Below the pieces are notes generated by a model. That model saw only the letters and a list, made by a program, of their open reading frames with translations, was not told the origin of the DNA and ran no database searches. A stretch of DNA of 56,223 bases from a bacterium (GTDB lineage: Bacteria > Patescibacteriota > Minisyncoccia > UBA6257 > 2-01-FULL-56-20). The stretch spans positions 1 to 56,223 of the forward strand of contig JAKAUM010000003.1 in NCBI GenBank assembly GCA_021827685.1, read 5' to 3'. Both the position numbers and the translations under genes were made by a program. Below, in pieces: positions 1 through 56,223 of this stretch. The stretch's first letter is position 1; every line of letters begins with the position of its first letter.

Positions 1-3
1 TTG

Positions 4-74
4 AGCGGGTAAGGGGAGTCGGACCCCTGTCATCAGCTTGGAAAGCTGAGGTAATGCCGTTATACGATACCCGC
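4..74 (-). tRNA. tRNA-Gly (TCC)
   Basis: Reverse complement folds as a cloverleaf: acceptor GCGGGTA/TACCCGC, anticodon arm TCAGC-TTTCCAA-GCTGA, U73. T-loop TCCGACT. CCA not encoded. Confidence 0.95.
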
Positions 75-194
75 GGCCCTGAGTGCGCCGCCCGGCGCAT
101 GTCCGCGCCGCGCGCGGATTCCGTCGCCGCTCATCGTATCATTTTTACTTGCGTTTTTCAACCGTTTTTGATAGAAATGAGATAACCAATTCCG

Positions 195-794
195 ATGTTC
201 CGCTCGCATAAAGCAAGAACAATCATCATTTTTTTGGCAATCGTGGCGATCGGTTACGCGATTGTCCGGTGGAGCGACGGCCAAGGCGGCGTTCCTCAGG
301 ATTTTACGGGCGCGCGCACGCAAGGAGCCCTTATTGCGGAAAATATCGTGAACCTTTCCAACCAGTCGACGGCGACGCTTGATAAAGTAAGCAAGCTGGA
401 CAACGAGGGGAATTATAAAGATGCGCTCACGCTTACGACGGGGCTCGTGACGCAAAGTGCGCAAATCCGCAACCAGGCGGTCGCGCTTTCCGAGCAGATT
501 GCGACAATGACCCAGGCGCTGTCGGGCGTTTCCAATCTCAGCGCGCGGCAAGACGCGCTTGAAGCGATTTCGGACCAGGTGGCTCTCTTGAACCAGCTTG
601 TGAGCTACAGTGCCGATCTCGGCAGCCTGCTCGGCGTCCTCCGCGAGCGTTTTACTGGCGCGTACGGCACGACGGCGAAGGTGCAGGCCCTCGTGGACCA
701 GGTGAACACCGACGTGAACGCGATTAATAATTTTAACGCGCAGGCCGAGAAGGCGATGGCGAAATTTGACGCGAGAGAAGGGGGGCAGCAGTAA
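195..794 (+). CDS. Hypothetical membrane-anchored helical protein
   Basis: 199 aa; N-terminal hydrophobic helix followed by Ala/Leu/Gln-rich heptad-like helices. Confidence 0.8.
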   Translation: MFRSHKARTIIIFLAIVAIGYAIVRWSDGQGGVPQDFTGARTQGALIAENIVNLSNQSTATLDKVSKLDNEGNYKDALTLTTGLVTQSAQIRNQAVALSEQIATMTQALSGVSNLSARQDALEAISDQVALLNQLVSYSADLGSLLGVLRERFTGAYGTTAKVQALVDQVNTDVNAINNFNAQAEKAMAKFDAREGGQQ

Positions 795-866
795 GGGCAC
801 GTAGCTCAACGGCAGAGCAGACGTCTTATACACGTCCGGTTCCTGGTTCGAATCCAGGCGTGCCCA
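795..866 (+). tRNA. tRNA-Ile (TAT)
   Basis: Acceptor GGGCACG/CGTGCCC, A73, anticodon arm GACGT-CTTATAC-ACGTC (TAT at 827-829), T-loop TTCGAAT. Confidence 0.92.
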
Positions 867-868
867 CG

Positions 869-1396
869 ATGATCATCGTCTTTACGGGAAACGGGAAGGG
901 AAAGACAACGGCGTCTTTAGGGCAGATGGTGCGCGTTCTCGGGCGCGGAAAGGCGGCGCTCATGATCCAGTTCATCAAGGGGCCGTGGCTTGCCGGCGAG
1001 GATGCGTTCGGGAAGATGATGGGCATTCCGCCTGAGAAATTCGAGGTGCGGAAGCGGGGGCTCGGATTCGTGGGCATTTTAGGCGACAAGCTACCGATAG
1101 AGAAGCACCGCGAGGCCGCCCGCGCCGCGCTTGCGGAATTCGTCCGCGAGAAGGAATCAGGGCGCTGGCACCTTATTGCCCTCGATGAAGTAAACGTCGC
1201 GGTATCGATCGGGCTTCTCGTCGCCGCCGAAGTGCTCGAGGCCGTAAAGGATTATCCGGAGGACCGGCTGCTGCTCATGACCGGCCGCGGGGCGCCCCGC
1301 GAATTTATCGATGTCGCAGATCTCGCGACGGAAATGCGCGAGATAAAGCATCCATTCGCCGAAGGGAAAAAGGCGAAATCCACGGTAGAGTTCTAG
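869..1396 (+). CDS. btuR: ATP:corrinoid adenosyltransferase (CobA/CobO/BtuR family)
   Basis: Motifs TGNGKGKTTAS, QFIKG, LDEVN, TGRGAP, EMREIKHPF. Start moved to ATG 869, just after the tRNA. Confidence 0.93.
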   Translation: MIIVFTGNGKGKTTASLGQMVRVLGRGKAALMIQFIKGPWLAGEDAFGKMMGIPPEKFEVRKRGLGFVGILGDKLPIEKHREAARAALAEFVREKESGRWHLIALDEVNVAVSIGLLVAAEVLEAVKDYPEDRLLLMTGRGAPREFIDVADLATEMREIKHPFAEGKKAKSTVEF

Positions 1397-1422
1397 GGCT
1401 ACCGGCGCACGCGCTCCGAAAA

Positions 1423-3252
1423 TTACGCCGCAACCGGCTTTATCTTGAACGGCTTCAGCAGGGCATAGAACTCTTCCTGCTCGAGGGTCTCTTTCTGGAT
1501 GAGCGTCTCCGCGATCTTATTGAGCGCCGCCTTGTGGGCCTTCAGCACTTTTTCTGCGGTCTCGTAGGCGCGCTTCAGGAATCCTTCCACTTGGCCGTCT
1601 ATCTCCTGCGCCGCCTTCTCCGAATAATCTTTTTCCGTCGTGATCTCGCGGCCGAGAAAAACGAGCTCTTCCGTTTTACCGAACGTGATCGGACCGAGGT
1701 CGCTCATCCCGTATTTCGTGACAAGCCGCCTCGCGAGGGATGACGCTTCCTTCAAATCATTGGAAGCGCCCGTAGAAATATCGCCGAAGGTAAGCTTCTC
1801 CGAGGCATAACCGCCCATCATCATCGCGAGATCTGCGACGAATTGCGCGCGGGTTTTCAAGTGCTGGTCTTCCGTGGGGAGCTTCATCGTATACCCGCCG
1901 GCAAAGCCGCGGCTTACGATGGAGACCTTATGCACGAGGTCGGTATCCTTGAGCGCCGCCGCGACGAGCGCGTGGCCGCCTTCGTGGTACGCGGTGATCC
2001 GTTTCTCCTTTTCGGAAATCACGCGGCTCTTCCTTGCGGGGCCGAGAATCACCTTTTCCGCGGCATCATAGAATTCTTCCTGGCCGATGGAGGACTTGCT
2101 GAGCCGCGCCGCCGAGATGGCGGCTTCGTTCACGAGATTTGCGAGGTCGGCGCCCGAGAATCCCGGCGTCCGGACGGCGATCTTGCGGAAATCGATGCCT
2201 TTGTCCAGGGTCTTTCCCTGCGCATGGATCTTCAGGATCGCCTCGCGGTCGGCAAGGTCGGGGAGGTCGAGAACGATGCGCCGGTCGAAGCGGCCGGGGC
2301 GGAGAAGCGCCGGGTCGAGAATGTCGGGCCGGTTTGTAGCCGCGAGGACGATGACGCGGGTATCGCGGTCAAACCCGTCCATCTCGACGAGGATTTGGTT
2401 CAGCGTCTGCTCCCGTTCATCGTTCCCGCCGCCGAGACCCGCGCCGCGCTGCCGACCGACGGCGTCTATCTCGTCTATGAAGAGCATCGCCGGCGCGGCG
2501 CGCTTTGCGGTGAGGAACGCGTCGCGCGTACGGGAGGCGCCGACGCCTACGAACATTTCGACAAATTCAGACGCGGAAATATAGAAGAAAGGCACGCCCC
2601 CTTCGCCTGCGACGGCCCGCGCGACGAGCGTTTTCCCCGTACCCGGGGGACCCATCAGCAGGATTCCGCGGGGGATGCGCGCGCCAAGGTCAAGAAACTT
2701 TTTAGGATTTTTTAAGAAATCAACGACCTCGATTAGTTCCTCTTTCGCTTCCTTAAGCCCCGCCACGTCCTTGAAAAGCACCTTGTCGCGGAAAGTGGAG
2801 AGGCGCAAATTGGAACGCCCGAAGTTAAATGCCTGGTTTACGCCCGTGCGCGCCTGTCGGAACATGAGCCAGAAAATAAAGCCGATCGCAATGAGGGTAA
2901 GAAGATCGGGCAAGAGCAAGCCGGCCCAAAACTGCCATCCCGACTGGCTCCGCACGGCGATATTCACCGCCTGCAGGGCTTTCGCGCTGACGCCGAAGTT
3001 ATTGAGCGTTTCGACTATTCCCGTTTCGGATTCCTTGTGCGCTGTCGCCGTCGAGCCGTCCGCCATCGTAATCGCGAGGTTGTTGCCGCTCACCGTTATC
3101 TGCTTTATCTGGCCGGCGTTGATGTCCTGGGCAAGCTCGTTCAGGGAAAGCGTTTTTGCCGCAGGCGCAGGCCCCGCAAAAAAGGAGAAAAGAAGCGCGA
3201 TTATGACAAGCGTGAGAATCGCCCATACGATGTTTTTTGCGAGATTGGACAT
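1423..3252 (-). CDS. ftsH: ATP-dependent zinc metalloprotease FtsH
   Basis: Two TM helices, Walker A GPPGTGKT, Walker [34 protein letters not shown] zinc motif. Confidence 0.98.
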
Positions 3253-3280
3253 AGGCGTGCTTATTATAGGGAGAGGAGCA

Positions 3281-3904
3281 TTAACGGTCAACCGCTTCTT
3301 CGCGGAAGGCGCGGCCGAGAATCCTCGCGATCAGGTAATCCGCAAGGGCAAAGAGGCAGATGCCTACGAGGAGCAATATTTCAAAGTCGCGGAATATGGA
3401 CACGGTTCCGAGGGGCGAGAGGCCGGAGAATATGCCGAACGCCATGCCGAAAAGAATCGGCATCCATATAAAGACCGACGTAAGCGAGCTTTTCAAAAAG
3501 CGGCGGAATGGCATCTGCGTCCAGCCGGCGGAAAAGATGACCGGGAACGCGGTTGCATATACGAACTTTGAAAGGACGATCCATTTCCGGCCGTTTGTTT
3601 TAAACGCGCGTTCTATCCGGTCATGCCACCCGGGGAGCCGGTTGCGGATCCAGTTGCCCGGGCGCGTATTGCGGAGTCCGCGGCCGAGGGAGTACCAGAG
3701 CATGTCCCCCGTGAGGTTCGCCATGATCACGACCAGGATAAGAGTCGGCACGCCCCATGCGCCGAGGTAGCCTCCGAACGCGATCCAGGAGCTTGCGAAA
3801 GCCGAAAGATTGCCGATGATAATCGTGGAGAGGTAAATAATAAAATAAGCCAAGATTCGGTTCTGGCTCGCGAGGAGGCCTATATTGAAAACGATATGAC
3901 TCAC
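3281..3904 (-). CDS. DedA/SNARE-associated family membrane protein
   Basis: Hydrophobic; [15 protein letters not shown] and [12 protein letters not shown] match the DedA pattern. Confidence 0.85.
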
Positions 3905-4035
3905 GCCTTTCCATTATAACAGAGGGCGAAACCGTCTCTTAGTGGCCGCACGAAGGCCCCGCCTGCTGTTTTCGCTTGCTATTTCCATGTCCGTCGCTAT
4001 TATAAATGTCAGCCGTCGCACGGCGGCACGATAAT

Positions 4036-4107
4036 GGTGCCTATAGCTTAATGGTAAAGCTCCGCTCTGTGGCAGCGGCTATCAGGGTCCGATTCCCTGT
4101 AGGCACC
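4036..4107 (+). tRNA. tRNA-His (GTG)
   Basis: Encoded G-1, acceptor GTGCCTA/TAGGCAC, C73, anticodon arm CCGCT-CTGTGGC-AGCGG. T-loop TCCGATT. Confidence 0.95.
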
Positions 4108-4217
4108 CTTTAGAGAGAATGCGGAATCTCCTTATGCCATAAGCGTTTTTAGCTCGAACTCGAACCAGTAGTATGCTTGCGGCTGTTGTTCTGCCTCGTC
4201 GGTGGTATAATGGAAGC

Positions 4218-4718
4218 ATGTCCTCATTTGAATCACCCAAGCGTATGTCAGAGGAAGAGGCTCATGACGAAGCCAATATTCTTCAGGCGGAGGTTAGGGA
4301 ACAGAAAATAAGACAGAGCAGGAAAAACGGAGCACCGGAAAGCCGCGAGACCACCGCGGCAGATTACGATAACGCGTTGGCGAAGCTTGAAGAATTGAAG
4401 CGGGCCATTGACGAAGAACCAAGTCAAGAGAAGGTACTGCGCCGGGTAGCAGGCCTTATGCAGATGCCCGGCTACGTGATGATTCAAGCCGCACCATATA
4501 TGGAAGGATTCTTTGGTAAGTTAGAGGTTCTGATCAGCCGGCTCAGCAAGAACCCCATCAGCGAAGAAGATGCAAAAGATTACTTTGAAAGTCAAAAGGA
4601 ATATGCCAGGAAAGCCTTCCGCGAAGCTGTCGATAAGCTATTTTCTGAGGAAGAAAATAAGCTGAGGCGGATGAAGGCTGCCGGTAATCAATTCGGAGAG
4701 GAGGAAGGGAAGGAATAG
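4218..4718 (+). CDS. Hypothetical charged helical protein
   Basis: ATG 4218 lies 6 nt after TGGTATAAT; Glu/Lys-rich ORF with no recognised motif. Confidence 0.7.
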   Translation: MSSFESPKRMSEEEAHDEANILQAEVREQKIRQSRKNGAPESRETTAADYDNALAKLEELKRAIDEEPSQEKVLRRVAGLMQMPGYVMIQAAPYMEGFFGKLEVLISRLSKNPISEEDAKDYFESQKEYARKAFREAVDKLFSEEENKLRRMKAAGNQFGEEEGKE

Positions 4719-4783
4719 ACCACCTCCGGCTTACTGGCGGTTTTATTGGATAATCGAGGTCGCCGCCGTTCACACCTCATCCA

Positions 4784-5479
4784 GTGAGTCGAGTATTAGC
4801 GGATCGTCTGAATATGGGGGTTCATTTTAAGCAGGCGGATTGCATAGAGGGGAAACGCGTCGACCTTCGCCAAGCGGAGTTGATTGCCCGGTATAAGCCC
4901 GACCTCATTTTTTTCGAGCTGCCCGCAAGGAACGGGAAACCGGATACTGTCTTTAATAAGTTCGCCGCCAATAGAAAACCACTCAGAGACCTGCTTGCCA
5001 TAAAAAGAAATCTCCTAAGAGAGGCTCGGAGGTTTCCCTATGCGTTGTCGGACGTTTACGTCTGGGACGCCATCCAAAATCTATGGGAAGAGGGGCGTAA
5101 CACTCTCGTGTTCAATGTTGACAGGCCAGAGGATGTTCGACGGGCATATTTTAAAAGGCATGGCCGCGTTTCCTACGCCCGCGCCAAGCGTCATTGGTGG
5201 TTTTGGGCATACCTCTTGGTGCGCGAATCAGAAATGGCCAGACATATTAAACAAGTTGTCGAGCTTCGTGGGCGAAGAAATATTATCGCCGTCGTATTAT
5301 TGCAAAGCATCCATTGGAACCACGTTCAATTTCTAATGAGGAACCCCTCTAAGAAAAAAATCTGGGATTATTATTTTGGGAGATTTCCGGATCTTACCCC
5401 GGCGAAACTTAGTGCGTTGCTTCGCACCCATGAACAAACCTTATTTAGGTATTGGCAGGTAGTTGACGCGGCTTTATGA
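4784..5479 (+). CDS. Hypothetical protein, weak TraB/ChaN-like N-terminus
   Basis: 231-aa ORF; YKPDLIFFELP resembles the TraB-type KPDxxxxEL strand. True start may be ATG 4814. Confidence 0.6.
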   Translation: MSRVLADRLNMGVHFKQADCIEGKRVDLRQAELIARYKPDLIFFELPARNGKPDTVFNKFAANRKPLRDLLAIKRNLLREARRFPYALSDVYVWDAIQNLWEEGRNTLVFNVDRPEDVRRAYFKRHGRVSYARAKRHWWFWAYLLVRESEMARHIKQVVELRGRRNIIAVVLLQSIHWNHVQFLMRNPSKKKIWDYYFGRFPDLTPAKLSALLRTHEQTLFRYWQVVDAAL

Positions 5480-5593
5480 CCACGATCCGCGCCTCGCTCA
5501 CCCCTCTTGACCAGTACATAGGTCGAGGTTATATTTATGACAGCAACCGAGATGGGACAGTTGACAACTCTACACTTGAGGAGGAGGAATGAC

Positions 5594-6136
5594 ATGTTCA
5601 AGTTCTTGCGAAAGAAAAAAGTCGTGTTTGAAAACACGACGCCGCAGTTTGAATTTGTGAAAGATGGGCCAATGTCTGTTCCGGAAGATCTGAACGAAAT
5701 TTTAGAAACCGCCATCTTGCGCATTCGTGAGGCGCTAGCGTTCATGACCCTGCGTTACATCAAGCAGATCCACCCGGAAGACCTTCCGCACATTAAGGCA
5801 GCTACCGAGAGGCTTCGGAAGGACGACCCTTTGCGGTTCTTGATTACAACAAAGGAGGACGAAAACGGGATCATCGAAATCGACGGCAAGAAATATATTG
5901 AGGTTGCGACAGAGCTCCTCGGCAACCGTATCCGCGCCTTCATCGTAGAGCCGGACGGGCCGTTGGATGAAGGTCGCTCGGTGGAGGGGCAAAACTTTCT
6001 GGAGCACTACATCCTGTCTGCGATTATGGTGATGGAGGCGCATGAGCGCGATCCATATCTCTCCCAAGAAACACTAAAGGAGATACAAACAGCCGCATAC
6101 GGGGTCTGCCGACCAAGGGATTGGCACTTCTCATAG
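5594..6136 (+). CDS. Hypothetical protein
   Basis: Strong SD GAGGAGG at 5581 before ATG 5594; followed by a terminator. Confidence 0.7.
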   Translation: MFKFLRKKKVVFENTTPQFEFVKDGPMSVPEDLNEILETAILRIREALAFMTLRYIKQIHPEDLPHIKAATERLRKDDPLRFLITTKEDENGIIEIDGKKYIEVATELLGNRIRAFIVEPDGPLDEGRSVEGQNFLEHYILSAIMVMEAHERDPYLSQETLKEIQTAAYGVCRPRDWHFS

Positions 6137-6162
6137 TGGGTAGTAGAAAAATCTCGGCCACA

Positions 6163-6199
6163 GGGGTTCGACAACGTAGCATACGTCGAACCCCTTTTT
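6163..6199 (+). terminator. Intrinsic terminator
   Basis: GGGGTTCGAC...GTCGAACCCC stem followed by a T run. Confidence 0.8.
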
Positions 6200-6394
6200 G
6201 ATTTTTTATATTTTGGGTAGGATGCTATGGTTGATACGCCGCCGTTCGCATCTGATCCGAGAAGTTATCTAAATAATTATAGATTATGACGCAGGGCAAT
6301 CTTGCAGTGCGGGAATATAGATCGCGGGGCCATTCAACTGTTTAGACACGGTTTTAATATCCTCTACGACGGCAACCCAAATACAAGATACAAA

Positions 6395-6416
6395 GGGCGA
6401 CCAGTGATGGTCGCCC
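6395..6416 (-). terminator. Probable intrinsic terminator of the 6454-6795 gene
   Basis: Perfect 9-bp stem GGGCGACCA-GTGA-TGGTCGCCC, followed by TTTGT on the minus strand. Confidence 0.6.
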
Positions 6417-6453
6417 GATAGAGCCCCTCTTTTCCCGTTAAGAACCAACCTGC

Positions 6454-6795
6454 TTAGGCCAGTAACGAGTTAAAGAAATTGATGAAGTCCTCCAGTAATT
6501 GGTCGTAGAATCGAACAGCTCGCTCGAGCTGTATGCGCTGAGAGTTCTCGTAAGCTTCCAGCGCCCGCGGGGGGATACCTCGCTCTCGCATCCGATTTAT
6601 GTTCGCAATCGATTTATTAAACCTGCATATAACTTCTTCCTTCTCGGCGTCGAGGCGCACCCGCATCCGCTGTATCCGTAATTCGGCTTCTTCTCTCAGC
6701 TCCCCGCGTAGCCGAGTTCGCAACTCCTCGATCCTTTGCTCGGAAGCTCGTCTTAGAGTTTCGAGCGTGTCTACTCGGTATTGTTCAGGGTCCAT
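6454..6795 (-). CDS. Hypothetical coiled-coil protein
   Basis: SD AAAGGAGA before ATG 6795; Arg/Glu-rich helix. Confidence 0.65.
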   Translation of the reverse strand: MDPEQYRVDTLETLRRASEQRIEELRTRLRGELREEAELRIQRMRVRLDAEKEEVICRFNKSIANINRMRERGIPPRALEAYENSQRIQLERAVRFYDQLLEDFINFFNSLLA

Positions 6796-6912
6796 AATTT
6801 CTCCTTTGTCGGTGCTGGGCGTAGCATACAACTCGTCGTGGAGTTTAGCAACCACGACGTCGGTCGATCGCGTCTACGCGGCGAAGATTAGACGCCGCGA
6901 TAACGTTCAGCT

Positions 6913-6981
6913 CCGCCTCGCCCGCCACCATATATTCCCGATCATAGAGGACGGCCATAATTTTGCTCCCAAAATGACCCA
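6913..6981 (+). repeat. Degenerate direct repeat, copy 1 (copy 2 at 8665-8732)
   Basis: Manual alignment gives about 58/69 identical positions. Confidence 0.85.
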
Positions 6982-7029
6982 TACGAACGAAATCAAGCAT
7001 AACTACTCAAAGACAGATTTTTAGGTTAG

Positions 7030-7767
7030 TCATTTCCCCGACGTTCCTATCCACGCAAGTTCGAAAAGAGAACGGAAAGTGTTTGCAACATCCTTACTTT
7101 GGATTACGACGACAAAATCTTTCTCGTAGGAAAAAATACCGATTTTATCCATCCAAATAATGTTATCGGTGGAAAGTGGCGTTTTTGCAGTAGTGAAGCG
7201 AAATATGTGGTTTGGAAGCTGTTGCGCTGCCCTGAGGTAGTGGTGCCGTTTGTCCTGCGCATAGATTAATTCACGGCTTTTTACCTGCGGTTTTTCTCTC
7301 AGGAGTTTCAAAAACAATTTAAATGATTCGTCGGCCTTGGCCGATACGACTTCCGGCGAGAAAAAGCTCAGAAATTCTTTCTCTCCGGAATTTACTATTT
7401 CCTCGTAGAGGCGGTTGATTGCAGTCACTCCTTCAAAAAGCTGGACGGCCGGCTTTGCGGTATTCGTATTATAAAGCGCAGATAATTGGGGAAGGAACGC
7501 ATTCAGCGCTTCGCGCTTCTCCTCAAACGCTTTCTTTATTCTTTCTGGTGGTAGGGCAACATAAGTTTGCTTTCTTGCTTGCGGGATTGCGGCGACGTAC
7601 CCACGCCGCATCAGATCGTCCAAGATGAGATAGATTGTTGGCCGCTTTAAACCAACCCGGCGGCTTATTTGTACTACGGTAGCTTGCCCTAGCTGTAAAA
7701 GCCCAATATATACCTGCGCCGCCTTAGAGGAAAACCCTAAATCTTCAAGTAGGGTTTGATGTTCCAT
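7030..7767 (-). CDS. TrmB-family transcriptional regulator
   Basis: N-terminal wHTH (LGFSSKAAQVYIGLL...RPTIYLILDDL), VQLFEG linker, PLD-like C-terminal domain ending FRSLFELAW. Confidence 0.88.
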   Translation of the reverse strand: MEHQTLLEDLGFSSKAAQVYIGLLQLGQATVVQISRRVGLKRPTIYLILDDLMRRGYVAAIPQARKQTYVALPPERIKKAFEEKREALNAFLPQLSALYNTNTAKPAVQLFEGVTAINRLYEEIVNSGEKEFLSFFSPEVVSAKADESFKLFLKLLREKPQVKSRELIYAQDKRHHYLRAAQQLPNHIFRFTTAKTPLSTDNIIWMDKIGIFSYEKDFVVVIQSKDVANTFRSLFELAWIGTSGK

Positions 7768-7773
7768 ATCCAC

Positions 7774-7911
7774 AGTATATATCTAGGCGAATCAGTATGT
7801 CAATTATTATGACAACAAAGCAAAATAGTGTTATTTCATACTGTATATAAGTTATATTCTATAGATATAATATGTAAGAAAAATTGACATATATGGCGTA
7901 TATGGTAAGAT
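7774..7911. promoter_or_regulatory. Divergent sigma70-type promoters with an inverted repeat
   Basis: Minus strand: TTGACA (7798-7803) ... TATACT (7774-7779). Plus strand: TTGACA 7884 ... TGGTAAGAT. TGTCA-N7-TGACA at 7798-7814. Confidence 0.6.
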
Positions 7912-7956
7912 ACGTCCCGGAACCCGTAAAGTCGGGACATCACAAGGAGGTGGAGA

Positions 7957-8574
7957 ATGCATCGTCTTTCGTCGTTTATTTCGTTGGTTGTATTTCTGGC
8001 TTGTGCTACCGGGGCGAGGACGCAGGTGTTGGTTACTGGGCAAACCGCAGGGAAGGGCAATGGCGTGGCATTCGTCTCGAGTAATGGTGTTTTCGCCGAT
8101 GGCATCGACGCCGCCAACAACTGGGGCGGTGTCGAAGTCGGAATCGCGGGTCACATAGATCTGTTCGGGGGAGGCGGTGCTTTCTCACTCCCCGGACATC
8201 AATTCCCGTATGCCGTCGCAGGTGGGCTGTTCGGTCTGCCAACCCGAAAGCTTCATTTCGACGCGTCTACCTATCAAGTCGCGATTCTGCCATTGTATGA
8301 CCGAAAGGACGCATCAACGTCTATCATCAATTCGGCGCTTGTCGTGAGTAAAACGTTCACCCTGAAACGATTTACTATCACGCCCTACACGGGCGCATCG
8401 TGGCTGTACTCATTGGGGCCGAAAGATAGAATGTTTTCGATCCCGCACTGCACCTTTCAAATTCCTTTCGGTATTTCAATTCCAATCAGTGAAAAGCTTG
8501 GACTTGTTATCGAGTACGATGAAGGCTCAACGAAGTCGTTTGGTATCGCCTTGAGCTACTCGTTCCGAATTTAG
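7957..8574 (+). CDS. Secreted beta-strand-rich hypothetical protein
   Basis: SD AAGGAGG; signal peptide; alternating hydrophobic strands; ends FGIALSYSFRI. Confidence 0.75.
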   Translation: MHRLSSFISLVVFLACATGARTQVLVTGQTAGKGNGVAFVSSNGVFADGIDAANNWGGVEVGIAGHIDLFGGGGAFSLPGHQFPYAVAGGLFGLPTRKLHFDASTYQVAILPLYDRKDASTSIINSALVVSKTFTLKRFTITPYTGASWLYSLGPKDRMFSIPHCTFQIPFGISIPISEKLGLVIEYDEGSTKSFGIALSYSFRI

Positions 8575-8616
8575 AAAGAGAGGCCTCCATGGACATCCGG
8601 AGGCCTCTTTCATTTT
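8575..8616 (+). terminator. Intrinsic terminator
   Basis: AGAGGCCTCC...GGAGGCCTCT stem followed by TTTCATTTT. Confidence 0.8.
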
Positions 8617-8664
8617 CGCCCACTATTTCGCCCTAAACGCCCTGATAGTATCGGACTCCCATCC

Positions 8665-8732
8665 CCGCCTCGCCCGCCGCCATTATTCCCGGTCATAGAG
8701 GACGGTCATGATAGCGTTCTGAAAATGACCCA
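8665..8732 (+). repeat. Degenerate direct repeat, copy 2
   Basis: Matches 6913-6981 with 10 substitutions and 1 gap. Confidence 0.85.
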
Positions 8733-8850
8733 ACCAAAAGATAGCCGAGCGCTCATTCCCGTGCGAGATGGGTCATCTCGTGATAGATTGACGCCATGAT
8801 TTCTCTTTTGAGCCTCCTGGAATTCATTACGAAGGGAATCCCGCATGACT

Positions 8851-9249
8851 TTATGCGACGCGAGGGGCGCTCCCACGGAGTAACCCCTTTATCTCTTCAC
8901 GAAGCTCGATTCGATCTAATTCCTTAAGCGACACCCATTCCAATTCGTAAGTATTGTCGGGCGATTGCCGTTTCTTTTCCGGTCCGCCGAGCTCTGGTTT
9001 GCCGCTGAACGAATGTGCGCGGTAGAAATGCTGCATTTCACCGTCCAGCTCAAGCGTACCGAGCCTCTCGCCAAGGATTATATCCAGTCCGGTCTCCTCT
9101 TTTACCTCGCGGACAGCAGTATCCTGTTCGGTTTCTCCGGGTTCTATGCCGCCGCCGGGCACGACATAATATTCTTTGCAGTTCTTGCGGCGGCGGATGA
9201 GAAGCACTGTCCCCTTGTCCGCTATGAAAACTGCTACGCGCTGCCTCAT
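8851..9249 (-). CDS. NUDIX hydrolase
   Basis: Nudix box GGGIEPGETEQDTAVREVKEETGL. Confidence 0.95.
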   Translation of the reverse strand: MRQRVAVFIADKGTVLLIRRRKNCKEYYVVPGGGIEPGETEQDTAVREVKEETGLDIILGERLGTLELDGEMQHFYRAHSFSGKPELGGPEKKRQSPDNTYELEWVSLKELDRIELREEIKGLLRGSAPRVA

Positions 9250-9824
9250 GCGCGAATAAACGGATTGTCCATGTCAAAAACAATCATCGGCAGGGAATTC
9301 ACCTCGTTAGGGTGGATTCCATATCTCATCTTATATAGCTTGCCGACGGCTCCGAATACGGCCTTGCCATAATCGAAGCCGATTTTCTCGGCCGCTCTTT
9401 TTACCGCCTGTTCGGAGGGCCCTTCCACTTCAACGAACGGCTCGAGGAACGGCCATTCGTCAATGGTTATCTCGACATCGTCCAGTATCCAAAGCTCCCG
9501 CTTTGTTTCCTGGTAGGATTTCCGCTCGCAGCCGATTGCCTCAAGCAGTTTCACAGCATCATCAAAGTCGCTCACCTCGAGCCGGATCTCTTTTTGGTCC
9601 TCTATCTTATCGCCATCGTTCATTTTTAGGCTCATAGTGACCTTATCGCCCTCGTCGCGCACGCGGAGCCATTTATATTTAGAGCGCCCGCCACCCGGCA
9701 AATCAAAAGGGATGCGACGTTGGAGATGCTCCGGCCGTACGAGCATCGCTCCCGCCCTGGCGAAGCGCCGCCGCACCTCACCTTTTTCGATATTGAGAAA
9801 TTTTGCTTCGTATTCAATGTCCAT
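9246..9824 (-). CDS. CYTH domain protein (class IV adenylate cyclase-like)
   Basis: N-terminal EYEAK (ExExK), WLRVR, KRELW, FVEVEG. Confidence 0.9.
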   Translation of the reverse strand: MDIEYEAKFLNIEKGEVRRRFARAGAMLVRPEHLQRRIPFDLPGGGRSKYKWLRVRDEGDKVTMSLKMNDGDKIEDQKEIRLEVSDFDDAVKLLEAIGCERKSYQETKRELWILDDVEITIDEWPFLEPFVEVEGPSEQAVKRAAEKIGFDYGKAVFGAVGKLYKMRYGIHPNEVNSLPMIVFDMDNPFIRA

Positions 9825-9829
9825 CGAGT

Positions 9830-10189
9830 CTACAAGCGATTTTTTATCCAAAGATCCAAGCCGTCATCTGGGTAGCGGGGGACAATGTGAAAATGGAAAT
9901 GAGGAACCGATTGCTGGGCGTCCTTGCCGCTCGCATGGAGGAGGTTTATGCCGGTCGCATGTTTTTCTGCGGCCAGCTCTCTTGAGAGCGACTTTGCGTC
10001 TACGGCCAGCTGCTCAAGGTCAGATTTGCCGATGTCGAAAATATTCTCAAAGTGCTCCTTCGGGATAAGGAGAGCGTGACCCTTGGCGACGGGTTCGAGC
10101 GGAACGATGCCGAGGCTGGATGCGGATTCGAATATTATCGTTGCGGGTGCTTCACGGCAAACAATTTTGCAAAATGCGCAATCAACCAT
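9830..10189 (-). CDS. HIT family nucleotide hydrolase
   Basis: CAFCKI N-terminus, GHALLIPK, histidine triad HFHFH. Confidence 0.95.
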   Translation of the reverse strand: MVDCAFCKIVCREAPATIIFESASSLGIVPLEPVAKGHALLIPKEHFENIFDIGKSDLEQLAVDAKSLSRELAAEKHATGINLLHASGKDAQQSVPHFHFHIVPRYPDDGLDLWIKNRL

Positions 10190-10338
10190 AGCTATATTCT
10201 AGCAGGTCGGAACCTCTTCCTCTCACCGGAATGGTTTGCCAAGAAAAACTCTGATTTTCCGGCATTATTTTGGCCTTATTAATGGCTTGGCTCGCGAGGG
10301 GCAGGTTAAAAACTTCTAAATTCTGTATAATATATTTA

Positions 10339-10626
10339 ATGGGAAAAAAGATGGCGACCTGGGTTTTCGTCGGGGCTGTCGTTCTCGCGGTTGCGGCATG
10401 GTACGTCGTTTCGAGGCCGGCGGCTATTCCTCGTACGAAAACAAGCGCCTCCGCGCCGGAAACGAGTTCCACGGTTTCCGCCGCGAGCACTACGAATGCG
10501 ATTCTCCAAAGCGCCACGCAAGGGACGATACCTTCGCTGGGGAATGTCATAAATTCAGCGGGGAGCAGCTCTAACCCCATGAGTAAAACGAATCCCTTCG
10601 AGTCGCTTAAGACAAATCCTTTCTAA
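10339..10626 (+). CDS. Small membrane-anchored Ser/Thr-rich protein
   Basis: TATAAT 7 nt before ATG 10339; TM helix; C-terminal TNPF...TNPF. Confidence 0.75.
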   Translation: MGKKMATWVFVGAVVLAVAAWYVVSRPAAIPRTKTSASAPETSSTVSAASTTNAILQSATQGTIPSLGNVINSAGSSSNPMSKTNPFESLKTNPF

Positions 10627-10634
10627 CGAGTGAT

Positions 10635-12188
10635 ATGAAAACGAAATACATGGGCGCGATCGTCATGCTGGCGGGAATATTCGCCGGTGGCATCGTGTTC
10701 GCTCAAACTGCCGCGCCCGCCAACGCGGGCGGGCCGAACATCCAGTATCCTGTCGCCGCGCTTGGAAATTGCGGAAGCAAGGATGCGTGCAGGACATACT
10801 GCAACGACCCTTCTCACGTTAACGCATGCCTGACCTTCGCGGAAGAAAATAATTTGATGTCGCCGGACGAGGTGGCTGCGGCGAGAAAATTCATTGCGGC
10901 CGGATCCGTAGGCCCCGGCGGCTGCACGTCGCCCGAGGCCTGCAAGGCATACTGCAATGACATAAGCCACATTAACGAATGCGTTTCCTTTGCCGAGAAG
11001 ACGGGCATTCTGCCGCCGGACCAGCTTGCGGAAGCAAAAAAGGTGCAAGCGGCGATTGCGAGGGGAATCCAGCCGCCGCCCTGCGGCGGGGAAGACGCCT
11101 GCAAGATATATTGTTCGGAACCGAGCCATATGGAGGCCTGCATTACGTTCGCGGAGGCCGCCGGCATGATGACGCCCCAGGACTCGCAAAATGCCGATAA
11201 GATGCTGGCCGCGATTAAAAAAGGAGTATACCCGCCGCCGTGCAATGGTCCGGACGCTTGCAATGCGTACTGTGCCGAAGCGGACCACGTCAATCAATGC
11301 ACCGCCTTTGCCGTCGCGGCGGGAATGATGACGCCGCAAGAAGCCGAGATGGCCCAGAAGACCGGCGGCAAGGGTCCCGGCGGTTGTATCGGGAGGGAAC
11401 AGTGCAACGCTTTCTGCAACAATCCCGATAATCAGCAAGCTTGCTTCAATTTCGCCAAGGACAACGGCTTGATTCCGGCCGCTGACCTACAGCAGATGGA
11501 ACAAGCGCAAAAGATGAACGAGCAGGCGATCGAGAATGCGCCGAAAGCCGTCATAAATTGTCTAAGTGCCGCCCTCGGGAGCAGCGTGCTTCAGCAAATT
11601 AAGGACGGTCAGATAATGCCGTCGCAAAGCATCGGCGCCGCGATGAGGCAATGTTTCTCGGAAAACCATCCGCAAGGGGGGCCGACGCCCCCTTCGGGTA
11701 CTATGCCCGGTCAGCGGTTTACTTCAGGCACTATTCCGAATATGCCGCCGGGGGGCGGAGAATTTCCGCAGAGCCGCGGGTATGGGCCTGCGAGCGGAAC
11801 GTTCCAGAATATGCCGCCGTATCCGCAGGGGCAGATTCCTGCCGGAGGGCCGCAGTGCGAGCCTGGCGCTCCTTGCAATCAAGGTTCAATGCCGCCGTGC
11901 CCGTCAGGCCAAAACTGCGGCAACTTTCAAGGAAACGGCTTTACTACGGGAACCGGCCCTATGCCGTTCCCGCCGAACGGCATGCTGAGTCCATCGGGAA
12001 GCCAGCAGCAGCCGCCGCAGGGTTCTTATCCTTACAACGGCCAAATGCCGCCAATCCAGAGCGGCACGCCATCGTTCCCGCCGCCGGCAACTTCTTCCCC
12101 GTCTTCCTTCCGGGGCGGCCCCGAGCAGGCGAATATCCTGAGCGTTTTCGGTTCTTTTATAAAAAACTTAATATCGTCCGGTCACTGA
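10635..12188 (+). CDS. Secreted Cys-rich repeat protein with Pro/Gly/Gln-rich tail
   Basis: Signal peptide; five repeats of C-x5-C-x3-C-x4-(H/N)-x3-C-xxFA. Confidence 0.85.
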   Translation: MKTKYMGAIVMLAGIFAGGIVFAQTAAPANAGGPNIQYPVAALGNCGSKDACRTYCNDPSHVNACLTFAEENNLMSPDEVAAARKFIAAGSVGPGGCTSPEACKAYCNDISHINECVSFAEKTGILPPDQLAEAKKVQAAIARGIQPPPCGGEDACKIYCSEPSHMEACITFAEAAGMMTPQDSQNADKMLAAIKKGVYPPPCNGPDACNAYCAEADHVNQCTAFAVAAGMMTPQEAEMAQKTGGKGPGGCIGREQCNAFCNNPDNQQACFNFAKDNGLIPAADLQQMEQAQKMNEQAIENAPKAVINCLSAALGSSVLQQIKDGQIMPSQSIGAAMRQCFSENHPQGGPTPPSGTMPGQRFTSGTIPNMPPGGGEFPQSRGYGPASGTFQNMPPYPQGQIPAGGPQCEPGAPCNQGSMPPCPSGQNCGNFQGNGFTTGTGPMPFPPNGMLSPSGSQQQPPQGSYPYNGQMPPIQSGTPSFPPPATSSPSSFRGGPEQANILSVFGSFIKNLISSGH

Positions 12189-12233
12189 GATCGGACGGCG
12201 CCCATGGGAGTTGATTGACTTGTCCGCGCCTGC

Positions 12234-12860
12234 TTACCTGAGCGGCTGGGTATGTATGCCGCACTCGCCGCATGCGTTGGGCGTTCCTTTCCAGCGCCCC
12301 GCGCGCTCCGTTTCGTCCTCGCTCTCTTCCGGGAATGAGCAGAGCTTACAGCCGAGGCTCCTGTAGCCTCTCTGATATATCGGATTGATCGGGATCTCGT
12401 TAAGCGCCAGATACCGCCAGATATCGAGCTCGGTGAATTCAAGGATCGGATTGACTTTTACCAGCCCGTTTTTTTCTTCGACCGGCTCGAAGTCGGCGCG
12501 CGTGATCCCCTCCGTTTTCCGTACGCCGGAAATCCATGCGCCGTAGTTCTTGAGAGCCTCTTTCGTTTTCTCGACCTTCGGCCGCCCGCAGCACTTTTCT
12601 CCTTCTTGCTGGGAGAAAATGTATTCGGTGTAGTTCAAGCCGTATCGCGCCGCCATATCCTTCGCGAACGCATATGTTTCGGGAAATTCGGTGTCCGCCA
12701 TGATGGAAAATACGGGGATATCCGGCTTTACGGACAATACGAGATGCAGGGTGACCATCGAATCCTTGCCGAAAGAACAGCCGAGACAGATATTCGGATA
12801 TTTGGCGGCCGATTCGCGGATCAAGCGTTTTGCGTCCTCTACTTTTTTCAGATAGTTCAT
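12234..12860 (-). CDS. cysH: APS/PAPS reductase family protein
   Basis: SFGKDS, DTEFPETY, CC...K, SGVRK, GYRSLGCKLC, ERAGRW, terminal ECGIH. Confidence 0.9.
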   Translation of the reverse strand: MNYLKKVEDAKRLIRESAAKYPNICLGCSFGKDSMVTLHLVLSVKPDIPVFSIMADTEFPETYAFAKDMAARYGLNYTEYIFSQQEGEKCCGRPKVEKTKEALKNYGAWISGVRKTEGITRADFEPVEEKNGLVKVNPILEFTELDIWRYLALNEIPINPIYQRGYRSLGCKLCSFPEESEDETERAGRWKGTPNACGECGIHTQPLR

Positions 12861-13003
12861 TTTTTTATTTAAAACTTGCATATAAGTATCAGCTGGCGCC
12901 GGTGCGTCGTCAAGGGGAATTTGGGGATATTTACGTGCGGACCGATGCCCTCTGCGGCGCGACCGGCATCGCGCGGGCATCTTCCCGGGAGCGCCAGCCG
13001 CGT

Positions 13004-13459
13004 CTACGCGTGTTTACCTGCAAAATGTACGTGGAAAAAACGGTCGAGGCCGAGATAGCTTCCTGCGTCGGCGGCGATAAGGACGAGAAGCGCGGCCGCG
13101 GCGAAGACGGCATCGCTTGCGAACGCCGTGAATGCGAACGGGTGGAGGAATGCGCCCGGCGCGTAGCTTATGAGCGCGAGGGCGATTCCGACGAACGAGG
13201 CAAGGCGCGTTGCGAGGCCGGCGATAAGGCAGGCGCCGACGGCGAGAAAAGCCCAGCCGAGGAGCGGGTGGAGGGGCGTTCCGGCGAAAGCGCCGGCGGC
13301 CCATGCATAAAGCCCCGCGAGGGAGCGCGCGCCCAATTCGCGGGCGAGATCCGGCCTGAATACGGCGCTCCAGCCGATATAAAAGAAGTCCAGGCCGAGG
13401 ATGAGGCGTAGGATGAGTACGGCGAGCCGGACGGAATGAGGAAGCCGCTGACCGTTCAT
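13004..13459 (-). CDS. DoxX family membrane protein
   Basis: LRLILGLDFFYIGW, GACLIAGLATRLA, GSYLGLD. Confidence 0.8.
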   Translation of the reverse strand: MNGQRLPHSVRLAVLILRLILGLDFFYIGWSAVFRPDLARELGARSLAGLYAWAAGAFAGTPLHPLLGWAFLAVGACLIAGLATRLASFVGIALALISYAPGAFLHPFAFTAFASDAVFAAAALLVLIAADAGSYLGLDRFFHVHFAGKHA

Positions 13460-13476
13460 GTTGCTATAATTATATA

Positions 13477-14019
13477 ATGGAGAATCATAAAAGGCATTCG
13501 CTCGGGCGGCGCGCCTTCTTTTTATTTTTCTCGAGGCGCATCAAGTGGCCCGTATTCATGCTGGCGGCCGCATCGGCGGCATGGCACGGATCGAGGGCGG
13601 GCTGGTTCGGGGCTACGGGATCCTCGGCGGGTGCGGGAGGAGGGATCGTCGTGGCGGAAGCGCTCGCCGCCGCCGGCCTCGCCTGGCTCCTTTTCGCGGC
13701 GCTTGCAACCTACGCCGCCTACCGCGTCCATAGATATTTTTTTACGGAAGAGGCGTTCATGATGACGAGCGGCATTGCGACGAGGAACGAGGTTGCGGCG
13801 CTTTACCACCAGATTCAGAACGTGAATATCACCCGCTCGCCCGCGGACAGGATATGGGGAGTGAGTCAGATCGTGATTTTCATGACGGGCTCCGACCGCG
13901 AGGCGGGGCATACCAGGATAGTCCTCCCTGCGCTTTCGAAATCCAAGGCGAAGCTGGTTCAGGGGGAACTGCTTTCCCGCGCGCGGCGGCATGTGGCGCG
14001 ACCGCAGGCAGAAGCGTAA
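13477..14019 (+). CDS. Membrane protein with bacterial PH domain (bPH_2)
   Basis: Two TM helices, then SGIATR...YHQIQNVNITRS..DRIWG. Confidence 0.8.
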   Translation: MENHKRHSLGRRAFFLFFSRRIKWPVFMLAAASAAWHGSRAGWFGATGSSAGAGGGIVVAEALAAAGLAWLLFAALATYAAYRVHRYFFTEEAFMMTSGIATRNEVAALYHQIQNVNITRSPADRIWGVSQIVIFMTGSDREAGHTRIVLPALSKSKAKLVQGELLSRARRHVARPQAEA

Positions 14020-14077
14020 CCGGAGCCGGCACGGCGCCCCGCTTGCGCCAAACGGATGCGGACGATACTATGAAAAT

Positions 14078-14452
14078 ATGAAACGCGCGAAGGAGAAACC
14101 GCATCACGCGGAAGCGGAAGAAGACGGACCGCCCGCCACTCCTCCGGAGGTATGGGCATCGTCCATGGAGGATGCCGAAAGAGGAGGTCCCAAGCCGAAT
14201 CCGAAACCCTACCGCTTCGGCGACCGCGCAGATTTTAAAGATAAGTCAAGAAGCCTGAGCCTATGTCCGGTATGCGGTTGGGGGACTTTCTCGCGCGATA
14301 TGAAATGGGTCGATGGGCACGCGATAGGGCTTTTTATCTGCAAAAGGGAAAAGGACGGCAAGGGGAAGGGGCACCGATGGATTTTCGATTATAAGGCAGG
14401 CATAGTGGAGCGGCCCGACGAGGCGCAATACAGGATGATATTTCCAGAATGA
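14078..14452 (+). CDS. Hypothetical protein, possible Zn-ribbon
   Basis: CPVCG and later C-x9-H; stop overlaps the folA start (ATGA). Confidence 0.6.
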   Translation: MKRAKEKPHHAEAEEDGPPATPPEVWASSMEDAERGGPKPNPKPYRFGDRADFKDKSRSLSLCPVCGWGTFSRDMKWVDGHAIGLFICKREKDGKGKGHRWIFDYKAGIVERPDEAQYRMIFPE

Positions 14453-14964
14453 ACATCGCGATCATCGCGGCGATGGATGAGGGCCGCGCGATTGGCGCCG
14501 GCGGGAAAATCCCCTGGCATCTTCCGGCCGACCTGCGGCGTTTCAAAGAGCTTACCACGGGGCATCCCGTCATCATGGGGCGGAGGACTTTTGAGTCGAT
14601 TGGCGCGAAACCTCTTCCGGGCCGGACGAATATCGTAATCACGCGCGACCCGGCGTACGCGGCGCCGGAGGGATGCCGCGTCGCGAATTCGTTCCATGAC
14701 GCCCTTCGCGCGGCGGAAGGCGGCGCGATGGGGGAGGCCGGCGACATATTCGTCATAGGCGGCGAGGAGATTTACCGGCTCGCCCTTCCTTATGCAAAAA
14801 AAATCTATCTCACGCGGGTGCGCGGCGCCTTCGGCGGCGACGCGCATTTCCCGGAATTCGAAGACGGTCCCGGGGGCGGATGGCGGCTCGTGAGCTCCTC
14901 GCCGCATGAGAAGGACGAAAAGAATCAAGCGGACTACGAATTTCTCGAGTACGAGAAGAAATAG
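14449..14964 (+). CDS. folA: Dihydrofolate reductase
   Basis: IPWHLPADLRRFK, MGRRTFESI, PLPGRTNIV, VIGGEEIY. Confidence 0.97.
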   Translation: MNIAIIAAMDEGRAIGAGGKIPWHLPADLRRFKELTTGHPVIMGRRTFESIGAKPLPGRTNIVITRDPAYAAPEGCRVANSFHDALRAAEGGAMGEAGDIFVIGGEEIYRLALPYAKKIYLTRVRGAFGGDAHFPEFEDGPGGGWRLVSSSPHEKDEKNQADYEFLEYEKK

Positions 14965-14968
14965 CGCT

Positions 14969-15985
14969 TCAAGCCCCCTGCTGCCGCCCCTCCTCTTTTT
15001 TCTCGCGGACGAATTTTTTCCATGAATCGGTCACGATGCCGCCGACGACGGCGAGCTCCGCTTTGATCGGCGGGTGAGGATCGTAATTCTCCAATTTCAC
15101 GAGCTCCGGCGCGAAATCGTCTATGGTTTTCAAGGCGGGATCCAGCGTCACAGCGGGGAGCGGGCGCGGTGTGCGGGAGAGCTGTTCTTTCATTGCGCCG
15201 ATATGGTTCTCGTAAACGTGGACGTCGCCGAAGGTATGCACGAATTCGCCGGGTTCGTTGCCGGTCGCGCGGGCGAGGACCATCGTGAGGAGCGCGTAGC
15301 TTGCGATGTTGAAGGGCACGCCGAGGAAGATATCCGCCGAGCGCTGATAGAGCTGGAGCGAAAGACGGCCGTTTTTAACGTTCGCTTGGTACATATTGTG
15401 GCAAATGGGGAACCGCGCGGCCTCGTCGGGCAGAGCCATCTCATAGAGGTACTCCGGGTTCCATGAAGTGACGAGCGCATTATGCGCGTCGGGATCTTTA
15501 ATCAGGTCGTTTACGATCCATCGAACCTGGTCGATCGCACGGCCGTCTTTCGCGGGCCAGCGGCGCCAGAATTCGCCGTAAATGTGCCGGAGCTCGCCGT
15601 GTTCTTTCGCGAATTCCGCGTCCGCCGCGATCTTCGCGACAAACTGCTCTTTCGTCATTTCCGGCGCTGCGCCCTTATCTATCTTCTCGCGGTAAATGCG
15701 GTAGGGGTAGTCGTCCCAGATATGGACGCCGCGATCCACGAGATATTTGATGTTGGATTGCCCGGAGAGGAACCACGCGAGTTCGCAGACGATTCCTTTC
15801 CAATAGACCTTCTTCGTCGTGAGGAGCGGGAATCCGCCCGTAAGGTCGAACCGGATTTGGCGGCCGAATAGGCTATACGTACGGTCTCCGGTCCCCTTGT
15901 CCTCCTGTTTTACCCCGTGCTCGAGGATCTCGCGGGCGAGGTCGAGATACTGGTATTCGGGATGCCTGCGGGCGGGTTCGGGCAC
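14969..15985 (-). CDS. thyA: Thymidylate synthase ThyA
   Basis: FPLLTTKK, catalytic PICH, QRSADIFLGVPFNIASY, GDVHVYENH. Confidence 0.97.
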   Translation of the reverse strand: MPEPARRHPEYQYLDLAREILEHGVKQEDKGTGDRTYSLFGRQIRFDLTGGFPLLTTKKVYWKGIVCELAWFLSGQSNIKYLVDRGVHIWDDYPYRIYREKIDKGAAPEMTKEQFVAKIAADAEFAKEHGELRHIYGEFWRRWPAKDGRAIDQVRWIVNDLIKDPDAHNALVTSWNPEYLYEMALPDEAARFPICHNMYQANVKNGRLSLQLYQRSADIFLGVPFNIASYALLTMVLARATGNEPGEFVHTFGDVHVYENHIGAMKEQLSRTPRPLPAVTLDPALKTIDDFAPELVKLENYDPHPPIKAELAVVGGIVTDSWKKFVREKKEEGRQQGA

Positions 15986-15989
15986 TGGT

Positions 15990-16652
15990 TTATTGCACGG
16001 TAAATGTTTTTTCCGTGCCGTAATAGTCGCGCCAGTGGGCGTTATAAAAATCGAACATGCGCGCGAGGCGGTTCTGCGGGAGCTCTTCGATGCCGAGTTC
16101 GGCCATAAGCGCGCGCAGTTCGGCTTTCGCCGCTTCCGCGCGAGATCCGTCGGATTCTATTTTCTCGAATTCGGCGAGGTAGCCGTAGCCGGCATTCCTG
16201 TCAATCGTAACATTGGTTCCCTTGAACCTGAATTCCTTGCGCTCGCGCGACCATTTTGCCTGGCAGGAAAAGCCCGCCTTTTCGATTTCCCCGTCCAATT
16301 TCTCTATCGGCATTTCCGATTCTGCTTCGAGTTCGCGCCGTGCCGTGCCGTTCGCGCTCGTCGTGTCGTCGATTGCCGCCTTGAGGACGAGAAGCACCCT
16401 GCCGTCCGCATCGCGCGTCCGGAGCGAGGCGTTTCCGGCTTTTCCGGCAAGGTCGAGGAACGCCGCGCGCGTCTCGGCGTCTTTTATAAGCGGCGCGAGC
16501 GCCGCGAGGTCGCCCTTGCCTTCGAAATAATGGTTCAGCTGGCGGTGCGCGCCGAGCGTTTCGAGCTGCGGATCGAGCTCGCGCATCCGCGCCTCAAGGC
16601 GCTCCGCGCTTTCGGGGCCGCCGAGCAGAGATTTGATTTCAATTTCATACAT
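15990..16652 (-). CDS. CYTH (triphosphate tunnel metalloenzyme) domain protein
   Basis: YEIEIK (ExExK), SLRTR, LVLK, RRELE, SRERKEF, LAEFE. Confidence 0.85.
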   Translation of the reverse strand: MYEIEIKSLLGGPESAERLEARMRELDPQLETLGAHRQLNHYFEGKGDLAALAPLIKDAETRAAFLDLAGKAGNASLRTRDADGRVLLVLKAAIDDTTSANGTARRELEAESEMPIEKLDGEIEKAGFSCQAKWSRERKEFRFKGTNVTIDRNAGYGYLAEFEKIESDGSRAEAAKAELRALMAELGIEELPQNRLARMFDFYNAHWRDYYGTEKTFTVQ

Positions 16653-17244
16653 GGTCTTTTCCCCGCGGCCCGCGCGCGATTTCCTCGGACAGTTTGGAGG
16701 CGAGAGGATTTTCCTGGCCGGCGTATTTATTATCCTTTTTCAGATGGTACGGAGTTTCCACCCTGCTTGAAACTTCTTCGAACGTGAAGGCGCAGACGCG
16801 CATGCCGGGATAGAGGAGCACGGGTACGACCCCCAGGTTGCCGAGCTCCATGACCGGCTTGCCGCGCCAGCCGGGATCAAAGACGGACGCGGTGCCGTGG
16901 ACGATGATGCCGAGACGGCCGAGGGAGCTTCTCCCTTCGATGCGGCCGACGAGGTCGTCCGCGATTTCGAGCCATTCGAGCGTCGTCGCGAGCACAAGGT
17001 CGCGCGGCTGGAGGACGAGGGGGTCGTCTTCCGTGATCGTAATGCATTCCATCATTTTCTCCGCGTTCTGCGGGTCGCGGAGGTCGATATGGGAAACCTT
17101 CGAATGGCGGAATATCTTTACTTCGCTTCCCATCCGGAGGTCGAGCGAGCAGGAGCCGAGCTGGGTTGCGAAGTCGGGCGCGGGATCGAGTTTTATGCGG
17201 CCCTCGGCGATGGCTTTCTTGATGTCCCGGTCAGAGAGAATCAT
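16645..17244 (-). CDS. dcd: dCTP deaminase
   Basis: MILSDRDI, SLDLR, GRSSLGRLG, DPGWRG..VMEL, KYAGQ. Start at ATG 17244. Confidence 0.95.
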   Translation of the reverse strand: MILSDRDIKKAIAEGRIKLDPAPDFATQLGSCSLDLRMGSEVKIFRHSKVSHIDLRDPQNAEKMMECITITEDDPLVLQPRDLVLATTLEWLEIADDLVGRIEGRSSLGRLGIIVHGTASVFDPGWRGKPVMELGNLGVVPVLLYPGMRVCAFTFEEVSSRVETPYHLKKDNKYAGQENPLASKLSEEIARGPRGKDHV

Positions 17245-17439
17245 AGTAGAAGAATTGTATCGTGGTCGGCGCGCATGGACAATCCGCGCTGTGGACAGGC
17301 GTGGGTATTGCCGGTGGACGGGGTGTGGATTCCGCAAGGATTTTCTGTCCCCTCCGCCAGCGGCCCGTCTTCCCCGCGCGCGGGTTGTCCGCGTCGCGCG
17401 GGGATTTTCGGGGCGTGGTATGATGTGTCGCATAAAGCG

Positions 17440-18702
17440 ATGATTCTGTCCAATCTCCAGGAAAACGACCGCGAGGTCTATGAAATCATAAAGCGCGAAG
17501 AAAAGCGCCAGGAGGAAGGCATCGAGCTCATCGCAAGCGAAAACTATGTCTCGCGCGCCGTCCTTGAAGCCATGGGGTCGGTCCTTACAAATAAATACAG
17601 CGAGGGGTATCCGGGCAAGCGGTATTACGGCGGGAACGGGGTTATTGACGACGCGGAAAATCTTGCGATCTCGCGCGCAAAAGAGCTTTTCGGCGCGGAG
17701 CACGTGAACGTACAGCCCCTTTCGGGATCGCCCGCCAACCTTGCAGTATACATGGCGCTCCTGAATCCCGGCGACAAGGTGCTCGGATTTTCCCTCGACC
17801 AAGGAGGCCACCTTTCCCACGGCCATCCTTTGAACTTTTCGGGAAAGCTCTATTCGATCATCCCGTATTTCACGAAGCGGGATACCGAGACGATCGATAT
17901 GGACGAGGTGGAGGCGATCGCGCTCCGCGAACGGCCGAAGATGATTCTTGCGGGATTCTCGGCGTATTCGCGTTCGCTCGACTGGAAGCGCTTCCGCGCG
18001 ATCGCCGACAAGGCGGGCGCGTTCCTCTTCGCCGACATCGCCCACATTGCGGGCCTTATCGCCGGGAAACAGCTCGAGAACCCATTGCCCTTTTGCGACG
18101 TCGTTTCAACGACGACCCATAAGACGCTCCGCGGTCCCCGCGGCGCCATTATTATGTGCAAGGAAAAATTCGCCGCGGCAATCGACCGCGCGGTGTTCCC
18201 CGGCGTGCAGGGCGGCCCGCACGATCATGCGAACGCGGCGAAGGCGGTGGCGTTCGGAGAGGCGTTGAAGCCGGAATTCGCGGAATATTCTAGGCGGACC
18301 ATCGCGAACGCGCGCGCGCTCGCGGCGGCGCTCGCGGCGAAGGGGTATCGGGTCGTCTCGGGAGGAACCGACAACCACCTTATGCTCGTCGATGTGTTCG
18401 GCAGCAAGGGGATCACGGGCAAGGAGGCGGAGGCGGCGCTTGAGCGCGCAGGGATTTCCGTAAATAAAAATATGATCCCGTTCGATTCCAGGAAGCCGCT
18501 TGATCCGTCGGGAATCCGGCTTGGGACGCCCGCGCTGACTACGCGCGGATGCGGAGAAACCGACATGGGCGCCGTCGCGGACATTATCGATGAAGCGCTC
18601 CAAAACCGCGCGGATGAAGCGCGTCTCGCCGCCACCGCGGAGAAGGTGAGGGAATTCGCCCTCCGGTTTCCGGTACCCGGAATCGATGAGCATGGTGATT
18701 GA
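17440..18702 (+). CDS. glyA: Serine hydroxymethyltransferase
   Basis: LIASENY, EGYPGKRYYGG, PLP lysine in TTTHKTLRGPRG, SGIRLGTPA. Confidence 0.98.
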   Translation: MILSNLQENDREVYEIIKREEKRQEEGIELIASENYVSRAVLEAMGSVLTNKYSEGYPGKRYYGGNGVIDDAENLAISRAKELFGAEHVNVQPLSGSPANLAVYMALLNPGDKVLGFSLDQGGHLSHGHPLNFSGKLYSIIPYFTKRDTETIDMDEVEAIALRERPKMILAGFSAYSRSLDWKRFRAIADKAGAFLFADIAHIAGLIAGKQLENPLPFCDVVSTTTHKTLRGPRGAIIMCKEKFAAAIDRAVFPGVQGGPHDHANAAKAVAFGEALKPEFAEYSRRTIANARALAAALAAKGYRVVSGGTDNHLMLVDVFGSKGITGKEAEAALERAGISVNKNMIPFDSRKPLDPSGIRLGTPALTTRGCGETDMGAVADIIDEALQNRADEARLAATAEKVREFALRFPVPGIDEHGD

Positions 18703-19522
18703 CGGGAAAACGATTGCGGAAGGGATAAAGGAACGCCTCCGCCGCCTGCCGAAGCCGGAGAGATTCCTCGGCGCCGCGCTCGTGGGCGGCGATCCTGCGT
18801 CGCTTAACTTCTTGAAACAGAAAGAGCGGGTGGCGCGGGAGCTCGGCATCGAATTCCGCCTTTACGAATTGCCGCCCGCAATCTCGACGGATGGATTGCG
18901 CGCGGAGATCGGACGGCTGGCGCGGCCGAAAAACTGCGGCGGGTTCATCGTCCAACTCCCCCTGCCTCCGGAAATAAACCGGCATTACGCGCTGAACGCC
19001 ATCCCTAAAGAGAAGGATGTGGATTTTCTAAGCGAGCCGGCGCTCGGCGCGTTCTATACCGGCCGCAGTCCGGCCGTCCCGCCGTCCGCCGCGGCCGTAG
19101 AGGAGATTCTAAAACTCGAAGAGCGCGACTTGCGGGATCTTACAGTGGTCATGGCGGGTGCGGGATTCCTCGTCGGGAGGCCCGTCGGGTTTTGGCTCCA
19201 AAATCGCGTGGGAGAGCTCGTGGTTCTTGACCGCAGCGTGAATGATTTTCATAAGCGGCTCGCGGGCGCGGACATCGTGGTGAGCGGAACGGGCCATCCG
19301 AAGCTTTTCGGCGCGGAACACCTGAAAGAGGGCGCCCTGGTTATCGATTTCGGTTTCAGCCGCGGGGCGGGCGGAGAGATTTCCGGCGACTTCGATCCTG
19401 CGGGCGCCGAGGCCAAGGGCATCCGCTACACGCCGACGCCGGGAGGCACCGGTCCGATACTCGTCGCAAAACTGTACGAAAATTTTTACGTCCTGAACGG
19501 CGCTATGCCCGCGGAGTCTTAA
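18686..19522 (+). CDS. folD: Bifunctional methylene-THF dehydrogenase/cyclohydrolase
   Basis: IDGK, VQLPLP, EKDVD, VGRP, TPTPGGTGP. Confidence 0.92.
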   Translation: MSMVIDGKTIAEGIKERLRRLPKPERFLGAALVGGDPASLNFLKQKERVARELGIEFRLYELPPAISTDGLRAEIGRLARPKNCGGFIVQLPLPPEINRHYALNAIPKEKDVDFLSEPALGAFYTGRSPAVPPSAAAVEEILKLEERDLRDLTVVMAGAGFLVGRPVGFWLQNRVGELVVLDRSVNDFHKRLAGADIVVSGTGHPKLFGAEHLKEGALVIDFGFSRGAGGEISGDFDPAGAEAKGIRYTPTPGGTGPILVAKLYENFYVLNGAMPAES

Positions 19523-19591
19523 GCCGGGGCGGCGGGGTGGACTGGCACTCCGCGCCGTATGCAGAGAGAAGGGATATAACAGTGTCCGCTG

Positions 19592-19663
19592 TGCGCGCTG
19601 AGGGAATCGGACCCCCGACCTGCTCGGTGTAAACGAGTCGCTCTGCCACTGAGCTAAGCGCGC
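19592..19663 (-). tRNA. tRNA-Val (TAC)
   Basis: Acceptor GCGCGCT/AGCGCGC, anticodon loop TTTACAC, A73. T-loop TCCGATT. Confidence 0.93.
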
Positions 19664-19737
19664 CGTTGTCCACATCTTAACCGTAGCGGATAGTTTTGCA
19701 AGTTCTATAATAAAAGAGCAGTTATCGGGAGGGAACC

Positions 19738-20265
19738 TTGAGTTCATCGTATTATCATCAGCGGCACCACGCAAAGGTGACCGCCATGTGGCCGCCGCGC
19801 GCGGCGGCGAATGAAGAGGAGGCGCTCCGAAAAATATTCGGAACGCCTTCGCTGAAGCGCTCGTTGCGCCTCTGCGTGCGCCTCCGGCGCATGAAGGGGC
19901 GAGCGAGAGCAATAGCCCCGCCGGCGGGGTTGGTGAGAAAGAAGGTGGCAGGAAGGAACTACCACCATCTCACGCCCCGCGCCCGCCGAGGAGCCCCGTT
20001 TTACGGGGAAACCTCGCGGAATTTACTTTTAATCAAGAGGTGGCGCCATGTCGCATGGCATAAGGCGTTTCACCTTTTGACGTTAGAGGAAATCATCAAT
20101 TTCCTCACTTGCCGGCTCCGTGGTACTCCTGCACAGCTGCCCGTGGAAGCGAGTTATCGCATCCCGAACAGTTTGCAGAATGCACGGAAACGGCGCCGTC
20201 GCCAAGGACGGCGCGGTCAGCAAGGGTGGCGTTACGAGCGCCACTGTGCCGCCAGATTATTTTAA
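19738..20265 (+). CDS. Basic hypothetical protein with HNH-like motif
   Basis: HHLTPRARRG...NLLLI...HVAWH; followed by a hairpin at about 20268-20300. Start uncertain. Confidence 0.6.
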   Translation: MSSSYYHQRHHAKVTAMWPPRAAANEEEALRKIFGTPSLKRSLRLCVRLRRMKGRARAIAPPAGLVRKKVAGRNYHHLTPRARRGAPFYGETSRNLLLIKRWRHVAWHKAFHLLTLEEIINFLTCRLRGTPAQLPVEASYRIPNSLQNARKRRRRQGRRGQQGWRYERHCAARLF

Positions 20266-20336
20266 CGGCTGGCCCCGGACATGTTCCGGGGCCGCATTTT
20301 GTTCCTGTTCAATTTTGGTGCTATAGTGGAGCCATC

Positions 20337-21041
20337 ATGCGCATCCTCGTCGTTGAAGACGACCGGGAGACGGCGTCCATTCTCAAGGCGTGCCTCGAGG
20401 CGGAATGCTACAGCGTTGACGTGGAGCACGACGGGGACAAGGGGTCGTACCGCGCGCGGACGAACCGGTACGATCTCATCCTTTTGGACAATATACTGCC
20501 GGGGAAGCACGGGCCGGAGATCTGCGCCGAACTCCGGCGGTATAAAATGGACGTGCCGGTGCTCATGCTCTCCGTACGCTCGGAAGTGGACGAGAAGGTA
20601 GGGGTTCTCGACTGCGGCGCGGACGACTATATGACCAAACCATATGCGTTCGCCGAAGTATCGGCGCGGGTTCGGACGCTTTTGCGGAGGCCTGCGCGGC
20701 GGGAATCCGAAGAGCTCCGCGCGGGAGACGTAGTCCTCAATCGTTCGTCGTTTGCCGTATCTTGCGCCGGCCGCCCGGCGCGCCTCACCCCGAAGGAGTT
20801 TTCGATACTGGAGTATTTAATGAAGCACAGGGGCCGCGCAGTGTCCCGCGCGGAACTTTTAGAACACGCGTGGGACGGCGAAGCCGATCCATTTTCAAAT
20901 ACCGTGGAAGCCCACCTCTGGAGCCTGCGGAAAAAAATCGGTGGGGCGCGGGGGCGGGATCGCGCGGCGGACGCCGCCGCGCCGGCGGGATTGATCCGCA
21001 CCATCCCCGGCCGGGGCTATATGATCTCCGATGCCGGCTGA
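20337..21041 (+). CDS. OmpR/PhoB-family response regulator
   Basis: MRILVVEDD, LLD..LPG, GADDYMTKPY, LTPKEF, IRTIPGRGY. Confidence 0.95.
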   Translation: MRILVVEDDRETASILKACLEAECYSVDVEHDGDKGSYRARTNRYDLILLDNILPGKHGPEICAELRRYKMDVPVLMLSVRSEVDEKVGVLDCGADDYMTKPYAFAEVSARVRTLLRRPARRESEELRAGDVVLNRSSFAVSCAGRPARLTPKEFSILEYLMKHRGRAVSRAELLEHAWDGEADPFSNTVEAHLWSLRKKIGGARGRDRAADAAAPAGLIRTIPGRGYMISDAG

Positions 21042-22353
21042 TACGGCAATCGGCGGACAGGACGCGCGCGAACGGCTCTTAGAATTCGTCCTTCTTGGTT
21101 CCCTGGCGGCGCTCGCCGTTATCGATTGCTCAATCCTCTACTATTCCGCCGTCGACGGCGCGGCATACGGCGGCGTTTCATTCGCGGAATTTTCCGTTCT
21201 CCCGGCATTCTTCCTTTTTCTTTTCGTACTCGCGCGGCGCGGCCATCCAAAACTCGTATCATGGCTCCTCGTCGGCGCGTATTGCGCGGCCGTGGGCTAT
21301 GCCGCGTACGCATGGAATGCCGACCTCGAAACCACCGTGCTGAGCTTGGTACTCGTTACGCTTATCGCGGGCCTTCTCCTCGGCCCGCGATTCGGCGTTC
21401 TCACGACCGCGGCCACGGCCGCCTCGGTGGTTCCGATATGGTACGCGCAGTGGCACCATATAATCCCCGAATTCCAGGAGGACGGGCCGAACGCGATAAT
21501 CGCCATAGCTGCCGGCGGGTTGTACCTTCTCATCATCCTTGCGGCATGGTCGGCGAACCGCGGGACGGAGCGGTCGCTTTCGCGTGCGCTCCAATCGGAG
21601 GCGGAACTCAAGAACCGCCTCCGCGAGAGCGAGCTCGGGAAAATCGAACAACTATACCGCTTTGCGGAATTCGGCCGCCTCTCGTCGGGGCTTTTCCACG
21701 ATCTTCTGAACATCATGAACGCGCTCTCGCTCGGGGATGCGCGGCCGGACGGCGCGGCGCGCGGCGCGACAGAACGGGAAACAGCGCGCGAGACAAAAGA
21801 AAAAATGGACCGTGCCCTCAGGCTCAATGGGCGCGTCGAAAATTTCATGCGGGCGATCAGGCGACAGCTCGCGGGCGGCGGCGCAAGCGAGGATTTCTCG
21901 ATCGCCGAGGTGGTTGAGCAGGCCATGGGGCTTCTCTCCCACAAGGCGCAGGAAGCGCACGTGCGGATTTCTTTCGCGCACGACGTCCGCGACTCCCTGC
22001 AATGGCGCGGCAATCCGTTCAGATTCCATCAAGTCATAATGAACATCGCCGCGAACGCGATTGAGGCGTGCGAATTGGCGCCCCGCGGCGGCGCCCCGCG
22101 CACGGTGGAGATTTCCGCCCGCCGCCGCGGGGCGAAATTCGCGGTAACCGTACGCGACAACGGTTCGGGCATCGCGCCCCCGCTCCGCGTAAAAATATTC
22201 AATCCGTTTTTCACGACGAAGGGCCCCGCGCGCGGCATGGGACTCGGCCTCGCTATTACGAAACGCATCGTCGAGCGCGATCTCCGCGGCACGATTTCGG
22301 TCGAGAGCGAGGAAGGGAAAGGAACGGTCTTCACCGTGGAATTTCCCCGCTGA
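21031..22353 (+). CDS. Membrane sensor histidine kinase
   Basis: Multiple TM helices, H-box FHDLLN, N-box NIAANAIEA, DNGSGI, FNPFFTTK, GMGLGL. Confidence 0.95.
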   Translation: MPADTAIGGQDARERLLEFVLLGSLAALAVIDCSILYYSAVDGAAYGGVSFAEFSVLPAFFLFLFVLARRGHPKLVSWLLVGAYCAAVGYAAYAWNADLETTVLSLVLVTLIAGLLLGPRFGVLTTAATAASVVPIWYAQWHHIIPEFQEDGPNAIIAIAAGGLYLLIILAAWSANRGTERSLSRALQSEAELKNRLRESELGKIEQLYRFAEFGRLSSGLFHDLLNIMNALSLGDARPDGAARGATERETARETKEKMDRALRLNGRVENFMRAIRRQLAGGGASEDFSIAEVVEQAMGLLSHKAQEAHVRISFAHDVRDSLQWRGNPFRFHQVIMNIAANAIEACELAPRGGAPRTVEISARRRGAKFAVTVRDNGSGIAPPLRVKIFNPFFTTKGPARGMGLGLAITKRIVERDLRGTISVESEEGKGTVFTVEFPR

Positions 22354-22474
22354 AGAAGTGCGCTTTGGATGTTGACACGGGGGCAAAAACAATTCATTCT
22401 AAGCGTGCGAATAATAGGACGGCGATTTCATAATTACGAAATAATTCTCGGACGCGCTTAATAAAGAAATCCCC

Positions 22475-23701
22475 ATGAATGATTGGGTAAATATTAGGAC
22501 GGACACTGACTTTACTGAATTAAGAGGGCAGTCTCCCCTTTTACAATGCTTATTGCGGCCCGACATCGACAAGGAACTTTTTAGACGCTTGCTCGCTCGA
22601 GGGGCGCCCGCCAATTTATCTTCGGACGAAGCGGGTCGCATTGTTGCCGAAAAACTAAATAAGATTATCGAGTGGAGGGCAATGCTCGATGATAAATTTG
22701 TAGGTCGACAGGAAGACAGAATCTTTTGTTTGCTCTGCCTGGGGCATCTAATCTCGGCTCACTATTCCGGTAAGGCGCAATCCTTAGGTGCGATTGATTG
22801 GACGTTGATACGCTTGTCCAATGCCATAGCCGACAGAAAGCCCATTATTTTTACTTTTTGCTTCGGTGGGTATAAGTGCCATACTTCCCCATCGTATCCG
22901 GAGGTAGATTGGGCGGAGTTATTCAATCTGAATTATTTTGTCTCATACCTCTATCCGATTATCAAGGGATACCCGCATGGAGTCGAGATAGAATACGAGT
23001 CAGAAGAGGCATCTATCCAATTTAATAATGTTCCGCAAGAGCAAACCGATAGATACACGGCATCGTTCGGGAAGCTGCTGGAATACTATACGAGCAAATT
23101 ATTATCTAGGTACGGGCTACGTCTCGCGCTTAGGTTAGTAACCGCAAGGGGCCTTTATCCGGAAGGCGTGGATAAGCTTTATGAGCTGATGGATCAGAAG
23201 AAACCACATTACCGAAAACTTATTGACGGACTTCACGAAGCGGATAGAGATAAATGGCTTCAACGCGCCGCGTCTAATTATATGTGGGATCACGGGATCG
23301 TTAACCATGGTGATCTGTCTAAAATAGAACGAGATAAAATCGTAAGAGAAGCGCGCATCGACAACGAAGCCTTTTTAGATGCCGATTATACCTTGAGGGC
23401 GGGTTGGTTTGAGTATGCGTACAGGGTTCCCCTGGTCGGGACTTGGGGCCGGATGCCCAGCGCGCAGCCCTCCGATGGCTGGCTACATCTGAAATCTACC
23501 GCCGCATCCCTAGTGGATTTTTGGATCGGAACCGGCTTTCTAGAGGATATGGGTAACAAAAAATACCGTGAGACTATCCTATCGGAATCACAGATTGGAC
23601 ATCTTGGCAAAGATATATCCTATCTAGACAATACGGACCAGGAATTAAAACAAGTTTCCGCGAACTTCGATAAGGTTCCAGTGTTTAAGCGGAGGAGTTA
23701 G
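22475..23701 (+). CDS. Hypothetical protein, distant PvcA/Dit1-like pattern
   Basis: 408-aa ORF, visibly lower GC than its flanks; KPIIF...GGYK...VDWAEL...YPHGVEIEYESEE. Confidence 0.7.
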   Translation: MNDWVNIRTDTDFTELRGQSPLLQCLLRPDIDKELFRRLLARGAPANLSSDEAGRIVAEKLNKIIEWRAMLDDKFVGRQEDRIFCLLCLGHLISAHYSGKAQSLGAIDWTLIRLSNAIADRKPIIFTFCFGGYKCHTSPSYPEVDWAELFNLNYFVSYLYPIIKGYPHGVEIEYESEEASIQFNNVPQEQTDRYTASFGKLLEYYTSKLLSRYGLRLALRLVTARGLYPEGVDKLYELMDQKKPHYRKLIDGLHEADRDKWLQRAASNYMWDHGIVNHGDLSKIERDKIVREARIDNEAFLDADYTLRAGWFEYAYRVPLVGTWGRMPSAQPSDGWLHLKSTAASLVDFWIGTGFLEDMGNKKYRETILSESQIGHLGKDISYLDNTDQELKQVSANFDKVPVFKRRS

Positions 23702-23843
23702 TTGCGTGAGGGATATTACTGAATATTCGTCGACACTCGCTATCGCGAAAGTCGTCGGTGTCGCTGAACCCTCGCCTCTATAATTTGACTATATTCCGCC
23801 AAACGGCAGAAGGGGAATCGGAGTCATTCGTGCAGTATTGGTG

Positions 23844-23915
23844 TACCCCCGGAGGGAATCGAACCCCCATCAAGACCTTAGAAGAGTCCTGCTTTATCCA
23901 TTAAGCTACGGGGGC
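23844..23915 (-). tRNA. tRNA-Arg (TCT)
   Basis: Acceptor GCCCCCG/CGGGGGT, anticodon loop CTTCTAA, T-loop TTCGATT. Confidence 0.93.
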
Positions 23916-24075
23916 GTCGGTGGCGGGTGGCGCGCGGCGCGAACGCGCCGCGCGCCACCCGCTCGTCCTACGCGCATTGATTCTAAAACAGGAATAAGAT
24001 ACCGTGAAGAGGCATTTCGGCAACCGTTTTCGGCGGCGGGATGGCGGGCGGGGTGCCGCCGCATTGCGCCGTGCG

Positions 24076-24146
24076 CGGGCTGTAGTGTAACGGCAGCACG
24101 AGTCCTTTGGGAGGATTTAGTCCCGGTTCAAATCCGGGCAGCCCGA
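24076..24146 (+). tRNA. tRNA-Pro (TGG)
   Basis: Acceptor CGGGCTG/CAGCCCG (C1-G72, A73), anticodon loop TTTGGGA. Confidence 0.92.
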
Positions 24147-24170
24147 CAAAACTTTTATCTCTCCGTAACG

Positions 24171-24242
24171 TGCCGCGGGAGGGAATTGAACCCCCGACAC
24201 GACGCTCTTCAGGCGTCTGCTCTACCACTGAGCTACCGCGGC
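24171..24242 (-). tRNA. tRNA-Phe (GAA)
   Basis: Acceptor GCCGCGG/CCGCGGC, anticodon arm GACGC-CTGAAGA-GCGTC. Confidence 0.95.
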
Positions 24243-25354
24243 TATCTTTTCATCTTCAGCATGATGCGCTTCTCCTCCGGCTTCACGGCATCTATCACGA
24301 AACGGTAGGTCTGGCCGGGCGCGAGCGCCGCCTTCATTTCGTCCTGCCCGCCGAATTCGGAAACATGGACCATGCCCTGAAGATCGCCCGGGAGCGCGAC
24401 GATCGCGCCGAACGGGTTCAGCTTGTACACGCGGCCTTCCACCGCTGAACCGGGAGCGATCTCGGCGGGGAGTTTCGTCCAGGGATCCTCCTTGAGCGCT
24501 TTAAGGGAGAGAAATACGCGGCCCTCCTTAATGTCCGTGATTTTCGCCGTAAGCTCGTCATTCACCTTTACGAGTTCCTTGGGATTTTCGACGAGCTTGT
24601 AGTCGAGTTCGGAGATGTGGATCATGCCCTCGATCTGCGGGTTGTCCGCAAAGCGGACGAATACGCCGAAGTCGGCGACGCCGGAGACGATGCAGGGGAC
24701 GACCTGTCCCACCGAGTAGGCGGCGAGCAGGTCTTTCATGTTCGCCGCAAGCACCTCGCGTTCGGAGACGATGATCTTGTTCGTCCGCGTGTTCACGTCG
24801 ATGATCTTCACGGAGAGCTCCTGCGCTTCGAGCTTCGCGAGCTCTTCGGCGATCTTCGTGCGGTCGCCGTCGGCCACTTTAGGATAATGCTCCGTCGAGA
24901 GCTGGGAAACCGGCAGGAAAGCGCGGAGTTCTTCGCCCGCCGGCGTGGCTACGGAAACCATGAGGCCTCCCGCGTTCGCCCCGATCACCTTCGCTTTCAC
25001 GACTTCGCCCGCTTCGGCGAGCTCTTTCGCGGCCTGCCAGAGCTTCTGCCTTCCGGCTTCGGCGATAGAAAGCTCGATATGGCCGTCCGGGCCGTCGAGG
25101 GAGACGATTTTCGCGTGCGCCCTGGCGCCCGGCTCCAGATCGCGGAGCGCCTCTTTCGCGTTCATGTATTCCACGCCGTAAACGATGCCCGTGCCGAACC
25201 GGCCCATATCGAAATACGCTTTGCGCGGGACCTTTTTCATAAGCGCGACCTCGATGACGGATCCTTCCTTCGGCCAGTCGGCCGCGGAGAGTTCCGTTTT
25301 CATCGTCTGGACGAGGCCGGTTCCCGCGCTATTTTTTTCTTCCTCCTTTTGCAT
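24242..25354 (-). CDS. rpsA: S1 RNA-binding repeat protein (short ribosomal protein S1)
   Basis: About four S1 repeats (FLPVSQL; FGVFV...GMIHISEL; FGAIV...GMVHVSE). Confidence 0.85.
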   Translation of the reverse strand: MQKEEEKNSAGTGLVQTMKTELSAADWPKEGSVIEVALMKKVPRKAYFDMGRFGTGIVYGVEYMNAKEALRDLEPGARAHAKIVSLDGPDGHIELSIAEAGRQKLWQAAKELAEAGEVVKAKVIGANAGGLMVSVATPAGEELRAFLPVSQLSTEHYPKVADGDRTKIAEELAKLEAQELSVKIIDVNTRTNKIIVSEREVLAANMKDLLAAYSVGQVVPCIVSGVADFGVFVRFADNPQIEGMIHISELDYKLVENPKELVKVNDELTAKITDIKEGRVFLSLKALKEDPWTKLPAEIAPGSAVEGRVYKLNPFGAIVALPGDLQGMVHVSEFGGQDEMKAALAPGQTYRFVIDAVKPEEKRIMLKMKR

Positions 25355-25444
25355 GTGGGCTCTATTATATACCGCGCCCGCACGGGTGTCCAGAACGGAA
25401 AATTTCGGTTGCATGTGCGCCGATTTTTTGATAAAATAGCCGAT

Positions 25445-26017
25445 ATGATCCTGAGCTATTTCGGGGGCGGTTCGTTTAGGTTGCAAAGCGGCGATACTTC
25501 GCTCTTGCTCGATCCGGAGAACAACCGCCTGAAGGCGGATCTTACTTTACGTACGCTCACGGACGCGGAAAATCCTTTCGCAGGCGCGGAGCAGGGCGCG
25601 GCGATATCTTTTCCCGGCGAATACGAAATAAAGGGGATTGAAATCACGGGATTCGCCGTACCGGACGAATCAACCGAGAAGTTCATAAAAACCGCCTATG
25701 CGGTCGGATGGGAAGAAATGAAATTCGTGTTTCTCGGCCATCTTTCCAGGCCGGTTGACGCGGCGTTGATGGAGGAATTCGGCGACCCCGACGTGCTTAT
25801 CCTCCCCGCCGGCGGAGGGCATTTTCTCGATCCCGAAGTCGCGGCGAAAATCGCGAAACAGCTCGAGGCGCGCATCGTCGTGCCGAGTTTCTGCAAGGAC
25901 CCGGACGAGTTTCTCAAAGCGCTCGGCCAGAAAGCCGAAAAGGCGGAGAAGTTCGTTTTTAGGGAGAAGGACATCGCGGGCGAGAAAGGGCGGCCGGTCG
26001 TCTTGAGCGCCGCATAG
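25445..26017 (+). CDS. Metallo-beta-lactamase-fold protein (Lactamase_B_3-like), degenerate
   Basis: SYFGGGSFRL, LLDP, FPGEYEIKG, DVLILPAGGG; the HxHxDH motif is absent. Confidence 0.75.
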   Translation: MILSYFGGGSFRLQSGDTSLLLDPENNRLKADLTLRTLTDAENPFAGAEQGAAISFPGEYEIKGIEITGFAVPDESTEKFIKTAYAVGWEEMKFVFLGHLSRPVDAALMEEFGDPDVLILPAGGGHFLDPEVAAKIAKQLEARIVVPSFCKDPDEFLKALGQKAEKAEKFVFREKDIAGEKGRPVVLSAA

Positions 26018-26020
26018 CGC

Positions 26021-26173
26021 ATGGAAGAGGCGCGTACGGGAAAGGCGCATGACGGGCTGCTCGATCGCGCGCGGGCGCTCCCCGGCGGGACGAAGAAGAA
26101 AATCGTCGCCTGGGCGACCGCGGCCGTGATGGCAGTAGTCCTCTATATATGGATCTCCTATTTTATCCGTTAA
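26021..26173 (+). CDS. Small single-TM protein (50 aa, not in the ORF track)
   Basis: MEEARTGKAHDGLLDRARALPAGTKKKIVAWATAAVMAVVLYIWISYFIR; starts 3 nt after the upstream stop. Confidence 0.6.
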   Translation: MEEARTGKAHDGLLDRARALPGGTKKKIVAWATAAVMAVVLYIWISYFIR

Positions 26174-26195
26174 ATCACGCAATATAACTTTCGCC

Positions 26196-28631
26196 ATGGC
26201 TTTGGAAAAAAGAGAAATTACGAAGGAGCTCAGCGAGTCGTATCTTGACTACGCGATGTCCGTTATCGTCGCGCGGGCACTGCCCGACGCGCGCGACGGG
26301 CTGAAGCCGGTGCACCGCCGGGTGCTTTGGACCATGTGGGAAGCGGGACTCACCCATCTCGCAAAATTCCGAAAATCCTCCAACGTGATCGGCGAGACGA
26401 TGGCGAAATACCATCCGCACGGCGATACGGCGCTCTACGACACCCTTGTCCGCATGGCGCAGGATTTTTCCCTGCGCTATCCGTTGGTCCGGGGGCAGGG
26501 GAACTTCGGAAGCGTGGACGGCGATTCGCCTGCGGCGCACCGCTACACCGAGGCGAAGCTTTCCGCGATTGCGGAGGAATTGCTCGCGGATATTGAAAAA
26601 GAGACCGTTGACTGGATCCCGAATTACGATGCGACGCGTGACGAGCCGCTCGTCCTGCCCGCGAAACTGCCGAATCTGCTTTTGAACGGCACCCTTGGCA
26701 TTGCGGTCGGCATGGCGACGAGCATCCCGCCGCACAACCTGAGCGAAGTGGCCGACGCCGTCCTCCACCTCGCGGACAACCCCGATGCGACGAGCGAGGA
26801 TCTCGCGGAGATCGTGACGGGCCCGGATTTTCCGACGGGGGCCGTCATTTACGACAAGAAGGCGATCCGCGAAGCGTACGTTTCCGGCCGCGGTGCGATT
26901 CTCGCGCGCGCGAAGGCGGAGATCGTCGAAGCGAAAGCCGGCAAGCAGTTCAATATCGTCGTGACGGAAATCCCGTACCAGGTGAACAAGGCGGAACTCG
27001 TAAAGCAGATCGCCGAGTTTGCGCAGGAAAAAAAGATAGAGGGCATCCGGGATCTTCGGGACGAATCGGACCGCGAGGGCATGCGCATCGTGATAGAGCT
27101 GAGGAACGACGTGCCGCCCCAGCGCGTTCTGAACTGGCTCTATAAGCACACGGACCTCCAGCGCAATTTCAATATGAACATGACCGCGCTCGTCGCGAAC
27201 TCGCACGGACTCGAGCCGCGCCTCCTTTCGCTCCGCGACGTGCTCGCCGAATACCTCGCACACCGCAAAGAAGTGCTGCGCCGGCGCACGCAGTTCGACC
27301 TCCGGAAGGCGCAGGAGCGGGCGCATATCCTTGAAGGGCTTGCGAAGGCGCTTGACGCCATCGACCGCGTGATTGCGACGATCAGAAAATCGAAAGACAA
27401 GGAAGAGGCGCACGCGAACCTCGTCAAGCTTTTTAAGCTGAGCGATGCGCAAGCGACGGCGATCCTCGAGATGCGGCTCCAGACGCTTGCGGCGCTCGAG
27501 CGCAGGAAGATCGAAGATGAATTGAAAGAGAAGCGGGTGCTCATCGAGGAGCTCACGCTTGTCCTGAAAAACCCGGCGAAAATCGTAAAGATCATCAGGG
27601 ACGAGGTGAAAGAGCTGAAGGAAAAATACGGCGACGCGCGGCGCACGCAGGTTGTCGCGCGGGCCGTCGAAGCCGTGAGCGACGAGGATATGATCGCGGA
27701 CGAGGACGCGATCGTGACGGTTTCGGGCGGCGGCTATATCAAGCGCCTCCCGCCGGGGACGTTCAAGGCGCAGAAGCGCGGCGGCAAGGGGATCATCGGC
27801 TCCGAAGTCGCGGAAGACGATTTCCTTTCGCATTTCTTCAGCGCGCGCACGCGCGACAACATCCTTTTCTTCACGAACCGCGGCCGCGTGTTCCAAACGA
27901 AGGTGCACGAGATCCCGCAGGCGACGCGCACCTCGAAGGGCCGCGCCATACAGAATTTCCTCGAGCTCCCGTCCGATGAAACGGTGAGCGCGCTCGTGAA
28001 CTATGCGCCGACCGGCCCGAAGCATGCGGAGAAGAAATTTCTCGTCATGGCGACTCGCCGGGGGATGATCAAGAAGACGCCGCTTGAGGATTTCGCGAAT
28101 ATCCGCCGCACGGGCATCATTGCGATGGGCATGAAGAAAGACGACCGGCTCAAATGGGCATGCCTCACGAGCGGGACGGAGGAGCTCGTCCTTGCGACGC
28201 GGCAGGGGCAGTCCATCCGCTTCAGCGAGAAGCAGGTGCGCCCGATGGGGCGCGGCGCGGCGGGCGTCCGCGCCATCAAGCTCAAAAAAACGAACGACGA
28301 AGTGGCGGGCTTTGATATAATCAAAAGAGGCGAAGCGCGCCTGCTCGTCGTCATGGAGCACGGCTTCGCGAAACAAACCCCGCTCAAAGAATACAAGGTT
28401 CAGGGCCGCGGCGGATCCGGCATCAAAACCGCCGAGATTACGCCGAAGACGGGCCCTGTCGTATCGGCGCACGCGGTTTCCGAGGAAAAGGAGCTTTTCG
28501 CCCTGTCGGCGAAGGGGCAGATGATCCGCACGGAACTCGGGACGGTCCGCACGACGGGCCGCGCGGCGCAGGGCGTCCGCGTCATGAACCTGAGAGACGG
28601 AGACCGCATTGCGGGAACGGTGGTGATTTAG
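26196..28631 (+). CDS. gyrA: DNA gyrase subunit A
   Basis: [15 protein letters not shown], active-site RYTE, GyrA-box QKRGGKG, C-terminal pinwheel repeats. Confidence 0.97.
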
Positions 28632-28655
28632 GGCCGTAAGGCCGTTCTTGCCGGC

Positions 28656-29969
28656 ATGTCCAATCTTAAATTATCCCAGAAGCAGGTTGTTTTCATCATT
28701 GCAGGCGCGGTGCTCGCGATAGGAATTTTCGCGCTCATATTCCTCAATCTCAGGCCGACTGCGAGCAAGGGGCCCGCTCTCACCCTCAAAGTATGGGGGA
28801 CGGAGAGCAGCGGAGCGCTCCAGCAGGTGATCGATACGTATCCCTACGCCCAGGTTTCGTATACGCAGATCGACCCGGCGCACTATCAATCGGAGCTCCT
28901 TGCCGCGCTCGCGGCGGGAAACGGGCCGGACGTTTTCGAGATCGGCAACCGCGACCTCCCGCGCTTCGAGGATATCCTGTCTCCTTTTCCCTCGTCTTCG
29001 TCCGTATTCGGGATAGAACAGCTCTCCCAGCTTTTCCCCGACGTCGTTGCGCAGGATTTCGTCGCCAACGGGCGGATTTACGGCCTGCCGCTTTCGATCG
29101 ATACGCTCGCGATGCTCTACAACAAGGACTTGTTCAATGCCGCGGGCATCGCGGAGCCGCCTGCGACATGGGATGAATTCGACGCCGATGTGGCGAAACT
29201 GCGCGCGGTGGACGCCGCGGGCGGGCTCCTGCAGGCGGGCGCCGCAATCGGCGGGTCGTCGGCGAGCATCCCTCATGCGGCGGACCTGCTCGCGCTCATC
29301 ATGCTGCAGAACGGAACCACGATGACTAACTCCGCGGGAACGTCCGCGTCGTTCGCTTCGGCGGCGAATAAAAGCCCGGGCCTCGCGGCGTTCAAGTTCT
29401 ATCTCCAGTTTGCGAACCCGGCTTCCCCGTATTACACGTGGAACGATTCCTTCCCTTCCGGCGGCAATGCGTTCGACAGCTTCGCGGAGGGGAAGACCGC
29501 AATCGTATTCGCGTATCACTCCGACCTCGCCGCGATAAAGGCGAAGGCGCCGTTCCTCAATTACGCCGTCGCCCCGATGCCCCAGCTCTCGGCGCCGCCG
29601 GGCGGCGGGCCGGTGACGGTCGTGAATTATCCGAAATATCTCGGCTTTGTCGCCGCGAAAGCCGGCCAGACGGCGGCGGCATGGAATTTCATACTGTATC
29701 TTACGACTCCGCTCTCGGGCGACGCGAATGCCTACGGAGCCGCGACCGGGAACCCGCCCGCGCTCCGCTCTGCCATCGCCGCAGACGAAAACAGCCAGGA
29801 CCTTTCCGTCTTCGCCTCGCAGGCGCTTACGGCGCGTTCGTGGTATGAGGCGAACAGCACGGAAGACGAAGCCGCGCTGAATACGGCCATCGAGGACGCG
29901 GAGAACGGACAAGCCGCTTCCAGGGCGCTCAGCGAAGCCGAGGCGGCCGTGAGCGCGCTCATGCAGTAG
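28656..29969 (+). CDS. Membrane-anchored extracellular solute-binding protein (family 1)
   Basis: N-terminal TM; GPDVF, IYGLPLSIDTLAMLYNKDLF, PPATWDEF, FAEGKTA. Confidence 0.88.
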   Translation: MSNLKLSQKQVVFIIAGAVLAIGIFALIFLNLRPTASKGPALTLKVWGTESSGALQQVIDTYPYAQVSYTQIDPAHYQSELLAALAAGNGPDVFEIGNRDLPRFEDILSPFPSSSSVFGIEQLSQLFPDVVAQDFVANGRIYGLPLSIDTLAMLYNKDLFNAAGIAEPPATWDEFDADVAKLRAVDAAGGLLQAGAAIGGSSASIPHAADLLALIMLQNGTTMTNSAGTSASFASAANKSPGLAAFKFYLQFANPASPYYTWNDSFPSGGNAFDSFAEGKTAIVFAYHSDLAAIKAKAPFLNYAVAPMPQLSAPPGGGPVTVVNYPKYLGFVAAKAGQTAAAWNFILYLTTPLSGDANAYGAATGNPPALRSAIAADENSQDLSVFASQALTARSWYEANSTEDEAALNTAIEDAENGQAASRALSEAEAAVSALMQ

Positions 29970-30063
29970 CACCCCGCCGCGCCGCGCGCCGCGCGCCGTC
30001 CGCGATTGCGGCAATCCACCGCGCGGGCGGGCGTGCATGCGCGCAATGGGGTAAAATAAACGC

Positions 30064-30603
30064 ATGAGCCCCTTGGTCTTTAGGCTGAAAACGGTCGCCG
30101 CAATCGCCGCTATGGCGGCGTTCGTCGTCCTCCCGGCAATCGCCGCCGCAAGCGCCCTTACCACGATTCCGATCACTGTCACCGGGAGCCCCAGCAGTAC
30201 GGCTTCCCTTCCTTCTTCCGTTTCCGGGCCGACGAATAACGTATGGGATGTCCGCATCCTCGCCGGGCCGCTCGTCACGTGCACGGGGCTCGGAGGGCCG
30301 GGGGGAATGCCGCCGTGCCGGAATCTGTGCGACCTCATCGCGCAATTCGTCCATGTCGTCTATTTCATGATCGCGCTGGTCATCTGGATCGCGACGCCCG
30401 CGATGTTCGCATGGGGAGGGATAAAATTCATGACGTCGCGCGGGAATCCGGAAGGGATAGGCGAGGCGAGAAAGATGCTCAGGGGCACCGCAATCGGCCT
30501 CGTGATCATCCTTGTGGCTTATATTTTCGTCCTGACCTTCGTGCGGGTACTCGGCATCATAGGTGTCGGCGGCTTCGGGAGTCCCGACTGTAGCATCCAA
30601 TGA
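30064..30603 (+). CDS. VirB2/TrbC-like (T4SS_pilin-type) pilin
   Basis: Signal peptide, then TM-GGIKFMTSRGNPEGIGEARKML-TM hairpin. Confidence 0.8.
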   Translation: MSPLVFRLKTVAAIAAMAAFVVLPAIAAASALTTIPITVTGSPSSTASLPSSVSGPTNNVWDVRILAGPLVTCTGLGGPGGMPPCRNLCDLIAQFVHVVYFMIALVIWIATPAMFAWGGIKFMTSRGNPEGIGEARKMLRGTAIGLVIILVAYIFVLTFVRVLGIIGVGGFGSPDCSIQ

Positions 30604-31355
30604 CCGCGGCCCACGTCACCATAAACCCGAGCATCCCCCTCGCCGCCGCCAACACGGTGCCGGGGATGGTGCAGGGGATCTACCTCTTTGCCCTCTCGCT
30701 TGCAGGGATCCTTGCCTTCGGCGCCATCGTCTATGGGGGGATAAAGTATGCATTAGGGAGGGGGAACCCCTCCTCCGAGAGCGAGGGCAAGAGCTGGATC
30801 ACGGGGGCTCTCCTCGGACTCCTGCTCCTTGCGGGCGCCTATCTCATCCTCCAGACCGTGAACCCCGCCCTGGTGACGCTGGGGAATCCGTTACTGCCGG
30901 CGCTTCGCGCCGAGCCGGTTCCCGTCCCCATCCCGACTCCGCCGGGAACCGCATCGTGTCTCGGCGGTACGTGCCTTTCCCTCTCGTCGGCGGGATTTTC
31001 CTGCAAGCCGGCGAATTTGCAGCCGAACGGGATGCTGAGCTGTGGAGCGACTCAAGACATGATTGACACGCTGAAGTGTATCCAGAGCCAGCCGGGAGTG
31101 CCTTCCTTCGAGATAACGGAGGCCATGCCCCCGACGGTGCCGCATATCTCCCACTGCCACAACGATGGCTGCTGCGTGGACGTAGTGGTGAGCAACTTCT
31201 CAAGCTGTTCGCAGGTGACCGCGCTCGTGAACGCGGCGGCAGCATGCGGGACGTCTGCGGCGAACGAATATATCGCGGCGAATTGTCCCGGCGCGGAGAG
31301 ATATGAAACCACGCAAGGGAACAATGTCCATATCAATGCAAAAGGGTGCAGCTAA
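30600..31355 (+). CDS. Pilin fused to a Cys-rich, peptidase M15-like domain
   Basis: GGIKYALGRGNPS..SEGKSWI pilin core; C-terminal HNDGCCVD...VHI. Confidence 0.75.
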   Translation: MTAAHVTINPSIPLAAANTVPGMVQGIYLFALSLAGILAFGAIVYGGIKYALGRGNPSSESEGKSWITGALLGLLLLAGAYLILQTVNPALVTLGNPLLPALRAEPVPVPIPTPPGTASCLGGTCLSLSSAGFSCKPANLQPNGMLSCGATQDMIDTLKCIQSQPGVPSFEITEAMPPTVPHISHCHNDGCCVDVVVSNFSSCSQVTALVNAAAACGTSAANEYIAANCPGAERYETTQGNNVHINAKGCS

Positions 31356-31941
31356 GACGGTCGTCGTGCTGATTGCCGCCGCGGCCGTGGCGGCCGCGGC
31401 GGTTTTTGCGGCGTACCTCTTCCTGCGCGGCGGGGCGGGCTCCGGGGGCGCGGGATCCGCGGCGGGAAGCTCCGGCGCCTCCGGGCCGGCGGCCGCCGCC
31501 GGACCCGGCGCGAACGCGGGCGCCGCCGCTACTGCGCTTGAGCCCGTCTCCGCCGCCTTTCCGAACGCCCCGACAGGTTCCGCGATTACAATCGGTACGC
31601 CGCAGGGCATGGTCGCGGTCAACAATTTCTATCTCACGAGTCCCGGGGTGGCGGGCGAAGGCAATGTAATGATCGCGATGGCGGACAATTACGATATTTC
31701 CTACGATCCCGCCAGCGGGAACTTCTCTCTTCTTATTAAGGGATCTCCGTTCAGCGCCGCGCGCGCGGCGGCGGAGCGCGCATTCCTCGGCGCGCTTGGC
31801 ATAAGCGAGGCGGATGCCTGCAAGCTCTCCGTCCAGGAAGGCGTGCCGTACCGCGCGGGCGACCCGCGGGACGGACAATCATATCCTCTGGATTTCTGCC
31901 CTCCCCCCGCGGGCTCGTCGAACGGCAATATAGTACAATAA
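31336..31941 (+). CDS. Membrane-anchored hypothetical protein
   Basis: TM helix, Gly/Ala linker, then ARAAAERAFL..LGI...ACKL...FC domain. Confidence 0.7.
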   Translation: MQKGAAKTVVVLIAAAAVAAAAVFAAYLFLRGGAGSGGAGSAAGSSGASGPAAAAGPGANAGAAATALEPVSAAFPNAPTGSAITIGTPQGMVAVNNFYLTSPGVAGEGNVMIAMADNYDISYDPASGNFSLLIKGSPFSAARAAAERAFLGALGISEADACKLSVQEGVPYRAGDPRDGQSYPLDFCPPPAGSSNGNIVQ

Positions 31942-31946
31942 AAGGG

Positions 31947-33101
31947 ATGAAGAAGGGCCTGTTATGGATTATTCTCGCTGCCGCCGTTCTCGCGGGCGGC
32001 TATTTCGGCGCATGGGCGAGGCCCGCAAAAGGCATGTCAGGATGCACCATTGATTCGATGTGGACCGTGAACGGGGCGGACTACCTGCTTGGGCCGCCCA
32101 CGGTGAACACCGAGCAGGTGCAGACGACTTCGACGCTGGCGCATGTAAAATATATCAACTGCGCCGGGCTTACCCCGTATCTGGTATTTTTCGGGCCTGC
32201 ATTCGGCAAGGGCGGAGAGAAGGTCGGCTTGGGAGCCATGCGCGGAAACAATTCGGACAATACGGCAAACCTTACCCAGTTTACCGATACGGGAATTTAT
32301 TATTACATCGCATATGCTTCAGGCTCGTCCGGCACATATCAACAAAAATCAAATGATCTGACGGTAAGTCAGGCGAGGTGCAAGGTTTCATTAAATTTTG
32401 ATGCAACTCCTCACGAGGTCAATTCGATGAGCGAAAGCATCAGCCTGAATGCGCTTGTCGGAGAATCGTATCCAGCCGCTGATTGCAATCTCGGCGGGTT
32501 TGGATCTGGAATCGGCATAGACGTAGCTGTCAAATTCTATGGCAACGGCAGGTACCTGGATACGAGAATGGCGACGATCATGCCGCAGACCACGTCTACG
32601 ATTTCCATTCCTACGACGGCCGCGGATATTGGAGCCGCCCCGAGCTCAACCGCAAATTTCAAGGCTATCGTGACAGACCAGGATGGGCAAGGCATCAATC
32701 TCGTGAGCAGCCCCGTATATGTCGGAATCGGAGTTCCTCCTTCGTCTAGCATCGGCGGCGGCGGGGGAAGTGGCGGCGGCGGTAGCGGGGGCGGAGGTGG
32801 TGGCAGCGGCGTCACCTCCTTGCCGCCGACCACGCAGTCCATCACATTATTCAATCCGCTCACGGGATGTAATAACCTGACCTGCGCGCTTTCCAAAGTA
32901 CTCAATTTTCTCTTCACACTTGCCATCCCGATTTTCGGTATAATGATTCTGGTGGGAGGTTTTCAGCTCATTACGTCGTCCGGCAATCCTGAAAAAGTGG
33001 CGAAAGGGCGGAAGACGCTGCTTTGGTCCGTGGTCGGATTCATCGTGGTGCTCCTTGCGGGAAGCGTCGCGCACCTAATACAAAGCATCTTCGGCGGCTA
33101 G
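31947..33101 (+). CDS. Pilin with large N-terminal extracellular domain
   Basis: Signal peptide, beta-rich region, poly-Gly/Ser linker, NPL...GGFQLITSSGNPEKVAKGRKTL pilin core. Confidence 0.8.
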   Translation: MKKGLLWIILAAAVLAGGYFGAWARPAKGMSGCTIDSMWTVNGADYLLGPPTVNTEQVQTTSTLAHVKYINCAGLTPYLVFFGPAFGKGGEKVGLGAMRGNNSDNTANLTQFTDTGIYYYIAYASGSSGTYQQKSNDLTVSQARCKVSLNFDATPHEVNSMSESISLNALVGESYPAADCNLGGFGSGIGIDVAVKFYGNGRYLDTRMATIMPQTTSTISIPTTAADIGAAPSSTANFKAIVTDQDGQGINLVSSPVYVGIGVPPSSSIGGGGGSGGGGSGGGGGGSGVTSLPPTTQSITLFNPLTGCNNLTCALSKVLNFLFTLAIPIFGIMILVGGFQLITSSGNPEKVAKGRKTLLWSVVGFIVVLLAGSVAHLIQSIFGG

Positions 33102-33133
33102 ACGGCCAACCGGAATACCGCCAAACCAGAAAA

Positions 33134-33481
33134 ATGGAAACAATCCTTCACGCTTTCATCCCCGTCGCCAGGGCAGTCACCGTAACGACCGCCACTTTGC
33201 CGACGAGCGTCATTACGAGTACGGGGGACGTCACGAGGATATTCTGCGGCGGCGTGCAGTGGCTCTTTTGGGCGCTCATCGCCCTCTCGGTCGCCATGTT
33301 CCTTCTAGGCGGGATCCATTATGCGACTGCGGCGGGCGATGCGGAGAAAGTGTCCAAGGCGAACAAAACCCTCCTTTATGCGGCTCTCGCGGTGGTAATC
33401 GCGCTTTTTGCGCTCGGGGCGCCGGCATTCATAGGAAGCATTTTCGGCGTGAAGGGCGGCCTCAGCGTTTGCGGATTTTAG
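33134..33481 (+). CDS. VirB2/TrbC-like pilin
   Basis: WLFWALI...GGIHYATAAGDAEKVSKANKTLLYA. Confidence 0.85.
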   Translation: METILHAFIPVARAVTVTTATLPTSVITSTGDVTRIFCGGVQWLFWALIALSVAMFLLGGIHYATAAGDAEKVSKANKTLLYAALAVVIALFALGAPAFIGSIFGVKGGLSVCGF

Positions 33482-33503
33482 GGAAATGTGATTTAATGGA
33501 AAC

Positions 33504-33857
33504 ATGAATTTTCTCTTAAGCGGACTCGTGAACAGGGCCATGGCTATCGTATATATCCCATCCCCGACTATCGTACCGCCATCGCCGCCATTCACGGGGG
33601 TGGACGATATCACGATTGTCGCGCATGAGATTGTAAACTGGCTGTTCTGGGGCCTCATCGTTCTCTCGATTGTTATGTTTCTTGTGGGCGGTTACCGTTA
33701 TGTGACGTCAGGAGGGGAGCCCGAGAAGATATCCGGCGCGAACAAGACCCTCCGCTACGCGGCCATTGCGGTCGTCATCGCAATCGTCGCGGCGGGAGTC
33801 CCGACGATCATCGGTTCGTTCTTCGGGGTTTACCTTGCTCCGTTCCTCTTCTTCTGA
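33504..33857 (+). CDS. VirB2/TrbC-like pilin
   Basis: WLFWGLI...GGYRYVTSGGEPEKISGANKTLRYA. Confidence 0.85.
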   Translation: MNFLLSGLVNRAMAIVYIPSPTIVPPSPPFTGVDDITIVAHEIVNWLFWGLIVLSIVMFLVGGYRYVTSGGEPEKISGANKTLRYAAIAVVIAIVAAGVPTIIGSFFGVYLAPFLFF

Positions 33858-33897
33858 TCTTATGCGATTGAGAAAGGTCGAAACGAAAAATCACATT

Positions 33898-34281
33898 ATG
33901 AAAAATTTCAGCGTAGCGTTGGCGAAATGGGGAGCGGTCGCGGCGGCGCTCGCGGTTCCGACCATGGCATTGGCCATCGCGCCGGCCCCGCTTTCCATCC
34001 CGAACCGGTTGACCAACATTAATCAGATAACGAATGGCTCCGGACTGGTTTGTCAGATCATCAACTGGATCTTCTGGGCACTCATTGTCATGACCATCAT
34101 TTTCGTCCTCGTCGCGGCGTTCAAGTATCTCACGGCCGCGGGCGATTCCGAGAAGGTGAAGTCGGCGGGTGCAACCCTCCTCTATGCCGTGGTTGCAGTC
34201 GTAGTCGCGCTCATTGCAAAGGGGCTGCCGCTCATTATTTCGAGCTTTATCGGCGGCGGATTGACGGGAGTCGGCTGTTAA
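33898..34281 (+). CDS. VirB2/TrbC-like pilin (candidate major pilin)
   Basis: Signal peptide ending ALA; WIFWALI...FKYLTAAGDSEKVKSAGATLLYA; own leader and terminator. Confidence 0.85.
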   Translation: MKNFSVALAKWGAVAAALAVPTMALAIAPAPLSIPNRLTNINQITNGSGLVCQIINWIFWALIVMTIIFVLVAAFKYLTAAGDSEKVKSAGATLLYAVVAVVVALIAKGLPLIISSFIGGGLTGVGC

Positions 34282-34303
34282 GAAAGAAATTCTGGCATAG
34301 GTA

Positions 34304-34329
34304 CAAAGGGCCCCTTGCGGGGCCCTTTG
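34304..34329. terminator. Terminator hairpin after the pilin cluster
   Basis: CAAAGGGCCCC-TTGC-GGGGCCCTTTG perfect stem. Confidence 0.75.
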
Positions 34330-34412
34330 GGTTTCCGGCGCGTCCGCCGCTATTCCAAGCGCGGCTTACGAAGTATACTTTTGTTGTCGCGGCGGAAGCC
34401 GAGAGGGGTATC

Positions 34413-34493
34413 GCTGGGGTGGCGAAATGGCAAACGCACCGGCTTTAGGAGCCGGCGCCGAAAGGCTTGCGGGTTCAAGTCCCGCCCCCAGCA
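34413..34493 (+). tRNA. tRNA-Leu (TAG)
   Basis: Acceptor GCTGGGG/CCCCAGC, anticodon arm CCGGC-TTTAGGA-GCCGG, long variable arm GCCGAAAGGC. Confidence 0.95.
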
Positions 34494-34515
34494 CGAGGCA
34501 TGATATAATGGATTT

Positions 34516-34995
34516 ATGAATAAAAAAGTACTGGTGGCGGTCTTGATAGTTGCCGCCGGTGCCTTTCTCGCCGTGCGATTCGTAAGATGGGGCGGCGTTC
34601 CTTCTCCGGCAGGCGCGCCCGAGGCATCGCCAACTTCATCGGCGGCTTCCGCACCGGCAACCTCTACGCTCCCGTCATCGGGCATTTTCGGAACGGTCAT
34701 GGGGTGCGGGGGAACCGAGATGGTGGGGCCGGGCGGGCGCCCTCCCTCGGGCGGCGGGGGCTGCAGCAATGTGGCGGGGGCGCAGATCGTTTTGAAGTCG
34801 ATAAGCGATATAAGCGGAAAACGCATCATGACCAGCCTTCCGGGCACCTATACGACGGATCAAAATGGAAACTATAGGATTTCGACAAATCCGGGCGGCT
34901 ATGTGGTGTGCGTATCGGGAGGCCTCTGCAGTTCGGCGCTCACGGTACAGTCCGGGCAGTTCGTGAAAGCAAATATAGAGATCGCGTACCCCTAG
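34516..34995 (+). CDS. Membrane-anchored protein with a carboxypeptidase-regulatory-like beta domain
   Basis: TM helix, Ser/Pro linker, SGIFGTV...TTDQNGNYRI...PGGYVV. Confidence 0.65.
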   Translation: MNKKVLVAVLIVAAGAFLAVRFVRWGGVPSPAGAPEASPTSSAASAPATSTLPSSGIFGTVMGCGGTEMVGPGGRPPSGGGGCSNVAGAQIVLKSISDISGKRIMTSLPGTYTTDQNGNYRISTNPGGYVVCVSGGLCSSALTVQSGQFVKANIEIAYP

Positions 34996-35082
34996 AGAGA
35001 AACCCGGATATGGGCGCCGGGCGGCGCACGCTTGGCGGTCGATGGTCCGGCCTCCGGCCGGCCGCCAAGTCCCATTTTTTTG

Positions 35083-35155
35083 TGCCCCCACCAGGACTTG
35101 AACCTGGAACCATCTCCTTAAGAGGGAGTTGCTCTGCCAATTGAGCTATAGGGGC
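35083..35155 (-). tRNA. tRNA-Lys (CTT)
   Basis: Acceptor GCCCCTA/TGGGGGC, anticodon loop CTCTTAA, T-loop TTCAAGT. Confidence 0.92.
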
Positions 35156-35164
35156 TTCGCGCTC

Positions 35165-35728
35165 CTATATTATTTTATTCCGCCGTCTTTGTAAATCGCC
35201 TTCGTGTATAAAAAAATGCGCGGGAGAGTCTGCCTCCCGCGCATGGTTCGTCCTCGGAGGCACGGTGGCCAGGCGTCTCGCCGTCACGTATGCGACGATC
35301 CGGCGCGCCGCCCAGCTCGGAGTCCCTCTTATAAAGAACCCTCCTTCCCGGTGGCCAACCGCCACCCTTATGAATAGGCCGTAGACGTCGCCGCCGCCAA
35401 ACCGTCGCAGGGAGTGGGTTACGCTGAGCACGGCGACCGTAACCGCCAGTGCTTCCTTGCGCCTCCTCCCGCCGGCCATCCGGAATCCGGCAGACCGGAA
35501 CCGGGCGGCGAGCGCCGCACGGAACCGCCCGGCCTCTTCCGGCTCAAGGAGCCGGCCGGGGCGCAGAGCAAGCTCCACTATCCGCGGCCCGTCGGTCGGC
35601 GCGGGCGGCACCGGCGTGAGTACCGTCACGCCGGTGCCGCCCGCTTCGTGAAGACAGCCGGCGAGCTGCCCGCAGGCCGCCGCCAGGATGACGATCGCGG
35701 CGGCCGACTTCAATACCCTCGTGTTCAT
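35165..35728 (-). CDS. Hypothetical protein with lipobox-like signal
   Basis: SD GGAGGAGG before ATG 35728; hydrophobic N-terminus with AAAC/LAGC. Confidence 0.55.
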   Translation of the reverse strand: MNTRVLKSAAAIVILAAACGQLAGCLHEAGGTGVTVLTPVPPAPTDGPRIVELALRPGRLLEPEEAGRFRAALAARFRSAGFRMAGGRRRKEALAVTVAVLSVTHSLRRFGGGDVYGLFIRVAVGHREGGFFIRGTPSWAARRIVAYVTARRLATVPPRTNHAREADSPAHFFIHEGDLQRRRNKII

Positions 35729-35881
35729 ACGCACCTCCTCCCGCAAGGAATTTAGAGGCCGCGACTGCGGCCCCGCTTAATTTAGGTTCTCTCTTAACGA
35801 CGCTTCTGTCAATCTGGCGTGGATGTGATATGCTGGGGGCAGTTTGAATTTTATCCAGCAGAAGGGAAGGGAGAAAGAGTT

Positions 35882-36307
35882 ATGATAGCGATCCTCTTTT
35901 TCGGGGCCATTGCGGTCCTATTGTTCTATTGGCTGGTTCGCCTGAAATACTACGGTGGGATTACTCACCGTAGTGCTTCGCCCACCGCACGGGCGATAAA
36001 TGGCACCCGCCATGAGGGCTATGCCTGGAAGTTATTCGGGCTAGCCATCGTTGCGAGCGTCGCGATGCCGTTCGTGGCGCTCGTACTGCGCGGCGAGGCG
36101 AACAACCCGCCGCCGCAGGAGTTACTCAGGGTCAGCCGGTGGCTGGCCATCGCCCTCCTGACCATCCTCGCCGTAATATTTCTCGGCGTACATGGATTTA
36201 AGGAGGGCCGCGAACGGATCCATCGCGTGTTGGGATGGATCTCAATTGCGCTCTTCCTCGCTCTCGCCGCCGTCGGCGGGGTTGAGTATTTCCGTACGTA
36301 TCGTTGA
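35882..36307 (+). CDS. Four-TM hypothetical membrane protein
   Basis: Four hydrophobic segments; purine-rich SD-like leader; terminator follows. Confidence 0.7.
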   Translation: MIAILFFGAIAVLLFYWLVRLKYYGGITHRSASPTARAINGTRHEGYAWKLFGLAIVASVAMPFVALVLRGEANNPPPQELLRVSRWLAIALLTILAVIFLGVHGFKEGRERIHRVLGWISIALFLALAAVGGVEYFRTYR

Positions 36308-36311
36308 CGGC

Positions 36312-36343
36312 GGGGCCGCGGCAGAAGCCGCGGCCCCTTTTTT
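36312..36343 (+). terminator. Intrinsic terminator
   Basis: GGGGCCGCGGC-AGAA-GCCGCGGCCCC followed by TTTTTT. Confidence 0.85.
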
Positions 36344-36360
36344 ATATTAGAATGGATCAT

Positions 36361-37479
36361 ATGGCGCCCGGTCACGGGAAAAAAAATTGGTCGCGGCGGT
36401 TCCGGACGGAGATGGTCATGGCGGCGTCAATCGTGGCGCTCGCGGCTTTGGCGACTTTCATCGCGAACCGTGTTTCCGGCGCGGGGACGGCGGAAGTGTG
36501 GCTCGTCTTTTATGCCGACGCGCTTCTCGGCGGATCACCGGCGGGATTCGCGTTCGGCATCGCGGCCGCCCTTTATTTTGTCGCCGCGGCATATTTCTTT
36601 TGGAAATTCGCGGGGCATCTGATATCCGTGGCCGCACCGCGCTTGCGGAAACCCTCTGAGCGCGACCATCCGCTCGCCATCCTGCGCACGGGCCTGCGCA
36701 ATCTTCCGCGCGTTCTCCTTATCATCCCTGCCGTCTGGCTTGTCGCGATTGCCGGTATTGCCATGGGCGAGGTGAACGGCATTGCCCGCGCGCGCCTCGC
36801 GGATGCGTGGCTCATCGGCGCGGAGCGCGCCATATTCGGGAATTACGTATTCGCCTTGCTCGGCGCCGTCCATTATCCGCATTGGCTCGCCGCGTTTATC
36901 ATCTGGTCGTTCTATAACCTGAGCATCGTCCTCCTCGCCGTCGGGATCGTGATCGCGTACGCAAGCCGCCGCCGTTTCCGGGAATTCCTCATCGCGTTCT
37001 GCCTCGGGATCATGATCATGCTGCCGATTTGGTTCCTTCTCCCGGCGCTCTCGCCGCAGGACCGCTATATCGACAACGTGTACCACTTGCCCATGCCTCC
37101 CGCGGTCGCGGCGGCGGTGGCGGAATACCGGCCGCAGCCGGAGATTGCCTCATTCCTAAAGTCGGTGCGGGCAGGAAAGGCGCAACTGCCTTCCATGCCG
37201 ACTTCGACTTTCCCTTCGGCGCATATCTTTTGGGCGGCCATCGCCGCGTGGTATCTCTTCCGGTCGCGGAAATGGCTCGGATGGATAGGCCTCCCGTTCC
37301 TCGCCGCGGCTTCTTTCGGCACCGTGCTCCTTGCCCAGCATTATTTTCTCGACGTGCCCGCGGGCCTCGCAGTCGCGGCGGTTTCTATCTGGCTTGCGCG
37401 CGACACGGAAGCGGAGATAGAAGAGGAGACGGAAAAGGGGGCGTCGCCCGCGGCCCCCGCGTCGCCCGCGGCGGCATAG
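36361..37479 (+). CDS. PAP2-superfamily membrane protein (PAP2_3, AUR1/IPT1-like)
   Basis: Multi-TM; PALSP, FPSAH, HYFLD motifs. Confidence 0.85.
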   Translation: MAPGHGKKNWSRRFRTEMVMAASIVALAALATFIANRVSGAGTAEVWLVFYADALLGGSPAGFAFGIAAALYFVAAAYFFWKFAGHLISVAAPRLRKPSERDHPLAILRTGLRNLPRVLLIIPAVWLVAIAGIAMGEVNGIARARLADAWLIGAERAIFGNYVFALLGAVHYPHWLAAFIIWSFYNLSIVLLAVGIVIAYASRRRFREFLIAFCLGIMIMLPIWFLLPALSPQDRYIDNVYHLPMPPAVAAAVAEYRPQPEIASFLKSVRAGKAQLPSMPTSTFPSAHIFWAAIAAWYLFRSRKWLGWIGLPFLAAASFGTVLLAQHYFLDVPAGLAVAAVSIWLARDTEAEIEEETEKGASPAAPASPAAA

Positions 37480-37485
37480 CCCGCG

Positions 37486-38430
37486 CTATTTTTCTCCGCG
37501 GCGCCGTTTCCCGTGGAAGGCCTCGTGCACTTCGCGGAGCGCCTTGTTCGTGAGGTGGGTATAGATTTGCGTGGTCGCAATATTGGAATGTCCGAGGAGC
37601 TCCTGGACGGAACGCAGGTCGGCGCCGTTCATGAGGAGATCGGTGGCGAATGAGTGGCGGAGTTCGTGGGGGTGGATGCGCCGCGCAATGCCCGCTTCCC
37701 TGGCGCGGGCGGCGATTAACCGCTCCACCGCGCGGGGCGTAATGCGGCCGATCGGCTTGCCGTCGCGCGTCAAGCTGATAAAAAGCGCCGCATCCGCGTC
37801 GCTGCGCCTCGCAAGATATGCGTGGATTGCCGCGCGCGCGCGGTCGGAGAAAAAGACGATGCGGAGCTTTCCGCCCTTTCCTCGCACCGAGACCTCTCCG
37901 CGCTTAAGGTCGAGATACCGATCCAGTGCGCAGAGTTCCGCGAGCCGGAGCCCCGTGGAAAAAAATGTTTCGAGCACCGCCCGGTCGCGGAGCGCGCGCA
38001 ATCCGCCGCCCTTGGGCGCCGCCATCAGGCGTTCTAGGTCGGCGTAGTCAAGGATTTCAATCTGCCGCGAGGGCATTTTGGGGAGTTCAAGCTTGTCTGC
38101 CGCGAGGGTCGCGACGTCGCGTTTTGCCAGATAGCGGAGGAAATTGCGGAGGGCGATGGCATAGTACCCCTGGGTGTTTTTTTTAATGATGCCTTCCGGC
38201 CCGACCGCGCCGCGCGATATGCCGGCGCCCTTCGCCCGCCGCGCGAGCGCAATCCGGAAATCCCTCGCGACGGCGTCCGTAATGCCGGCCGCCGTCCGCA
38301 CGCGGGAGAACCGGAGGAACTCGCGGAGATAGCGCTCGTAATTCGCGCGCGTCCTCGGTGACCGCCCTTGTTCTATCTCCAGATGGTCGAGATATTCGCG
38401 GAGGAACCGTTCGATTTCGGTTTCGGGCAT
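37486..38430 (-). CDS. xerC: Tyrosine recombinase, XerC/XerD type
   Basis: TGLRLAEL, GKGGKLR, HELRHSFAT, LLGH, TTQIYTH. Confidence 0.9.
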   Translation of the reverse strand: MPETEIERFLREYLDHLEIEQGRSPRTRANYERYLREFLRFSRVRTAAGITDAVARDFRIALARRAKGAGISRGAVGPEGIIKKNTQGYYAIALRNFLRYLAKRDVATLAADKLELPKMPSRQIEILDYADLERLMAAPKGGGLRALRDRAVLETFFSTGLRLAELCALDRYLDLKRGEVSVRGKGGKLRIVFFSDRARAAIHAYLARRSDADAALFISLTRDGKPIGRITPRAVERLIAARAREAGIARRIHPHELRHSFATDLLMNGADLRSVQELLGHSNIATTQIYTHLTNKALREVHEAFHGKRRRGEK

Positions 38431-38529
38431 GGCATGCATATTTTAAAATATCTGTCGCAAAACAGCGAGGCGCCCCGCCCGCCGCCGTTTTTCCTTGCAA
38501 AAATGCGGCGGAGGGTTTATAATCCTTTC

Positions 38530-38796
38530 ATGCTTACGAAACGGGTAAAGGCCCGCGTCATCGGCGAGCATCAGACGCATGAAAAAGACACCGGCTCCGC
38601 GAATGTACAGGTCGCGGTGCTTTCGCGCAGTATCGAGGAGCTCGCACTGCACCTGAAAAAGAATCCGAAAGACAATCACTCCCGCCGCGGCCTCCTGAAA
38701 ATGGTCTCCAAGCGCCGGAAGCTGATGTCGTACCTGAAGAAGCACGAGCCTTCCCAATACGAAAAGCTCGCGAAGAAGCTGGAGCTCAAACGGTAA
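38530..38796 (+). CDS. rpsO: 30S ribosomal protein S15
   Basis: DTGSANVQVA, HLKKNPKDNHSRRGLLKMVSKRRKL. Confidence 0.97.
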   Translation: MLTKRVKARVIGEHQTHEKDTGSANVQVAVLSRSIEELALHLKKNPKDNHSRRGLLKMVSKRRKLMSYLKKHEPSQYEKLAKKLELKR

Positions 38797-39404
38797 TGAA
38801 GACTGCGCCGAAATATGCCGCGAACCAGCGGGTCGGTATTTTTGTGGATGTGCAGAACCTGTACCACTCCGCGAAGAATCTCTATCGCGGCCGCGTGAAC
38901 TACGCGGCGCTTCTCTCCCACCTTGCGGGCGAGCGCCAGCTCGTACGCGCGCTTGCGTACGTCGTGAAGAGCGAAGGCGTGGAGCCGCAGGGCGCCGCGC
39001 GCGGGGCGGAGCGGGGCGTTGCGCCGCGGCCGCGCGGCGCGGCCGCGGACGATGCGGCCGGCGGCCTCTCGTCGGAAGCGGCATTTTTCGAGGCGCTCGA
39101 GAAGGCGGGGCTGGAACTCCGCATGAAGGATCTCCAAATCTACGCCGGCGGCATGAAAAAAGCCGACTGGGACGTCGGCATGGCCGTGGACGCGATCAGG
39201 ATGTCCTCCTTTCTCGACGTGGTCGTGCTCGTGACGGGCGACGGCGATTTTCTCCCGCTCGTCGATTATTTAAAATGGGGCGCCGGACGGCTCGTCGAAG
39301 TCGCCGCGTTCCGCCGGAGCGCGTCGTCGAAAATCCAGGAGGCCGCCGACCGGTTCATCAATATAGAAGAAATCCCGCGGGCGATCATGCGGTCGCGCGC
39401 GTAG
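38796..39404 (+). CDS. NYN domain (LabA/DUF88, PIN-like) protein
   Basis: FVDVQNL, KKADWDVGMAVD, TGDGDFLPL, ADRF. Confidence 0.92.
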   Translation: MKTAPKYAANQRVGIFVDVQNLYHSAKNLYRGRVNYAALLSHLAGERQLVRALAYVVKSEGVEPQGAARGAERGVAPRPRGAAADDAAGGLSSEAAFFEALEKAGLELRMKDLQIYAGGMKKADWDVGMAVDAIRMSSFLDVVVLVTGDGDFLPLVDYLKWGAGRLVEVAAFRRSASSKIQEAADRFINIEEIPRAIMRSRA

Positions 39405-39435
39405 CGCGCCGCCGATCGGGGGAATTTATAAACAC

Positions 39436-41562
39436 ATGCTCAAGAAAAAAGAATATTCAATAGATGTCGCGGGGAAGAAGCTCACGATCGAGGTTTCCCC
39501 GCTTGCGGAACAGGCGAACGCGGCGGTGCTTGTGAAGTACGGCGAAACCATCGTGCTCGCAACGGCGGTCATGGGGCACAAGGACGCCTTCATGGACTAT
39601 ATGCCGCTCAAGGTGGACTACGAAGAGAAGTTTTATGCCGCGGGGAAGATCATCGGCAGCCGGTTCATCCGGCGCGAGGGCCGCGCTTCGGAAGAGGCGA
39701 TCCTCGCCGGCCGGCTTGTCGACCGTACGATCCGGCCTCTTTTCGACCACCGCATCAGGCGCGAGATACAGGTAGTCGTGACGGTTTTGCAGATTGACGA
39801 AGAGAACGATCCTGAATTCGTGGGGCTTATCGGGGCTTCCGCCGCGCTTCTCATCTCGGACATCCCGTGGGGCGGCCCGGTGGCGGGCGTCCGCGTGGCG
39901 CAAGTGGGCGGGGAGTTCAAGATCAACCCCGACAATTCGTTCATCGCGGCGAATCCGCCCGCGTACGACGCGTTTTTTTCCGGATCGCGCGACCGCGCGA
40001 ATATGATCGAGCTCGGTGGTCTTGATGCGGCCGAGGACGACATTATAAAGGGATTTACCCTTGCGCAGAACGAGGTGAACCGGCTCGTGGAGTTCCAGGA
40101 GAAGATCCGCGAAGAGATAGGGAAGGAGAAGGCGGAAGTGCCGGTGTCCGAGCCTGATGAGGAATTGAAATCTGCGGTTGCGGGCTTCCTCGCGGACAAG
40201 CTGGAGGGCGCGGCGTTCCGCCGGGACAAAATGGAACAGCAGAAAGCGTTAAGCGGCCTGAGGGACCAGCTCGCCGCGCACCTGCGGGAAAAATTCGAAG
40301 CGGCGGCAAGCGGCGCCGGCGCGCGCGGCCCGGTGAACCCGGGCGCCGTGGAATTCCTTTTCGAAGAGGCGATGAACGATCTCGTGCATAAGAAAGCGAT
40401 CGAGGAAGAGGCGCGCCCCGACGGGCGGAAACTTGACGAATTGCGGCCGCTCGACGGCGAGGTCGCAAAATTCTCGCGGACACACGGATCGGCGCTCTTC
40501 GTGCGCGGCAATACGCAGGCCCTTGCGATTACGACGCTCGCGCCGCCGGGCGCCGAGCAGATGATCGAGACGATGGAAACGACCGGCAAGCGCCGCTTCA
40601 TGCTCCATTACAACTTCCCGCCGTTTTCGGTGGGCGAGACGGGAACGTTCCGCGGCCCGGGCCGCCGCGAAATCGGCCACGGCAATCTCGCGCGTAAATC
40701 GCTCGAGCGCCTCATCCCGCCGAAAGAAGAGTTCCCGTACACGATCCGCGTCGTGTCGGAAATCATGTCATCCAACGGGTCGTCTTCCATGGCGACGGTT
40801 TGCGCGTCGGCGCTCTCGCTCATGGACGCGGGCGTGCCATTGAAAAAACCGGCGGCGGGCATCGCGATGGGGCTTATGATGAAAGACGTAAATACCTATA
40901 AAGTACTGACCGACATCCAGGGCCCGGAAGACCACCACGGCGACATGGATATGAAAGTGGCCGGGACGCGCGAGGGCGTGACCGGCGTGCAGATGGACAT
41001 CAAAGTCGGCGGCATTACGCTTGAAATAATCGGGAAAACGCTTGCGCAGGCGAAAAAAGCGCGCCTTGAAATATTGGATTTCATGGGCGGCTTGCTCGCC
41101 GCGCCGCGCGCGGAGCTTTCGCGCTTTGTGCCGGCCATCCGCCGCCTTTCGATATCCAAGGAAAAAATCGGCGCGGTCATCGGCCCTGGCGGGAAAATAA
41201 TCAACGGATTGATCGACAAGTACGGCCTTGCGGGCATCGATATCGAAGAGGACGGGAATGTCTTCGTTTCGGGCACCGACCTTGCGAAAGTGGAGGCCGC
41301 CGTTGCGGACATCCGCGCGATCACGCGGGAATTCAAGGCGGGCGAGGTCATCGAGGGGACGGTCGTGAAGATTATCGAAGTCGGCGCGATCGTGGATCTC
41401 GGCGGCGGCCGCGACGGCATGATCCATATCTCCGAACTGAAGGAAGGGTACGTGAAGAAAGTCGAGGACGTGCTGAAGGTGGGCGACTTCGTCCGCGCGA
41501 AAATCATCCGCGTCGGCGACGACGGGAGGATCGGGCTATCCGTAAAACAGCTGGGGGAATAG
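39436..41562 (+). CDS. pnp: Polyribonucleotide nucleotidyltransferase
   Basis: RREGR, DRTIRPLF, HYNFPPFSVGE, RREIGHG, SNGSSSMA, GDMDMK, KH and S1 domains. Confidence 0.98.
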   Translation: MLKKKEYSIDVAGKKLTIEVSPLAEQANAAVLVKYGETIVLATAVMGHKDAFMDYMPLKVDYEEKFYAAGKIIGSRFIRREGRASEEAILAGRLVDRTIRPLFDHRIRREIQVVVTVLQIDEENDPEFVGLIGASAALLISDIPWGGPVAGVRVAQVGGEFKINPDNSFIAANPPAYDAFFSGSRDRANMIELGGLDAAEDDIIKGFTLAQNEVNRLVEFQEKIREEIGKEKAEVPVSEPDEELKSAVAGFLADKLEGAAFRRDKMEQQKALSGLRDQLAAHLREKFEAAASGAGARGPVNPGAVEFLFEEAMNDLVHKKAIEEEARPDGRKLDELRPLDGEVAKFSRTHGSALFVRGNTQALAITTLAPPGAEQMIETMETTGKRRFMLHYNFPPFSVGETGTFRGPGRREIGHGNLARKSLERLIPPKEEFPYTIRVVSEIMSSNGSSSMATVCASALSLMDAGVPLKKPAAGIAMGLMMKDVNTYKVLTDIQGPEDHHGDMDMKVAGTREGVTGVQMDIKVGGITLEIIGKTLAQAKKARLEILDFMGGLLAAPRAELSRFVPAIRRLSISKEKIGAVIGPGGKIINGLIDKYGLAGIDIEEDGNVFVSGTDLAKVEAAVADIRAITREFKAGEVIEGTVVKIIEVGAIVDLGGGRDGMIHISELKEGYVKKVEDVLKVGDFVRAKIIRVGDDGRIGLSVKQLGE

Positions 41563-41641
41563 GCGCGGCGCGCGGCATCTTCCGGGCGGGGGGACATTCC
41601 TCGCGCCCGCTCCGCGCGCGTTTCATGATAGAATGTCCGTA

Positions 41642-42646
41642 ATGGGCAACGACGAATCTTTGGTTTCCGCGCCGCCTCCGCCGCCCGAGGTGAAAGTGCG
41701 CACCATGAAGTCGGATCTCGCCGCAATGACGGCGAGCGGCGGCGGACTGCCGCAGTTTTCAAAGGTGAAAGTGGAGGGGTGGGCGCCGGCGGCGGCCGCG
41801 GCGCCGCGCGGGCGGCGGAGCCTGACGCTCGCGCTTATCATCGCGGCGGCCGCGGCGGCCGCCGCGATAGTCGGATATTTCATCTACGCCTCATTTTTCC
41901 GCGGCGCTCCCGCGCCCGCCGCGCCGGCGTCCCAATCGGGAAATGGGCCAGCCGCCGCGGCGCCCGCCGCGCCGCCGGCCTCCTCGAGCTCTTCCTCCGC
42001 CTCTTCGTCGGCCCCTCAGGCCGAAGCGCCCGTCTCCCCCGCGGGCCCCTTCAAGCACATTTCGCTTTTTACGAGGTCTACGGATGAATCCTTGCCGCTC
42101 ACGCTTTCCGTGGGAGGAGCCGCTTCGACCGCTGCCGACCTTCTCACTTTCAATCAACAGCTCGAAGCGGCGCTCGCCGATGCGAAACAAGGGGCTTCGT
42201 TCATTGAAATCGACGCCGAAGACGCGAACGGCAACGGGATACCCTTCTACGAGATGCTCGCGCAGGAGAATGCGGCGGTTTTCGATCCGTCGTTCCTCGC
42301 CGCGCATTTCAGCCCGGATGCGACGTTTTTCGTATATCGCGACGCAAACGGCGTATGGCCGGGCTATGTGGCCGCGCTTCTGCCCGGAGCAAGCTCGTCT
42401 TCGGCGTCGGCCGGCGTCGGCGCGATGGAGGTGTCTCCGGAGATCGCTAACTTTTTCCTGACCGATGTCGGCGCGCCCGCGGCCGGCGGTTTCACGGACA
42501 GCACCGTGAGCGGAACCGCCGTCCGTGTTCTTGCATACCCGGGTGCGAACCCTCCTGCGGCGTTCGTCTATGGATGGTTCGGAAATGACCTGATTTTGAG
42601 CGCTTCGCGCGGCGGCTTCGCCGCCGCGCTCGCGCATCTGCATTAG
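41642..42646 (+). CDS. Single-TM hypothetical protein
   Basis: VRTMKSDL N-terminal motif, TM helix, Ala/Ser/Pro linker, globular C-terminal domain. Confidence 0.7.
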   Translation: MGNDESLVSAPPPPPEVKVRTMKSDLAAMTASGGGLPQFSKVKVEGWAPAAAAAPRGRRSLTLALIIAAAAAAAAIVGYFIYASFFRGAPAPAAPASQSGNGPAAAAPAAPPASSSSSSASSSAPQAEAPVSPAGPFKHISLFTRSTDESLPLTLSVGGAASTAADLLTFNQQLEAALADAKQGASFIEIDAEDANGNGIPFYEMLAQENAAVFDPSFLAAHFSPDATFFVYRDANGVWPGYVAALLPGASSSSASAGVGAMEVSPEIANFFLTDVGAPAAGGFTDSTVSGTAVRVLAYPGANPPAAFVYGWFGNDLILSASRGGFAAALAHLH

Positions 42647-42686
42647 GGCCGCGCTTGCGCGCGGCCGCCGGCGTGCGCGAGCGGCT

Positions 42687-43796
42687 CTACGCCGCTTTCG
42701 CGTCCGCGCTTTTCATCGCCTCCACGGTCGCCTTTTTTATTTCGCCGAGGAGTTTACGGTCTTCTTTGAGCTTGAGCCGCGCATTGTCGAAGCCGGCGCC
42801 GATCCGGTCGCCGTTGAAAACGAAGCTCGCGCCGGATTTTTTGACCGCGCCGCGCGCGACCGCCGCGTTCAGGACGTCGCTTTCGTAGGAAATTCCCTCG
42901 CCGAACATTATGTCGAATTCCGCGAGGCGGAACGGCGCCGCCACCTTGTTCTTTACGACCTTCGCCTTCACGCGGTTGCCGATCACCGCGTCGCCTTTTT
43001 TCACTTGCGCGATGCGGCGGATATCGATGCGCACGGATGCCGCGAACTTCAAGGCGAGGCCGCCCGGCGTCGTTTCGGGATTGCCGAACATGATGCCGAT
43101 TTTCATCCTGAGCTGGTTTATGAAAATAATCATCGTCCGGCTTTTCGCGGCGAGGGCCACGAGTTTCCGCAGGGCCTGCGCCATCATGCGCGCCTGGCGT
43201 CCCACGTGCTGGTCTCCCATTTCTCCTTCAAGTTCGGCCCGCGGCGTGAGCGCCGCCACCGAATCCACCACGACGACGGAGACCATGCCGGACCGCACCA
43301 AGCTGTCCAGAATATTCAACGCCTCCTCGCCGTTGTCCGGCTGGGAGATCAGAAGATCGTTCACCCGCACGCCGAGGCGCGCCGCGTATTCGGGGTCCAT
43401 CGCGTGCTCCGCATCGATGAACGCGCACTGGCCGCCCTGTTTCTGGGCCTGCGCTACGACATTCAGCGCGAGTGTCGTCTTCCCGCTGCCTTCGGGGCCG
43501 TATATTTCAACGATTCTTCCGCGCGGCAGGCCGCCCACGCCGAGCGCAAGGTCAAGAGAGAACGAACCCGTGGGGACGACCGCGACATCCGCATGCCGCA
43601 CGTCGCCGAGCTTCATAATCGCGCCTTCGCCGTATTTTTCCTGAAGCGACGCGAGGAGCGTATCCAAAGATTTCGATTCTTTCGCTTCGCTTTCCGCTCC
43701 CGCGGCCGGACTGTTCTTCGCCGCCGGCTCGATCTTCGCGGGCGCCTTGTCTCCCGCCTTGAGCCCCGCCCCGCTTTTTTTAGTGGATAATGGCAT
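42687..43796 (-). CDS. recA: Recombinase A
   Basis: [44 protein letters not shown]. Confidence 0.98.
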
Positions 43797-43865
43797 AGGC
43801 CAATTATACCAGATGTCGGTTAAATCCGTATTAAAGGAAGAGGCGGTGCGGCGGCCGCGCCGCCG

Positions 43866-44648
43866 TTATCCATGCGTCGGCGCACCCGGCGTGCTCGTGG
43901 CCGTCGAAGATGCCGGCGCGCTGTAGATTACCTGCTCCGTCGCGTTCGCCTCGCCGCCGAGGAATTTTTTCGCGGTTATCATAAAGGTGTTAAGGCCGTT
44001 TTGAAGGAGGACGGTTTTTTCCCATGTCCCGTCGGGAGCGATCGGGATCTGCTCGCTTGAAGCCGTGAAGTCGGTTCCGCTGCCTGCCGCGCCGCTGCTC
44101 GCCGAGCCGCCAACCCCGCCGTTGCCGATCGCATTGCTTCCGGCGCCGATTCCGTTCGAAAGGTAAAGCGTATCCGCATTGCGGACGGTTCCCCGAAGCA
44201 CGATGATCGTGGAGGTTGTTTCAAAGGGGCTCGAAACGGGATAGGAAACGGCGAGGAACGGGCGGCCGAGGACGCGCGGGAGCGCGAATGCGAGATAGGC
44301 GGCCGCGACCGCGGCGACTGCCGCGGCCGGCCATACCCATTTGGGAAGAGGCTGTCCGAGGAAGCGGTTTTTGGGGAGCGCATCCAATGGGCCGGAGCGC
44401 CGCACTTCCGCATTGCCGCGGAGTTTCTGCCACCATGCCTCTCCGTCGAAGCCGAGCGTCTGGCCGATGCGCATAAGGTATCCGCGCGCGTAGGGTGCCG
44501 AAGGGAGCTCCTCGAAATCGCCGCGGAGCATCGTTTCGATATAGGGAAGGGCGACGCCGGTGGCATCGGACAGCTTCTTCGCCGAAAAACCCCTTTCCTT
44601 CATCTGGCCGGCCAGGAATTCCCCGAATGCGAGTTCTTCGTTGCTCAT
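43866..44648 (-). CDS. RodZ-like HTH membrane protein with C-terminal Ig-like domain
   Basis: LPSAPYARGYL HTH motif, TM helix, LQNGLNTF beta domain; immediately downstream of ftsK. Confidence 0.75.
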   Translation of the reverse strand: MSNEELAFGEFLAGQMKERGFSAKKLSDATGVALPYIETMLRGDFEELPSAPYARGYLMRIGQTLGFDGEAWWQKLRGNAEVRRSGPLDALPKNRFLGQPLPKWVWPAAAVAAVAAAYLAFALPRVLGRPFLAVSYPVSSPFETTSTIIVLRGTVRNADTLYLSNGIGAGSNAIGNGGVGGSASSGAAGSGTDFTASSEQIPIAPDGTWEKTVLLQNGLNTFMITAKKFLGGEANATEQVIYSAPASSTATSTPGAPTHG

Positions 44649-44649
44649 T

Positions 44650-46872
44650 TTACGAAAGATGAGATTCTATTTTTTCGAGATAGACGTCGCGCGGCTTCGC
44701 GCCTTCGCCGGGGCCGATAAGCTCCGCGCCTTCCATAAGGTCGAGGAGCCGCGCCGCGCGGGCGTAGCCGACTTTCAGCCGCCGCTGGAGAAGCGACGCC
44801 GATGCTTTTTTCGCTTCGGCGACGATTGCGAGCGCCTCGTCGAACAGTTCGTCGGAGTCCTCGTCTTCAAGATATTCGTCGAAATTTCCGGGCGCCGGGG
44901 CGCCGCCCGCGGCCGTTGCGAACATGTCCGGCGCGCCGCCGGGCGCGATTCCTTCGGCGCCGTCTCCCGCCGGCGCGCCGGAACTCCCCGATGCCGGCGG
45001 CTCCGGCTTATTATGGGCCCGGATGAAATCGGCGACATTCCTTATTTCCTCCTCCGTGACGAACGCGCCCTGGATGCGCTTCGGTTTGGAAAGTTCGGCG
45101 GACAGGAAAAGGAGGTCGCCGTGGCCGAGGAGCTTCTCCGCGCCCGCGGCGTCGAGGATCGTGCGCGAATCTATCTGCGAGGCGACCTGCAGGGCGACGC
45201 GCGCCGTGATGTTCGCCTTGATGAGCCCCGTGATCACCTCCACGGACGGCCGCTGGGTCGCAAGGAGGAGGTGGATGCCCGTCGCGCGCGCCATCTGCGC
45301 GAGGCGCACAATGGAGCCCTCGACGTCGCGCCCGAATGAAGTCATGAGATCCGCCATCTCGTCGACCACGATAAGGAGATAAGGGAGAGCTTCGTCCTTA
45401 TGGCCCGCGTTATAGCTCTTTATATCGCGGCTGCCGGCTTTCTGGAGAAGGTCATAGCGGCGGTCCATTTCCGAAATCGCCCAGCGGAAGACGCCGAGCG
45501 CTTTTTTATTTTCCGTGATCACGGGCGAGACGAGGTGCGGAATGCCGTCGTATACGGAAAGTTCGACGCGCTTCGGGTCGATCATGACGAGGCGCAGGGT
45601 CTGCGGCGAATTCTTGTACAGCAGGGAAGTGATGAGCGAATGGACGAGGATGGACTTTCCGGAGCCCGTCGCGCCCGCAACGAGCATGTGCGGCATCTTT
45701 TCTATATTCGCGAAGACCGGCTCTCCGGAGACGTCGCGGCCGACGATGAAGCCCAGCGGGCCCGACTGCTGGAATTCCGGATAATTCATCAAACTGCCAA
45801 GGCGGACGAGCGCCGCCGCCTTGTTCGGCACCTCGATGCCGACGAGGGATTTGCCCGGAATCGGTGCTTCTATCCTGATCGGATGTGCGGCAAGCGCGAG
45901 CGCAAGATCCGAGTTCAGCGCCGTGATGCGGGAGAGTTTTACGCCCTCCGCCGGTTTCAGGGTATAGCGCGTGACGGCGGGGCCGACGTTGATTTCCCCC
46001 ATGTCCACCGATATGCCGAAGCTTTCGAGCGTCCTCTTTATTACGTTCGCGTTCGCGAGGAGATCGCCCGTCGTCGGTTTGCCGATCTCCGCCTTAAGAA
46101 GCGAAAGCGGCGGAGGGACGTAGTTCGCAAAAACGGGCGCTTTTGCGGGCGCGGATGGTTTCGCGTCTTTCGGGCCGGCCGCCACGACGGCGCCCGCCGC
46201 CGCGCCTCCTTCTTTGCCCTTTGCGGCGTTCTTCCCGCCTTTTTCCGCCATCTCCTCCTCGGGCTCTTTCTCCTTCTCCGGCTGAGGATTGCCGTCCGGC
46301 GATCCCTCAGGTTCTCTTTCTTCCGTGCCATAGGGCGCAGTCTCCGCCCGCCGTTTCATGAACCGGAACCGGAGTGGCACGTTCGCGGTGACGAGGACCG
46401 CGATCGCGAGCACGAACGCATTCATGATCGCCGCGGCGATTTCTCCGAAGGGATAGCGGAGCGAGCCGAGGACCAGCCCGAGCAAGCCGCCGTGGGCGGG
46501 CGAGAATATGTCAATGAGGCCGAGGAAGGAAAGAATAAGGAGCCCGCTGCCGGCGAGCGTCGTGCCCACGAGCCGCTTTTGCGCCGAGAGGAAAAAGACG
46601 GCCGCGGCGAAGAGCAGGGTCGCAGGGAGAATGAAGTAGCCCCAGCCGAGCAGGGCGTCCAGCCCCCGATAAATAAGGGTTCCCGCGGGGCCCGCTTCGC
46701 CGAAGCCGGAAAGCGAAAGGATGACCGCGGCGGCCGTGAAGCTCAGCGCCCAGATGCTTTTTTTAGTGTCGGGATGGAGCCGTTCCTGCCCGCCCGCGGT
46801 GCGCGCCGCCGGGATCGCCGTTCCCGCCCGCCCGCCGCCGTTGCCGTTCCGCCGCCCGTTCCGTTTTGCCAT
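44650..46872 (-). CDS. ftsK: DNA translocase FtsK/SpoIIIE
   Basis: N-terminal TMs, IRIEAPIPGK, AGATGSGKS, VDEMADL, ATQRPS, gamma domain SASLLQRRLKVGYARAAR. Confidence 0.97.
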   Translation of the reverse strand: MAKRNGRRNGNGGGRAGTAIPAARTAGGQERLHPDTKKSIWALSFTAAAVILSLSGFGEAGPAGTLIYRGLDALLGWGYFILPATLLFAAAVFFLSAQKRLVGTTLAGSGLLILSFLGLIDIFSPAHGGLLGLVLGSLRYPFGEIAAAIMNAFVLAIAVLVTANVPLRFRFMKRRAETAPYGTEEREPEGSPDGNPQPEKEKEPEEEMAEKGGKNAAKGKEGGAAAGAVVAAGPKDAKPSAPAKAPVFANYVPPPLSLLKAEIGKPTTGDLLANANVIKRTLESFGISVDMGEINVGPAVTRYTLKPAEGVKLSRITALNSDLALALAAHPIRIEAPIPGKSLVGIEVPNKAAALVRLGSLMNYPEFQQSGPLGFIVGRDVSGEPVFANIEKMPHMLVAGATGSGKSILVHSLITSLLYKNSPQTLRLVMIDPKRVELSVYDGIPHLVSPVITENKKALGVFRWAISEMDRRYDLLQKAGSRDIKSYNAGHKDEALPYLLIVVDEMADLMTSFGRDVEGSIVRLAQMARATGIHLLLATQRPSVEVITGLIKANITARVALQVASQIDSRTILDAAGAEKLLGHGDLLFLSAELSKPKRIQGAFVTEEEIRNVADFIRAHNKPEPPASGSSGAPAGDGAEGIAPGGAPDMFATAAGGAPAPGNFDEYLEDEDSDELFDEALAIVAEAKKASASLLQRRLKVGYARAARLLDLMEGAELIGPGEGAKPRDVYLEKIESHLS

Positions 46873-46916
46873 CGTGCTTTCATTGTACGGCAATTTTAAT
46901 GATTGCTACAATGGAG

Positions 46917-47888
46917 ATGATGAAAGCCGGCAGACTCGGCGCGAAGAAACTCATCGTGTTCGATCTTGACGGCACGCTCGCGCCGAGCAAGGGCAAGATT
47001 GACGCGGAAACGGCCGGCCTCCTCGCGCGGCTCCTTGCCGTAAGGAAAGTCGCCGTGATAGGCGGGGGAAAATATTCCCTATTCCGGTCCCAGCTCGCGG
47101 AGGCTTTCGCGCGCATCCCGAAGCCGCTCCTGCCGCGGCTCTTCCTTTTCCCGACGACTTCGACGGCGTTCTACCGGTATGACAAAGGATGGAAAAATAT
47201 CTATAAGCTCGCGCTTTCAAAGCGTGAGCGGGCGAGGATAAAGAAAGCTTTCCGGGAAGTGTTCAGGGAAGCAGGCTATCGCGGGCCGGAAAAGGTCTAC
47301 GGAAAGACGATAGAGGATCGCGGGACGCAGGTTACGTTTTCGGCGCTCGGCCAGGAAGTCGTCGCCCGCCTCGGCAAGAGGGGCTTCAAGATGAAGGATG
47401 AGTGGCGGAAAAAATACGCGCCGCTCAAGATTAAAATGGCGAAACTCCTCGCGCGCCGCCTGCCCGGGCTCGAGGTGCGCGCCGCCGGCTATACCTCCAT
47501 CGATGTTACGAAAAAGGGCATCGACAAGGCGTACGGCATCCGGCAGATTGAAAAATATCTCCGGATTCCGGCGCGTGACATGGCCTTCGTGGGAGACGCG
47601 CTTTTTCCGGGAGGAAACGATTACGCCGCGCGCCGGACGGGCGCGGATTGCGTCGCGGTGCGCGGCCCCGCGGACACGAAGTCGATCATTAAAAAAATAT
47701 TGACTGGCGCGGGCGCGGAGGATATGATGAGCTCACGACAAGCACATGCCGGAATTTCTCAACAGCTCTCTCGGAATAAGGATGACCGTGGACGAGGTCG
47801 TGCAAAGCATCGTGGATTTCATGCGCATGGAACCCGCGCGGCGCTACCGGGTGACGATCGGAACCGACTCCGAACTCCTGCGCGCTAA
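46917..47888 (+). CDS. HAD-IIB family hydrolase (phosphomannomutase-like)
   Basis: FDLDGTLA, EDRGTQ, TSIDVT..GIDKA, GDALFPGGND. The tail after about 47700 overlaps the next gene. Confidence 0.88.
   Translation: MMKAGRLGAKKLIVFDLDGTLAPSKGKIDAETAGLLARLLAVRKVAVIGGGKYSLFRSQLAEAFARIPKPLLPRLFLFPTTSTAFYRYDKGWKNIYKLALSKRERARIKKAFREVFREAGYRGPEKVYGKTIEDRGTQVTFSALGQEVVARLGKRGFKMKDEWRKKYAPLKIKMAKLLARRLPGLEVRAAGYTSIDVTKKGIDKAYGIRQIEKYLRIPARDMAFVGDALFPGGNDYAARRTGADCVAVRGPADTKSIIKKILTGAGAEDMMSSRQAHAGISQQLSRNKDDRGRGRAKHRGFHAHGTRAALPGDDRNRLRTPAR
47700..47728 (+). promoter_or_regulatory. Sigma70-type promoter for the YkuK-family gene
   Basis: TTGACT-17 nt-TATGAT, 17 nt upstream of ATG 47746. Confidence 0.55.
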
Positions 47889-48225
47889 GAACGCCGATTT
47901 CGTGACAGCCATCGTCGTGCACCGCGTGGGGAACGGCGGCCGCTATTTCTGGCGCCGGTTCGAACTCGGCAAATTCCACAATCTCCGCGACCGGATCATA
48001 AAGGAGGTGCTCGTCTCGCTTGAGGTCGCCGAGAAAGTGCTCGCCGCGCTGAAACGGTTCCCGCTCCCCGATTTCGATTTTGAGATCCATGCCGACATAG
48101 GCGAGAACGGCCCGACGAAGGCCGTCATCCAGGAGGTCGTCGCGATGATCCGCGGCAACAATTTCCAGGTGAAGTACAAGCCCGAGAGCTACGCGGCCTC
48201 GAATGTCGCCGACCGCCACGTGTAG
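47746..48225 (+). CDS. Ribonuclease H-like YkuK (DUF458) family protein
   Basis: IGTDS, TAIVVHRVGNGG, EIHADIG, KPESYAASNVADRH. Confidence 0.88.
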   Translation: MPEFLNSSLGIRMTVDEVVQSIVDFMRMEPARRYRVTIGTDSELLRAKNADFVTAIVVHRVGNGGRYFWRRFELGKFHNLRDRIIKEVLVSLEVAEKVLAALKRFPLPDFDFEIHADIGENGPTKAVIQEVVAMIRGNNFQVKYKPESYAASNVADRHV

Positions 48226-48272
48226 CCGCGGCGCCTACGGCGCCGTTCCGCGGCAGGCATCGAATTGCGCAC

Positions 48273-48851
48273 ATGGACACCATCGTTTTCGACATTGAAA
48301 CGCAGAATTTTTTCACCGACCCCGGCGTGGGGCGCGACAATTTCGAGGCGCTCAGGATTTCGGTCGTCGGCGCGTATTCCTATTTGCAGGACCGGTATTT
48401 TATTTTTGAGGAAGGCGAGATCGGTTCGCTCGCGGAGCTTTTTCGGAGCGCCGGGCGGCTCGTAGGATTCAGCATGAACCGCTATGACGTGCCGGTCCTC
48501 AACCGGTACCTCAGGAAGCTCGGCGCGGATGCGCCGAACCTCTGGGACAAGGAACGCGTGGATCTTTTGGAGGAGATCGAAATGGCGGCGGGGCAGAGGA
48601 TAAGCTTGAGCCGCCTCGCCGAGGCGAATCTCGGCGTGAAGAAGGAACATCACGGATCGGAAGCCGGGATGCTCTACCGCGACGGCAGGATGGACGAGCT
48701 CAAGGAATATTGCCTGAACGACGTCCGGCTCACGAAAGAGCTCTACGATCTTTATCGGCGCGACAACTGCCTTCTCCTGCCCGACAAGAAAGCCGGGGAG
48801 GCGGTGCGCGTTTCGTTCGCGAAATCCTTCTCGGCCGCCGGATTGTTTTAA
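48273..48851 (+). CDS. RNase H-like DEDD 3'-5' exonuclease domain protein
   Basis: VFDIET, GFS..RYDVP, YCLNDV. Confidence 0.85.
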   Translation: MDTIVFDIETQNFFTDPGVGRDNFEALRISVVGAYSYLQDRYFIFEEGEIGSLAELFRSAGRLVGFSMNRYDVPVLNRYLRKLGADAPNLWDKERVDLLEEIEMAAGQRISLSRLAEANLGVKKEHHGSEAGMLYRDGRMDELKEYCLNDVRLTKELYDLYRRDNCLLLPDKKAGEAVRVSFAKSFSAAGLF

Positions 48852-48861
48852 CGAGCCATCC

Positions 48862-50082
48862 ATGAAAAGGATATATCTCGATTTTGCCGCCTCGACGCCG
48901 GTAGACCCCGAGGTGTTCGCCGCGATGGAGCCGTATTTCGCGAAAAAATTCGGCAATCCGGGGTCGCTTCACTCGTTCGGCCGGGAGGCGATTGCCGCCG
49001 TCGACCGCGCGCGGGAGACGGTCGCGCGGGCCGTCGGCGCCGATTTCAGGCAGATCGTTTTCACGTCGTCGGCCACGGAGGCGAATAGCCTCGCGCTCCG
49101 CGGCGCGGCGCGGAGGTTTCGGGAAGAACGGGGAGGCCGCGCCGCGCCGCGCCTCATCGTTTCGTCCGTGGAGCACGAATCGGTGCTCGAGACGGCGCGC
49201 GCCATGGAGCGCGAAGGAATCTCCGTGGCATACGCGCCGGTGGACGCCGCGGGCGCCGTGGACGCGGATTTTATAAAAAGGCATCTTGCTCCGGAAACAG
49301 CCCTCGTATCCGTCATGTACGGCCAGAACGAGACGGGAACGCTCGAACCGGTGCCGGAAATCGCGCGGATCGTGGCGGATTTCCGCCGCGCGGCCGCGCC
49401 GCCCCTCGCGCGGCCGCTTTTTCATACCGATGCCGCACAGGCGTTCCAGTTTTTCGACTGTTCCGCGGGGGCGCTCGGCGCGGATCTCGTTACGATTTCA
49501 TCCCAGAAGATCTACGGGCCGAAAGGGGCGGCGGCGCTTTTCGTAAAGGATCTTTCCGCGCTCGCGCCCGCCCTGGAGGGCGGCGGCCAGGAATTCGGCC
49601 TCCGTTCGGGAACGGAGAATGTTCCGGCCATCGTAGGGTTCGCGAAGGCGGTCGAGCTCGCCGTCGCCGCCCGCGAAAAAGAATCGGCGCGCCTCGCGCC
49701 GCTCGCCGCGCGCCTCGCGCAGGGGATCAGGACGCGCGTGCCGGGCGCCGAGATAAACGGCGCGGAGCCGGGCATAGAGGCGGGAGGAAGCGGCGGGCGG
49801 CGCCTGCCTCATATCGTGAATATATATTTTCCCGGACGCGCCGCGGACGAGCTCCTTACGAAGTTCGACCTTGCGGGACTCGCCGTTTCCTCGGGTTCCG
49901 CGTGCCGCGCCCGCGCGGCAGCGCCGTCCTACGTCATCGCGGCGCTTGCGAAAGCCGCGGGGTTCGGCGAAGTGCGGGCAAAGGACCGCGCGCGCGGGAG
50001 CATCCGTTTCAGCCTGGGGCGCGGAACGTCCGCGGATGAGATAGAAGAGGCGATCAAGCTTGTCGCGGAGGCCGCCGCGTGA
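48862..50082 (+). CDS. iscS: Cysteine desulfurase (IscS/NifS family)
   Basis: YLDFAASTP, GNPGSLH, HTDAAQ, SQKIYGPKG, RSGTEN, SSGSAC. Confidence 0.93.
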   Translation: MKRIYLDFAASTPVDPEVFAAMEPYFAKKFGNPGSLHSFGREAIAAVDRARETVARAVGADFRQIVFTSSATEANSLALRGAARRFREERGGRAAPRLIVSSVEHESVLETARAMEREGISVAYAPVDAAGAVDADFIKRHLAPETALVSVMYGQNETGTLEPVPEIARIVADFRRAAAPPLARPLFHTDAAQAFQFFDCSAGALGADLVTISSQKIYGPKGAAALFVKDLSALAPALEGGGQEFGLRSGTENVPAIVGFAKAVELAVAAREKESARLAPLAARLAQGIRTRVPGAEINGAEPGIEAGGSGGRRLPHIVNIYFPGRAADELLTKFDLAGLAVSSGSACRARAAAPSYVIAALAKAAGFGEVRAKDRARGSIRFSLGRGTSADEIEEAIKLVAEAAA

Positions 50083-50143
50083 ACCGCGCGGACGATGAAA
50101 CTTTTTTTCAAACGGCCTCGTATTATGTAATAATAGGAACCAT

Positions 50144-51511
50144 ATGGAACATCACGCCGTGGAGGAACACGCAGTGGCAGTGGAAGAGCGCGGGCCGTCC
50201 GCCCGAAAGAAAACGCGCAAGGGGAAGGTGGCCGCCGTCACGCTTGTCGCGCTCGTCGCCGGGGTTTTTCTCGGGTTCGCGGCAAGCGCGCCGCGCGCGC
50301 ACGCGAATGCAGTGAGCGATTTTTTCAACAACCTCTTGGCGCCGCTCGGCCTCGGCGGCAATTCGTCGGGGACGTCTCAGGGCGCGTCCGCGCCGGCCGC
50401 CGGTTCTTCGTCCGTGCCGCTCTATGAGCCCGCGCAGAGTTACGAGCAGGCGGTCGTGGACGCGGTGAAGCAGGCCGCGCCGGCGGTCGTCTCCATCGTT
50501 ATTTCGAAGGAGGTGCCGGTCGTGAGCCAGTGCCCGTACAACCCTTTCAGCAGTTTGCCGCCGGGATTCCAGCAGTTCCTCGGCAATGGCGGGAGTGCTC
50601 CGCAATTCACCGAGCCGTGCAGTACCGGACGCACCCAGCTCCAGCAGGTAGGCGGCGGCTCCGGCTTCATTATTTCCTCGAACGGCCTCATTCTCACGAA
50701 CAAGCACGTCGTTTCAGACCCGTCCGCGTCGTACACCGTGATACTGAATAACGGGGCGAAGTACAAGGCGACCGTGCTCGCGCGCGATCCGATGCAGGAT
50801 ATCGCGGTCGTGAAGATAGATGCGTCCAACCTGCCTACGGTCACGCTGGGCGACTCGAGCGGGCTTGAACTCGGCCAGACGGCGATCGCGATCGGAAACG
50901 CGCTCGGCCAGTTTTCCAACACGGTGTCCGTGGGGGTCATTTCGGGCCTCCAGCGCACCGTAACGGCAACCGGGCCGGTGAGCGGCGGCGAGGAGACGAT
51001 CCGCGGCGTTATCCAGACGGATGCCGCGATCAACCCGGGGAACTCCGGCGGCCCGCTCCTTAATCTCCGCGGGCAGGTGATCGGCATTAATACGGCGGTC
51101 GCCTCGGGCGCGCAGAACATAGGGTTCGCGATGCCGATCAATCAGGCGAAGAACGACATCTCTTCCGTCGAGGCGACGGGGAAGATAGAGGTGCCGTATC
51201 TCGGAGTGCGGTACCTGATGGTCACGCCCTCGCTCGCGAAGAGCCAGGGCCTGGCCGTGGACTACGGCGCGCTCGTTCGCGGCGACGCGCAGGGCCCGGC
51301 CGTCATGCCCGGGTCGCCCGCCGCGAAAGCCGGGCTCCGCGCGGAGGATATCATCATTTCCGTGGACGGCCAGAAGATCGATCAAAACCACGATCTCGGA
51401 GAAGTCATTGGCGCCTATGCCGTAGGCCAGACGGTGAATCTGGAAGTGGAGCGCAACGGGAAGCAGATCCCGCTCTCTGCGACGCTCATTAACAGGCCTG
51501 CGGGGGCCTGA
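50144..51511 (+). CDS. htrA: HtrA/DegP serine protease with one PDZ domain
   Basis: TNKHVV, DIAVVKI, TDAAINPGNSGGPL, PDZ GSPAAKAGL. Confidence 0.95.
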   Translation: MEHHAVEEHAVAVEERGPSARKKTRKGKVAAVTLVALVAGVFLGFAASAPRAHANAVSDFFNNLLAPLGLGGNSSGTSQGASAPAAGSSSVPLYEPAQSYEQAVVDAVKQAAPAVVSIVISKEVPVVSQCPYNPFSSLPPGFQQFLGNGGSAPQFTEPCSTGRTQLQQVGGGSGFIISSNGLILTNKHVVSDPSASYTVILNNGAKYKATVLARDPMQDIAVVKIDASNLPTVTLGDSSGLELGQTAIAIGNALGQFSNTVSVGVISGLQRTVTATGPVSGGEETIRGVIQTDAAINPGNSGGPLLNLRGQVIGINTAVASGAQNIGFAMPINQAKNDISSVEATGKIEVPYLGVRYLMVTPSLAKSQGLAVDYGALVRGDAQGPAVMPGSPAAKAGLRAEDIIISVDGQKIDQNHDLGEVIGAYAVGQTVNLEVERNGKQIPLSATLINRPAGA

Positions 51512-51615
51512 GCAGGTTGCGCCTTCGCCGCTTGCCCGCAGGCGGCACCCTATTAGCAATCTCATGCCGAGATTGACAATGGAAGCCCCCGCCCTATAAT
51601 AAAAACAATACCTAA

Positions 51616-54318
51616 ATGCCAAATTTCCACCGTTTTACGATAAAGGCTCAGGAGGCCCTGCAGAACGCCCAGGAGCTCGCGGCGAAAAAGAACCACGGCG
51701 AGCTCCGCGGGCTTCACCTCCTCGCCGCGCTTCTCGAGGACGGGCAGTCGCTCGTGGTTCCGGTGCTCGAGCGCTGCGGCGTGAACATCGAAAAATTGGA
51801 CGACCAGGTTGATCTCGAGCTCGACCGCATTCCGCCGATCCTCGCGAACTCGACGGTGGGCCAGCTTTATCTTTCCCAGGAGCTCCTTAAGGCGCTCGAC
51901 CAGTCGGCGAAAATCGCGATGCAGCAGAAAGACGAATTCGTCTCCTGCGAACACCTCCTGCTCGCTCTCCTCGAAGTTCCGGGCGGCGCGAAGAGCGTGC
52001 TTGAGAAGTTCGGCGTGAAGCGCGAGCAGGCGTTCCGGATACTCGCCCAGCTCCGCGGCTCCGTGCGCGTGACGGACGAAACTCCGGAGAGCAAATTCCA
52101 GGTACTCGAGAAATATGCCATCAACGTAAGCGAAAAAGCGAAGGCGGGCCAGCTCGATCCCGTGATCGGCCGCGAGGAGGAACTGCGCCGGCTTATGCAG
52201 GTGCTCTCGCGCCGCACGAAGAACAACCCCTGCCTTATCGGCGAGCCGGGCGTGGGGAAGACGGCCATCGTCGAAGGCCTCGCCCAGCGCATTATCGCGG
52301 GCGACGTGCCCGAGCCGCTCAAGGGCAAGCAGGTGCTAATGCTCGACCTTGGATCCCTTATCGCGGGCACGAAGTTCCGCGGCGAGTTCGAAGACCGCCT
52401 GAAGGCGTTCGTGAAGGAGATAAAGAACGCGGCGGGCCAGATCATCCTCTTTATAGACGAGATTCACACGATCGTCGGCGCCGGCGCCGCCGAGGGCGCA
52501 ATCGACGCGTCCAATCTCCTGAAACCGGCCCTCGCCCGCGGCGAGCTCCACGCGATAGGCGCGACGACCATCCGCGAATACCAGAAATACATCGAAAAGG
52601 ACGCGGCGCTCGAGCGGCGCTTCCAGCCGATCATGGTGGAAGAGCCTTCCATAGAGGATTCCATCGCCATCCTGCGCGGCTTAAAAGAAAAATATGAGAT
52701 GCACCACGGGATGCGCATCAGCGACGAGGCCATCGTGGAAGCCGTGAACCTCGCGGCGCGCTATATCACCGACCGCTTCCTCCCCGACAAGGCGGTTGAC
52801 CTGATAGACGAAGCGGCCGCCGCGCGGCGGCTGGAATCGGAGAGCTTGCCGAAGGAGATCGACGGCATCCGGCGTTCCGTCACGCGCCTCGAAGTGGAGC
52901 GGCAGGCGCTCGTGAAAGAGGGAGCCGCGAAGATGAACGCGCGCGTGAAAGAGATAGAAAAGGAAATCGCGAAGCTGAAGGAACAGAACGACGAGCTCTC
53001 CGCGAAATGGCACTCGGAGAAAATAAAGTTCGAAACGCTCCACCAGCTCCGGCAGAAGGTGGAAAACTTGAAGCGGGAAGCCGAGGTGTCCGAACGGGAA
53101 GGGAATCTTGAGCGCATGGCTCAGATCATGTACGGAGAGCTTCCCGAGGCGGAGAAAGCATTCCAGGTATTCGAAAGGAAGAATTTCGGAGGCCCCGCGG
53201 CGCCGTCGGACCGGCCGGCGGCGGCTCCGCGCGGCCGCCGTAAAAAGGCGCCCGCGGCAGGTTCCGCATCCGGCGCCGCAGGGCGCTTCCTTAAGGAATC
53301 CGTGGACAAGGAGGACGTCGCGGCAGTCGTTTCCGTCTGGACGGGGATCCCGCTGAAGCGGATGCTCGAGACCGAAATGGAGAAGCTTACGAAGATAGAA
53401 GACGTGCTCCGCGGGCGCGTCGTGGGGCAGGACGAGGCGATTTCGGCGGTGGCGTCGGCGCTCCGCCGCGCGCGCGCCGGCCTTTCGGATGAAAACCGGC
53501 CGATCGGATCGTTCATGTTCCTCGGCCCCACAGGCGTAGGGAAAACGGAGCTTGCGCGCACGCTCGCCGAATTCATGTTCAATGACGAAAAGGCGCTCGT
53601 GCGGATCGACATGTCGGAATATATGGAGCGGCACGCGACGGCGCGCCTCATCGGCTCGCCGCCCGGCTACGTCGGCCACGAGGAAGGGGGCCAGCTTACG
53701 GAAACCGTGCGCCACCGCCCTTACAGCCTGATCCTCTTCGATGAGATAGAAAAAGCCCACCCGGAGGTGTTCAACGTCCTTTTGCAGATCCTGGACAACG
53801 GGCGCCTGACCGACGGCAAGGGGAAAACCGTGAATTTCAAGAATACGATTGTCATCATGACCTCGAACGTGGGGAGCGAGCACCTGAAGGCGATGTCCCG
53901 CATCGGCTTCAATGCGGAAGGCGCTTCGGCGGCTGCGGCAGAAGAGGGCGACTATCGCGACAAGGTGATGGAGGCGCTGAAGCACCAATTCCGCCCGGAG
54001 TTCCTGAACCGCATCGACGATATCGTGGTCTTCAATCCGCTTCACCGCGAAGAAATCAAGAAGATCGTGGATATCCAGGTCGCGCTCGTCGAAAAACAGC
54101 TTGCCGGGCGGAATATCAAGCTGGAAATAGACGGCCCGGCCCGCGATTACCTTGCCCGCGAGGGTTTCAGCGCGGAATTCGGCGCGCGTCCCTTGAAACG
54201 GCTCATTCAGAAAGTTATCCTTGATAAGCTGGCCGACAGGATCATCCGCGGCCAATTCAAGGATGGCGGAAAAGTTAAAGTCAATTTCAAGGCAGATTCA
54301 CTGGTCTTCACTTCTTAG
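51616..54318 (+). CDS. clpB: ATP-dependent chaperone ClpB
   Basis: Two AAA modules ([16 protein letters not shown]), long coiled-coil M domain, FGARPLKR. Confidence 0.95.
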
Positions 54319-55012
54319 GGCGGCCGTTTTTAGCGCCGCCTGGCTTTTCCTCCCGTTTTGGGCGTTTGTCATCGTCGCCCTCTACCTCTATTTCGTGCCA
54401 TGGTTCGGGCCAGGGCGGCTTTTCGTCCCGTTCGCCGCCCTGCTTATCCTTGCATATATCGAGCCGGCGGCGCCGGACGCCGCGGGATTCTGGTCCGCCA
54501 TCGTATTCGGGGCGGTGTTCTACTGCATCCTCCTCGTAAAAGACCTTTTAGTCCTGGACCGCCGCGCCTTTTACGAAGCAATCATTTTCGCGCTTGCCCT
54601 GTTCCTCCTCCGCGATTTCTACCGCGGCTTCGATACGGGTGTCGGCGGCCCGGATGGGGGATGGGGACTATTCATGGCATTTTTCGCGGCGGGCGCGATC
54701 GCGCTCCTTATTAAGAGCTTTTTTGCCTCATTGGGGGAAGAGGGCGCCGGCGCCTCGCCGCACCGCCGCATGATCCACTGGCTGTTTTTCCTCATCCTTG
54801 TCCAACTCTGCGTCGCGGGGCTTTTCCTCCCGCTCGATTTCACTTACCAGTCAATAGCCGTTTTTCTTATAGCGGCGCCCCTTATAGACCTTACGGCGGA
54901 ATATCTCGTATCCGGCGGCGGCGGCCCTTCCCGGAATAAAGTTGCGGGCACCGCAGGCGTCGTCGCGATATTGTTCGTCTTTATCCTTTCGTCCGCGCAT
55001 TGGGGCCTGTAA
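54263..55012 (+). CDS. Polytopic membrane protein
   Basis: About eight hydrophobic segments; start overlaps the clpB 3' end. Confidence 0.7.
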   Translation: MAEKLKSISRQIHWSSLLRAAVFSAAWLFLPFWAFVIVALYLYFVPWFGPGRLFVPFAALLILAYIEPAAPDAAGFWSAIVFGAVFYCILLVKDLLVLDRRAFYEAIIFALALFLLRDFYRGFDTGVGGPDGGWGLFMAFFAAGAIALLIKSFFASLGEEGAGASPHRRMIHWLFFLILVQLCVAGLFLPLDFTYQSIAVFLIAAPLIDLTAEYLVSGGGGPSRNKVAGTAGVVAILFVFILSSAHWGL

Positions 55013-55050
55013 GCTTGCCTTTTCCGGATTGCCGGATTATCCTTTTCCGC

Positions 55051-55791
55051 ATGCGTGAAAACGGCAATCAATCCAGCAACGGGGTCCTCACGAAGGCCTA
55101 CGAAATAAGCTATGCCGCTTTCCGGATCGCTTCGCGGACGGGAAGCGTCGCGCTCCGCGAACATCTCGAGCGGCAGGCGCTTTCGCTTCTGGATGCCGCT
55201 ACGGTGGAAAACTATGGCTGGATCAATATCGTTTCCCGCGCGATCGGATATCTTATAAGGTTCGGCGGCGACGTCGGACTGGTCAATGAGGAGAATAAGG
55301 AGACCATCCTCCGCGAACTCGCCGAGCTGGATGCCCGCGTCGCTGGCACGGAAAAACCGGCCGTCATCGAGCCCGTTCCGCTTGATGATATTTTTTCCGG
55401 ACAGGAGCCGCTTTTTCGAAATGAATTGATAAGGAAGGCGAGACCGGCAATCCGGCAAACCGAACGGAAAGAGGATCGGGATTCGGAACAATTGCGCGAG
55501 CGAGAGAGAGAATCCGCCGACCCGTCCATAAGGCAAGAGACGATATTTAATATAATTCGGCAATCCGGCAATTGCCGCCTCCGCGATCTTACTGCCGCAT
55601 TGCCGGATTATAGCGAGCGTACTCTGCGCTATGACCTTGAGACGCTCTCGTTGCAGGGGCTGGTTGAAAGAATCGGCAACGGAGGCCCTGCCGTTTTCTA
55701 TAGAATCCGGCAGACCGCGGCAAACAGTCCCGCCGATATTGCCGCGGAAGGTTCCATTTCGGAAGGAGCCGTTCCCCGGGGATCCGTATAA
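55051..55791 (+). CDS. Hypothetical protein with C-terminal DeoR-type wHTH
   Basis: RQETIFNII...SERTLRYDLETL...GLVERIG. Confidence 0.75.
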   Translation: MRENGNQSSNGVLTKAYEISYAAFRIASRTGSVALREHLERQALSLLDAATVENYGWINIVSRAIGYLIRFGGDVGLVNEENKETILRELAELDARVAGTEKPAVIEPVPLDDIFSGQEPLFRNELIRKARPAIRQTERKEDRDSEQLRERERESADPSIRQETIFNIIRQSGNCRLRDLTAALPDYSERTLRYDLETLSLQGLVERIGNGGPAVFYRIRQTAANSPADIAAEGSISEGAVPRGSV

Positions 55792-55866
55792 GATTTCCAC
55801 AGGATTGCGGGCTTCTTACGGGGTAACCTTTTTTTTCGACTTGCGTTATAATTACCGCATAGGTTC

Positions 55867-55991
55867 TGGTGTGAGGCTGGAACCGCTGAAGAGCGTAAAG
55901 CCGGGAAAGCCGGCACAAAGCGCCTCCGGATGAGATCCGAGGGCGCGGAGATGATGAAATCCAGCCTCGCCCAAAGCGAGCGTTTTCTTTT
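55867..55991 (+). ncRNA. Candidate structured leader RNA (four-way junction)
   Basis: TATAAT at 55847; 11-bp closing stem 55871-55881/55960-55970 enclosing three hairpins. Confidence 0.55.
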
Positions 55992-56182
55992 ATAAAAGAT
56001 AAAGACCCCGCGGCTTCTTCATTCTTCCTGCCGCCGCCTCCTCACAGCGGCTGCGGACAAGGGTGGAGAGACAGCGGTCCCTAAAAAAGTATTGCAACCA
56101 AAAGGTCGACGGCCCACGGCTCCATAACGGATCCAAAGGTCGATACCTCAAATAAACATTGTCGAAAACATAACTCATATAA

Positions 56183-56223
56183 ATGTCTAGCAAAAAATTG
56201 GTTTCTGTGGTTCTCACGGTTTC
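56183..56223 (+). CDS. 5' fragment of a probable secreted protein (cut by the window edge)
   Basis: MSSKKLVSVVLTV.. reads as a signal-peptide start after an A-rich leader; only 13 full codons visible. Confidence 0.5.
   Translation, partial: MSSKKLVSVVLTV

Follow-up and report, generated by a model that had tools for sequence, protein, structure and literature searches.

Known triphosphate-tunnel (CYTH) enzymes prefer PPPi or PPi as substrates and mostly cleave a terminal phosphate (PPPi, NTP to NDP, ThTP). This terminal-phosphate habit counts against a dUTPase role for the tunnel protein described below. CyaB, the class IV adenylate cyclase, acts instead at the alpha phosphate with release of PPi, and this is the bond that a dUTPase must cut; to our knowledge, class IV cyclase is the only tunnel enzyme acting at that position. 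In the VTC polyphosphate polymerase, the tunnel domain works as a phosphotransferase. The conversion of dUTP to dUMP is the reaction of the homotrimeric dUTPase Dut (PF00692), while the bifunctional dCTP deaminase:dUTPase (M. tuberculosis Rv0321, 2qxx; M. jannaschii, 1ogh) needs no separate Dut to get from dCTP to dUMP. Among phage dNTP-degrading enzymes (T4 gp56-type dCTPase/dUTPase, jumbo-phage MazG-like and CYTH triphosphatases), the jumbo-phage CYTH and MazG proteins were proposed to act in nucleotide degradation, much as dUTPase does (PMC7824862). The part of that article dealing with the jumbo-phage CYTH mentions neither linkage to thyA nor a subfamily nor an assay.

Inspection of the window (the whole 56,223 nt stretch of DNA analysed) showed a CYTH gene between dcd and thyA. 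The thyA-linked subfamily to which it belongs is here named CYTH-T. The genes dcd, CYTH-T and thyA form a tight minus-strand operon (Table 1), in which dcd and CYTH-T overlap by 8 nt and 4 nt separate the CYTH-T stop from the thyA start. The folA gene is convergent with thyA, their stops being 4 nt apart, and glyA and folD (17 nt overlap) diverge from dcd. This arrangement agrees in coordinates and junctions with that proposed in a first-pass annotation of the sequence; the 'complete dTMP module' it described is real. A promoter-like site (TTGTCC-17-TACAAT) is present ahead of dcd at 17282..17254 of the minus strand. However, the dcd/glyA intergenic region contained one such site against a mean of 1.4 in shuffled sequences, which is no excess, and the site is thus a consensus match only.

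Table 1. Thymidylate locus and second CYTH gene, with positions in the window
Feature	Positions	Strand	Basis
Generic CYTH, second CYTH of window	9246-9851		
folA, dihydrofolate reductase	14449-14964	+	Pfam DHFR_1 190 bits
thyA, thymidylate synthase, 338 aa, GTG start	14969-15985	-	Pfam Thymidylat_synt 322 bits; NCBIfam thym_sym 358.7
CYTH-T, 220-aa triphosphate-tunnel (CYTH) protein	15990-16652	-	Pfam PF01928 44.7 bits, cut-off 23.2
dcd, dCTP deaminase, 199 aa from MILSDRD start	16645-17244	-	Pfam DCD 153; TIGR02274 dCTP_deam 189.7, cut-off 92.8
dcd/glyA divergent intergenic region, 195 nt	17245-17439	.	Sequence between the two genes
glyA, serine hydroxymethyltransferase	17440-18702	+	Pfam SHMT 535 bits
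folD, methylene-THF dehydrogenase/cyclohydrolase	18686-19522	+	Pfam THF_DHG_CYH 78, THF_DHG_CYH_C 98 bits

CYTH-T is a distinct, strongly conserved subfamily with an intact triphosphate-tunnel catalytic set. Among 26 homologues (57-72% identity), 67 columns were invariant (E3-x-E5-x-K7 and 64 others), and the tunnel-typical Arg, Lys and Glu residues showed no variation either. Four subfamily motifs (QLNHYF, KWSRxR, NAGYG and YYGT(E/D)K) were absent from the generic CYTH of the window; since the latter is also encoded, CYTH-T is an extra, specialised copy. A PF01928 search of the genome to which the window belongs recovered only the generic CYTH and missed CYTH-T, so that genome searches can overlook members. 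The AlphaFold model of CYTH-T (pLDDT 88.7) had tunnel enzymes as its top PDB fold matches (7nsd, E 1.3e-12). The best were stand-alone tunnel metalloenzymes of archaea and bacteria, Saci_0718 (7ns8/7nsd), PH1819 (2een) and Pfu-838710 (1yem), with E-values of 1e-12 to 1e-10 and TM by target of 0.72-0.82; this group also provided the only PDB matches at the sequence level. These enzymes have in common with CYTH-T the EXEXK motif and the tunnel's basic and acidic residues, but identity is only 15-22%. CYTH-T differs from them by a helical stretch inserted at residues 45-71, by a flexible loop of invariant sequence (residues 94-105, IDDTTSANGTAR; pLDDT <50 at 98-102) and by an extension at the C terminus (residues 193-220), which is conserved. 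A literature search found no linkage to thymidylate genes for the known stand-alone enzymes.

Gene linkage was counted in the best 80 of 471 relatives. In 77 of these 80 loci thyA lay downstream on the same strand, the order being dcd>CYTH>thyA (28 loci), CYTH>dcd>thyA (22 loci) or CYTH>thyA, dcd then either lying at another place in the locus or being absent from it (27 loci). The folA gene was present in 74 of the 80, dcd in 73, glyA in 32 and folD in 11; the linked Dcds were of three divergent types (30-84% identity). At one locus (L007), Dcd and CYTH-T formed a single 414-aa open frame with neither stop nor start codon at the junction, a fusion that would place both steps on one chain, as in the bifunctional Dcd:Dut. 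Three viral contigs encoded CYTH-T upstream of thyA, at 31-35% identity and with all the subfamily motifs; two of the three had folA at a distance of no more than 5 kb. These three whole viral records (CheckV completeness 100, 99 and 76%) contained no match to the dUTPase superfamily, and no relative was found among 50,697 GenBank phage records. The 77 loci, the fusion and the three phage contigs show CYTH-T to be conserved beside dcd/thyA. The functional link between CYTH-T and thymidylate synthesis is real and apparently previously undescribed.

The first-pass annotation had noted that the window contains no dut. This holds across the whole 567-kb, 90%-complete assembly, in which the sole PF00692 match was Dcd itself, the dimeric dUTPase gave no match and MazG nothing above cut-off. 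Searches of five CYTH-T genomes gave PF00692 matches only to Dcd, and detected no dCMP deaminase, no dimeric dUTPase and no MazG above cut-off. Because it lies among the genes for making T in genomes without the usual dUTPase, CYTH-T is a good candidate for cleaving dUTP. We propose it to be an active triphosphate-tunnel phosphohydrolase specialised for thymidylate synthesis: Dcd would deaminate dCTP to dUTP, CYTH-T would strip phosphates from dUTP to leave dUMP, substituting for the missing Dut, and ThyA would methylate the dUMP, the folate being recycled by FolA, GlyA and FolD. In the phages, the dU nucleotide would come from ribonucleotide reductase and not from Dcd. This dUTPase-like role is a candidate only, a best guess that we hold tentatively and at somewhat below even chances; what is observed is the operon itself, a linkage conserved across loci, intact catalytic motifs, the predicted fold and the absence of the other known dUMP suppliers from the genomes searched. 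The substrate would be dUTP, cut either at the alpha-beta bond with release of PPi or by stepwise removal of phosphates, and the linked Dcds would presumably not complete the path from dCTP to dUMP alone. If true, many bacteria of ultra-small size, and some phages, would have a new way of performing the dUTP to dUMP step.

The proposed reaction and genomic niche of CYTH-T are like those of Dut, to which it is unrelated in sequence and fold. In a sample of 251 genomes of the phylum, CYTH-T was present in 14, all 14 with canonical ThyA and Dcd. Dut was found in one of these 14, compared to 110 of the 251 overall; the Fisher p for the phyletic pattern was 0.02 with phylogeny ignored, but the genomes are not independent, and one family (f46) supplies eight of the 14. 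Among the 78 genomes with canonical ThyA, 34 had only Dut, 13 only CYTH-T, 11 only a 180-aa dUTPase-like family and 19 none of the three; the single overlap, of CYTH-T and Dut, makes the three almost mutually exclusive. In that genome (G068), CYTH-T, thyA, a 144-aa Dut and dcd lie side by side. The first-pass interpretation as a whole is partly supported, but the anti-correlation with dut, which that annotation named as a check, is not specific: Dut is rare where CYTH-T occurs, yet 25 of the 43 ThyA- and Dcd-bearing genomes without CYTH-T also lack it (life without Dut thus does not require CYTH-T), and both genes occur together in the genome just mentioned and, as a Dut-like gene within 6 kb of CYTH-T, in two of the 80 loci.

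An unlikely, though by no means negligible, alternative is that the linked Dcd is bifunctional (dCTP to dUMP + PPi + NH3), CYTH-T being an accessory phosphohydrolase and not the dUMP supplier; it would draw the reaction forward by clearing PPi or PPPi, or mop up leaked dUTP or other dNTPs. The known preference of tunnel enzymes for PPPi or PPi suits such a role, as do the many Dut-less genomes that manage without CYTH-T and the co-occurrence with Dut in G068. The meaning assigned here to the Dcd signature residues is drawn from part of PMC3360063, according to which monofunctional Dcd is kept from hydrolysing dUTP by an Arg (Arg126 in E. coli), where proven bifunctional Dcds have Phe or Trp. 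The window Dcd (motif TASVFDPGW) has Val at this position, with the catalytic Asp and the deaminase Glu present, and its PDB matches were tied between the M. tuberculosis bifunctional enzyme (2qxx, 6e-37) and E. coli Dcd (1xs1, 2e-36). Since the Asp is kept and Val, also found there in a true Dut (L083:4993-5427, GVVDPYY), replaces the blocking Arg, the window Dcd may form dUMP by itself, and the first-pass caveat that it resembles the bifunctional type stands. F, Y or W occupied the position in 29 of 42 Dcds from genomes without CYTH-T, and most Patescibacteria Dcds bear such an aromatic residue of the bifunctional type, both in the presence of Dut and in its absence. Against bifunctionality, the CYTH-T-linked Dcds had Val, Ile, Leu or Lys there: none of 74 had an aromatic residue (nor did any have Arg), and in 24 of the 74, a third, the water-activating Asp was replaced by Asn. 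Outside CYTH-T loci, Asn-type Dcds were accompanied by the 180-aa protein in G012, G040, G111 and G089 and by Dut in G019; G005 had neither. The accessory role is further weakened by the family I pyrophosphatase, which scored strongly in three of the five CYTH-T genomes, and by the generic CYTH already encoded in the window, which make PPi clearance, also suggested in the first-pass annotation, unlikely as an essential role. Nor would simple clearance of PPi explain the 67 invariant columns, the extra conserved loop and the C-terminal extension, or the thyA linkage in phages with no nearby dcd.

A regulatory or signalling role, in which CYTH-T would tune Dcd or ThyA as a nucleotide-binding dTTP/dUTP sensor or class IV-type cyclase, is improbable. 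Its relatives carry the source annotation 'adenylate cyclase class IV', cyaB is its best NCBIfam match, CyaB of Y. pestis (2fjt/3n0z) has the same fold and was among the fold matches, and the tight coupling of translation would fit a partner needed in stoichiometric amounts. However, the TIGR00318 score was 33.5 bits, below the cut-off of 57.95, the gene context gave no hint of cyclic nucleotide signalling, no recurring receptor or effector gene was found in the neighbourhoods of the best 80 of 471 relatives, and an invariant full catalytic set fits turnover better than sensing alone.

Action after ThyA on thymidine nucleotides, such as a phosphotransfer replacing thymidylate kinase, seems more improbable still. 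VTC (8i6v) was a fold match of CYTH-T, and Tmk (PF02223), present in 179 of the 251 genomes, was not found in nine of the 14 with CYTH-T (G000 and the eight f46 genomes). This absence, however, is concentrated in one family, and Tmk is also missing from G009, G012 and G040, which have no CYTH-T. A weak Tmk match in G000 proved to be a tandem adenylate kinase. Since five of the 14 CYTH-T genomes have Tmk, the two co-occur freely, and 33 of the 80 loci had tmk no more than 6 kb from CYTH-T. A role on the folate side, such as removing the triphosphate of dihydroneopterin triphosphate, is very improbable: folA, glyA and folD adjoin and an F420-ligase-like gene occurs in seven of the loci, but of five CYTH-T genomes only G042 had a match to FolP, and only G042 one to GTP cyclohydrolase I, so that genomes with CYTH-T mostly lack the pteridine pathway. 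A gene order due to chance or inheritance, with no functional link, is hardly credible, for although many of the 80 loci (from the best 80 of 471 relatives) are related, the linkage persists through three gene orders, three divergent Dcd types, the fusion and the distant phage contigs.

The ThyA of the window is of the long (L. casei-like) form and has a 25-aa C-terminal extension (VGGIVTDSWKKFVREKKEEGRQQGA). Its Pfam match stops at residue 313 and, among the PDB matches listed, 60 of 60 chains end where residues 311-313 align. A C-terminal tail was present in 71 of 72 CYTH-linked ThyAs.

The six-gene layout that the first-pass annotation had proposed for this locus was borne out at every position when the coordinates were re-read and the gene names were checked against Pfam and NCBIfam (see the table). 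The gene for the dCTP deaminase (dcd) overlaps the CYTH gene by 8 nt, and the latter ends 4 nt before the start of thyA. The stop codons of folA and thyA are also 4 nt apart, and 195 nt separate the divergent dcd and glyA genes. One promoter-like site lies directly ahead of dcd, such sites being no commoner than in shuffled sequence, and the base composition of the locus showed nothing unusual. The claim that dut is missing held as well: in the whole assembly of this genome (G000; 567 kb in 13 contigs, 90% complete) the sole match to the dUTPase superfamily was Dcd itself. A PF01928 search of G000 listed only a second, generic CYTH gene and missed the one in the module, which scored 44.7 bits by hmmscan; absences from whole-genome searches are weaker for that miss, and ‘not found’ does not amount to proof of absence. 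A PAPS-reductase-domain protein (PF01507, 142.5 bits) is encoded close to the module. The window also encodes a 517-aa protein; as read from its translation, the N-terminus resembles a signal sequence, a Cys-rich unit (C..C..YC..P.H...C..FAE) is repeated at least five times, and the tail is rich in Pro, Gly and Gln.

Coordinates of the genes and regions discussed in the text
Feature	Sequence	Position	Strand	Remarks
NUDIX gene	window	8851-9249	-	
Generic CYTH gene	window	9246-9851	-	
HIT gene	window	9830-10189	-	
517-aa protein	window	10635-12188	+	
PAPS-reductase-domain protein	window	12234-12980	-	
folA	window	14449-14964	+	Pfam and NCBIfam name check
thyA	window	14969-15985	-	Pfam and NCBIfam name check
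ThyA extension (codons)	window	14969-15043	-	
CYTH-T gene	window	15990-16652	-	Pfam and NCBIfam name check
dcd	window	16645-17244	-	Pfam and NCBIfam name check
glyA	window	17440-18702	+	Pfam and NCBIfam name check
folD	window	18686-19522	+	Pfam and NCBIfam name check
Tandem adenylate kinase genes	G000, C2 (= L107)	16669-17864 (= 4670-5865)	+	
Second ThyA-family gene	G000, C2 (= L084)	26201-27172 (= 3201-4172)	+	
Dcd-CYTH-T fusion (P0121)	L007	5416-6660	+	
Viral thyA, two open frames	L150	8443-9132 and 9397-9687	+	
180-aa family	L101	4362-4901	-	
180-aa family	L094	2867-3427	+	
180-aa family	L087	4398-4940	+	

The 220-aa product of the CYTH gene, whose thyA-linked subfamily is called CYTH-T here, matched PF01928 over residues 1-190 (44.7 bits; cut-off 23.2). 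An alignment of 26 homologues contained 67 invariant columns, among them the EXEXK motif (E3-I-E5-I-K7), which the viral relatives retain, and the subfamily motifs QLNHYF, DDTTSxNGTAR, KWSRxR, NAGYG and YYGT(E/D)K. The invariant basic and acidic residues R78, R80, K91, R105, E107, K133, R136, R138, D151, E161 and E163 would face the tunnel and bind triphosphate and metal. In the AlphaFold model (pLDDT 88.7), eight main strands form a barrel, which is extended by additional helices at 45-71, by a loop at 94-105 that is conserved although poorly resolved in the model, and by helices at the C-terminus. When the model was compared with the PDB using Foldseek, the top matches were all tunnel enzymes, the best being Saci_0718 (E 1.3e-12); PH1819, Pfu-838710, Y. 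pestis CyaB, thiamine triphosphatase and AtTTM3 were also matched. Judged by profile, motifs, predicted fold and conserved residues, CYTH-T is a member of the CYTH/triphosphate tunnel metalloenzyme superfamily. On the curated model for the class IV cyclase CyaB (TIGR00318) it scored 33.5 bits against a cut-off of 57.95, with a match limited to residues 74-190, and it was therefore rejected as a CyaB equivalog. Unlike the known dUTPase families (trimeric, PF00692; dimeric, PF08761; MazG, PF03819), it matched PF01928 only; as a dUTPase it would be non-homologous to them.

Among the candidates scored, 3,363 relatives of CYTH-T were found at E <= 0.001. The best 120 are about 224 aa long, share 57-72% identity with it and, where named, come from Paceibacterota or Patescibacteria; the source databases label the relatives ‘CYTH domain-containing protein’ or ‘adenylate cyclase class IV’. 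An ESM Atlas search returned CYTH-T's own CYTH clusters only. The generic CYTH protein of the window (49 bits) is 18% identical to CYTH-T and has none of the subfamily motifs. Its gene lies between NUDIX and HIT genes, and these three overlapping or abutting small nucleotide hydrolase genes, at 8851-10189 (-), may form a nucleotide house-cleaning cluster.

When one genome per species was scanned, a relative of CYTH-T was encoded in 471 stretches, and the best 80 of these were examined. The proposed conservation of CYTH beside dcd and thyA was evident: thyA lies downstream of CYTH-T, on the same strand, in 77 of these 80 loci, and dcd is present in 73. Three gene orders were found, namely dcd>CYTH>thyA (28 loci), CYTH>dcd>thyA (22) and CYTH>thyA (27); among the last, dcd is located elsewhere in the locus in 22 cases and is missing from it in five. 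Where no gene separates CYTH-T from thyA, a median of 49 nt lies between CYTH-T and the thyA match. Three of the 80 loci depart from the downstream arrangement of thyA: one has no thyA within 6 kb (L066), one has a 30% identical thyA on the opposite strand (L073), and in one the contig ends 450 nt past CYTH (L071). The module genes folA (74 loci), glyA (32) and folD (11) recur, as do tmk (33), a dNMP-kinase-like P-loop gene (23) and an HD_3/YfbR-like 5'-deoxynucleotidase gene (23); NUDIX (7-8) and HAD (8) genes recur less often.

In one locus (L007), Dcd and CYTH-T are encoded in a single open frame (P0121, 414 aa), and the DNA at the joint contains neither a stop nor a start codon. It is the only such fusion among the 80 loci and a single member in the protein collection; since it is known from one contig, a sequencing error is possible. 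Two other long proteins, P0122 (403 aa) and P0123 (404 aa), were rejected as fusions, as their precomputed domains comprise PF01928 only and their N-terminal halves look like upstream extensions of the frame. The predicted complex of a ThyA dimer with CYTH-T (alignments A2 and A1) scored 0.00, a value that is no evidence either way.

Three viral records (L148-L150; 111-190 kb) encode CYTH-T at 31-35% identity with the subfamily motifs, together with DNA polymerase A, a class II ribonucleotide reductase and a Rha protein. In all three, thyA follows CYTH-T, and in two (L148, L149) folA lies within 5 kb. No dcd was found within 5 kb of the viral CYTH-T genes, and no PF00692 match in any of the three whole records. 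A search of 50,697 GenBank phage records found no relative of the viral CYTH-T. In L150, thyA occupies two open frames about 260 nt apart that cover profile positions 2-175 and 180-264, a split that could stem from an intron or from a break; in this record an intein bearing a LAGLIDADG domain lies within the reductase gene.

The distribution of CYTH-T was compared with that of Dut, the trimeric dUTPase, by running each query on 251 genomes drawn evenly across the Patescibacteria. CYTH-T was called at E < 1e-60, canonical ThyA at 275 bits or more, and true Dut by a near-full-length PF00692 match of at least 54 bits; partial matches, which are Dcds, were dropped. CYTH-T was present in 14 genomes, including G000 and the unpublished G154. 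Its distribution is patchy, since none of the 12 sampled genomes of the window's own class carries it. All 14 CYTH-T genomes have canonical ThyA (vs 78/251 overall) and Dcd (vs 157/251), and one has a true Dut (vs 110/251); 11 of them are at least 90% complete, and in 10 of these 11 no Dut was found. In the exception, G068, four neighbouring genes encode CYTH-T, ThyA, a Dut of 144 aa and Dcd, and they are adjoined by tmk, the dNMP-kinase-like gene and folA. A Dut-like gene lies within 6 kb of CYTH-T in two of the 80 loci. The anti-correlation with dut put forward for checking in the first-pass annotation shows in the CYTH-T genomes but is a weak test: 25 of the 43 genomes that have ThyA and Dcd without CYTH-T also lack Dut (18 have it), and the Fisher p of 0.02 is uncorrected for relatedness, with eight of the 14 CYTH-T genomes belonging to one family.

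The conversion of dUTP to dUMP is needed for two reasons: thymidylate synthase depends on its product, and uracil would otherwise enter DNA. Genome comparisons could not tie CYTH-T to thymidylate synthesis more firmly than they do here. The intact catalytic set makes it most likely that CYTH-T is an enzyme with a triphosphate substrate. The pathway involves three such compounds, dCTP, dUTP and dTTP, and the step from dUTP to dUMP is the one without an assigned enzyme in CYTH-T genomes; for these reasons we tentatively favour a Dut-like role, in which gene context suggests that CYTH-T might convert dUTP to dUMP. In a more specific form, which is conceivable though rather doubtful, CYTH-T would represent an additional dUTPase class that is structurally unrelated to the others and uses the tunnel barrel as its scaffold, with water acting where a class IV cyclase uses the 3'-OH (dUTP to dUMP + PPi). 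It would have taken over this step in a number of Patescibacteria in which Dcd no longer performs the hydrolytic half-reaction, and likewise in phages equipped with ThyA, FolA and a reductase but devoid of Dut and Dcd. Chemistry is the weak point of the Dut-like reading, since the known tunnel enzymes mostly cleave off the terminal phosphate.

In the main rival reading, which we consider unlikely, Dcd itself completes dUMP formation and CYTH-T is accessory. According to passages of PMC3360063, the catalytic Asp, which coordinates the catalytic water, is preceded in monofunctional Dcds by an Arg two positions ahead (E. coli Arg126) that occupies the site of the attacking water; the proven dUMP-forming Dcds have Phe or Trp at the Arg126 position. 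The Dcd of the window (motif TASVFDPGW) has Val there, neither Arg nor an aromatic residue, and keeps the water-activating Asp (E. coli Asp128, M. tuberculosis Asp119). It is equally close to the bifunctional M. tuberculosis enzyme and to E. coli Dcd. The earlier caveat that this Dcd resembles the bifunctional type stands, and the protein may form dUMP itself: the Arg block is absent and the Asp is kept, although the aromatic residue is missing. The Val signature of the window's Dcd does not discriminate, because Val occupies this position in the true Dut of G068 too (GVVDPYY). The window and the 80 loci yielded 74 linked Dcds, none with an aromatic residue or Arg at the Arg126 position. The combinations at the Arg126 and Asp128 positions were Ile/Val with Asp (40), Ile/Leu with Asn (24), Lys with Asp (7), Val with His (2) and Val with Glu (1), so that Asp occupies the second position in 47/74. 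In 42 Dcds from sampled genomes without CYTH-T, the Arg126 position holds Phe/Tyr/Trp (29), His (8) or other residues (5), regardless of Dut; by this difference in residue profile the CYTH-T-linked Dcds form a distinct set. In the light of the PMC3360063 passages, those of the Asn type would hardly be able to activate water. Outside CYTH-T loci, Asn-type Dcds occur with a 180-aa dUTPase-like protein described below (G012, G040, G111, G089), with Dut (G019) or with neither (G005).

Other routes to dUMP and the surrounding pathway genes were searched for in five CYTH-T genomes spanning the three gene orders (G000, G042, G114, G251 and G252). Dcd was the sole PF00692 match in these genomes; no dCMP/CMP deaminase or dimeric dUTPase was found in any of the five, and no MazG match rose above the cut-off. 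A role as a regulator or cyclase, to which the failed CyaB match and the source labels are relevant, is improbable. The alternative first offered alongside the dUTPase proposal, clearance of PPi as the main role, was set aside because a Family I pyrophosphatase is strong in three of the five genomes; it is weak in G000 and absent from G252. An action after ThyA, for example as a replacement of thymidylate kinase, is very improbable: Tmk was found in just 5 of the 14 CYTH-T genomes, and none was found in G000 or in eight sampled genomes of one family (f46), all with ThyA, but tmk often adjoins CYTH-T, and replacement was discarded on this ground. A service to the folate side is the most remote of these readings and was dismissed, as FolP and FolE (GTP cyclohydrolase I) occur in only one of the five genomes (G042).

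In the full-text literature, supplements aside, we found no paper tying the CYTH or tunnel fold to thyA, dcd, dUTP or thymidylate genes. The nearest suggestion, in a portion of a review (PMC7824862), is that CYTH triphosphatases of jumbo phages may degrade nucleotides. Many sequenced prokaryotes lack a recognisable dUTPase, according to passages of Kerepesi et al. 2016 (PMC5122711). CYTH-T offers a directly testable candidate answer to the dUMP supply of Dut-less organisms as portrayed in those passages, and a concrete, clonable candidate for the missing step in one large group of ultra-small bacteria and some phages. Were it an unrelated class of dUTPase, it would explain life without a known dUTPase in these cell and virus lineages, the tunnel fold would be extended to a new class of substrates and, possibly, to a new mode of cleavage, the label ‘adenylate cyclase class IV’ would be corrected and metabolic reconstructions of Patescibacteria would improve. 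Even with another substrate, the strict linkage to thyA reveals an as yet unknown participant in a pathway of the textbooks.

The ThyA proteins linked to CYTH-T share a further feature. That of the window scored 358.7 bits on TIGR03284, and C195, R215, D218, N226, H256 and Y258, which we take to be the catalytic Cys and other core residues of ThyA, are invariant in 38 linked ThyAs. The window protein extends 25 aa past the canonical end, ...IKAxxA(V/I/N), and a conserved C-terminal extension was found in 71 of 72 CYTH-linked ThyAs (loci L003-L082), mostly starting xGG(F/L/I/Y) and continuing with as many as 21 residues, largely basic ones. Each of the 60 solved ThyA chains listed from the PDB ends at the position aligned to window residues 311-313. 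The tail needs an explanation, because the free C-terminus of ThyA closes the active site. In 20 ThyA genomes examined that lack CYTH-T, the end was canonical in nine (six with Dut) and extended in 11 (none with Dut).

In nine of those 11 genomes a dUTPase-superfamily protein of 179-186 aa (the 180-aa family) adjoins thyA, in most cases as its immediate upstream neighbour; the genes of G200 run dcd (Arg type), 180-aa protein, thyA, folA. This family falls between models, scoring 87.7 against a dCTP deaminase cut-off of 92.8 and 73.8 against an archaeal dUTPase cut-off of 130; it is without the deaminase Glu and has a Gly-rich C-terminus. It is present in 22 of the 251 genomes and in none of the 14 with CYTH-T, and no close member (>50% identity) was found in the 80 loci or in G000. 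The 78 genomes with canonical ThyA have Dut only (34), CYTH-T only (13), the 180-aa family only (11), CYTH-T and Dut (1) or none of the three (19), so that the three look like alternative partners of ThyA. The case for an in situ displacement of CYTH-T by the 180-aa family upstream of thyA is only suggestive, because the 180-aa protein also adjoins a true Dut in G047 and G118, where its position led to its rejection as a clean equivalent of Dut.

G000 contains a second ThyA-family gene (323 aa; TIGR03284, 206 bits), which is followed by a SpoU-type RNA methylase gene and reads PCC for the PCH of ThyA and FDF for FNI; the Asn-to-Asp change presumably shifts such enzymes towards dCMP. On the same contig, two adenylate kinase genes lie in tandem between secY and map.
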